DNA of 64,000 nucleotides from Eledone cirrhosa. Lineage: Eukaryota. A model generated the notes under the pieces. The model saw nothing but the letters and a program-made list of their open reading frames with translations. It searched no databases and was not told the origin of the DNA. Shown one piece after another: positions 1-64,000 of this stretch (within the stretch, counting starts at the first letter, position 1; each line of letters starts with the position of its first letter). Location of the stretch: NCBI GenBank assembly GCA_964016885.1, contig OZ024740.1:52328001-52392000 (forward strand), given 5' to 3'. The position numbers and the translations under genes were made by a program.

Positions 1-1
1 A

Positions 2-376
2 CAAATATACTATACATACATCAACAAAGAAAACAAACAATTACGCAACATAATACATAATAACCCTGCGGTACAAACCGTAGGGTCTGACTTTAAAATC
101 GCAGAGAGACACCCTAAACTAAAAATGGTAAAAGTCCCTCTGGACATTTATAGAACACTCAGAAAAACTTACCCGGAGGACGTAGGACCACCCTGTGTGA
201 AACCGGTCAATCGCGTCCTCCTAAATGATTTCCCCATTCCAAACACCCGCTCAACTCCAAACACCCCAACCCCACCACACACTAATACCCCCACACAACC
301 ACAAAACACCACCCCACCCAACAACACCACCCCCATGGAAGTTGTGCAGCCCGGTCCATGCGACACAGTGAGGTAG
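2..376 (+). CDS. C-terminal part of Tx1 ORF1 (Pro/Thr/Asn-rich tail), open from the window edge
   Basis: Frame is open from base 2 to TAG at 376, 30 nt before the ORF2 ATG at 407. Confidence 0.6.
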   Translation, partial: QIYYTYINKENKQLRNIIHNNPAVQTVGSDFKIAERHPKLKMVKVPLDIYRTLRKTYPEDVGPPCVKPVNRVLLNDFPIPNTRSTPNTPTPPHTNTPTQPQNTTPPNNTTPMEVVQPGPCDTVR

Positions 377-406
377 GCGACCCCTTTTCTTTACTCTAGC
401 TCAAAC

Positions 407-3400
407 ATGACTCGATTGAGAGTTGGCTGTCTGAATGTGCATGGCCTGGGCTCGGCTTGGAAGCAAGCTAAGCTTCAAAACGACCTCAGGTCGCGCGGTG
501 TAAATATGATGGCGATTTGCGATTCCCGGATCAGCAGCGTACGACAGCTGGCCCCCGCCTTCGATGACTTTGAGATGCAAGCATCTATCTGTCAGCCCAG
601 AGGTGGGGGTGGGGTTGTCGTACTGCTGCAGAAACATCTGGGTCTCGCCGCACAGATTGTTCACTCGGATCGGGAGGGCGATTGTTGGTGCTGGACGTTG
701 ACAGTGGTGAAGGCGAGGCCTTTAGGCTGGTGGCCGTTTACGTCCCCTTCGGGGCAGAGCGTCCCGACTTCTTCCGGCGCCTAGAGACTTTTCTAGGGAC
801 GTCCCGTTCCCTGCTTTTAGTGGGGGACTGGAATGGTATCCTAGATGCACGTTGGAACTATGCAGGGGCATGTCCCGATAGAGGGGGGTGTCAAAGCCTC
901 AAGGAGTTACTCGGCCGATTTGACAAGGCCGATAGATTTCGACTAGATTGTCCGAATGCCCTAACCTGGACTTGGACCAACCGCACCGGACATCTAGATC
1001 GTACCTAGATAGGATGCTAGTTAGAGTTAAGGATAGGGACCTAATAAGTTGTCCAGATATGCTCATGGTTGACTATTCAGATCACAAACTAGTGACCTGT
1101 ATGGTCAACCTTGATAGAACCCATAGACAGGGACCCGGTTACTTGAAGCTCAACTTGTCCCTACCGGCAAGGGGAGCTTACAGGAACCGGATTAGTACTT
1201 TAGTTAAGGAACGGTTGACGGGTGCAGTCGTCAACAGCAGGTGGTGGGTATCTCTCAGGAGAGAGATTAGATTAGTGTCGATAGGTTATAGTAAGGAACT
1301 AGCCTCGGATAGGAATAGAAAGGAAAGGGAGTTGATAGCTAATGTAGAAGAGGCATTTAGGAGCGGAGACGTTGCCAAAGTGCTAGCGTCGAGAACGGCC
1401 TTGAGCCAGTTTTTCGACGCGAAGCACAAAGGCTGCGTCGTCCAAAGCAAAATGCGTGCGCTAGGAAACGAGGGGACCAAAGCTGTTAGCTGGGCCCGCG
1501 TGACAGAAGCCAAGAGTGGAATTAAATCCGCCATCCGGTCTGTGTGAGACCAGGATGGACGGACGATCCTTGAACCTGAGCAGATGTGTGAGGCCTTTCA
1601 GGAGTACTTCGCTCAATTGTTCGGGAGGGGCGGGTGGCCGGACGGGGGTGTGGATTTCGGTCCATACCTCGACGGCCTGCCGCGTCTTTCGAACGAGGGG
1701 GCGAGGTCCTGTGAGGGGCCGATCTCATCTTCTGAAATAGGGAGCGTGCTAAGCCTATGCGGCAAGCGCAAATCTCCAGGCTTCGATGGTCTGCTCTACG
1801 AATTCTATATTAGCATGCTGGACTTGTTCTCCGATCTCCTCGAGGCGGTCTACTGCAACTGGCAACAGAGCGGGGGAATTCCCCGTTCTGTGACCAAGGG
1901 CGTAGTCTCGCTAGAGAGGAAGGACGAGAGCAATGGGGACGATATTAGTAATTTTAGGCCCATAACCCTGCTTAATGCAGAGTTAAAGATTTTGGCCAAT
2001 GTCCTAGAAAGAAGTTGGCGCTTATCGTGGGAGGACTGGTGGGAGATGCGCAGACATGCGCTATCTCGTCCAGGTCCATTCACAACAACTTCCACCTCAT
2101 GCAATACATCATAGAGAGGGTTGGGAACGAACCCTGCTTTGGTGGGGCCCTGATCAACTTGGATCAGTCTAAGGCATTCGATAGGGTCGACCATCGTTAC
2201 CTGGATGCGGTGCTAGGGGCGGCTGGTTTCGGGCCCGTTTTCAGGGGCTGGATCTCTGGCATGCATAGCAGCCGCATCTGCTCTAGAGTCAAGGTGAACG
2301 GCTACCTCTCAGAGCTGTTCGAAATCGCCCGCTCCATCCGACAGGGGTGCCCTCTCTCCTCCCTTCTGTACGTATTGGCCCTCGAGCCTCTGCTGCGGAA
2401 GTTGGAGTTGCTGCGGAGCATACCCTTGGAACTGGGATTGCACAAAGCGATGCCGGCCTACGCCGACGACGTAACGGTAATGGTGTCGACCGCCTCAGAA
2501 ATCGGGGCAATCGGCACCTTACTTGAGGAGTACGAAATGTTGACAGGAGCTAAACTGAACCGGGACAAGTCGATCGGTTTGCAATTCGGAACGTGGAGGG
2601 GAAAACCGATGCCCTCCGATGGCGTCGTCGGACGCTGGACGGAGGGACCGGTGAAGTTACTCGAGGTCTGGTTTGGACCGGACCTCCAGGTGGAGAAGCA
2701 CTGGGGCGAGGTTTCGATCAGTGTCTTTGCGCTGACCCAGAAGTGGGCCAAGTGCAAAATATCCCTGAAAGGCCGGAGGTGGCGAACGCTTATATAGCGT
2801 CTGTCATCCACTACCGCTTGACCGTCGTGCCTTGCCCCAAGAAAACTCTCGACCTTATGGAGCGCACGCTCTTCCGATTCCTTTGAAAGGGGCGGCCTCC
2901 TATGGTGAGGAGATCCATCTGCTGCCAACACCGTCTGAAAGGAGCATTGGGGATGCCGTGACTACTGATGCGTAAACACGCATTAATGCTACGGCACCTC
3001 CAGATATTCCTCACCGGGCAACCGGTGTGGGCCCCGTTTGTGAGACGAGCCTTTCCGAGACTCGTCTCGCTTACCGAGCTGCAATCCTGGGTAAAGCGAA
3101 GACGGAGAAAACTGGGCGCCTGGCAAACTGAGTGTGCCCAGGCGCTCATGGCTCTCTGGCAAGTGGACCCGGCTATCAGTGGAGATTCCACCTTGACATT
3201 CTATAGAGGGCTGGTGGCTAGCGGGGGCGACGACGCCCTTGGCGAGTCCCTAGGCATGGAGGAAGACGAACTTGTCAGCCTCTTCGGTAGGACATTTGGC
3301 CCGGGACCTATGGACAACTTCCAGAGGTCCCTGGCCTGGCAATGCTACCGAGGGGCTCTGCCTGTTCGAGAAAGGCTCTACAGACACGGGTGCCCGGGCG

Positions 3401-3809
3401 GGGATCTCTCGCGAAAGAACTGTCCCAGATTCCTGCGCGACGAGGAAACCGTTGCGCATGCACTGGTACAATGCCCTGGCATTGCCGATCTGCGGGGCTA
3501 TCTCGAACGACTGCTGTCACGGGTGGCGCCAATCCGGTTGACCACCGAGTCCATTGTGACGATCAAGCCGCCTCCCCGCGTCGAAAACGAAGGAGAGGCG
3601 GTCTTTCTGTGTGGTGGACGCGACTGAAAGGGATGAGGTCGGGTAACTTTCTCTCCGTCCAACAGCTGGTCCTCTTCTTCCGATATCACTTCGGAAGAAG
3701 GATCAGGGTGGAGAGAGAGGCCCTTGGCCCCAGCCAGTTTTATGAAAGGTGGGTGAAAGTGGCGAGAATGGCCCGTGTGAATGGGCCTTCTCTCTATATC
3801 AGTCTGTAG
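407..3809 (+). pseudogene. Tx1 ORF2 (APE endonuclease, reverse transcriptase, CCHC), frameshifted and with stops
   Basis: LNVHGL, GDWN, SYLDR and SDH (APE); KSPGFDGL, FRPITLLN, DQSKAFDRVDH, RQGCPLS, YADD (RT); CPRF..EETVAHALVQC; spread over several frames. Confidence 0.92.
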
Positions 3810-4007
3810 AGGTAAGAGAAGAGGGGAGCACACCCTCTCTGTGCTCCCTGGCAGAAGGGTCGCACACTTTTTCGGGGGTGTGTGTGACCCCAAAACGCTT
3901 CCTTCCTATTGAGGACTTAATTGTTATATTTTAATTGTTATTTTTATATGTACTCGATGTTTGTAAAACGTCCCCCACTCAATGCCCTGGTGGCAAATAA
4001 AGAAATT

Positions 4008-4412
4008 ATATAAATTACCACCAGACTGTCCCTCTCTCTATATCTGCTATACAACACTATCTCTCATTCCCTCTCACTCTATCCGTCGCCACCAAACTCC
4101 TCCCCTCTCTATATCTACTACACAGAACTCTCTTCCAATATCCCTCTCTATATCAATTAACCCATACTCTCCCCCTCTCTATATCGGAACTCTTTTCCAA
4201 TCCCCTCCTTATATCAATTAACGCTAAACTATCCCTCTTTCTATATCTACAACACGGAACTCTTTTCAAATTCCTCTCTCTATATCAATAAACATCAATC
4301 TCTCCCCCTCTCTATATATATACTATACAACACACTCTCCCAACCTTCATCTCTATATCAATTACCACCAAACTCTCCCCCTCTCTATATCTATCTCTCC
4401 CATCTCTCTCTA
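4008..4412. repeat. Degenerate pyrimidine-rich minisatellite
   Basis: Recurring ctctctatatc-aatta/ctac...aaactctcccc and ggaactcttttc units. Confidence 0.7.
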
Positions 4413-4765
4413 CATAACATGTACATAAATTGTAGCGCATATACAAATAGATGTGTGTTTTGGTAGTTTGGGGAGAAAATATAATTATTAGGGGGTAATG
4501 ACCTCCCCTCTGGCTCCTCCAATTCCACCGCCCCTAATATATGAAACTATTAACTTTAATTTATAGTTATCGTTTCTTTCTAGGTGTAAACATTTTCGTC
4601 GCATTATCTGCTACTTTCTCAACAAAATTCACCTCAGAAATTTGGTGATGAATTTGTATGCTGTTAGAAGATTTGACTGCAGATGTTTCGAACACATGCC
4701 ATTATCAATGTGAGGTTATAAGATTCTTGATAAACAGATTCCTCTATATTATTTGAATAGCCAAA

Positions 4766-4950
4766 AGGGCGGTGGATTGGCAGTATCGGTAGAGGGTCGA
4801 ACGCCATGCTTTCCAGCATAGTTACGTCCCTTTACCATCTGAGTTCAAATCCCGCCGAGGTTGACTTTGCCTTTCATCCTTACGGGGTCGATAAAATAAA
4901 GTACCAGTAATGCACTGGTAATTGCTGGCCTTGTGCCTAAAGTAGAAACA
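4766..4950 (+). mobile_element. tRNA-derived SINE, family 1, full length with 18-bp TSD
   Basis: A-box-like tggcagtatcgg, B box gagttcaaatcc, body gcctttcatcc..ggggtcgataaa..gtaccag; TSD attatttgaatagccaaa at 4748-4765 and 4951-4968. Confidence 0.92.
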
Positions 4951-5269
4951 ATTATTTGAATAGCCAAATTAATATAGATGTGCGCTTCCACCAACCAAGA
5001 CATTAACTAACACTGTACGTAAATAGATTTGAATTTGATGCGATACAGATGTACATAGATCCCGTTTCATAAAGTAGAACTTGTACATATGGATTTCATA
5101 GATTTCTCTGTAAATAAACTTGGAGATTACCAACTAGTTGGACTGGATTCCATTACTTTGTCCTTTCTTGCGCGCGCGCACACACATACACACATACATA
5201 CATACATACATACATACATACATACATACATACATACATACATACATACATACATACATACATACATAC

Positions 5270-5356
5270 ATGATGGCTGCCCCCTCGTTATCGAGTATGG
5301 CCATTGCACGAGAAGAAAAACAAAAATAATAATAAATAAATAAAAATAAAAAAATA

Positions 5357-5390
<34 letters not shown>

Positions 5391-6520
5391 TATATATATA
5401 TGCATATACATACATATATACACACACACATACTCACACACACATATACACACACATACATTAATAACAATAACAACAAAAATAATAACAACAACAATAA
5501 TAATATACATATACATATATATATACGCACACACATAAGCATATCTACACACACACACACACACGATAGCAACTAACAGCGCTGCGATCGAATGTGGCTT
5601 TTTAGCCTAGCCAATGATCTAAAATGTCTTGCGCAGAGTCGGCAACCAAAACATTCACCGGGAATAGCCGGCTGTGGTTGGAGTTCGTGTACTTTTGCAT
5701 GTCGCTTGAGCCCTCCTGCTGATTTACATTCTCTACCACATGTTTGGCAAGCATGATGAGTAGCATCTCCAACAGCAGCCTGGTAGTCAACCACTGGTTT
5801 TACTTTATGACTGCGAAGATGACTTTCGAGTCCAGCTTTGCTTAGGCAGAGTCTCGCACAGACGCTGCATGTCAGCGCCATAGGAGGACCCTCGCCGTCT
5901 GGAAGTGCAACAGCAATGCCCTTCCTCACATCCCGCTTTACTTTCTCGTATGCGATTCGAGATGCCTCAAAGGCAACTTTGCCCTCATATACAGTCTTTC
6001 TCCATTTATTCAGCAGCAATATTTTCCCATGTATCAGCAGAGATGTTAGCGTCTTTCAGAGAGGCTTTCAAGGAATCCTTATACCCATTTTTTGGTTTAT
6101 GTGGCGGTCGTTTTCCTTTAACCAACTCTCCATAAAAGAGTTGTTTTGGTATTCTAGAATCCTTCATCCTGGCAAGGTGACCACTCCAACGGAGTCGTTG
6201 CTTAAGCACAAGAGCTTCTATACTGTCACACATAGATCTTTCCAAAATTTCGACATCACTGATGTGGTCCCTCCAGTGAACGCCATGGATCCGTCTGAGA
6301 CACATCTGATGGAAACGCTCGCAGGCATAAAGAAGACAAGAGAGCACACATGCCCTGTACACCTTTACCTTTGTCCTCCTGCATATGTCTCGCCGACCCT
6401 AGAGTCGCCTTTCTAGCTTTCCGAAAGTATCACTTGCTTTCCTAATCCTAAGTCAGATTTCACTGTCAAGGTTGCTGTATCGATTGACAGTGCTTCCCAG
6501 GTAGACAAACTGATCAACCA
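5270..6520 (-). mobile_element. 5'-truncated RTE-clade LINE with three C-terminal C2H2 fingers, 3' end split by a microsatellite block
   Basis: RLRWSGHLARM..RIPKQLFYGEL..GKRP..P..YKD; CSVC..H..H, CQTC..H..H, CRLC..H; (TATG)n tail; 3' hairpin at ~5284-5295. Confidence 0.85.
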
Positions 6521-6604
6521 CATACATACATACATACATACATACATACATACATACATACATACATACATACATACATACATACATACATACATACATA
6601 CATA

Positions 6605-7012
6605 CATGGTCGCTGCCAACTCGTTTTCGAGTACGGCCACTACTTTATATCCATGTAGGAGAACCCCTACCGATGCGCTGAACGAGTGTGACTTTTTAGT
6701 TCAGCCAGCAACTTGAAAACTCTGGCACAAACACTACACTTGTGACAATTATTGACACAGTGCTGGGCCCTTGGTACCATGTGACGACAAGTGCAGAGAG
6801 ATTTCCAGATATAAAGCAATGCCTGTGCCGTGAAGCTTTTATAGTGAGCAAAGGCACTGCACAAAGCCAGTCCCACTCTCTTAACCAAGATGATATTTAC
6901 CAAAAAGAAGAACAAGTCAACATCATTGGATACCATCAGGGCTGCAGGTGTTATATCAGAGTTTTCCTTCTCCTAGAATTCTGCCTTGACAAAGGCTAAT
7001 GGGTCATCTCTC
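6605..7012 (-). mobile_element. Non-autonomous bipartite RTE derivative (5'-truncated copy)
   Basis: Near-identical to 7098-7500 and 23082-23490; RTE-like ctaggagaaggaaaactctg motif plus C2H2 remnant and (TATG)n tail. Confidence 0.8.
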
Positions 7013-7097
7013 CCATACATACATACATACATACATACATACATACATACATACATACATACATACATACATACATACATACATACATACATACATA

Positions 7098-7710
7098 CAT
7101 GGTGGCTGCCAACTCGTTTTCGAGTACGGCCACTACTTTATATCCATGTAGGAGAACCCCTACCGAAGCGCTGAACGAGTGTGACTTTTTAGTCCAGCCA
7201 GCGACTTGAAAACTCTGGTACAAACACTACACTTGTGACAATTATTGACACATAGTGCTGGGCCCATGGTACCATGTGAGGACAAGTGCAGAGAGATCTC
7301 CAGATATAAAGCAATGCCTGTGCCGTGAAGCTTTTATAGTGAGCAAAGGCACTGCACAAAGCCAGTCCCACTCTCTTAACCAAGATGATATTTTCCAAAA
7401 AGAAGAACAAGTCAACATCATTGGATACCATCAGGGTTGCAGGTGTTATATCAGAGTTTTCCTTCTCCTAGAATTCTGCCTTGACAAAGGCTAAGGAGTC
7501 ATCTCTCCCGGTGATTTTGGATGGCCATTGACTCTTAAGAGCTCCTTTGCCCTTTGACAGGTTTTGTTTTTAGTCCTGCAGGATGTCCAAAGTCACCCTC
7601 CTCACCAAGAAACCTTGGTCGGGTTGCCAGTTTAGTCGCCAACGACCCGACCATGTGACAGGTTGTACTGGGATACATGTTACCAGTAGCACCAACTGGT
7701 GACCTGACAT
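7098..7710 (-). mobile_element. Non-autonomous bipartite RTE derivative, full length (~610 bp), between (CATA)n tracts
   Basis: Same termini as 23082-23691 (5' atgtcaggtcacc, 3' ggcagccaccatg). Confidence 0.85.
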
Positions 7711-8199
7711 AACATACATACATACATACATACATACATACATACATACATACATACATACATACATACATACATACATACATACATACTGTGTGGATGT
7801 ATATGAAAACATAAATATATATATATATACAATAATCATATGAGTAGCCTCGCTATCAAAGTAAAATATTGTCAGAATGGTCAACAATGCCGACAGCACT
7901 TTTTCAAGATTTGTTAATATTTCATCAATGGCATTCAACCGGCATTGACTTGGAAATAGACTAGAATCTATATAACATTTTGTGCTGGGATGCTTATTTG
8001 CACATAATTTGAATTTCGCTGATTATAATTACTTAACAGTAGCTCTAAGACAGCGTTTAAACATATACTATATAAACATACACTATATATTTATTACTCT
8101 ATTACGTGTTCCAGCCGACATGGTGAGGCCATGCTGGGGCACTGCCATTGTATATAAACATATAGTATATTTTTATATATGTTTCTATAAGGGCCGGAT

Positions 8200-8630
8200 T
8201 TACAACGCCTGTGAGAGAAGCGTGTCACTCTGCGCCAGCAAGACCTATGATCTGCTAGATATGCGGTGTGACCACTGAGGATGATGTCAGTTCAACTGAG
8301 CTCCTGAAAAGACTGTTGATCAACGACCTTGTGGATATGCTTCACACGAGACGCATGCGCTAGTACGGCTATGTCGAACGCAGTGAGGGCTGGATCAGCA
8401 AAGTGACGAATGTCGATGGAAGAGTCAGTAGAGGTCCAGGAAGACCAAAAAGGACTTGGATGGAGGATTTCCGTCGGGTTCAAGCCAGGCTTGGCCTGGC
8501 CCAAGTGAGACCAGTGGACGGAAATACATGGGGCGGGACGCTAAGGGGCGTTTTCAGGCAGGACCTACCCAACTTAGGGATTAATTGTGTCCTACATAAT
8601 CAAAAACTGGATTATGATAATGATGATGAT
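8200..8630 (+). mobile_element. Old RTE-clade 3' fragment
   Basis: R*YGYVERS..VDGRVSRGPGRPKRTW; (GAT)n-like tail at ~8609-8630. Confidence 0.65.
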
Positions 8631-8749
8631 ACTCTATTATGCTTAAACGCTGTCTTAGTGCTACTGTCAATAAATTATACTCAACCAAGTTTGCATTATA
8701 TGCAAATAAGCATTCTCAGTCGATGTTGATTTGAAAGGGGTTATAATGT

Positions 8750-8860
8750 GAAAGTAATCGGTAGAGCGTCAGACAAAATTCTTTGCGGCATATAGTTGCG
8801 GCCCTATATGTTCTGCTTTGCCTTTAATCCTTACAGGGTCCATAAAATAAAGTACTATTG
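8750..8860 (+). mobile_element. Degraded SINE family 1 copy
   Basis: atcggtagagcgtc...ctttgcctttaatccttacagggtccataaaataaagtac. Confidence 0.7.
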
Positions 8861-8899
8861 GCTTAGTTGTGTGTTTTCATGATTTCAATGGACCAATGA

Positions 8900-9740
8900 A
8901 AGAAAATGCAAAAAGAAACAACATATTTACACAGGTTAAAACTCCTTCAGTCCAAAATACATGCAAGAACTTGATTCTTGGATTATATCTAAGATACAGT
9001 ACACTATTGGGATCCTCAAGTGGAATAAGGCTGCTGTTGGTGACATAGACAGCAAAATAAGAAAAATGTTCACCATGCATAAAGTATTACATCTAAAAAG
9101 AACGATCGACTTCCGTCAAATCAGACCGAGTAAACGATGTTCCCATTGGTCTTTTCAATTGCTAATACTGTCTACCGGTCGCAACGTGAAATAGTGTCTT
9201 GCTCAAGGACATAACGCACCGCCCGGTGCGGGAATCGAACTCACAATCTCACGATTGCAAATCCAATTCTCTAACCACTCAGCCACACGCCTTCACTAAA
9301 AGCCAGTGTAAATCAGCTGTACATAAAACGTACAGTTGGAAGAAGAGAGCTGTCAAGTTTTACAGAATGTATCGAGAATGAAATAAATTGAAACGTATGA
9401 CAAAATATACTAACTTGAAGATTGTAACTGCATGAATGTGGCCAATACCACCTAACAATATCAAGATAATTCCAGTTGTCAAGGAGATTTGGACTCAATA
9501 CCACTAAAAGTGTGATGGTGTCTGAAACCCGTAGACATGTAGACATTAAATCACAAATTGCTCTCCTCAAGAGACTGCCCTGTTGGACACTGCACATATA
9601 CTTAGGACAGGAATATACTGTCAAAGGTCCTTGTTGAGACCCATCAAACAATACAAGACCCACAATATATTTACTGCGCAAACAACCACCTTCACCAACA
9701 CCACCACAGAAAACATCGACAGCAAAGAACTAATAAAAAC
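8900..9740 (+). mobile_element. Old R4/Dong-like 3' fragment interrupted by a SINE
   Basis: IQYTIGILKW..IDSKIRKMFTMHK and KTALLDTAHILR resemble the end of R4 ORFs and the intact copy at 48-52 kb. Confidence 0.6.
9100..9295 (-). mobile_element. tRNA-derived CORE-like SINE, family 2
   Basis: Reverse complement: ggcgtgtggctgagtggttag (A box), gagttcgattcc (B box), tgtccttgagcaagacact (CORE-like); homologous to 31987 and 45887. Confidence 0.85.
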
Positions 9741-9759
9741 AACAACAATAATTTCTATT

Positions 9760-9950
9760 ATAGGCAATTTTGAAGAAGGGGGAAGTCGATCAAATTGACC
9801 CCAGTGCATTACTGGTGCTTTAATTTATCGACCCCGTAATGATGAAAGGCAAAGCTAATCTCGGCGGGATTTGAAATCAGACGTAAAGGGCCGTAACTCT
9901 ATACTGCAAAGCATAATGCCCGACGCTCAACCGATTCTGCCAATCCACCA
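9760..9950 (-). mobile_element. SINE family 1 copy
   Basis: Reverse-complement match to 4766-4950, long-tail variant. Confidence 0.85.
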
Positions 9951-11319
9951 ATAATCACAATAAAGATGATGATGATGATAATGGCGATTTCTTTATTTAT
10001 TTTTATATATATTTACAATAGCCACCACAATAATTTCAGTTATATTTAAAGCCGTATTTCATTTTCTCAAAGAAAAAAGAACACTCTCAGTAAATTTTCT
10101 CTTCTTTTATTTGTATTTCGTATTTATTAATTCCATCAATCGATTCTTTTCACTCGGAAGTAATCAAGACAAATCGTAACGTAAATGTCAAAGATATTGA
10201 AATTAGCGTCGTAATTATAATTTTGTTAGACAATTCAAACAATACGGTTAAACAGTTACTATAAATCATGTTTTAACAATTTTACTTCGAATTCTTAAAT
10301 TCTCACAATTTAGGATTTGATTAAAACTTAATTCATTCAAAACAAAAACAAAAACAAAATCTTTTGTGTTGCATGTAATTAGGTATATAGGTACTTATAT
10401 GCGGTACAATACAACACAAAATATATTCTATTCTTTTGTACGCACACACACGCACATACACACATACACATACACATTAATATATATATATGAGCGTGTA
10501 TAGTTATTTTCATATAGTTTAGATAGATAGATCAATAGAGAATTAGATGTGTGAGTGGGAAAACTACAAAGAATCTGGTTGATACAAATGTTAATAAAAC
10601 TTAAGCTATTGAAGCTGATTTCAAAATTCGAATTATAAAACAGTTGGTGTTCATTATCAAATAAATCTAATTTGTGTTAGAGAATATGTATCGCTTTTTC
10701 CATACGTATGTTTTGCTGTTCGATTCCACTGAGGATGATATATAGATAACATATAAATAACTTACAAATATTCTCTTGAAGTGTCACACAGTATGAGTTT
10801 CGTTCAGTTACGATGTAAGTTCAAATTTTTCTTTGTAAGATTAAGTATGTCTTAATCAAACTATCTTTTATTTATAGGTTTGTTATTGTCTACAAATTTT
10901 ATTGACTTTCCCATATTGGTGAGATTGATTCCTAGCTTGAATGTCAGCAAATCAATGTCTACTGGGAAACGTGGTGTTAGAATGAAGTGAGGATGAGCTC
11001 ATAGTGTTTGAAGCCACACCTTCGTACAATATCGGTGATTTATTTAATCATATATATATCATCATTACAACCAAACGAACATCGATGCTGCCATCACCAC
11101 AACCACTACCATCATCACTAACACAGTATAAACGTGTTTATATGTCTGGAAGAAGAAAACGAAGAGGAACAACAGAATTACAAGATCATCAAAGGTTGTG
11201 GCCCAGCGATTGTACACCACAGCCATGTTTCACTGGTTATAAACGTAAGGAATTAGCCAGGATCAATTGTGCCACGCAAATACATACACAATTACATACA
11301 CTAGCAGCAAAACCGCCCG

Positions 11320-11825
11320 CTTAGGGTCTACCTCCAGGTCCCTTGCCTATAAAATGTGTCGAGCGATTCTTTACTGAGACATTCTAACCACATGCTCATA
11401 ATATCGGATTTGTGAGCTCTCAATTCGGAGAAGTAGCGGCTCTAACAGGAGTGACTCTCTGGTCTCTGAGCTATGCACTTTATCGAGTAACATTATTCCA
11501 ATGACTCTTCGGAGGAATCCCATTTCTGCCGCTTTTATTTGCAATTGTATTCTTTTGGTCATTACTCAAGATTCATGATCCTCGGTAAGAGTTGGCAGGA
11601 ATAACAGGAAGACAGCGAGTTTGGCTTTTACACCTACCCCCTTCTTCTGATTGCTGCATGCTGAGGCTGGCGCATTACTGCATCAGCTTTTGCAATTCTT
11701 GCACTTAATTCACCCTCTTGCATTCCATCACTCATGAACACGGCTCCAAGATACTTGAACTTCTCTAACTGCTTCAGTAGAACTCCATTCACATGTATAT
11801 AAATTTGAGGGACTTCTGTCCACCC
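11320..11825 (-). mobile_element. RTE-clade LINE fragment
   Basis: FKYLGAVF..ELSARIAKA; AAEMGFLRRV..EPLLLRIE..RYYEHVVRM. Confidence 0.8.
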
Positions 11826-11991
11826 GTCCATCACACAATGTGTATGTGTGTTTGTGTGAATGTATGTGTGTAAAAGGAAGGAAAGGGATACACATATATA
11901 TGTCTCTAACTTAAAAAGAGTGACACACACACATGTCTCTAATTTAAAAACGCCGACAAAATCACACGCGCGCACATACACACCCTGTCCT

Positions 11992-12710
11992 ATTACCACC
12001 CAAGAGCTTTGGCCCGGGCAAACATCCCCTCAATTTTGAAACCGTCTGGGTTGTCCAGAATTGATGGGAAAAGACTTGACGGTCTTACTCTGTGCTCCTG
12101 GTCAAGAGGCAGGTGCCTTACCCGGGACGTCACAGTTAGTGACTCTTTTGCTTCTTCCCATATCCTCGATGCAGCGGTAAGGGCGAGAGCTACAGCATCC
12201 GCAGCTGAACGGAACAAAATCCTTAAATACCGTGTTCTGTCAGCTAACTAATTATCCAGCTTGTGGCGTTCGAGATGTTTGAGGGAGTCGGGCGACTGAC
12301 AGCGAGGTTCTTATCTTCACTGGTGGCTCACCAAACAAAAGTAACTGGTGATGCTCGTGAAGGCACTTGGTTGTTCAAGCACCCCAGCCTCGCCATCACC
12401 CCAGGTAACGCTGCGAGCGTGCTGGCTTGCCTAACAAATTATTAGAGAGGTTTCCCAGTGCTCCTCGCTATATTATTTTTTGCTCTGGTAGCGTCTCGTT
12501 TGTCCACACCTTTCGCCTGCCTTTTGTTGATGTGGTCTAAGATGTGGGTATTACGTGCTTGTGTATTTTTGTCTCTTTCTTTTTTCCCTTTCTCTTTCCT
12601 TTGTATATATTATATTTGTTAGTGTTTTCATTCTGTAACCTTTATATTAAATTTTTATACAAATGAGTTTTAAAAACAGAGTTTAACTGTGTTGTTAATA
12701 AATAAATAAA
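11992..12710 (+). mobile_element. CRE-clade non-LTR 3' fragment (restriction-like endonuclease and 3' UTR)
   Basis: PSGLSRIDGKRLDGLT..W..G..L..DVTV, K..KY, AFE..G and GNAASVL; (AATA)n end. Confidence 0.8.
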
Positions 12711-13846
12711 ACATACTTGTATTACCCTCCCATTTCCAATTCACCGAACGCAGCTATCATGACTGTATGTGTGTGTTTGTGTAAATGTATATGTGTGAAT
12801 ATGTGTTTGTGTAAATGTATATGCGCGAACGTATGTGTATTTGTGTGAATGTATGTCCGTGACCGTTTATTTTTATAAGTTTGTGTTAACTATATATATA
12901 TATACTAGCTGAGCTACCCGGTGATACCCGGGTATTTTATGAAAGTTACAATATATTTGGCACACATTACAAAATATTTGACCATTCAAATATGATTGCT
13001 GAATTTTAACCAAAGTAGAAATTATAGCAGATATTTATTGCCGTTTGGTCAAAGTAAATCATTTAGATAAAAATATTATTTTTTTCCAGTGGGGATTTTT
13101 TTAATACTGCTCCCTATTACAGTCAGCATATATAATGCTTTACTCATAGATGAATCATTAGGTATGTTGTCAGTGAAAAGGGCATGACCAAAAAAGTACA
13201 TTTAGATTTTTTTTATTTATCCTTTTCTTTCTTTCTTTTTTTTTTTTTTTTTTTTTTTTCAATCTGAACCTCTGAAATTCAAACATGTAAAGACTAATTT
13301 AAAAACCATAAATAAAATAAGAAAATAAATTTAGCATTGGTTTATGATTGAATGAAGCATTTACTTTGGGAAAGTATATTTAAATTTGTACACTGTAGCT
13401 TTCACCAATCTTTGCCTCTATGGCAGTAGGATCTTGTTTGAGGGAGATTTGTTTTCTATTTCTATTAGCTATACCAACAGTTATAGTGGCTCACATGACA
13501 TACATAGATACATACACACACATGTATGTGTGTAAGACAGTTGTTTGTGATTTGAAATGGATTTTGCTAATATTTCTAGTAGATCGAGTTATCACATAGA
13601 ACCATTCCTTTTTGCTTCATACATATATACATACCTGAGAAAGTAAGGTGGGATTTGAAGGAAATTTGGCTGCTATTTCTACCCAACAGAGTCCTCACTT
13701 ATACTACTTTATATAGCAGAGGTACCTGGAAATGCCTGCATATTCTTCCAAAGTAACACCATGCAGTAAATTTGCGGCTTCAGAATTCCTTGCAAACTAC
13801 ATGACTAAGGAATTAGGATCTGTGTGTATTGTCATTGAATGAGGAA

Positions 13847-16800
13847 TTACGACATTGCTAATTCCAAAGCCTCTGGATAAACAATATTCTTGGTTTTGCC
13901 CTGTGGTGCCACAATGAAGAGACAATCAGGGTTCCCAACCCTTGTTGTGCCAACATAGAGTTGACCGTGTGAAAAGACAGGATCTGCCAGATTCAACCCA
14001 ACGACTTTCAATGATTGCCCTTGAGATTTATTAATGGTCATGGCAAAACTGAGTCTGATCGGAAATTGAAGTCTTTGAAATTCAAATGGCAAATCAGTTG
14101 GCTTCAGAGGTATTCTGGGAATAAAACAATTGTCACCAGAAAATCTTCCTAACAGGATTGCAACTTCTAAAACATTGGACATCATATTTTTGATGATGAG
14201 TTTTGTGCCATTACAAAGTTTTGGAGGATCCAGATTGCGAAGCAGCATAACCGATGCTCCAAGCTTCAGTATCAGGTTGTGTGGAGGAATTCCCGCTTGT
14301 TCAAAACTGTTTAAAAATTCAATTGGATAGTTTACAACCTGGTCTTGAGAAGTGATTGTGTCAATTGATTTGTAGCATATTTTCTCTCCCGGTAACATCT
14401 CCAGCAGCCTTCTGTTGATTTCTCTCCCAGCAACATTTTTAGGTGCTAAGATTGCTCATTCACAAACCCATTTCGGATCAAATTGCCAGGTCTGAATGCT
14501 TGGAAACAATCTAGCAATCAGTTCTTGTTCTGTGTCAATGATATGGCCAAATGACAACTGAATATGGTCATTGGAGTCTTTTTCAAGAAGTCCATTTCCC
14601 AATTTAAGTAGTTGGATGGCAAACTCACTGACACCTTCGTCACCAGTTAAGTACACTCGCATGTTGGTTGTAAAGCTCAGCAGCTGAAAGTGGGGCCAGA
14701 GATAGGATGTTTTCAGACAGGCATTGGCCTGATCAGCTCGAGTCCCTCGAAGAATTACAGGCAGAGTTTTCTGAAATCACCAGCAAGAACCATTGTCACT
14801 CCTCCCATTATGCAACTATTTTCTCTCAGATCCCTTATCGTCCGGTCCAAAGCTTCAATTGCTCCTTTATGGCTCATAGTAGCTTCATCTCAAATTATCA
14901 TCTTGCATGTTTGCAGAAGCTTGCCCTTGGGTGAGTTCTTCTTGATGTTGCAAAAAGATTGTTCATGCCGTGTAAGATCTATGGGCAGCTTAAACATGGA
15001 GTGTGCAGTTCTTCCGCCATCCAGAAGTGTTGCTGCAATGCCACTTGAAGCGACACCAAGGGCAATATGTTGCTTTTGGCGAACTTTTGCAAGCAGGAGG
15101 TTTATAAGGAATGTCTTGCCTGTGCCAGCAGGAGTATCGATGAAGAAAAGTCCTCCCCTGTCATTTTGAATGTTTTCGATGATGTTGTGGTAGGCGTATT
15201 TCTGGTCATCCATCAATCGAGGTTCATTTTCATCCCCAAACTTATGCAATGCTTGAATATCGTAGTTTGTCTCCTGAAAAATGTCTTGTGCTACCTCCAT
15301 TTCTCCATCTCGCTCTGGCATCTCGCAGTTAGCTAATGTGCTAGTCATTGCCTGAACTCGATGGGACAGATCACAGAGAGCTTGATTGTAAATCCTGGGG
15401 GTATATTCCATAAACATATTGCCATAATGTCTTCGGGCTAGGTGCAGATAGTCGTCCGACATAGTTTTTGTACTCCTGCCAGAGTAGATGAGCTTCATCA
15501 ATTCCACATGCTGTGAGCATAATAGCAAATAATTGTCTTATTTGACTGGCTACTTGAGTGATTGCTGCTTCTTCTAGGCACTTCTTCCAGTGTCCATTGT
15601 GATGCAGGAGTTCATGCTGTTTATATGCTTCTTGGTATGTTGCGCACTCCCTTCCTCTGAAGCACCTAAGATCCTCAAATGACGTTGGTCCTCGAACAGT
15701 ATGCAGAAGTAGCTGTAAATAAAAACAGTCTCTGTTGTTGGGATGGACATTGTAAACATGCCAAATAGCATCACTTGACTTGACTTCATGACCTTCCACT
15801 AAATGACCCTGCTTTCTTCGATTCCAGGTCTTGCAATTGGTCCAGGTGTAGTATGTTGGGACTTCAGCATATAGGAGGGATCGAGCAAATTCATCATTCT
15901 GGCAGAGTTTAAAGAAAGCAGTTAGTGTAGTGTCATGTGATACTTGTGCCAACTGATGAGCAGTGATCTCAGTGAAGTACATTCTCTGTCTATTTTCCAG
16001 ATGGACTGCGAGGTTGACCACTGTTGGGTGGCGTTGATGGATATCAAATCCAAAGATTCGCCAGATAGCTTCATTGCTGGAGATGTATCGACTTGTTTGA
16101 TACCGTTTGACCTCATCCAGCCCACCATCATTGAATTATTTGTCAGTAATAAAGGTAGCCATGTCACTGCTCTTGTTGATATATTTTGTGACATATAGGA
16201 TTGCCTTTACGGAGCGGCAATTCTCAACATTGATATGAGCTTTTAAAAGTTTACACAACAATTTGTTGTGTGGGACAACCCACTGATTGCTTATGGTCAG
16301 CTCCTCTCCTCGAACTGTTAGGCTTGCAGTATTGCCTCCATGTTCTGGACTACGCCTACGATAAAGGGGGTATCCATTATTGTCAGTCCGAGTTTCCCGA
16401 ATAAAAGCTCTAGGGTAATGTATGCTGCATTTTTGATCTTTCATACAGGGAAAGGCTGGATTGATGACTTCACATGGACCATGTAGAGTCCATGTGGAGT
16501 CATCAATCCAGCCTCTGTGTTTGGACTTGATGGTTTCAAAGAGCTCTGGATCACCACCTTTATCAAGCAACTCTGCTGAAATGATCTTATGAACATCATC
16601 TGGTCTTTTCTTCTTGCACCAGATTAGTGTGTGAGAGTGAGGAAAACCTCTCTTCTGCCACTCAATAGTGGTCATCCAAGCACTAAGCTCACAAAAGATT
16701 CTTCCTTCTTTTAGGAGCCAGATGAGTTTTTTTTTGCTTTTCATGTAAAACCCGAGCAATGAGGTCATGTCGATCCTTTGGTTTTTTTGATTTTGAAATA

Positions 16801-17730
16801 ATTCATTTAATATTTCTGACCAGTTGGAATTGCATGTAAATGTAATGAAGAGATCTGGCCAATCAAATTTTCTGATATAGGCCATTGCATCTTGCAACGT
16901 GGTCCTCCCGTGAAGCTTGATGGTAGTATGATTGGCTGGCCAATATTTCTTGGGTCAACATTAGAATTGATGGCATCTCTAAGGTGGATGTAGTTATCTT
17001 CCCTCAACTTAGTTTGATTCCTTCGCAGAAAACCGAATTTTCTGTTTCAATTTTGGCATACATGTCCACCATGAACTGGCTGGTTACTTCTTTGAATCGC
17101 AGAACTTGGTTGAAGTGATCACGTACCATGAAATGTTAAGCATAGAATTCTTTGCAGCTGATTGATCGGCCAGTTTCTTGTCCCGTTCCTGGGCTGATCT
17201 GCCGTAGCTGAAAATGATATCCATGTTAACCATTCCAAAAGATGAGCGGATATTGGATTGAATCATGAGCTTCACAAATTCGCTCCAAATATCCACTTCG
17301 TTTTTGCAAAACAATGTCACGCCGTTCATGCTGTTCATCAACAATTATGATTACAACTTCATCAGTGACAGGTGCATTGAATCTGCGTTCATGTTCTGAA
17401 GCTGGTCATTTGTCTGTCCTAATGATGATTTTACGATCTCTGGTGTTGTTCATATACTCCAGTGCATATTTAAATACACTGACGTACATGTGATGTTGGT
17501 GAAGCATTTCGTCCGATTTGCTGCTGTTCCTTAATTTGTTGTTCTCGTGTAGCAACAGTCCTTTGTTCCCTTTCATCCAAACGGTGTGCTCGTGCTAAAG
17601 CTGTTTGGGCTGCGTTAGCAGCTAGACGGGCATGCCGAACTTCTTCACTTTCTTCAGATCGCTGTGTTTTCTTTCTCTTGGCCTCTGAAGATGACATTCC
17701 ATATAATGATCTGGAACGTTTTCTAGGCAT
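13847..17730 (-). pseudogene. Helitron RepHel (HUH Rep plus Pif1-like SF1 helicase), frameshifted
   Basis: LPSSFTGGPR, PDLFITFTCN, EWQKRGFPHSH, YVTKY (Rep); GTGKTF, ASSGIAATLL..GRTAHS, QFPIRLSFAMTINKSQGQS, HGQLYV (helicase); probable start MPRKRS at 17730. Confidence 0.93.
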
Positions 17731-17754
17731 TTGAAGTGATATTACACACCACAC

Positions 17755-17819
17755 GATAAAATAAAGTACCAGTAATGAACTGGAATAATTGCTGGCCTTG
17801 TGCCAAAAGTAGAAACAAT
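17755..17819 (+). mobile_element. 5'-truncated SINE family 1 inserted just upstream of the Helitron ATG
   Basis: SINE 3' tail; 15-bp TSD tattacacaccacac at 17740-17754 and 17820-17834. Confidence 0.88.
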
Positions 17820-17963
17820 TATTACACACCACACTCTTTCCGAAATAGAAACAACTATAGAATGTATTGTTCACTCAGTAAAGTTGTTTTAAAGGATCTC
17901 TTTATATGAATGTATATTAGGTGTAATTAATTTTAGACATATGTAGAAATTATTGGGACTTCA

Positions 17964-18251
17964 GAAAAAAAGATGAAATCGAAAATGCAACTGGAGTCTT
18001 ATTTTGAAAAATATATATATATTTATTTGGTTCCTTTACCGGTTTCGCAGTTCTTCTGCTTTTCAAAAGTAGAGTTGAGATGGAGGCTCTGTGGTTTTTC
18101 TCACATCATACATATGTGAGAAAAACCACAGATCCTCCATCTCAATTCTACTTTTGAAAAGCAGAAGAACTGCGAAACCGGTAAAGGAACCAAATAAATA
18201 TATATTTTTTTTAAATAAGACTCCAGTTGCATTTTCGATTTCATCTTTTTT

Positions 18252-18253
<2 letters not shown>
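17964..18253. mobile_element. Fold-back non-coding PLE-like element, family A, with one hammerhead per arm
   Basis: ~140-bp inverted arms around ~18108; second copy at 20948-21305. Confidence 0.8.
18146..18189 (+). ncRNA. Minimal type I hammerhead ribozyme with U3-A8 core (mirror copy 18031-18074, minus)
   Basis: ttc-ta-ctt UUGAAAA gcag-aagaa-ctgc GAAA ccgg UA aaggaa; palindromic stem III. Confidence 0.7.
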
Positions 18254-18286
<33 letters not shown>

Positions 18287-18367
18287 ATAATTAATTTTAC
18301 CAGTGGTTTCCTGAAGACAGATATAAATATCTGTTTTCATGAAACCACTGGTAAATGAATTAATTAT
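18287..18367. repeat. 80-bp fold-back, probably an inverted PLE terminus
   Basis: tttaccagtggtttc..acagat / atctgt..gaaaccactggtaaa. Confidence 0.65.
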
Positions 18368-18451
18368 GTTGTTTATTACATAACTAAAACGCTCTGTAGC
18401 CTACATAGAATACTCTCTTTTCCTTTACCTTTCCTACGGAAATACTTCATT

Positions 18452-20160
<1,709 letters not shown>

Positions 20161-20758
20161 TGATTACAAATGTCAATTTTTGGAGAAATATAGGGGACTG
20201 AAAATGTGAGAGAAAATTGATGAAATAACTTAGTGGTATATTATATGATCAAAGAGTACGATAGTCCAGATTGCCTCCAGAATACAACAAGTAAAAGTTC
20301 AGATTATACTTCAAAATGCCACGGTATAGAATATACGGAAAAGAAGCAGCTAGAAGTGGGGAAAGAATTCAATATCGTAATCAGTGGCGTGCTTTTAAAA
20401 TTTTGGACTAATATTTCCGTAGTTATTTCTTTATAGATGAAGGAAAAGTAAAAAAAGTATGTATAGCATTATCAAATTCAGTTTGATAATATTAAAGTAA
20501 CACGCACACACATACATTTGTACACCCCCCACACACACACACACATACACATACAGATACACACGCCTACATATATAATTGTGTTTGTATTTGTTTGCGT
20601 ATGTGTGTGCGTGTGTGTGTTAGTTTTTGCCAATGTGTCTGAGAAATATGACAACCGTAGATTAGACTCGACACACTTCTAATATACTGGTGTAGTGAGC
20701 ACTTTTAAATTCTGGTACCACAAAGTAAGGAGATGGATTATATATATATATTTATTTG

Positions 20759-20887
20759 TTATAAGAACAAATTAAAATTTGAGCAAAGAATCACTGCTTT
20801 CACCCTTAGCGGATCTTCTGAGGCTCAGAAGATCCGTTAAGGGTGAAAGCAGTGATTCTTTGCTTTAACCTTAATCTGTTCTTATAA
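20759..20887. mobile_element. Fold-back derived from the 3' terminus of the PLE at 24625-26302
   Basis: Arms match gcaaagaatc.ctgctttcaccctta.cggatcttctga at 24651-24690. Confidence 0.75.
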
Positions 20888-20904
20888 TATATATTTGCTC
20901 TACA

Positions 20905-20947
<43 letters not shown>

Positions 20948-20948
<1 letters not shown>

Positions 20949-21305
20949 GAAAAAAAGATGAAATCGAAAATGCAACTGGAGTCTTATTTTATAAAAAAAA
21001 AATATATTTATTTGCTTCCTTTACCGGTTTCGCAGTTCTTCTGCTTTTCAAAAGTAGAATTGAGATGGAGGATCTGTGGTTTTTCTCACATCTGATGTGA
21101 GAAAAACCACAGACCCGCCGTCTCAATTCTACTTTTGAAAAGCAGAAGAACTGCGAAACCGGTAAAGGAACCAAATAAATATATATATTTTTTTTAAAAT
21201 AAAACTCCAGTTGCATTTTCGATTTCATCTTTTTTTCTTTATACTTTCACTCTTGTAGGACACCTCGATTATTTTTCATTTTGTAAAACTATCCTCACTT
21301 TCTAA
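20948..21305. mobile_element. Fold-back family A, second copy, hammerheads at 21127-21170 (+) and 21016-21059 (-)
   Basis: Near-identical to 17964-18253; right arm has an extra tail also found alone at 41568-41610 (minus). Confidence 0.8.
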
Positions 21306-21324
21306 TATATATATATATATATAA

Positions 21325-21411
<87 letters not shown>

Positions 21412-21509
21412 TAGATAGATAGATAGATAGACAGATATAGATATAGATATATATAATCCTTATCGAGCCCTCTTCGGATTTTAGTCTTCACGTATATATA
21501 TATATACAA

Positions 21510-22224
21510 CTAGCTGACGTACCCGGCTTCGCCCGGAAGAACAGTTAAGAGAAGACGGATAAAAGAAAAAATGACTGTATTGGATGTGTTGTCTGGTATA
21601 TGTTGTCTGACCGTAATGTGTCTGTGAGAGAGAAAAAACAATAATAAAACTTCCTTATTAGGCTGGGGGCAGTAAACTGTCGATTAAATGGTAGCATTGG
21701 CTTTGAAATTTTAAATGTTGTGAAATAACCATAGTCAGAATGATCTTTTTCAGCTCCAAAGGACGTCATCTGAAACACAGCAATATTCTACATAACATTG
21801 CTTCTGAAGTGTTTCACTTCGTTAGTACGGTCTGTAAGTAGTATATGGATAACATTTCAAATAGTATCACATATTTCTTTGTTTTGTAAAATCAAAGACT
21901 TTATAAAAGCTAACGCAATATTGTTAAACATTCAACTGATACTAGACTTTAAGCCGATTATAGACTTTTGTGGGACTTCTCTCTGTCTCTCTCTGAATAT
22001 CTAACACTTTAATTGTATCTCTCTGTATAACGGCCCATCTCTCTCTTTCTGCCTCTCCCTCTGTCTGTATGTCTGTCTGTCTCTCTCTCTCTCATTGTCT
22101 TTAGATGTGTGTATATGTATTTGTGTGAGCGTGTGTATCTGTGAGTGTGTGTGTGTAGTTTTCGTATGATTCAACCAACCAACCAGCTAACCAATCAACA
22201 TCTTTCTTTTATATTATATATAGA
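21510..22224 (-). mobile_element. Complete non-autonomous Helitron (715 bp)
   Basis: A|TCTATATA 5' end, ccgggcgaagccggg hairpin, CTAG|T 3' end; internal remnant FQMTSFGA..TFKI of the Helitron N-terminal region. Confidence 0.88.
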
Positions 22225-22423
22225 TAACTGCACCGTACAGAAAATTATAATTATATAACAGGGCGTATAAGCCCTTAGCATGTTAATGCACATTTTTTCC
22301 ATTCTAGAGGCTTATAGGCCCGGTTATTTCTAAGACTATTTTCTGTTGTAGAAAAATACAGCCAATTCAATTTTCAAATTCCACCGCCGAATTCTAATCA
22401 CATGATGTTATATACATTCAACA

Positions 22424-22613
22424 AGGGCGGTGGATTGGCGATATCGGTAGAGAGTCGGACACCATGCTTAGCAGCATAGAGTTACGGCACTTTACGCTGT
22501 GAGTTCAAATCCCGCCGAGGTTAACTTTGCCTTTCATCCTTACGGGGTCGATAAAATAAAGTACCAGTAATGCACTGGGTAATTTCTGGCCTTGTGCCAA
22601 AAGTAGAAACAAT
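22424..22613 (+). mobile_element. SINE family 1, full length
   Basis: High identity to 4766-4950. Confidence 0.92.
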
Positions 22614-22637
22614 TATATATATATATATATATATATG

Positions 22638-22790
22638 GTATTAGTAATGGCCCGCTGAAATAGCGATGTATACACGAATGCATGTATAGTATACTTGGCA
22701 ATATACTGTATGTTTAATTAAAAACATTTTGAAGACCATTCACTATCAGTTTTAAAGTAGTGTCTATGTCACTTACTTATTCTCGGCAAA

Positions 22791-22795
<5 letters not shown>
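22638..22795 (-). mobile_element. Fragment of retrozyme-like family F (intron-like part)
   Basis: Matches ctgaaatagcgatgtatac..ttaattaaaaacattttgaag..gtcacttactt at 58760-58950. Confidence 0.75.
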
Positions 22796-22851
<56 letters not shown>

Positions 22852-23081
22852 TGTGTGTGTGTATGTGAGGGTTACCGATTCAAGTACAAATTAACGTAAA
22901 AACTAATCACCACAATATTAATAGTTTAAACCTTTTTCTCTGTCAATATTGGTTTCATATTGATTTCACATCTACTACACCAACAGTAATGCAAGATTAA
23001 GCCTATGTATGTACATACATATATACTTATACCTACATACATATGTTTATACCTACATACATGTACACACACATATATACA

Positions 23082-23691
23082 CATGGTGGCTGCCAACTCG
23101 TTTTCGAGTACGGCCACTACTTTATATCCATGTAGGAGAACCCCTACCGATGCGCTGAACAAGTGTGACTTGTTAGTCCAGCCAGCGACTTGAAAACTCT
23201 GGTACAAACACTACACTTGTGACAATTATTGACACATAGTGCAGGGCCCATGGTACCATGTGACGACAAGTGCAGAGAGATCTCCAGATATAAAGCAATG
23301 CCTGTGCCGTGAAGCTTTTATAGTGAGCAAAGGCACTGCACAAAGCCAGTCCCACTCTCTTAACCAAGATGATATTTACCAAAATGTAGAACAAGACAAC
23401 ATCATTGGATACCATCAGGGTTGCAGGTGTTATATTAGAGTTTTCTTTCCCTAGAATTATGCCTTGACAAAGGCTAAGGGGTCATCTCTCCCGGTGATTT
23501 TGGATGGCCATTGACTCTTAAGAGCTCCTTTGCCCTTTGACAGGTTTTGTTTTTAGTCCTGCAGGATGTCCAAAGTCACCCTCCTCACCAAGAAACCTTG
23601 GTGGGGTTGTCAGTTTAGTCTCCAACGACCCGACCATGAGACAGGTTGTACTGGGATACATGTTACTAGTAGCACCAACTGGTGACCTGAC
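23082..23691 (-). mobile_element. Non-autonomous bipartite RTE derivative, full length
   Basis: Near-identical to 7098-7710. Confidence 0.85.
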
Positions 23692-23933
23692 ATATATATA
23701 TATATATATATATACATATATATACATACATATATATATACATATACATATATATATACATATACATATATATATATATATAAATATATATATACATATA
23801 TATATACACATATATATATACACATATATATATACACATATATATATACATATATATATATACACATACACACATACACATATATATACATATATATATA
23901 CACATATATATACATATATATATATACACACAC

Positions 23934-23966
<33 letters not shown>

Positions 23967-23973
23967 CATATAT

Positions 23974-24184
23974 ATGGTGGCTGCCAACTCGTTTTCGAGT
24001 ACAGCCACTACTTTATATCCATGTAGGAGAACCCGTACCGATGCGCTGAACGAGTGTAACTTTTTAGTCCAGCCAGCGACTTGAAAACTCTGGTACAAAC
24101 ACTACACATGTGACAATTATTGACACATAGTGCTGGGCCCATGGTACCATGTGACGACAAGTAGCACCCACTGGTGACCTGACA
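23974..24184 (-). mobile_element. Internally deleted RTE derivative retaining both termini (~210 bp)
   Basis: 3' part joined at gacaagt|agcacc to the terminal ~25 bp of the 5' end. Confidence 0.8.
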
Positions 24185-24238
24185 TATATGTATATATATA
24201 TATATACATATATATACATACATATACATATATATACC

Positions 24239-24333
<95 letters not shown>

Positions 24334-24517
24334 ATATACATATATATATATAGTTTACTGTGTTTCTTACTATATATTATTAATCGGCTCAGTATTTTAT
24401 ACTTGGAGCTTAATAGTTACAGGGTTCCAATTGGAGTTTTAACTCTAATTTTCATATATATATACATATATATATATACATATATATACATACATATACA
24501 TATATATACCTATATAC

Positions 24518-24550
<33 letters not shown>

Positions 24551-24624
24551 CATATATATACATATATATATATATATACATATATATACATATATATATA
24601 TATATACATATATATACATATATT

Positions 24625-26302
24625 TATTAAAATAACAGATTAAAGTTTAAGCAAAGAATCGCTGCTTTCACCCTTAACGGGATCTTCTGAAACTAACAAA
24701 GTCAATCTGTAAACGCAGAACTGGATATTTCAAAAAACGTTGCAACCGGAGGAAGACAGGAAGACGATACTTTGGTTCGTGGAAACGTTCGCTGGCTAAG
24801 AACGGGAAAAAACGAATATAATACGTCATTAATAGGAGCGGTGAAAAACAATTACGCGCAAAGACAGAACCACGTTTATGGTATAAAAGAGGTCGTAGAC
24901 TAATGTTCTCTTAGGTGGTTCATAGAAACGTTCTCTGGCAATGAACGAAAAAAACGAAGATAATACGTCATATGTAGAGCGTAGAGAACAATAGCACGCA
25001 AAGACAAAACCACGTAAATGGTATAGCAGAAGTCGTAGACTAAAATTCTAACTGGGAGACCGAATGAATCTCCGCTACAGAGTTAAGAACAAAGTAAATA
25101 AATACAATACAGAAGTAATAGAAATAAATAAATACATACACGCAAAACAAATACGTACATACACAAGTATACGCAAAACACTTACCATAGGTATACAAAA
25201 CCACGCACATATAAATATGTGTGTGTGTGTATGAGTGTATACGAATAAATAAATAATTATATAAACGTATATAAATAAATAAATACGTATATAACAAGCG
25301 CACAGACATATCTACATGTAATACACGAATGTTCGGAGACGTAAGTCAACCAAAACATGAAGTACACATATACACACGCCCTACATACGTACGAACCTGC
25401 ATACTCACACAGACGCAAAACTCCCGTATACACATAGCCAAACCATATGTACCAGAATATATAAAATTATACGCCATAACATAAACAATCAAATATACGT
25501 ACGAGAAGGGATACGTACCTTCACAAAACATACGGGTAAAATATACTTACCTATGCAAATAAGTAATGGTATAAAGAAAACATATACTTAGCTCCCACAT
25601 CAAGACGTAAAATATCCACGTATAAAAGGTACTATCCGTTAGGGTATAACGTGGGGCTGTAATACAGGAAAGTTTTGTGCAATTTATGTTTACAAGCCGA
25701 AATTGCCTCAGATTTTTTGTTTAAGATGTGGTCTGTGGCGTAGAGTATTTCCAGGGCCTCAGTGGCGCAGAGGTCACATGGTCTTTTATTTCCGTTATAT
25801 GATCTAGCCCTAGCTAGGATCACCCAGTGTAACTTATATTGGGTGTGGTTGTCTTTTAGAGTCCAGATATAAGCTGAAAGTGACGTCATATTCCTTCTTA
25901 GAGGGTAACGAAAAAAATGGGTATGCATGTAAGACGCTGCTTGAATCTATTGGCGGTTAACTTATGTAGGCCCTACGGGACGTGGGTGTTACAACCTTAC
26001 ATTTGTAGACAATGTTACTAGAGGCATTTCCCGGATAGGGGGCAATCAACCTGATTCCTACAATTACAGTTAGTACTAACTACAGGGCTGCACGTGTTCC
26101 TACGGCTAGGTATTTTAGCTAAATTTGAAGCTATGATGTTATGTGCAAGGTTAGGAGTCGTAGAGTAAGAAATTTTAATAGTATTTCTATTAAAAATTTT
26201 ACTATATTTATGTGTAGGGGGAAAATGCTTTGTAATAAGGGAAAGAAAGATCTTAGCTAATGGTGTGACCACCTCCATATTATATGGTGGGTTATACCAA
26301 CA
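24625..26302 (-). mobile_element. 5'-truncated, decayed Naiad-type Penelope-like element (linker, GIY-YIG remnant, 3' UTR)
   Basis: [48 protein letters not shown]; two ~130-bp repeats at 24773-25043. Confidence 0.88.
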
Positions 26303-27562
<1,260 letters not shown>

Positions 27563-27564
<2 letters not shown>

Positions 27565-27834
27565 AGTATGTATACGTACATACATATATGTATACAGACG
27601 TACAGTAGTATGTATATATATATATATATACATACATGCACACATATATAAATGTACGTATGGATTCACCGAATATTTATTATAATGCTCGGTGGGTTTG
27701 TAAACAAACATCCCGAATTAAGCCGTACAGTGTCTAGCAACCATCGTTGCTCATTTGTTCAACACTGACAAAGGAATGCTGTACTAGTTTCAAGCTTATT
27801 AGAGTGAGAAATGAAATTTCGTTTCATTTTTTCC

Positions 27835-27839
<5 letters not shown>
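27563..27839 (-). mobile_element. Retrozyme-like family E, truncated in the hammerhead loop with an inverted terminus (duplicate at 29982-30255)
   Basis: Matches 38209-38443, then inverted agagtgagaaatgaaatttcgtttcattttttccgttta. Confidence 0.8.
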
Positions 27840-27875
<36 letters not shown>

Positions 27876-27904
27876 TATACATACATATATATATACATAT
27901 ATAG

Positions 27905-27969
<65 letters not shown>

Positions 27970-28396
27970 CATATACATATATATATATACATATATATAT
28001 AATATACATATACATATATATATATACATATATATATAATATACATATACATATATATATATACATATATATATAATATACATATACATATATATATACA
28101 TATATATATATATACATATTGTTATACTTTGGGAGGGTCATGTTGCCAATAAGAAACACACGCAGCAGTTGCTTTCACTTCAATTTATTATATATTTATA
28201 AATTTATAAATTTACAAATCTACAAACTTATAAATTTCTGGTTGGTTGGTTGGTTCCACAACCAGATAGTTGTTTATATATATAGTCATAGTCCTTTCGT
28301 CACACACTCTGTGACCTCTTCAGTGACTGGGGATTCCTTTCTTCGTTTCTGTACCTTTTCTTTCTTCTATCCTACGCCATTTTGTTTCTCAGAAGA

Positions 28397-29045
28397 GAAA
28401 TTAAAAATTAGAATTGAAGCTCTGAAATAGCAATATAAATATGGATGTATATATAATGTATTTTGCAATACACTTTATGCTTAATTAAAAGCATTTTGAA
28501 GACCGTAAGCTATTGTTTTAAAGTAGTGACAAATTCACTCACTTTGATCTCAGCAAACAGGGGAGATAAGCCGACAAGACTTGTTTCGCTTTGGTTGAAG
28601 CTTATCAAGGCCAACTACCCCACCTGCTGAGATCATTGATGTTATATTCTTATAGAAATCTAGTAAATAATCAGGAGCTGATTATGCTGAGAGGTTGTTG
28701 CAAAATACATTATATATACATCCATATATATATTGCTATTTCAGAGCTCCAATTCTAATTTTTAATTTCTGCCTGACCAACAACCGCTCTGCATAATCAG
28801 CTCCTGATTATTTACTAGATTTCTATAAGAATATAACATCAATGATATCAGCAAACAGGTGGGGTAGTTGGCCTTGATAAGCTTCAACCAAAGCGAAACA
28901 AGTCTTGTCGGCTTATCTCTCCTGTTTGCTGAGATCAAAGTGAGTGAATTTGTCACTACTTTAAAACAATAGCTTACGGTCTTCAAAAGGCTTTTAATTA
29001 AGCATAAAGTGTATTGCAAAATACATTATATATACATCCTTATAT
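28397..29045. mobile_element. Retrozyme-like family F (316-nt unit), head-to-head inverted pair (duplicate at 30848-31496)
   Basis: caaaatacattatatatacatcc repeated at 28701 and 29017; left half is the reverse complement of the unit. Confidence 0.85.
28870..28913 (+). ncRNA. Type I hammerhead ribozyme, U3-A8 core (copies 28569-28612 -, 31020-31063 -, 31321-31364 +)
   Basis: ggcc UUGAUAA gcuu-caacca-aagc GAAA caag-u-cuug UC ggcu; stem I extended by tcagcaaacagg/cctgtttgctga. Confidence 0.82.
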
Positions 29046-29174
29046 TTAAATGTTTTACATATATATACATACATATATACATATATACATATATATATAT
29101 ACATATATATATATACATACATATATATACATATATATACATACATATATATACATATATATATACATATATAC

Positions 29175-29227
<53 letters not shown>

Positions 29228-29749
29228 CATATATGTATACATATATATATATATATAAATATATATATATACATATATATATATACACATATATATATAC
29301 ATATATATATATATAAATATATATATATAAATATATATATATACATATATATATATACACATATATATATATAATATATATATACATATATATATATACA
29401 TATATATATACATATATATACATATATATATATATACATATATATATACATATATATATATATACATATATATATATACATACATATACATATATATATA
29501 TACATATATATACATATATATATACATATATATACATATACATATATATACATACATATATATATACATATATATACATATATATACATATATATATACA
29601 TATATATACATATATATACATATATATATATATACATATATATACATATATATATACATATATATACATATATATATACATATATATATACATATATATA
29701 TACATATATATATACATATATATATACATATATATATACATATATATAC

Positions 29750-29803
<54 letters not shown>

Positions 29804-29951
29804 ATATATATATATACATATATACATATACATATATATATATACATATATAAATATATATACATATATATATATACATATACATATATATACATATACA
29901 TATAGATATACATATATATATACGTATATATATGTACATATATATATATAC

Positions 29952-29982
<31 letters not shown>

Positions 29983-30250
29983 AGTATGTATACGTACATA
30001 CATATATGTATACAGACGTACAGTAGTATGTATATATATATATATACATACATGCACACATATATAAATGTACGTATGGATTCACCGAATATTTATTATA
30101 ATGCTCGGTGGGTTTGTAAACAAACATCCCGAATTAAGCCGTACAGTGTCTAGGAACCATCGTTGCTCATTTGTTCAACACTGACAAAGGAATGCTGTAC
30201 TAGTTCCAAGCTTATTAGAGTGAGAAATGAAATTTCGTTTCATTTTTTCC

Positions 30251-30291
<41 letters not shown>

Positions 30292-30320
30292 TATACATAC
30301 ATATATATATACATATATAG

Positions 30321-30381
<61 letters not shown>

Positions 30382-31641
30382 CATATACATATATATATAT
30401 ACATATATATATAATATACATATACATATATATATATACATATATATATAATATACATATACATATATATATATACATATATATATAATATACATATACA
30501 TATATATATATACATATATATATAATATACATATACATATATATATACATATATATATATATATACATATTGTTATACTTTGGGAGGGTCATGTTGCCAA
30601 TAAGAAACACACGCAGCAGTTGCTTTCACTTCAATTTATTATATATTTATAAATTTATAAATTTACAAATCTACAAACTTATAAATTTCTGGTTGGTTGG
30701 TTGGTTCCACAACCAGATAGTTGTTTATATATATAGTCATAGTCCTTTCGTCACACACTCTGTGACCTCTTCAGTGACTGGGGATTCCTTTCTTCGTTTC
30801 TGTACCTTTTCTTTCTTCTGTCCTACGCCATTTTGTTTCTCAGAAGAGAAATTAAAAATTAGAATTGAAGCTCTGAAATAGCAATATAAATATGGATGTA
30901 TATATAATGTATTTTGCAATACACTTTATGCTTAATTAAAAGCATTTTGAAGACCGTAAGCTATTGTTTTAAAGTAGTGACAAATTCACTCACTTTGATC
31001 TCAGCAAACAGGGGAGATAAGCCGACAAGACTTGTTTCGCTTTGGTTGAAGCTTATCAAGGCCAACTACCCCACCTGCTGAGATCATTGATGTTATATTC
31101 TTATAGAAATCTAGTAAATAATCAGGAGCTGATTATGCAGAGCGGTTGTTGCAAAATACATTATATATACATCCATATATATATTGCTATTTCAGAGCTC
31201 CAATTCTAATTTTTAATTTCTGCCTGACCAACAACCGCTCTGCATAATCAGCTCCTGATTATTTACTAGATTTCTATAAGAATATAACATCAATGATATC
31301 AGCAAACAGGTGGGGTAGTTGGCCTTGATAAGCTTCAACCAAAGCGAAACAAGTCTTGTCGGCTTATCTCTCCTGTTTGCTGAGATCAAAGTGAGTGAAT
31401 TTGTCACTACCTTAAAACAATAGCTTACGGTCTTCAAAAGGCTTTTAATTAAGCATAAAGTGTATTGCAAAATACATTATATATACATCCTTATATTTAA
31501 ATGTTTTACATATATATACATACATATATACATATATACATATATATATACACATATATATATATACATATATATATATACATATATATACATACATATA
31601 TATACATATATATATATATACATATATATATACATATATAC

Positions 31642-31694
<53 letters not shown>

Positions 31695-31880
31695 CATATA
31701 TGTATACATATATATATATATATAAATATATATATATACATATATATATATACACATATATATATACATATATATATATATATAAATATATATATATAAA
31801 TATATATATATACATATATATATATACACATATATATATATAATATATATATACATATATATATATACATATATATATAC

Positions 31881-31929
<49 letters not shown>

Positions 31930-31948
31930 CATATATATATATACATAC

Positions 31949-31979
<31 letters not shown>

Positions 31980-31986
31980 CATATGT

Positions 31987-32207
31987 GGAGGCGCGTGGCT
32001 GAGTGGTTAGAGAATTCGATTCACAATCGTGAGGTTGTGAGTTCGGTTCCTGAAACGGGCGATGCGTTATGTCCTTGAGCAAGACACTTTATTTCACGTT
32101 GCTCCTTCTACCTGGAGTTACGACCGATAGATAGTATTATCAATTGGAAAGATCAATGGAAACATCGTTTCTTCGGTCCGATTTGACGAAAGTCGATCGA
32201 CTGTCGA
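31987..32207 (+). mobile_element. tRNA-derived CORE-like SINE, family 2
   Basis: A box tggctgagtgg, B-box-like gagttcggttcc, tgtccttgagcaagacactt. Confidence 0.88.
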
Positions 32208-32446
32208 TATATATATACATATATATATTCATATAGATATATATATATATATACATATACATACATACACATATATATATACATATATACACATATATAT
32301 ATATATACATATACACACATATATACATATATATACATATATACATATATATACATATATACACACATATATACATATATATACATATATACACACATAT
32401 ATATATATATATACACACATATACATATATATATATATACATATAT

Positions 32447-32526
<80 letters not shown>

Positions 32527-32608
32527 CCACTCCTTCAACTATTCTTCTAACAACTTCACCCCTCCCTCCTAATATTCTCTATAAAAACTAAATAGGTCCT
32601 CAGTAATA

Positions 32609-32729
32609 TTATTCTGATGAAATGACAGTAAATAATAACATTGAAATATTGAATGTCTGCATAACTAAAACTTTGTAGATAGCAGCTGTGTTCAGGTTAT
32701 GTAACTGTTATAGAAACACGTGTCAATAA
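32609..32729 (+). ncRNA. Hammerhead ribozyme with ~90-nt stem II domain in the pseudo-LTR (second copy 36161-36281)
   Basis: ttatt CUGAUGA a-atgacagt...actgttat-a GAAA cacgtg UC aataa. Confidence 0.72.
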
Positions 32730-32933
32730 ATTCCTTTCAACTAAACTGTATCCATTCAAATCTTTCTATTTTTCTCCGGATTACTTTTGGAACTACAACT
32801 GGAACCATCGAGCAAACTCTAGGTGAGCTGATAATCTACTGTGTGTAATATTTATATTACAACACAACGGAAAATACTGTATATTTACCTCCTGTAAAGT
32901 CGAGCAACCCACACATCAAACGCAACCACAACA

Positions 32934-35231
32934 ATGGAAAAACACTACCTGGATATGTCACTCAAAAACATACCAACCCAAGGTAGAAAGGAATATTTAT
33001 TGAGTATGATTCAAAAAACTAATGAATTCATTCGACGTGTCAGGTGGAAAACGCTCCACTATGATAGAAGCCGTATGAACTCAACATTAGAAAGTGGTGT
33101 AAACAACAAATTCGGTTTTAGGACTTGTAAAAACCCACCCACCAACCCACTATTAGATGCATTTGAGCAGGACCTTATGAACTTAATCCTTAAAATTAAA
33201 TTCAAAGGACGCAACACCAACAGCAAATTACAGAAAGATATAAAAAAACTACTGGACGACCTTAAAAACACCAAAGGAATTGTAGTAAAAGCGGACAAAA
33301 CATCAAACCTGTACACTATGGATTGCACTACATACAACAACTTCATTCGAAAAGAATTACATAAAAAATATAGAAAAACGAGTGAAGTAACCCTTAAGCA
33401 CATCAATGATGAGGCATGCGAAATAGTGAAAAATCTCGGAATCGAAGATAGCACAGGACCACTCTTACCGGCGGTACCCACCTTCAATCTTAAGGACCAC
33501 AAGGTAAACTTTGATAATGACCCTAAAATTAGATTAATCTGCCCCTCTAAATCAGATATAGGTAAAATAAGCAAATATATCTTAGATAGAATCATCCCCC
33601 AAATTAAGGCTAAGGTTAACATTAAACTCTGGGGGAAGACCCAAGAAGCAATAAGATGGTTTAATAGCATTAGCAATAAGAATAAATCTAAGTTTATCCA
33701 GTTTGATATCGATGAATATTACTCATCGATATCACCTGAAACTTTGAATAGAGCCATTAAGTTTGCTAAGGATAACTCTGACCTTACAAACGATGAAATT
33801 AAGATTATATTAGAAGCTAGGAAAACTATAGTCAAATTTGAGAACAGTTATTGGGTACGTAAAGATAGACCCTCTAACTTTGACATAACAATGGGCTCTA
33901 ACAATTCGGCGGAAATAACTGATATTGTGGGGTTATTTATCGCCTTTAGACTCCAGGAAAAATTCAGCAATCTCCACGGCGGAATATACCGCGACGATGT
34001 TCTCCTCCTAGCTAAAAACCTTAATAACCAAAAACTAGAAAAACTACGCAAAGATATAAGAAAACTACTACTCGAAATAGGACTAACTATAACATATGAA
34101 TACAACCTTAAAGTAGTTAACTTCCTGGATGTCACACTCAATTTAAACTCTGGTTTGATTAAACCGTTTCATAAATTGAATGAAAATCTCAAATACGTAA
34201 ATGTTGGGTCTAACCACCCCATCTCTATAATTAAATCTATCCCTAAAAATATTTCCCTTAGAATCTCGGGTCTATCTTCTAACATACAAGTATTTAAGGA
34301 ACACGCCGAGTACTATGATAACGCCCTTAGTAAAGCAGGCTACCTCAACAAAATAGAGTACATAGATGGGAACAATCAAAACACCCAAAATAAATCCCAC
34401 ATAGGTAGATATAATAACACAACACCAAACCACACTTACTACCATAGTATGCACACCAGTAAACCAACAAACAAAACTAATAGAAAGCGATGCAAAGAGT
34501 ACTTATGGTATAACCCCGAATACAATAGTTCCATTAGTACAAATTTACCAGTACTCTTCTTTAAAATAATTAAAAGACATTTTCCCACATCACACAAATA
34601 CCACAAAATCCTAAACCCTACCACTATAAGACTGTCATACTCTACAGCGTTAAACCTTGAACAACACATAAAAAAGATCAGTACTAGAAGGTTAAACGAA
34701 AACACTAAGAACTTAAGTACAAAGAACACAAAAAAAACAGTAGACAATACACTACAGAACATAAATAAACCACACCTAAGTTCGTCCGCAATACTACTCC
34801 AGAGAAAACCCAACGTACACAACTGCCCCCTCGGCAATAACTGCCTGGAAAAAAATATTATTTATAAGTGTACCATTAAATCCGGAGGCAACGAGTGGTA
34901 TTACGTGGGATCAACGGCAACATCGTTTAAATCTCGATTGTATAGGCATTCTTACTCAATAAAACACCAGAGCCAAAGAAATGTAACAACTTTAGCAGAA
35001 AAAGCTTGGACGCTCAGGGATAGCGATCAAAAGTTTACCCTAAAATGGGAGAAATTAGCTAAAACCCAAAGCTTTTCCAGGAGCCAAAATTTCTGCAAAT
35101 TGTGTAATCTTGAGATTTATTACATAATCACACACAAGAAGAAACTGCTGAATAACAGAATTGAACGAACATTATTCTGCCGTCACAGAACTAAAACCCT
35201 TTTTTCCCACTACAAGCCGAATATTACATAA
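32934..35231 (+). CDS. Penelope-like RT plus C-terminal GIY-YIG endonuclease, 765 aa, uninterrupted
   Basis: KADKT, KDHK, RLICPSKSDIG, FIQFDI..YYSSI, FDITMGS, IYRDD, VNFLDVTL; CPL..CL, IIY..YYVGST..R..H, CKLC..E, CRH. Confidence 0.95.
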   Translation: MEKHYLDMSLKNIPTQGRKEYLLSMIQKTNEFIRRVRWKTLHYDRSRMNSTLESGVNNKFGFRTCKNPPTNPLLDAFEQDLMNLILKIKFKGRNTNSKLQKDIKKLLDDLKNTKGIVVKADKTSNLYTMDCTTYNNFIRKELHKKYRKTSEVTLKHINDEACEIVKNLGIEDSTGPLLPAVPTFNLKDHKVNFDNDPKIRLICPSKSDIGKISKYILDRIIPQIKAKVNIKLWGKTQEAIRWFNSISNKNKSKFIQFDIDEYYSSISPETLNRAIKFAKDNSDLTNDEIKIILEARKTIVKFENSYWVRKDRPSNFDITMGSNNSAEITDIVGLFIAFRLQEKFSNLHGGIYRDDVLLLAKNLNNQKLEKLRKDIRKLLLEIGLTITYEYNLKVVNFLDVTLNLNSGLIKPFHKLNENLKYVNVGSNHPISIIKSIPKNISLRISGLSSNIQVFKEHAEYYDNALSKAGYLNKIEYIDGNNQNTQNKSHIGRYNNTTPNHTYYHSMHTSKPTNKTNRKRCKEYLWYNPEYNSSISTNLPVLFFKIIKRHFPTSHKYHKILNPTTIRLSYSTALNLEQHIKKISTRRLNENTKNLSTKNTKKTVDNTLQNINKPHLSSSAILLQRKPNVHNCPLGNNCLEKNIIYKCTIKSGGNEWYYVGSTATSFKSRLYRHSYSIKHQSQRNVTTLAEKAWTLRDSDQKFTLKWEKLAKTQSFSRSQNFCKLCNLEIYYIITHKKKLLNNRIERTLFCRHRTKTLFSHYKPNIT

Positions 35232-35498
35232 AAGAGGGACATCCCCCAACTATATAAACCTTAATCTAGTTAGAAAAATATAAAAACAATCTATTCTCAA
35301 CATATATTAATAACCTTAAATTACCACACTAATAATGGAAAGATATGCTGATGAGAATAGGTGCAAATATGCGATAATGAATGTGTCTAAAAACGTCCAT
35401 AAGTATGTATATATATGTGAAAATGTATATAAATAAGTAAATATATATATATGTTTGATGTGTATAGTTAGATGTAAGTGTATTCATGTATTAAAGTG

Positions 35499-35609
<111 letters not shown>

Positions 35610-36357
35610 GTGCATATAGATGTGTATGTATGTGTATGTGTGTACACATGGACTAGAGTATGTATGTATATATGTGTGTGTCTATACGTGTGTATATAAA
35701 GATAAGTTGAGTATGAAAATGTATACACATGAGCGCGTATGTATGTACATGAATACATGTGTGTATATATATGTGTATGCATGGGTATATGTATGTAAGT
35801 ATGAATATGTGAATTGTGAGTATATGTATTTTGTAGAGGTGTGCAAATATATTTGTGTGTGAATGCGTGGGTGAAAGGATACGTACACTTCAAAGAAAAA
35901 TTTAAGTCTGAATGTTAATTAAGTGCAAACACAAAACCAACCGCGCATATCTTTAGTATTTCTAATCCTTCTATAGATTTAGAAAAATAACCAATAATAT
36001 ATTCTATAAAAATGTCAAAACAACAGATGGGAATCTAATTACTCACTGCCACCAAGAATTCTCACTGCTATCGAAAAAGCACTCCTTCAACTATTTTTCT
36101 AACAACTTCACCCCTCCCTCCTAATATTCTCTATAAAAACTAAATAGGTCCTCAGTAATATTATTCTGATGAAATGACAGTAAATAATAACATTGAAATA
36201 TTGAATGTCTGCATAACTAAAACTTTGTAGATAGCAGCTGTTTTCAGGTTATGTAACTGTTATAGAAACACGTGTCAATAAATTCCCTTCAACTAAACTG
36301 TATCCATTCAAATCTTTCTATATATATATACATATATATACACATATATATATATAT

Positions 36358-36445
<88 letters not shown>

Positions 36446-36515
36446 ACATATATATATACATATATATACATATATATATACATATATATACATATATATA
36501 TAAATATATATATAC

Positions 36516-36546
<31 letters not shown>

Positions 36547-36641
36547 CATATATATACATACACATACATATATATATATATACATATATATACACACAGA
36601 TACATATACACATACACATATATACATATACATATATATAC

Positions 36642-36672
<31 letters not shown>

Positions 36673-37157
36673 CATATATACATATATATATACATATATA
36701 TATATATACACATATATATATATATATACATATATATACATATATATATATACATATATACATATATATATACATATATATATATATACATATATATATA
36801 CATATATATACATATATATACATATATATATACATATATATACATATATATACATATATATATACATATATATACATATATATATACATATATATACATA
36901 TATATATACATATATATACATATATATATACATATATATACATATATATACATATATATATATATACATATATATATACATATATATACATATATATATA
37001 CATATATATACATATATATATACATATATATACATATATATATACATATATATATACATATATATATACATATATATACACATATATACATATATATATA
37101 CATATATATATACATATATATACATATATATATACATATATATACATATATATATAC

Positions 37158-37196
<39 letters not shown>

Positions 37197-37197
37197 C

Positions 37198-37822
37198 ATT
37201 TTTTACATTGTGTTTTCCCTTCCAAATATTCGCTTATATTTCTTTTTATATTCTCTATATATTTTTTTATCTTTATTATTTTTTTATTTTTTTATCTTTA
37301 TTATTTCCACTTTTATCCTCCTTTATATTTTACCTTATTCTTACTTTTATACCTTATTATAGTGTAATCTTCCCCATGCCTTATTATACACTATTAATTA
37401 TAGATTATTATTATTACTCTTTTTCCATTTCTAATTACCTCATGTACTTTCTCCTCCGCTATATATATATATATATTGTATGCCCTTTGTGTTTGTGTAG
37501 CCTCTGCGCACCCTCTGCACCATACTATCGACGCCACCCCATCTATGGTTCAGCTAACCACCCGACTCCCGGGAATGAATATGACCGCAGCTAGTAAACA
37601 AGGACCCACACCCCACCCTCCCGCACCAAAATTAGAGTTATCGTCCCCTAATTTTGCTCTTTACGCTCTTTACTCTTTGTTCTTGAATGTTTGGTTGGTA
37701 GAGTCCATAACACCAATCAAACACCTTTTATAGCTCTGACATATCCTACGGTTACGTAAGGAAGAGACATTGTAAGCCAATAAAAATCGTTTGATGTTGT
37801 AGACGCTCTTGTGTTCTTTTTC
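37198..37822 (+). mobile_element. Non-coding PLE 3' UTR/pseudo-LTR-like insert with a degenerate hammerhead
   Basis: Hairpins at 37627-37657 and 37688-37723; gct-CTGACATA-tcct..agga-aGAGA-cattg-TA-agc then AATAAA. Confidence 0.5.
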
Positions 37823-37882
37823 ATATATACATATATATACATATATATATATATACATATATATCTATATACATATATATAT

Positions 37883-37977
<95 letters not shown>

Positions 37978-38150
37978 CATATATATATACATATATATAT
38001 ATACATATACATATATACATATACATATATATATACATATATATATACATATATATATATATACATATATATATATACATATATATATATACATATACAT
38101 ATATATACATATACATATATATATACATATATATATACATATATATATAC

Positions 38151-38208
<58 letters not shown>

Positions 38209-38211
<3 letters not shown>

Positions 38212-40309
38212 TATGTATACGTACATACATATATGTATACAGACGTACAGTAGTATGTATATATATATATATACATACATGCACATATATATAAATGTAC
38301 GTATGGATTCACCGAACATTTATTATAATGCTCGGTGGGTTTGTAAACAAACATCCCGAATTAAGCCGTACAGTGTCTAGCAACCATCGTTGCTCATTTG
38401 TTCAACACTGACAAAGAAACGCTGTACTAGTTTCAAGCTTATTATCTATCGTCAGGAACGTATACCTTCCTACCAGATGGTTGAACGTCTGAAAGTATAT
38501 ACTTTCCTTATGCATATTAACGGCTGAGCAGCCTAATTTGCATATCGAGTGAGTTAATCGACCGGGGTACTGAAAACGTTAAACGGAAAAAATGAAACGA
38601 AATTTTATTTCTCACTCTTAGTACGGCTGTTACTTAAATATAAGTATGTATACGTACATACATATATTTTACTCTTTTACTCTTTTGCCTGTTTCAGCCA
38701 TCCGGCTGAGGCCATGCTGGGGCACCGCCCTTGTTGCTACACATTTTATCTCCAGCCTGTATAGGTTGGCCACTGGTGTAAGAGGGAGTTTGTTGCTGCT
38801 GCCCTTAGGTTTCCCTCGTGTCTTGCTGTGGGCTCATCCGGGATCCTGGATAACAAGGTGTCGAGATGTTTCTTAAAGAAATCCACCTCCACGTCATGCA
38901 AGTCTCTCAGATGCCTCGACAGCCTGTTGAAGAGTTGAGGGCCCTTGAATCCCAGGCTATTGCAATACCTGCTCCTTATTCTAGATGTGGAAGACGGGAC
39001 CTTTGGCACCACACAGTGACGTCCTGTTCGACGGTTGGTCCAGCTCCCAATGCCAAAGTTTGGTGCTAGTCCCTCCAGGATTTTCCACATGTAGATCACT
39101 GCGTATCTCTCCCGTCTTCGCTCCAAGGAGTAGAGGTTCAGTTCCTTTAGCCTCTCCCAGTAGCTTGTCTCCCTCATCTTGGCAATCCTTTTGGTGTAGC
39201 TTCGCTGGATTGCCTCAATCAAGCTCCGTGGTTAGTTTGACACTATGGGGTGACCACAACTGGGAGCATTAGTCCAGGCGGCTTAGGACAAAAGTCCTCC
39301 ACAGTGTCAACATGGTGTCTCGATCTCTTGTCCGGAAAGTCCTCAAGATCCAGCCAGCGAGTCGTCTGCACATTGTCGCCCCTTTCATGATGTGTGAAGA
39401 AAAAGATGCATCATTGCTCATGTCTATGCCCAGGTCTCGTATCGATTTTCACACGGGGATATCGGTCCCTCCTGGTCCTGTGTAGCTGTGTTCCACTATA
39501 TTTGTGTTTGCAGGTTTGTATTGTAGGGCTTGGAATTTGCCAGCATTAAACTGCATGTTGTTTTCTTCTGCCCATCTGTATATGGCATCCAGATCCTGCT
39601 GTAAAAGGGCAGCGTCAGCCGGGTTTTTGATTGCCTGTGCTACCTTAGTGTCATCAGCATAGCTAGTGAGGGATGTTGTTGCATGCACCACAGAGGGCAT
39701 GTACGAGAGAGCCACCAAAAACAGTAGTGGTCCCAGGACTGTCCCCTGGGGCACCCCACTTGTTATCGGTGTTTCCCTCGAGAGGGCCCCATTTGCTGCG
39801 ACTGCCTGGCTTCTGTCCCTTAGGAAGCCATGCAGCCACTCACCTACTTTTCCAGTTATGCCGAGTCCGTGTAGTTTGTGACATATCATTCCGTGGTCGA
39901 CCTTGTCAAAGGCCTTTGCAAAGTCAAGATATATCACGTCCACATGTGAGCTGTCTAGTAGTTGTCTCAGTACCCAGTCGTAGTGATGTAGCAGCTGTGT
40001 AAGGCAGCTTCTTCCTGGGCGGAAGCCATGTTGCGTGCTAGTCAGGCGGTCATTTTCTTCGAGGAAAGTGATTAGTTTCTTTCTGACGACTCGCTCCATG
40101 ACCATACTGATATGCGACATCAGGGAGACTGGCCTATAGTTCTTGGCCTCCGCTCTACTACGTCCTTTATGGATAGGGCATATTGTGCCTTCTTTCAGCT
40201 ACCTGCGTAGTACACCACTAGCCAAGGAGCTTCTGAAGAGCATCGTCAGTGGAGTTGCTAAGGCCCGCTTACATATTTTAAGAGAACTGTGTATACAGAC
40301 GTACAGTAG

Positions 40310-40360
<51 letters not shown>

Positions 40361-40562
40361 GCACACATATATTTATGTACGTATGGATTCACCTAACATT
40401 TATTATAATGCTCGGTGTGTTTGAAATCAAACATCCCGAATTAACCCGTACAGTGTCTAGCAACCATCGTTGCTCATTTGTTCAGCACTGACAAAGGAAC
40501 GCTGTACTAGTTTCAAGCTTATTAGAGTGAGAAATGAAATTTCCTTTCATTTTTCCCGTTTA
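38209..40562 (-). mobile_element. Retrozyme-like family E tandem array (433-nt unit) interrupted by a CR1 LINE; hammerhead at 38420-38460
   Basis: Unit restarts at 38642, breaks at 38667 and resumes in register at 40290. Confidence 0.82.
38668..40289 (-). mobile_element. 5'-truncated CR1-group LINE (RT domain and 3' end)
   Basis: NYRPVSL, QHGFRPGRSC, YLDFAKAFDKVDH, SGVPQGTVLGP, YADDTK, SLERRRERY; (AGTAAAAG) tail; same tail fragment at ~8092-8147. Confidence 0.92.
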
Positions 40563-41479
<917 letters not shown>

Positions 41480-41480
41480 C

Positions 41481-41574
<94 letters not shown>

Positions 41575-41606
41575 GTGAGGTTTTTTTACAAAATGAAAAA
41601 TAGCCG

Positions 41607-41849
<243 letters not shown>

Positions 41850-43322
41850 CAATATTAAATAAATGGAAACTATATTTATAAAACCATATTTATTTCATTA
41901 TATATATTTCAGGGATATCATATTAACAATATGCTATGCCTTCCTCAGACAAAATACAATATAAACAGTTTTATAGATAAATAGATTCGACATACCGTAA
42001 CAACATCGACTTGTATTTGAAAAGGTTGATTTGGCAGTGAAAAAATTGTACACAGAGAGAAAGAAAGAGAGAAAAAAGAAAGAAAGACAGAAAACGAAGA
42101 AAAGGAAGAAAAAGAAGAAATGCATGGAACAAAATAGAGAGATGGAAAGATAGATAAAGAGAAGAACTTCATGTAAAGAAACAGAAAGAGTTATATATAT
42201 AGAGAGAGAGAGAGCAAATAGAGATAGATACATATATATAGAAAATTAGGTAGTGGGACGTCTGTTGAGTAAACGTATCAATGATACATTTATTTATTTA
42301 TTTATTTATTTAGCTCTAGTATTAATGTAAGGGAGATATATATAGAGAGAAAAAATATAGAGAGAGAAAAAATATAGAGAGAGAAAATTTAAAAATAACC
42401 AGATATAGGCGAGGCGTAAAATCCCTATGTTTTAATGTAGAGGTATTAGTATTTATAAAAACCAGCCACTATATTGTAAATATCAGTATTCCTGAATGAG
42501 ACAAGTATCCATAATGTGTGAAAATTAATGATCTTATGTTTAGTTTTTAAAAAAAAATTCATATGTTTATGTGATAGCTACAAACATCCATGTGAATCTA
42601 CATGATCAACTCTGCAAACCCTAAATTCACGGAAAACATTCTCAATGTGGTATAAAAATTTAAGTATACATATATGTGTATTACTATTCCTGTCTTTACT
42701 CTACAAGATTATCTATCAAGCAGAAATAGAGAGCAGATTTCAATATACTAATAAAAATAAAAACAGATTTCAATATACTAATAAAAATATATATCAGAAG
42801 CAAAACTAAAAAATAACAATAATAATAATAAGTAATAATAAAATAGAAAACTAAAAATATTATGAAAGAATATTACATATTAAAAATATTACATATTAAA
42901 AAATTTACATATTAAAAATATTAAAAATAAAAATATTAGAAAATACTACAATAATAAAAATAAAAATAAACCACAAAGATCAACCCTTCAAAATTAATTG
43001 ACAATATATTGCCAAGTTCATTATAAGCATCAGAGTCGAAAAACAGATAAAGCCAAAAATTATCTATCAAATCACATCTAGCAAAGATCATTTCAAAAAG
43101 TTTAGGATGCCCAATTTGGTCTACATGTGTTCTTATATTTAATATAGAAGTTTATCTAGTGTAACGTTTATTCGAAATATTTGGAGCATCAGCTTTTAGG
43201 GTAGCTTAATTTTTCATGAGGAATGTTTAAATAAAAATAAAATAAAAAGAAAAAGAATAAAAAGAAGGAATCAAAGATTTATCGGCTAGTTTCCCATATA
43301 ATTATAAATCAAACTAAATATA

Positions 43323-45410
43323 CTACATTTTAAATTTAAATTTATATTTAAACGTTGAGTTTAATCTATGTTTGCAACAACTGAATAAATTTGTCCGTAG
43401 ATTAAGGGAATTTTTAGATTTTAGTATAAAGAATATCTCCTCTGCGCAGAGGTCACATGTCTCAGAGGATGAATTAAAAGGAATCCCTCTTGAGACTATA
43501 TTCCAAGCCGTCGAATATCTAACGTTATCTAGCTTAAGTTGCCAGAGTACGCCTGATAGTGCCGTTGAAGATTTTTTGCTTGGATCTGTGAAAGAATTCT
43601 TGTGGTTATTATAGCGAAGTTTAAATTCCGTCGATGTGGAACCGACGTAGTTAAAAGAATTAGAGTCAGTATTAACATTACAATTGTATACTATATTTTT
43701 AACTAAGCAGTTGTTATTTAACGGAAATTTAGATCTATCTCTACAGTTACATTTGTTAACTTGTATATTATTTATGCTATTATCACTAGGTTTTAAGTTC
43801 CTATTATTTATTCTATTAATATTTTGTGCTAAATTTTTGGTGGATGAGTAGGTTAATTTTATTGTATGTCTATTGAAAATTGAGTGATACCTATGTGTTC
43901 TAGGGAAGCGATTATCAAGAGCTTTGAAAAATAGTTTAGCGATGTGGGTTTTAATGTTTAGTGAGAAGGGGGGGCAAACCAAATTATGTTCCTAGTTCTA
44001 TTTCTTTTTTGGCCTTTGGAATTATTGTAATGCTTTCTATTATAGTTGTTAAGGTTGTTGCCGTAATTAAAAAAGTTGTTACTTTGTTTAGTTTGTCTAT
44101 CATTATCTATGTACACAATCTTATCAGCATATCCTGCTCTAGCTAATGCTTCATTATAGTATTGGACTTTTTCGTCGAAAATCTTTCTATTCGACGAGAT
44201 CCTAGAGATACGTTTTTGAACAGAGTTTACTATAGTGTTTTTGACAGATCTGGGGTGGTTAGAGTTAAAGTTGACATAGTTTAAGTTTTCATTCAACTTG
44301 TGAAAAGGATAGTGAAGACATGTGTTGAGATTTAATGTTATATCTAGGAAATTGACTATTCTATGGTTGTTCTCAATTTCTATTTTAAGATTAAAGTAAT
44401 TAAAAAATTGTGTAATTTGTTTACATTTTCTATTTAGTTCAGAGTTATTATTATCAATAAGTAAAAGCATGTCATCTCTATATAAACCTCCGGTAGTACC
44501 AGGTATTTTCCTATGTAGCGAATTGATTAAAAATAAGCCCACAAGGTCAGTTACCTGAGCTGAGTCGGATGATCCCATAGTTATGTCAAAATTGCTATCT
44601 CTATCTGCTCTGGTCCATAGTTGGTCATTAAATTCTATCAAAGTTTTCCTAGCCGATAATATAATATGCATTTCATTGCTAGTTAGGTCAGTATGTTTGA
44701 ATGCGTAATTTAGTGCCTTATTTAGTAGATTAGGGGTAATAGAAGAATAATAGTTAGCTATATCAAGTTGAATAAACTTATTATTATTGTTATATTTAAT
44801 TTGCTTAAACCACTCAACAATCTCTCCAGTTCCCTTCCACAAGCTCAGGTTAGATAAACAATCCAAGTTCTTAATTTGCTGTATCACCCTGTCAAGAATG
44901 TTTTTGCTTAATTTGCCCAGGTCCGATTTTGATGGTGCGATCAATCTAACTGGCAGGTCATTTTCAAAATTCCTCTTGTGATCTTTCATATTGATCTTCG
45001 GTTTCCTGGGCACGAAAGGTTGTGTTCTGTTCTCAATTTCCAACTCGTACATTATACAAGATGCTTCGACATTCATTTTCTCAAGTTCGGCCTTATCTGC
45101 TACCTTGTACTTTTTCCTCAGCTCTTTCAGTATGAGGCCATTATACATGTCTTTCTGCACTCCATAGAGGTTGTTGGTCTTGTCAGATTTCACCAAGATC
45201 TTCTCAGTTTTCTCTAAGCTCTCAATGTTATCCTTAATGCCTTTCAGATATTCCTGGCCTTTGAAGTTTCTCTTGAATTTGAACCCTTGTATGATAGAAA
45301 TTATATCGTTTTCAAAGTCAGATAAAAGTTTGTTAGGGGGTGGATTTCTTTTAGATTTGAAAACTTTGTTTAAGTCCGAGACATTTTCGTTTGTATTAGA
45401 TTTATCTTTT
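43323..45410 (-). pseudogene. Penelope-like RT/GIY-YIG, N-terminally truncated, one frameshift in a G homopolymer (~43970)
   Basis: KSDKT, FIQLDI, FDITMGS, GLYRDD, VNFLDITL; CNC, IVY..YVGST..RYNNH, CDLC..E, CKH. Confidence 0.92.
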
Positions 45411-45563
45411 TCTTCTTTTTCTTCGTTTTCTGTCTTTCTTTCTTTTTTCTCTCTTTCTTTCTCTCTGTGTACAATTTTTTCACTGCCAAATCAACCTTTT
45501 CAAATACAAGTCGATGTTGTTACGGTATGTCGAATCTATTTATCTATAAAACTGTTTATATTG

Positions 45564-45629
45564 TATTTTGTCTGAGGAAGGCATAGCATATTGTTAATAT
45601 GATATCCCTGAAATATATATAATGAAATA
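45564..45629 (+). ncRNA. Hammerhead ribozyme in the pseudo-LTR (mirror copy 41891-41956, minus)
   Basis: tattttgt CUGAGGA agg..catatt/aatatg..cct GAAA tatata UA atgaaata. Confidence 0.78.
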
Positions 45630-45812
45630 AATATGGTTTTATAAATATAGTTTCCATTTATTTAATATTGTAAATATACTCCAAATATTTGTCGAGTGCT
45701 TTTATATCAGTTATAAATATTTACTAGTTGTAACCCAACAATTTAAATATAACTTTCCATATATATACATATACATATATATATATACATATACATATAT
45801 ATATACATATAC

Positions 45813-45865
<53 letters not shown>

Positions 45866-45886
45866 CATATTTATATATACATATAT

Positions 45887-46107
45887 GGAGGCGCGTGGCT
45901 GAGTGGTTAGAGAATTCGATTCACAATGGTGAGGTTGTGAGTTCGGTTCCTGAAACGGGCGATGCGTTATGTCCTTGAGCAAAACACTTTATTTCACGTT
46001 GCTCCTTCTACCTGGAGTTGCGACCGATAGATAGTATTAGCAATTGGAAAGATCAATGGAAACATTGTTTCCTCGGTCCGATTTGACGAAAGTCGATCGA
46101 CTGTCGA
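45887..46107 (+). mobile_element. tRNA-derived CORE-like SINE, family 2
   Basis: Near-identical to 31987-32207. Confidence 0.88.
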
Positions 46108-46180
46108 TATATATTTACATATATATATTTATATACATATAGATATATATACATATATATACATATATATATATATATAC

Positions 46181-46227
<47 letters not shown>

Positions 46228-46518
46228 CATATATACACATATATATACATATATATACATATATATACACATATACATATATATACATATATATACATAT
46301 ATATATATACACATATATATATATATACATATATATATACATATACATATATATACATATATATACATATATACATACATACACATATATACACATATAT
46401 ATATATATATACATATATACGCATATATACACATATATACATATATATACATATATACACACATATATACATATATATACATATATACACACACATATAT
46501 ATATATATACATATATAT

Positions 46519-46581
<63 letters not shown>

Positions 46582-46602
46582 TATATACATATACACATAC
46601 AC

Positions 46603-46661
<59 letters not shown>

Positions 46662-47171
46662 TATATACATATACACATACACATATATATACATATATAT
46701 ATATATATACATGCACATACACATATATATACATATATATACACATATACATACATATATATACATATATATATATATACATATATATACATATATATAT
46801 ATATACACATACATATATATACATATATCTATATACATATATATATACATATATATATACATATATATATATTCATATATATATATATATATACATATAT
46901 ATATGTATATATTATTATACACAAATATATATATATGTATATATATATACATATATATATATACATTTATATACATATACATACATATATATATACATAT
47001 ATATACATATATATACATATATGGACATATATATATACGTATACATATATACATACGTATATATTCATACATATATATACATACATATACATACATACAT
47101 ATACATACACACATATACATACATACATATACATACACACATATACATACATACATACATACATACATACA

Positions 47172-47207
<36 letters not shown>

Positions 47208-47346
47208 CATACATATAGATACATACATATACATACATACATATACATACATACATATACATACACATACATACACATACATACATACACATACATACAT
47301 ACACATACATATACATACATACATATACATACATACATATACATAC

Positions 47347-47379
<33 letters not shown>

Positions 47380-47506
47380 CATATATATATACATACATAT
47401 GTATACATAGATATGTATACATAGATATACATACATACACATACATACACATACATACATACACATACATATACATACATACATATACATACATACATAT
47501 ACATAC

Positions 47507-47539
<33 letters not shown>

Positions 47540-47744
47540 CATATATATATACATACATATGTATACATAGATATGTATACATAGATATATATATACATAC
47601 ATATATATACATAGATATACATACATACATATACATACATATACATACATACATATACATACATATACATACATACATATACATACATACACATACATAC
47701 ATACACATACATACATATACATACATACATATACATATACATAC

Positions 47745-47777
<33 letters not shown>

Positions 47778-47888
47778 CATACTTATATATACATAGATAG
47801 ATATATACATAGATATATATATACATAGATATATATATACATAGATATATATATATATACATAGATATATATACATAGATATATATAC

Positions 47889-47943
<55 letters not shown>

Positions 47944-47976
47944 TATACACACATATACATACATACATATATATAC

Positions 47977-48007
<31 letters not shown>

Positions 48008-48038
48008 CATATAGATACACATACACATATATATATAC

Positions 48039-48069
<31 letters not shown>

Positions 48070-48213
48070 CATATATACATATACATATAAACATATATAT
48101 ATATATAAACATATACATACATATACTCATACATACATACATACATACATACATACATACATACATACATACATACATACATACATACATACATACATAC
48201 ATACATACATACA

Positions 48214-51200
48214 TTCCATCAGTCAACGCGATCAGTCGCATATTTTGGCGTGGGAGACTATTTATTAAATTTAAGATGAATACTATCTCCGACAGTAATG
48301 CCACAACTACAGCCAGGTTGAATAACTGGTTATTCTTCTAACTATCCCTTCTGAAGACACCTTTTATTCGAATTCGTAGAGATATCCGACTAAATACATA
48401 ATTCATTTTACAAGGATTTGCTATAAACAGCATGGCTGAACACAACATCAACAAGAAAATTAAGGAAGTATCGAAGACAAATAACAAAGAAGGTAATCAA
48501 ACTTTATTCAGTTGTAGCTACAGAAGAAACCGAAATTATAAATCGCATTTCTCTTGGAGTTGCGAACATAATAATGATTTATTTAATTGTTATAAAATGG
48601 CAAAAAACAATCCCTCTATTGGCTATATGAATAGAATGAAGCTACACAGGGACGAAATGCACCCAGAGAAATTATTTCATATCGAAACAATTACGCCAAC
48701 AAGCGACGTTTGTTGAACGTAAAAATAAGATAAATATTATTAATTGTAAGTCCCCCACAACAAACATGGAATCAACAGCACGTGCTACAGATCGCCATGC
48801 TACTAGACTTCTTAGCAGCCAGGTCGAACAGCGTCTTGAAACAACTATGCCTGTAAGAAACTTGACACCACCTGTACCATCTAAGTCTATCTCGAATGCT
48901 GGGGAAACACTATCGATAATAATAATAATCGAAGAAATAATAATAATAATCGGAGAAATAATAATAATAATCGGAGAAATAATAATAATAATCGGATAAA
49001 TGTGACACTACGGATACCATCCGAGTCTACCTCGACTGTTGTGGAAAATACTATCGATAATGATAATCAAAAGTATAAACAATTGAAAATTTCCCTCAAC
49101 GAAATCTTCCAGAGAGAAATTAACTCATCTATAAATATCTCTCTGGCTGAACGTGTTAAAATGACAATGGTGAATAAAAAACCAAATAATGAAATACTAC
49201 GTGTTATTGACGAAATAGGGGATGAATATTTACGACGAATAAAAACCCCAACATTTTGGCAAATCAACGCCTGTTTATATGCCTTCAGCAATGACAGTGA
49301 AGCATTATCTTGGTGATAGCAGAGATATTAACAAGAACAAAACACCACCAAAAATACCATCATATATAACTAAAATAGAAAAAAAGAGTGCTGGCCTACG
49401 AAAAAACATAGGACATGTGACAATGCTCCTTACATGCAAACAAACACACAAAAAACCTCACTCCTCACCAACAAAGAGTGAAAAATAAAATAGAGACGAT
49501 GTTTGGTAACAGTAGCACCAGAACTCTTCAATATAAGCTGATCACCCTCAAACAAGAATTGAGAGCTGTTAGCGAAAAACGCCGATACCTGAAGAAGGTA
49601 GATGAGAGAAAAATGCTTAATAAAAGATTCAGACGAAACCAAACATCAGTCTATAGAGATATGAAGGGCAAAATAATAAGTGTCACTGAGGCCCCATCCC
49701 AGAAAGACATAGATTCTTTTGGAGAAAAATATGGCGTGAAAAGAAGAATTTCAACCAAGATGCAGTGTGGCTAAGAGAAATCCGAAAGAACTATTGCTCC
49801 TACACTACAACAAAAACATACGAAATAAGTGAGGGTACCCTTGAGACTGTGATAGGAACACTCCAAGATAAGAAAACACCAGGAAGAGACATGATTGTCG
49901 GCTACTGGTACAAAAAAACTAATATTCTATCGGAGGTATCTTACTGACCTCTACCAACAAGTTCTTAAAGGAGATACACTTATACCAGAATGGTTGACAT
50001 TAGCACAAACATTACTGGTCCCCAAGAACAAAGACATCCACTTGGCAAAAAACTACCGACCCATTGCATGCCAGAACCTGATGTATAAGATGTATAAGAT
50101 GTATACAGCCTGCCTCAACCTATTCCTCCAAGATCACTGTGAAAATAATAACATCATCACAGATGAACAAGCAGCTGGAAAGAAAAGGGTTTGGGGATGT
50201 GCTGAACAACTCCTAATCAACAAAATTGCGATGTCGGAGGTGCGACAACTTAGGAGGAATATGACTACAGTCTGGCTGGACTACAAGAAAGCTTTCGATT
50301 CTGTTCCCCACTCTTGGATGATAGAGGCCCTCCAACTTGCTAAAGTCCCAGACATTATTGTCAGAGCCATAGAGAGGCTGTCTTCTTCTTGGGCTACTAT
50401 CCTAAGGTTAAAGACAGAGAGGAAGGACTCTATTTTCACTGATAAAATAAAATATTGCAGGGGTATATTTCAGGGGGACAGTCTCTCTGTGATATTGTTC
50501 ATCTTGTCATTAAACCCCTTGTCCTTTCTGCTCAAGAAATGTGAGGGATACATCATTGGCTCACAGGAGGACAGAAATACGAACCTAACCCATAACTTCT
50601 TTGTGGACGATCTGAAACTCTATGCCAAGAACATGGATGGGATGAAGAAAAATCTTGACCTGGTTACAACGTTCTCAAAGGAATGGAGTTTGGCCAAGAT
50701 AAATGCTCATACATGACTGTAAAGCGGGGAAAAACAACAACCCAATCTAGCAACATTGTCATCAATGGTCTAACTGTTTCACCGATATCTGATGAGGACT
50801 GCTACAGATACCTGGGGATAGATGAGAACATATCCTATAATGGTATCTGTAATAAAGAACGCGTAACCAGGGAATACTACACCCGATTAAGAAAGATCTG
50901 GTCATCGGAACTCTCTGCGCAAAACAAAACAGTGGCTCACAATGTGTTTGCTGTGCCTGTCCTAACACCAACGTTTGGAATACTCAATTGGACGATAGAC
51001 GAAATCCGAGCAGTTGATGTTGGAACTCGAAAAATTCTGAACAACACCGGAAACTTCCACATCAACAGTGACATAGACCGCCTTTACTTGAAACGTAAGC
51101 AGGGAGGCAGAGGCCTAACATCAGTCCAGACAACATTTGAATTTCGCATCATATCTCTCCGACAATATCTACGAACCTCGAAGCGTAGGAGCCCGCTTCT

Positions 51201-52388
51201 CGAGCAAGTCTATCTGCATGAAACAGATAAGATCATGAGAGTTGGGAAGGAACTCCTTGAGAGATATTCCCTGTGTGATAATCAAAAACTCACACCCAGG
51301 GATGTCGCTCAGCAGTATCGCAGTGAATCCATGGATGAAAAACTGCATGCCTATCAGCAAAAAATCATGCATGGATATGTTGCCAGGAAGCTCCAGAGTG
51401 AGAGTAATATAGATAAGGAAAGTAGTCTATCTTGGACCAACAACCGCTATATTGGCTCCCACTTTGAAGGATACGCTTTTACAATCCAAGAACAGGAGAT
51501 TAGCACGAAATACCTGATTCACAAAAGAGATAGGGATGCAGGCAAAACACCTAGATGTGATAACAAGTGCAGACTCTGCAGAACTAACATCGAGGATATC
51601 ACCCATGTCATCAGCAGCTGCCCAAAGATGTCATCGCGGTACTATCTACCTATGAGGCATGATGTAGTGGCCAAAACACTGTACAATGTAGTTCGTAAAA
51701 AAGATAGCCCCGATAATAAACACATTAAAAGCTACAACAATGTGGAAGACATCCATGTACATAATATGAAAGAGTACTGGTGGAATGTTCCAGTAAAAAC
51801 CCGAATAAAATGCAGGCATAACAGACCAGATATTATGATATGGGACAGGGAGAAGAAAACATGCACAGTAGTGGAAATTAGCTGCCCAGCAGATGCCAAT
51901 ATAATATCAAAGATTAGTGAAAAGGAGAATATTTATGCAGAACTGATGAGAAATCTGCAGATACTCCACCCTGATTACACCTTCAGATTTATGCCTGTGA
52001 TTATTGGAGCATTGGGATATGTTATAACTGCCTCAATACAAATCTTGAGACGCTAGGCTTCACAGGAACAGAAAGAACACAACTAGTTAGGAAACTACAA
52101 GTACAATCCATTAATGGAACAGTAAAAATATGTAAAACATTCCAAAGATTTTGCATCTAATAACTGCATATACACATGTACATATACAAAGCATATACAC
52201 ATGCACACATACAACTCAAAACATACACATCCACACATACAATAACATCCATATCTACACATGCATGCATACATACATATCTACCTAGTTGATGTTGTGT
52301 AAATTCCAATGAGAGAGTCTTGTGTCTATGTTAGAAACCGACTCTCTCTCTATTGGTAAAACTTTGTGAAATTATAAAACCAGAAGAA
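48214..52388 (+). mobile_element. Near full-length R4/Dong-clade non-LTR retrotransposon in (CATA)n
   Basis: Single frameshifted ORF with RT and RLE; (CATA)n on both sides. Confidence 0.9.
48432..52160 (+). pseudogene. R4/Dong ORF (RT, CCHC, restriction-like endonuclease)
   Basis: NYRPIAC, DYKKAFDSVPH, GIFQGDSLS, FVDDLK, YRYLG, GGRGL; CRLC..EDITHVISSC, RHD, RPDI, VVEISCP, K..Y. Confidence 0.92.
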
Positions 52389-52404
52389 CATACATACATA
52401 CATA

Positions 52405-54262
52405 CAGTTAGCCAAAGTCCCACAACCATTGGTAGCTGCTGTTGAACGTCTGACCAAGAACTGGTACACCAATTTGATCCTTAGAGGTGAGAAGGAGCAA
52501 GTTAAGACTGATAAGATACATTACCAGAAGGGCATCTTTCAGGGTGATAGCTTGTCACTGCTACTCTTCGTTCTTTCACTAAATCCACTATCTTACCTAC
52601 TCAGGAAACAAGGTGGACAAAGAAGTGGGTCCAGAAGTATCTCCCATCTTTTCTTTGTTGATGACCTGAAGTTGTATGGGCCAAATATCAACGACATCAA
52701 GAAACAATTGGACCTCATTACGCAATTTTCAACAGACATCAAAATGAAATTTGGTGAGTCCAAGTGTGCATATTTGGCAGTAAAACGTGGAAGAGCTGTG
52801 CCCTCCTCTAGAAATCTAGAGATGAACGGCCTGACAATACAACCTCTACAGTCAGGTGACAACAACAGATATCTTGGACAAGATGAGAATGTCAGATATG
52901 ATGGACCCATAAATAAGGAGAGAACCAGGACTGAATACCTCAGAAGAGTAAAGAAAATATTGTCATCAGTACTGTCAGCGTACAACAAATACATTGCCCA
53001 CAATACTTATGCTGTGCCAATTCTAACGCCAACATTTGGCCTGCTGAACTGGTCATTGCAAGAACTAAGTGAGATGGATGTTAGAACTCGCAAACTTCTC
53101 AGTGTTACTGGGAAATTTAACATCAATGGTGTTGTGGATAGGCCATACTTCTCACGCAAGGAAGGTGGTCGGGTCTAAAATCCATATTAACATCATATGA
53201 GACCCGGATAGTAACACTGAAGCAACACCTTCAACAGAGGAAAAAGATTGGCAACCATCTTGCCCAGGTTTATGAGCATGAAAAAAAAAAATCATTAGAA
53301 TAGCGACTGATCTGGAGGAGAGATATGGAATAAAGCCTGATATAAATCTCTCACCCAGAGAAATCGGAAGATCCTATTCAATGTTCAAACAAGGTGAAAA
53401 AATGGACCAATTTACAGAAAAGTTTGTGCATAGATACTTGAGACGTAAAACATAGACCATAGAGGGGATAAACCACTCAAAAAGCCTGGCATGGAGTTCC
53501 GACAAGTTTATGACATCACACCTTGAGGGATATCTCTATGCAATACAAGAACAAGAACTCCCTACCAAATATCTGCTGCACAAAAGGGGAGGGCCATCAG
53601 CCGACAATAAATGTAGGCTATGTAAAACAAAGATCGAGGATGTAAGCCACATTGTTGCCAGCTGCGAAAGAATGTCATCTCGCTACTACCTCCCCATGAG
53701 ACACGATGGGATAGCTAGAACCATCTGGAACACACTTCGGAAAACAAAATTAACAAACGAGGAAGAATATATTGAGACAGATGGCACTAAGGAATACTGG
53801 TGGAACCTGTAAATAAAAACTGCCACCAAATTAAAGCACAACCGGCCTGATATTGTTGTTTGGGACCACACATTGAAAACGTGTTCTGTTGTGGAGATCA
53901 GCTGCCCACTTGTTGTAAACGTTGTCAGAAAAATACAGGAGAAGGAGGACATCTACAGACCATTGATGAGGAGTTTACAAATCCAGTATCCAAGATACAC
54001 CTTTAGCTTCATACCCATCATTATTGGAGCTACGGGTTATATACCAACCCGCTTGGACCAAAGTATGACTGAACTTGGATTTGCGGACAAAGAGCGCAGC
54101 TCCCTAATTCATAGTCTACAAATGGCTGCGATAGCTGGCACCTTCAAAATTTGCAAAACATTCTTGCGATTCAAGGGATGACAATTTCTTTTCTTTTACA
54201 ACCTTGCCACCAGGAAGGTGGCCGGTCAAACAAATATACTCGAAATTAAGAGGAAGAGATAA
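52405..54262 (+). mobile_element. Second, divergent 5'-truncated R4/Dong element in tandem, ending in (CATA)n
   Basis: GIFQGDSLS, FVDDLK, CRLC..H..C, RHD, RPDI, EISCP. Confidence 0.9.
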
Positions 54263-54309
54263 CACATGCATACATACATACATACATACATACATACATA
54301 CATACATAC

Positions 54310-54770
54310 ATGATGGCTGAAAACTCGTGTTCGAGTATTGCCATCGCCTGATAAAATACTCAAAAATGTGAGGCACGAATGTGGCTCTTTAAGCCAGCCA
54401 AATACTTGCACCCTCTGGCACATACATGGCAACTGTAGGCTCTTCTGGGACCTTCCATTGCTTTGTCTGACTCTGTTCTCGGATGTCTTTTAAGACCTCT
54501 CATGCTAGCTCATTCCTTGCCACATTCCTCACACCTTTTCAGATCATAATCTACATGAGATCTACTGATATGTCTTTGTTCAGGTCTAGTCAAACCAGCT
54601 TTACTCAGGCAGACTCGACCACAGTGCTGGCAAATCAGATGTTGCTCAACAGCAGGCAGTTGAGAACAGACTCTTTTCCTCGCCTTCCTTTTCAGTGTTA
54701 GGTGTTCTCTTCGACGAGTTTCAAAGTGTTCACTACCTGACTTGATCAAACGTCTTCACACGCTCCTCAG
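54310..54770 (-). mobile_element. RTE-like 3' fragment with multiple C2H2 fingers
   Basis: CQHCGRVCLSKAGL, CEECGK, AGLKSHIR; 3' ctcg-N4-cgag hairpin and (TATG)n tail. Confidence 0.75.
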
Positions 54771-54771
54771 C

Positions 54772-54924
54772 TATACATACATACACATGCATGCATGCAG
54801 ACATGCATACATATCTACCTAGTTTATGCTGTGTAAATTCCAATGAGAGGGTCTTGTGTCTATGTTAGAAACCGACTCTCTCTCTCTATTGGCAAAAATT
54901 TGTGAAATTATAAAACCAGAAGAA
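54772..54924 (+). mobile_element. Solo 3' UTR of the first Dong family
   Basis: Matches 52255-52388, followed by CATA repeats. Confidence 0.85.
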
Positions 54925-55446
54925 CATACATACACACATGCATACACGCATACATAGGTTTGTACCTACATATATGTCCACACATATATGCATATACATA
55001 CATACATAATGAAACGTGCATCAGCTTGCATTGTATGAAACCAGTAAAATCAACTCCTGTTAGAAATTACGATTTCTTTTCAGCTGCTTTAATCCGAACG
55101 TGATAACATCACCAGCGTTAATGAAAACTAATTTAGCATTAGATACAACACAATATTTTGTTCACCATTCTTTATACAATGTCTATACATTACATATATT
55201 GTAAAAATGAAACAAAATAATAAGAATCCACCCACATGTAAAATGATAAAGTTTCACTCTGGTTTGGTTTACGTGAAAAGCCCCTTAGTTTCTATTTATG
55301 CTTTACCTGCTATTTGATGATGAAGAGTACAAGCAATATAAGATGTAGGAACGGAAGTATGACTTAATTAAAATCACCGGATACTCTGTCATTGTTTTGC
55401 CTTTTTATGTTTGTCTTTGTCTTTTGTTTTTTGGCGGGAAGATTAA

Positions 55447-55486
55447 TGAAAGGGCGACAGCGAAATATGCTGAAGTCACCCGAAGT

Positions 55487-55517
<31 letters not shown>

Positions 55518-55830
55518 TGTCCCTAAAAAATGTATACATACCTCAACAGCATTTTTATGAAAGTATTATACATTTTTTGGGGACGCCCTGCATATATATA
55601 TATATATATATACATATATACACACACACATACACACACACGCACACACACACACATATATATATATATACATACATATATATATATATATACACATATA
55701 CATACATATGTATAATACTTTCATAAAAATGCTGTTGAGGTATGTATACATTTTTTAGGGACACACTATATATATATATATATATATATAACTTCGGGTG
55801 ACTTCAGCATATTTCGCTGTCGCCCTTTCA
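55447..55830. repeat. Inverted duplication containing a 78-bp Tc1/mariner-like MITE (55513-55590)
   Basis: Arms 55447-55572 and ~55708-55830; MITE TIRs YAGKGYGTCCC..AAAAAATGTATA. Confidence 0.75.
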
Positions 55831-56041
55831 TATATATAGGTGGCTCTTATGATGTTTTCAGCTCGTTTTCATTACTAGGTGTCTTGCTCCGATACGATGT
55901 TCTGTTATTGCGCAACAGTTGACTTTTGTTGTTGTTTTTTTTAAATTTATCATCACTTCATATCAATATAGAAAATATCATTTTTAATATATATATATAT
56001 ATGAGTACGTGTGTGTGTGTGTGTCGTGAGAGAGTGAACAA

Positions 56042-56352
56042 GAATGGTTTCTTATATAGACACAAAGCCAACAATTTTGGGGGAGGGGAAAGTCTATTAA
56101 ATCGACCCCCACTGCGGTGAGAAGGAAAATTCACATGCACGCGACTACACACACATACACACCGACAGGGACGCAGGCACGGACAGATAGACACACATAC
56201 ACAGAAAAATGGTACTTTATTTTATCGACTCCGTAAGGATGAAAGCAAAGTTAACCTCGGTGGGATTTGAACTCACATCGTAAAGGGCCGTAACCCTATG
56301 CTGCAAAGCATGGTGTTCGACTCTCTACCGATACTGCCAATCCACCGCCCTT
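56042..56352 (-). mobile_element. SINE family 1 with ~90-bp internal insertion and 13-bp TSD
   Basis: TSD agagagtgaacaa at 56029-56041 and 56353-56365. Confidence 0.88.
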
Positions 56353-56479
56353 AGAGAGTGAACAATAATAAAAAGCGGTCTATGTAAAAGTAAAAAAACA
56401 AAAAAAAAAAAAAAAAAAACAGAGCTAATTTACAATGATTCTTGCACTCAGTGCATCATAACGCCACCTGGAGTTCTTT

Positions 56480-56800
56480 CTTTCTTCTTTTTCGCCTGTT
56501 TCTTCCTGGGAGTGTCGTGAGAAGAGAGTCCAGTCCTCAGACCTACTATCCAGATGATTCATGTCTGAAGCAACCGTCTCCAATCTATCCGGCTGAATCC
56601 CCCAGTGAGACCAACCGAGTTCATGGATGTAATCCAACCATCTTTCTCGCGGTCTACCTCTGGGTCACCTGTCCGTTGGTTTTGCCTGTAAAATCTGCCC
56701 AGCGATTATTTCCTTAGACATTCTAACTTCATGTCCATAGTATCGGGATGGAATTGTGGTTTCTCGATTCTGAGAAGTTGCGGCTCCACTTGGAGTGACT
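56480..56800 (-). mobile_element. Old RTE 3' fragment
   Basis: RYYGHEVRM..PRGRPRERWLDYI. Confidence 0.65.
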
Positions 56801-56989
56801 CCCTGATCTGCCAATCGATAGTAAGACAGCTGTTTCATCAAACATGTTAAAAATAGACCCACGATGAAATGGCTGACTTATCGATTGCAACCCAACTCCA
56901 ACCATGGTAACGTTATAATATTTTGAGTGTACACATACACACACACACAGATATAACTTAACGTGATATCGTTTAAAGTAATCCGAGTA

Positions 56990-57030
<41 letters not shown>

Positions 57031-57031
<1 letters not shown>

Positions 57032-57585
57032 AGTATGTATACGTACATACATATATGTATACAGACGTACAGTAGTATGTATATATATACATACACGCAC
57101 ACACATATATATATATATATATATGTACGTATGGGTTTACCGAACATTTATTATAATGTTCGGTTTGTTTGTAAACAAACATCCCAAATTAAGCCGTACA
57201 ATGTTCGGGAACCATCGTTGCCCTTTTGTTCAACACTGACAAAGGTACGATGAACTAGTTTCAAGCTTATTAGCTATCGTCAGCATCGTATACCTTCCTG
57301 TCAGATGATTGAACTTTTCAAAGTATATACTTTCCTTATGCATATTAACGGCTGAGAAGCCTAATTTGCATATCGAATGAGTTAGTCGGCCGGGCGTACC
57401 GGAAACGATAAATGGAAAAGAATGAAATGAAACTTCATTTCTCACTCTTAGTACGGCTGAGACTTAAATATAAGTATGTATACGTACATACATATATGTA
57501 TACAGACGTACAGTAGTATGTATATATATATACATACATGCACACATATATATATGTACGTATGGGTTTTCCGAACATTTATAAT
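57031..57585 (-). mobile_element. Retrozyme-like family E, 1.25 units (441-nt period)
   Basis: Unit restarts at 57472. Confidence 0.85.
57246..57290 (-). ncRNA. Minimal type I hammerhead ribozyme, family E (homologs 38420-38460 and 59871-59911)
   Basis: tacgatg CUGACGA u-agct-aata-agct-u GAAA ctag UU catcgta. Confidence 0.82.
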
Positions 57586-57635
57586 AGTATGTATATATAT
57601 GTGTGTGTATAAATATGTATATTCATATATATATA

Positions 57636-57675
<40 letters not shown>

Positions 57676-58059
57676 GTGTGTGTGTGTGTATATAAAGGTT
57701 CTTGGCACTACCATTGTTACTATCGCTTTTCTCTAGCCATGGGACTTGAAGACATGAGCCGAATGCTACCATTCTATTATACATCGATGTGGGACTGCTA
57801 TTTCTAATAACTATCTTTTCACTTCTTATTAATTTGTGTGTGAGACACGTTGGCTGAGAGCCTTTTACGGGAAGGAAAAGATTTGTTTTCTATTCTCCCG
57901 CCACCACGTAAAGTTTGTAAATCGGTGGCTGGTCGGGGGACAGAGTTGTATCAGATTCCAGTTGCTAATCACTTTACTGTGTCGGCTGTCACAAACAGTC
58001 ATAGCCGGCATGGGCTGGGGTTTGGATTCTGTCGATCGATGGTTATTGATTAGGTGATA

Positions 58060-58173
58060 CCCGCTGATGAAGCCACATGCGCCGATTATGCATTGTTGCA
58101 TAATGTATGCAGACAGAGGGTGTAGTGCACCCTACTGCTGCATATATATATGTGGCCGAAACTCGAGTCCGCG
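58060..58173 (+). ncRNA. Hammerhead ribozyme with multibranched stem II
   Basis: cg CUGAUGA a gccacat..[attatgca/tgcataat; agggtg/caccct]..atgtggc c GAAA ctcgag UC cg; stem I weak. Confidence 0.68.
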
Positions 58174-58711
58174 AACTACTATAGGCACCCATTTACGTGT
58201 GTTGTATTGAAGTGAATAACTATGTGTATACTCTGGGAATGTATCCTACATTGCCTACTGAGTACGCTGAGATACAACCGGTCTAGGCATTGATAAATAT
58301 GCTGGGCCGTCCTTCCTTGCACTTTCACTCACTCATTCTCTGTTACCCACCCTCTCTCTCACTTCCTCCATCGTCCAGCACTGAACGCGGTCTTTCTTCT
58401 CGCTCACACCCGTACGGTCAAGACGCTGTCTTTTTCTCTCTCGTCAAAATTAGCCTGTTTTTATGTTCGAAATGAATTATTGATTTGATATTTTTCCTAC
58501 CGTAATTTTCCTCTCTTTACATTACTTCACCCTTCGTATCTGTTTACATGTCTTTCTCTTTCTCCACCCACTTCTTTTTATCCCAATAACTTCTTTTAGT
58601 TATTGAATCGCCCTAGGCTGAGGTATCTTGTCTCTAACGCGAAGAAATACATATGATGCCTAGTAGACAACTGATGACGGATAATCCTAACTTCTAATTT
58701 TAATTTTTCAT

Positions 58712-58743
<32 letters not shown>

Positions 58744-58746
58744 TAT

Positions 58747-59398
58747 AGTATTAGGATTGGTGCTCTGAAATAGCGATGTATACATGAATGTATGCATAAT
58801 ATATTTGGCAATATACCGTATGTTTAATTAAAAACATTTTGAAGTAGTGACTATGTCACTTACTTTTAATGTCTTACATTTTAAAGTAGTGACTATGTCA
58901 CTTACTTTTAATGTCTTACATTTTAAAGTAGTGACTATGTCACTTACTTCTTTTCGGCGAAAGAAGGCAGAGAAGCTAACAGTCTGTTTCATGCTGTTTG
59001 GCAATCATCAGAGCTACGTACTGCCCTCTTCCACCGAAAATTATAGAAACTGGATTCTTATAGAATTCCAGTAATAACCAGGAGCTGATTATACAGAGCG
59101 ATTGCCGGTCCAGCAAAAATTAAGTATTAGGATTGGTGCTCTGAAATAGCGATGTATACATGAATGTATAAGAATCCAGTTTCTATAATTTTCGGCGGAA
59201 GAGGGCAGTACGTAGCTCTGATGATTGCCAAACAGCATGAAACAGACTGTTAGCTTCTCTGCCTTCTTTCGCCGAAAAGAAGTAAGTGACATAGTCACTG
59301 CTTTAAAATGTAAGTGACATTAAAAGTAAGTGACATAGTCACTACTTTAAAATGATAGCGTAAGGTCTTCAAAATGTTTTTAATTAAACATACGGTAT
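58747..59398. mobile_element. Retrozyme-like family F (divergent subfamily), inverted pair, with an internal 42-bp tandem repeat
   Basis: Unit restarts at 59124; homologous blocks to 28397-29045. Confidence 0.85.
59189..59278 (+). ncRNA. Type I hammerhead ribozyme, C3-G8 core, long stem I (mirror copy 58951-59040, minus)
   Basis: ttttcggcggaagagggcag..agct CUGAUGA u-ugc..gca-u GAAA cag-a-cug UU agct..ctgccttctttcgccgaaaa. Confidence 0.85.
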
Positions 59399-59603
59399 AT
59401 ATATATAGATATATATAGAAACTAATACCTGCTCTGTAGAACAACTGATGTTATTACATTGAGCTATTTATCTTACTGGTAATAAGGTAGTAATAAATTA
59501 CTGTCTTTCACTGTTTAGGGTTTAAAATATATATAACTATAAAAAGTTTTAGTATATACATAACCATAAATAGTATCCTTAATACTATATATATTTATAT
59601 ATA

Positions 59604-60000
59604 TAAACGGAAAAAATGAAACGAAATTTCATTTCTCACTCTTAGTACGGCTGTTACTTAAATATAAGTATGTATACGTACATGCATATATGTATACAGA
59701 CGTACAGTAGTATGTATATATATATACATACATGAACACATATATATATGTACGTATGGATTCACCGAACATTTATTATAATGCTCGGTGTGTTTGTAAA
59801 CAAACATCCCGTATTAAGCCGTAGTGTCTAGCAACCATCGTTGCTCGTTTGTTCAACACTGACAAAGGAACGCTGTACTAGTTTCAAGCTTATTATCTAT
59901 CGTCAGCAACGTATACCTTCCTGCCAGATTGTTGAACGTATATACTTACCTTATGCATATTAACGGCTGAGTAGACCAATTTGCATATCGAGTGGGTTAA
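59604..60000 (-). mobile_element. Retrozyme-like family E, circularly permuted near-monomer
   Basis: Starts at taaacggaaaaaatg, which is internal in the 38-kb and 57-kb copies. Confidence 0.85.
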
Positions 60001-60059
60001 TATATATATTGTATCTTTATAAGTTTTGTGTTAGTGGGTCGCTGTTTCTAGCACACTGT

Positions 60060-60560
60060 TTTTAGTATGCTTTTTGTTTGTTTTCTGCCTGAATTCTTCA
60101 ATTCATTTAGCTTCTAGTTTATTATGTTGAAGCTGTAGTTATAACTGGCTTGGCAGTGTAGCTTATAATTACTTTTCACATTAATCTTAGATTTTGATAT
60201 TAGCTTAACTCTTCTGTTGTACACTTTTTTTTCTCTTTTATTTTTTAGTACTAGCATATCAGTTTCATCTACTCCTTTGTATTTGTTTTGGTGGTTATGA
60301 TCTAGTGCTCTCATTTTCGTGTCTGTATCGAATTTAAGGTTATGTTCTAGTTAATTTGCCTCTTTTTATAGTAGCTTTGGCACATTTGTCTAACCCCATA
60401 CTATTTTCTATGTCTTGATTGAATTTATGAAATATTTTTAGTTTGTTCACCAATTGGGTATAGTTGCTTGTAAATATCTTTCCGTAGATGAGACATAAAT
60501 GACTGTGATTTCATTATTGAGTCCGAGCTATGTAAAAGTGTGGAGAGGATAATGAGACTC
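60060..60560 (-). mobile_element. Old R4/Dong-like RT fragment
   Basis: KCAKATIKRGK, RRVKLISKSKIN..YSFNIIN. Confidence 0.55.
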
Positions 60561-60820
60561 ACTGAATGGTTACTCTTTTTCTAGGTATTGTTTACCACTG
60601 AGAAAAATTGAAATTATACAGCTGTGACATCGTTAAAATACTGTATTCTCTCATACTGTGTATTCTAGAACCTAACTCTTGGCAGATCCGTAGGGGCGCT
60701 GTAGTGACATACGGCGTTTCTTTGGCGTTTTGTTTAAACCTGGCAAAGTCCACCTCACCCTAGATCTGAATACAACCAATTTCTTCTAAGGAAAGAAAGT
60801 GAGAAAGAGATATGAGAAGA

Positions 60821-61440
60821 ATTGACCCCAGTACTGAGTTGGTACTTTTTTTTATCGGTCTCGGATGGAAAAAAGACAAAGTTGGCTCAGCTGGATTTGA
60901 ACTCAGTCGGAACGAATACTGTAAAACATTCTGACGTTCTAACGACATTGCCAATTTTCCGCCCTACTATGTATTCTAACACACTACATACACCGCCATA
61001 TATATTCTAGCATAATATCATTCTATCGTACTGTGTATTTTAATATATGTACTACGTACTCTAACATACTAAATAAACTATGTTACTATGTATTCTATCG
61101 TTCTATCTATTCTACCAGACTATGCATTCTACCATATTATATATTCTGCGATACTATGTATTCTATCATACTACACGTTCTACTACCATGTATTTTACCG
61201 TATTTGGTACGTCACGATACTATGTATTCTACCATACAGTATACAATAGGCACAAGGCTAACAATTTGAAGAGAGAGGAAAGTCGATTAAATCGACCCCA
61301 TTGCATTACTGGTGCTTTATTTTATCGACCCCATAAGGATAAAAGGCAAGGTTGACCTCGGTGGGGTTTGAAATCAGAACGTAAAGAGCCATAACTCTAT
61401 GCCGCAAAGCATGTTGTTCATCACTCTACCAATCCACCGT
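60821..61440 (-). mobile_element. Two SINE family 1 copies (60821-60965 and 61248-61440) flanking a tactatgtattcta minisatellite
   Basis: Reverse-complement SINE body and B box. Confidence 0.75.
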
Positions 61441-61759
61441 AACAATGACATGTATCATGAGTATGAAACCATAAATTTGAATAGTGTAGGTATATACGAT
61501 CAAACCTACAATAGTACATGACTAGGACTTTATGTTATCAACTCTGTACATATGACTCTCGTTGGCAAAGTTGAAGCTCATTGTGAATTGAAATCAAATC
61601 TTATCAAACCATTGCAAAACCATTTATTGACAAACTATCTGTTCTGTAGCAGTAGTAGTAGTGGTGGTGGTGGTGGTGGTTATTAGCGGTGGTGTTAGTG
61701 ATGGTTGTGTTTGATACAGGTCAGCTGAGAGAAAGAAGTACTCAATACCGAAGTAGAGT

Positions 61760-62205
61760 TTTAATGTTCAATATTATTAAGGCTAAAAATGTCCGATGAC
61801 CCTGTGATAAACATGCGAAACTCCAGAGTAAAAAGATTCACTTTTCTTCTCCCCTTCCTCACGACGGAAAAAAAAACATCTGACTGATAAAATAACAAGT
61901 CAGTCATATTGGTGGCCTCCTCACAGCCCCGGCGGACAGAATGGAGAAGGCGTTTCCTCGGAGGACGGCAAGGGAGACGCGCTGGAAAAGCCATTCCAGC
62001 TTGCGAGGCTCACACCTGCGGCTGGCCAGCTCAGTGCCTATGGTGGTGAGTAGGGAGATAGCCCTAGGGCCGAGGACACCAGAAGTCTCCACTGCTAAGG
62101 GTACAACCGCACACCTGTCGGAGAGCGACCGGTATTTGAAGAGTTTGGTCTCCTCGGCCCGACGTACAGCAGAAGCTATAGTCTGATCCAGCAGACCTAT
62201 GATCA
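61760..62205 (-). mobile_element. CRE-clade 3' fragment
   Basis: K..KY..VPLAVETSGVLGP..WLFQRVSLAVLRGNA. Confidence 0.8.
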
Positions 62206-62659
62206 GATTACTTCCAGCTGTGACCCGTCATTTTTAGTGAAGATTTTCAGGCTATATTATTCAATATAACTTTTTTTATTTTTATTTTTTTTGTCTCTCA
62301 ACACAACAGGGTGTTATTTGAAAGATATTTGACTATTATTTCTCTGGGGTCTAGCAATGACATAGACACAGCTTCGCTCGATGACAACGCGTAGAAGACG
62401 TAGTGTTAATAATAGGTAAAGTATCCTAAGCAACGTATATTTAATTAAATATTGTCATTGACAACAAACCAAATTAATCTTCTCTCTCCGTTTAACAAAG
62501 CTAATAGACTGAAAGAATACAAAATAATGAAATAATATCGAGAAAGTTCCTCCGGCGATCATTTTACTGTTAAGTTGATTATTTATTTTTTTTCATTTTT
62601 AGCAATGTTTTTATTTTATCTTATTTATTTTTCATCTTCTGTGTTTATATATATATATA

Positions 62660-63024
62660 GTTTGAGATGGTAATATGGACGAAACAAGAGAAGAAATCCT
62701 TCATCAGCTGTAAACCGAGATCATAGATGTTTCGGCGCTTAATACAGGACATCAAAAAGCGATCAGCGGCACGCCCAAGGCCTTTTATCGATCAAAAGGC
62801 CAGGAGGGAAAGAAAAGAAAAAAAGAAGAAAAAAGGAAAAGTACTGAGGAGAGAGGAAGAAAGAGAAAAAACAGGTAAACAGACCAAATGGTGAGGGGAC
62901 ACAGGACAATGGAACATGCAAGTGAGTAACCGAGGATAAAATAGAATAGAATAAGTTATAACGGACCGATTAGACTTAAGTCTGGTGGTGCGATAACAGG
63001 AGCCCAGTAGTACCGTGCAATCTC

Positions 63025-63074
<50 letters not shown>

Positions 63075-63638
63075 GGGAGGGGGATCACCCGGAAGTGAGA
63101 GGGAGAATGGGAAGGGAGATAATCCAAAAGAGTTTTACGACAGTTGTAAAACGTGTCGTAAACGATCGAAACCAGAGGAGTTTACAACATGTGTGAAACA
63201 TATCGTAAACGATCGAAAACGAGCAGATGGATAGAGATAGAGAGAGGAGAGAGAGAACGAGAGAGAGGAAAAGAGGGAAGAGGGATAGGGGAATCGATAT
63301 GAAAGCGTGGTGGTGGTGGGACCAAAGATCGAAAAAAAGAGGTAGAGGGTGTCACAGCGGTAAATACAAAATTATAAGAAACGAAACGAGCTGTGTGGTT
63401 ACTGTAAACAAAGTTTGAGATGGTAATATGGACGAAACAAGAGAAGAAATCCTTCATCAGCTGTAAACCGAGATCATAGATGTTTCGGCACTTAATACAG
63501 GACATCAAAAAGCGATCAGCGGCGCGCCCAAGGCCTTGTAAACAGCTGATGAAGGCATACTTTTCTTCTCTTGTTTACGTCCCGTTTACCTTCTAACACT
63601 TCGTGTTCAGTAACCACACAGCCTGCCTCTTCACTTGT
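62660..63638 (-). mobile_element. Non-coding PLE-like element: 125-bp direct repeats (753-nt period) plus divergent inverted stub, in (TA)n
   Basis: 62660-62784 matches 63413-63537; inverted copy at 63541-63625. Confidence 0.7.
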
Positions 63639-63657
63639 ATATATATATATATATATA

Positions 63658-64000
63658 CTAGCTAAACTACCCGTCCTGTGGACGGTTCAAGTAGCTTTCG
63701 ATGTAGCTCATTAAACTAAACAAAGTAAATTTGAATACATAGAAGAAAAACTTACTTTATGTGAACATGAAAACCTTAGGCACTATTCCAGCGAAATAAT
63801 TAATATGTGAGCTCGGTGTCATCCGTTATACCGTGTAACAACAGAAATCCAGTCTAGGTGTAAATTTTTTTGACAACAGTAAAAGCGCACCATGAAATAG
63901 AGAAGTGAAGTGAATAATAGACACTATTATGTACAAAGCATAATATTGTAAAAGCTATGACATCACTTAATGTATGAACATCAAGCTTGAAACGATAAAC
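63658..64000 (-). mobile_element. Helitron 3' terminus, element runs out of the window
   Basis: TA-CTAG followed by hairpin ccgtcc/ggacgg. Confidence 0.65.

What the first reader, a model, noticed from the sequence alone, without database searches (positions are those of the whole stretch)
28870..28913. Compensatory U3-A8 catalytic core, with the C3-G8 version in a sister subfamily in the same window
Seen: core UUGAUAA here versus CUGAUGA in the homologous element at 59214-59255. Stems I, II and III have almost entirely different sequences but preserved pairing (gcuu/aagc vs ugc/gca; caag-u-cuug vs cag-a-cug). Established: positions 3 and 8 pair in the active hammerhead and U3-A8 is a rare tolerated variant that CUGANGA-only searches miss. 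The double change argues for selection on activity.
Basis: partly seen in the sequence, partly recalled or inferred. Interest (0 to 1): 0.75.

Follow-up and report, generated by a model that had tools for sequence, protein, structure and literature searches.

The report
Retrozyme hammerhead with twice-swapped core pair
This is one of hundreds of near-identical copies of a 316-base non-coding repeat with a hammerhead RNA motif that is likely self-cutting; its unusual U3-A8 core pair is already known, but here it was swapped with the usual C3-G8 pair at least twice in one repeat family, which is likely spread by a Penelope-type jumping gene.

Summary
Observation confirmed: a type I hammerhead with core UUGAUAA at 28870-28913, and a homologous CUGAUGA element at 59214-59255 (monomers about 72% identical). 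Both are units of tandem non-LTR retrozymes of about 315 nt in a 3-Gb animal genome. Genome-wide motif counts: U3-A8 1656, C3-G8 959, single mutants 33 and 41, reversed control 0-1. With positions 3 and 8 masked, a tree of eight subfamilies needs two double swaps (one swap rejected, p-AU 1.5e-5); no single-mutant subfamily was found. This supports selection on source RNAs. However, U3-A8 is published for Penelope hammerheads, is not rare here (another family has 11,192 matches), and the 59214 element is a cousin, not the sister. Cleavage and expression are untested. More informative is the insertion anatomy: all 46 two-armed insertions face outward, and 38 of them pair a short end with a tailed end (never two alike), as does an autonomous Penelope-like element of this genome. 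In four loci both arms share unit-specific variants, two of which should kill the ribozyme, pointing to uncut multimer RNA templates rather than monomer circles. The scan noted the two-start pattern before in another genome. New member of a known kind.

The parts
28870..28913 (+). Type I hammerhead, U3-A8 core (28874-28880), predicted cut after C28909; retrozyme subfamily A
28842..28938 (+). Extended stem I hairpin capped by the hammerhead; the lowest-energy fold pairs core nucleotides 2.1-5 with the 5' strand of stem III (inactive form)
28698..29048 (+). Right arm of the insertion, 351 nt of the 316-nt monomer; 3' end at the short start site S (about 140 nt past the cut site), running into (TA)n
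   Evidence: L001
28396..28700 (-). Left arm, about 305 nt; 3' end at the tailed start site T (about 170-177 nt past the cut site)
   Evidence: L001
28569..28612 (-). Second U3-A8 hammerhead, in the left arm
28120..28395 (-). 3' end (pLTR) of a young autonomous Penelope-like element with its own minimal C3-G8 hammerhead (about 28284-28327), abutting the left arm
30847..31499 (.). 99.5% identical duplicate of the whole two-armed insertion (hammerhead cores to cut sites at 31024-31059 on - and 31325-31360 on +)
59214..59255 (+). Homologous hammerhead with C3-G8 core, U10.1.U11.1 mismatch and GUU site; subfamily B
58974..59015 (-). Inverted second copy of the subfamily B hammerhead
58739..59400 (.). 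Two-armed subfamily B insertion (314-nt monomer class)
22640..22790 (-). Truncated 3' piece of the same retrozyme lineage, without hammerhead

Best explanation
The motif is the hammerhead of a young non-autonomous 316-nt tandem repeat (non-LTR retrozyme); it likely self-cleaves weakly or as a dimer, and the repeat is likely copied into (TA)n tracts by the reverse transcriptase-endonuclease of a Penelope-like element. Shown from sequence: the tandem monomer, hundreds of about 99% identical copies, covariation of the 3-8 pair and the stems, at least two independent double swaps, and two-armed insertions whose outward 3' ends pair one short and one tailed end. Inferred: (1) the 3-8 pair must stay Watson-Crick in source RNAs, so either pair is tolerated but single mutants found no subfamily; (2) the monomer folds mostly into a rod that hides the core, and the palindromic stem III favours a double hammerhead; (3) a dimeric Penelope-like protein primes on both DNA ends and starts reverse transcription at two internal sites about 26-33 nt apart; (4) at least some templates are uncut multimers, not monomer circles.
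For: 316-nt period and copy set. Motif counts 1656/959/33/41 against controls of 0-1. Pair counts on 13 copies: 92% of cells paired, 12 of 25 pairs changed on both sides, 0 of 500 shuffles as high (related rows inflate this). Tree with 3 and 8 masked: 2 changes, U3-A8 as one clade rejected at p-AU 1.5e-5. Compensatory A-U to U-A in stem III at 5 family A loci; 19 locus-wide variant positions, 0 in the core. Hammerhead fold lies 2.6-11.8 kcal/mol above the minimum (6.6 for this copy), and the double hammerhead 6.5-12.7 below two single ones (crude). 100 of 110 arm ends lie at two sites; 46 of 46 two-armed loci face outward; 38 of 46 are S+T, 0 S+S, 0 T+T. The same holds in 6 of 6 subfamily C pairs and 16 of 28 clade II pairs, and in 8 of 9 two-armed insertions of an autonomous Penelope-like element. 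Two internal start sites, a 30-40 nt tail and a predicted protein dimer are reported for an anole Penelope element (PMC11167929). End-register shared variants at L061, L066, L079, L088.
Against: No cleavage assay. In vitro, hammerhead-dead mutants of an anole Penelope element still inserted normally (PMC11167929), so cleavage need not be what selection acts on. Only 19 locus-wide variant positions against 11 core positions of 316: zero core hits is not significant alone. Clade II carries A.A or U.U at 10.1-11.1 and some GUU sites, so those ribozymes may be poor. No sequence homology was found between the monomer and the Penelope-like elements of the window. The candidate partner's tail is about 57 nt against 26-33 nt here, so the partner is unidentified. 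12 of 28 clade II pairs have eroded or odd ends, a few readable as T+T. One locus (L138) carries C3-A8 in both arms, so a single mutant may have been mobilised once.
Confidence: 0.75

Rival explanations
1. Classical circular-RNA route: the hammerhead cuts efficiently, monomers are circularised and rolling reverse transcription of a monomer circle writes the tandem arrays.
For: Almost all arms run across the cut site without a scar, and haplotype variants are shared by all units of a locus. Linear and circular monomers are shown for coral, mussel and axolotl retrozymes (PMC7229834). It gives a direct reason for selection on cleavage.
Against: A monomer circle cannot give unit-specific variants in the same register in both arms (4 loci). 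In L061 one variant occurs in two adjacent units but not the third. Dimer or trimer circles remain possible, and this rival may hold for the majority of loci, which are uninformative.
Confidence: 0.35
2. The S+T pattern and the shared variants arise from one priming event followed by fold-back copying of the new DNA, or from later gene conversion between the arms.
For: Fold-back would copy errors into the second arm. The S end lies in a TA-rich tract that could anneal to (TA)n. Palindromes often lose their centres.
Against: Neither arm is regularly nested in the other: S reaches further in 24 and T in 13 of 37 loci. S ends fall at the same aligned position in subfamilies B and C, whose tract is less TA-pure. 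In L061 and L066 the register follows the ends, not the palindrome centre.
Confidence: 0.15
3. The hammerhead is an inactive relic or a purely structural or protein-binding element, and the covariation reflects folding rather than catalysis.
For: The lowest-energy fold hides the core in all 10 copies tested, and position 3 can also pair with 15.4 in that fold. Arrays with presumably dead cores were copied (L061, L079).
Against: The 3-8 pair forms only in the active tertiary fold (established), and it is the pair that covaries in 13 of 13 aligned copies. The 3-15.4 pair is broken in a propagated family A haplotype (L080).
Confidence: 0.12

Closest known systems
Animal non-LTR retrozymes (Cervera and de la Pena 2020, PMC7229834; passages seen)
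   Same: Tandem monomers of 150-450 bp, low GC, one type I hammerhead per unit, no ORF, co-existence with Penelope-like elements; axolotl forms need dimers.
   Different: U3-A8 core; most insertions are two-armed and outward-facing in (TA)n with paired S/T ends; linear or circular RNA not shown here.
U3-A8 hammerheads (Perreault 2011, PMC3088659; Cervera and de la Pena 2014, PMC4209133; passages seen)
   Same: Same core covariation; about 1,300 U3-A8 hits were reported with Schistosoma Penelope-like elements; U10.1.U11.1 was also reported as a natural variant.
   Different: Here the swap is placed on a subfamily tree (at least twice), in a canonical-size hammerhead of a tandem retrozyme and not in a minimal pLTR motif.
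Endonuclease-bearing Penelope-like elements (Craig 2021, PMC8557442, passages; Frangieh 2024, PMC11167929, passages and second part of main text)
   Same: Inverted 5'-truncated arm, tail often at one end only, (TA)n targets, internal reverse transcription starts at two sites.
   Different: [quoted passage not shown]
Li, Clavereau and Pollet 2026 preprint (10.64898/2026.07.22.740005; first part and passages seen)
   Same: Retrozymes as non-autonomous derivatives of Penelope-like elements.
   Different: It argues from co-occurrence and pLTR phylogeny; a text search found no 'tail' and no use of inverted insertion anatomy.

Membership tests
Type I hammerhead ribozyme | Core N3-U4-G5-A6-N7-N8-A9, G12-A13-A14, A15.1-U16.1, H17, with 3-8 complementary | tested here: met
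   UUGAUAA, GAAA, GUC; U3-A8
Type I hammerhead ribozyme | Three helices with covariation, stem I open | tested here: met
   Rfam HH9 24.5 bits, below the gathering score of 52
Type I hammerhead ribozyme | Site-specific self-cleavage | not testable with these tools
   needs a bench assay
Type I hammerhead ribozyme | Loop 1-loop 2 tertiary contact | not tested
   An internal loop in stem I and a conserved CAANCA loop 2 are present; the contact was not modelled
Non-LTR retrozyme | Tandem 150-450 nt monomer, one type I hammerhead per unit, low GC, no ORF | tested here: met
   316-nt period; 314 and 320 nt in subfamilies B and C; no ORF search was run on the monomer itself
Non-LTR retrozyme | Dispersed high copy number | tested here: met
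   614 exact-context matches; copies on many contigs
Non-LTR retrozyme | Expression as linear and circular monomer RNA | not testable with these tools
   no raw RNA reads were available
Penelope-like element-mobilised repeat | Inverted arm, tail at one end, AT-rich target, internal 3' ends | tested here: met
Penelope-like element-mobilised repeat | Homology to the pLTR of an autonomous partner | tested here: inconclusive
   none found against the window only; no genome-wide test
Autonomous Penelope-like element | RT plus GIY-YIG ORF between pLTRs | tested here: not met
   arrays are monomer next to monomer

The most novel reading that the evidence does not exclude
A dimeric Penelope protein loads one uncut multimeric retrozyme RNA and starts two cDNAs at fixed sites about 30 nt apart, one on each target end. 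The ribozyme is tuned to be slow: every subfamily seen has U3-A8, a weak 10.1-11.1 pair, a GUU site or a core-hiding fold, so that uncut templates survive. The core pair has flipped repeatedly between two tolerated states. Animal retrozymes would then spread from linear multimers, with circles as a by-product.
Probability: 0.3. Interest if true: 0.7.

Novelty: new member of a known kind. Interest (0 to 1): 0.45.

Why it matters
The U3-A8 pair itself is known. The value lies in a natural series: eight related subfamilies with at least two independent swaps of the catalytic 3-8 pair give ready-made constructs to measure what each pair costs. The young copies also make two open questions countable: whether animal retrozymes move through circles or multimers, and how Penelope-like elements make their tail and inverted arm. 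Practically, searches for CUGANGA alone would miss more than 12,000 hammerhead motifs in this genome.

Tried and rejected
Whole-window Rfam scan: swamped by TA-repeat microRNA matches. Search for RNA runs: no RNA holder listed. Four runs of unknown kind were laid as contigs; they cover 26-28 of 28 bins and cannot show ends or expression. My first trees without subfamily H could not reject a single swap (p-AU 0.41); H was found later because its 5-nt loop escaped the first pattern, so the counts cover only the 6-nt-loop class. One alignment had two wrong coordinates and was redone; one folding script crashed. My early recalled label 'Naiad' for the window's ORFs was dropped: Naiads have an N-terminal endonuclease; Pfam gave no family for those ORFs. 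The two direct junctions between retrozyme and Penelope-like ends (window 28395/28396; L013) were considered as template jumps but may be separate insertions into one TA tract; they are not used as proof. Three rows of shared variants (L003, L068, L072) were dropped as alignment-edge effects, and arrays L094 and L097 were left out of the haplotype count as later DNA-level amplifications. Three papers on 3-8 exchange kinetics and dimeric minimal hammerheads were not held, so no rate for U3-A8 is quoted; supplements were not read and may list U3-A8 retrozymes.

Full report
Observation. At 28870-28913 (+) a type I hammerhead has stem I GGCC/GGCU, core UUGAUAA, stem II GCUU/AAGC, GAAA, stem III CAAG-U-CUUG and a GUC site. 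The element at 59214-59255 has CUGAUGA, a U.U mismatch at 10.1-11.1 and a GUU site. Both match Rfam Hammerhead_HH9 weakly on short stretches. Each has an inverted twin, and the first insertion is duplicated 2451 bases on. The hairpins that carry the motifs fold at z = -7.1 and -6.4; the 42-44 nt motifs alone do not beat shuffles.

What it is. The window lies in a 3.0-Gb genome that I take for an animal from its repeats. The element is a 316-nt tandem monomer (family A) with copies about 99% identical on many contigs; an exact 28-base context with positions 3 and 8 free gives 614 matches. The 59214 element (B) has a 314-nt monomer; one A and one B monomer are 72% identical, A and C 82%. Size, tandem layout and one hammerhead per unit fit the non-LTR retrozymes of Cervera and de la Pena (PMC7229834, passages).

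The 3-8 pair across the genome. For the pattern core-N4-CAANCA-N4-GAAACA the counts are U3-A8 1656, C3-G8 959, U3-G8 33 and C3-A8 41, with 0-1 for each reversed control. By their stem II, 24 of the 33 and 32 of the 41 singles come from the older C3-G8 subfamilies (about 2.5% and 3.3%, the size of neutral decay). Chance double hits there would be about 0.8 copies, so the U3-A8 group G inside that clade is a real subfamily (6 of the first 100 clade II rows are U3-A8). In family A, 610 of 614 are U3-A8, 3 are G3-A8 at two loci and 1 is U3-G8, against about 1.0% difference per site elsewhere. That is low but not a significant depletion, because the pattern selects young copies. On 13 copies from seven subfamilies the pair is U-A 7 times and C-G 6 times, all four stem II pairs change on both sides, and 92% of cells pair (relatedness inflates the shuffle test).

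How often it swapped. Trees were built with positions 3 and 8 masked. Without subfamily H, one swap could not be rejected. A loose scan then found H, a C3-G8 subfamily with a 5-nt loop and C-like stems (98 matches). With H (63 rows, at most 9 per subfamily, rows with foreign flanks left out), H sits between A/C/C2 (U3-A8, 99/98) and the clade of E, F, B (C3-G8) plus G (U3-A8, 100/98). Two changes are needed and a single U3-A8 clade is rejected (p-AU 1.5e-5). The tree is unrooted, so the direction is open; a very short recombination patch cannot be excluded. Within family A, variants shared by all units of a locus fall on 19 positions, none in the 11 core positions; they include a compensatory A-U to U-A change in stem III (5 loci) and G-U-compatible changes in the long stem I. 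Private variants hit the core 8 times of 369 (12.8 expected), so inserted copies decay roughly neutrally. Selection is therefore inferred on the source RNAs, not on each copy.

Fold. In all 10 copies tested the minimum-energy fold is not the hammerhead, mostly because core nucleotides pair with the 5' strand of stem III; the active fold is 2.6-11.8 kcal/mol higher (6.6 here). A double hammerhead through the palindromic stem III gains 6.5-12.7 kcal/mol over two single ones (crude model with a linker). This resembles the dimer requirement described for animal hammerheads (PMC4209133, passages).

How it moves. In 64 non-redundant family A loci (24 top BLAST hits, 40 chosen from the pattern lists), 100 of 110 arm 3' ends lie about 140 nt (S) or 162-177 nt (T) past the cut site and not at it. 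All 46 two-armed loci face outward, nearly always into (TA)n; 38 are S+T, none S+S or T+T, and 8 have an end elsewhere. The rule recurs in 6 of 6 C pairs and 16 of 28 clade II pairs, and in 8 of 9 two-armed insertions of a young autonomous Penelope-like element whose end abuts this insertion. Neither arm is regularly the longer (24 against 13), which argues against simple fold-back. A tail often present at one end only is known for these elements (PMC8557442, passages); two internal start sites, a predicted protein dimer, and insertion without hammerhead cleavage were reported in vitro (PMC11167929). In four loci both arms share unit-specific variants in the same register from the 3' end; two of these changes should kill the ribozyme (G3 in L079; A15.1 to U in L061). 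A monomer circle cannot explain this; an uncut multimer, linear or circular, can. The partner is not identified: no homology to the window's Penelope-like elements was found and the candidate's tail is longer.

Known and new. U3-A8 was reported in nature by Perreault 2011 (PMC3088659, passages) and with Schistosoma Penelope-like elements, about 1,300 hits (PMC4209133). A 2026 preprint derives retrozymes from Penelope-like elements by phylogeny. My six answered paper searches listed no paper whose title or abstract start describes repeated 3-8 swaps within one retrozyme lineage or a strict S+T rule; subscription papers and supplements were not seen. The scan's own notes hold a similar U3-A8 retrozyme with two start points in another genome; I had reached that reading before seeing it, and it is not independent support.

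Verdict. New member of a known kind; interest 0.45, mostly for the testable series of subfamilies and the insertion anatomy.

Noticed in passing
window 18037-18183 and 21022-21164 (both strands): A second, unrelated U3-A8 hammerhead family (minimal type, palindromic CCGG stem III) in two-armed insertions; 11,192 genome matches, 99 of the first 100 with U3-A8.
   Followed up: partly
window 32898-35231 (+) and 43326-45490 (-): Penelope-like ORFs (777 aa stop-to-stop; 510+222 aa) with RT-like and C-terminal GIY-YIG-like motifs read by eye; no Pfam hit. A C3-G8 hammerhead-like motif lies upstream of the second (45572-45621) and at 41899-41948. Clade not established.
   Followed up: partly
window 28120-28395; L155-L169: Young (99%) autonomous Penelope-like family with RT and GIY-YIG (Pfam E 1.8e-4), a CxxC linker and a tail of about 57 nt at one end only in 8 of 9 two-armed insertions.
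   Followed up: partly
window about 27650-29050 vs 30070-31500: Near-identical tandem duplication with an offset of about 2.4 kb (99.5%); recent DNA duplication or assembly artefact.
   Followed up: no
L097, L094: Long family A arrays with higher-order repeats (a block of several units repeated with the same private variants in L097), i.e. satellite-like amplification after insertion.
   Followed up: partly
L108, L109, L141-L149: An older hammerhead family with stem II GGAG/CUCC, U3-A8 in 7 of 9 exact matches and without detectable flank homology to family A.
   Followed up: partly
window 27651-27837, 30067, 38294, 40375, 57123, 59748: Another dispersed repeat of about 190 nt, six copies in the window, always next to (TA)n; no hammerhead seen.
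   Followed up: no
window 13847-16954 (-); 936-3809 (+); 38746-40198 (-); 49895-53178 (+): Decayed Helitron and several LINE-type reverse transcriptase fragments.
   Followed up: no
window 40573-40901 and 20753-20893: Further long palindromes in TA tracts, probably two-armed remnants of the same kind.
   Followed up: no
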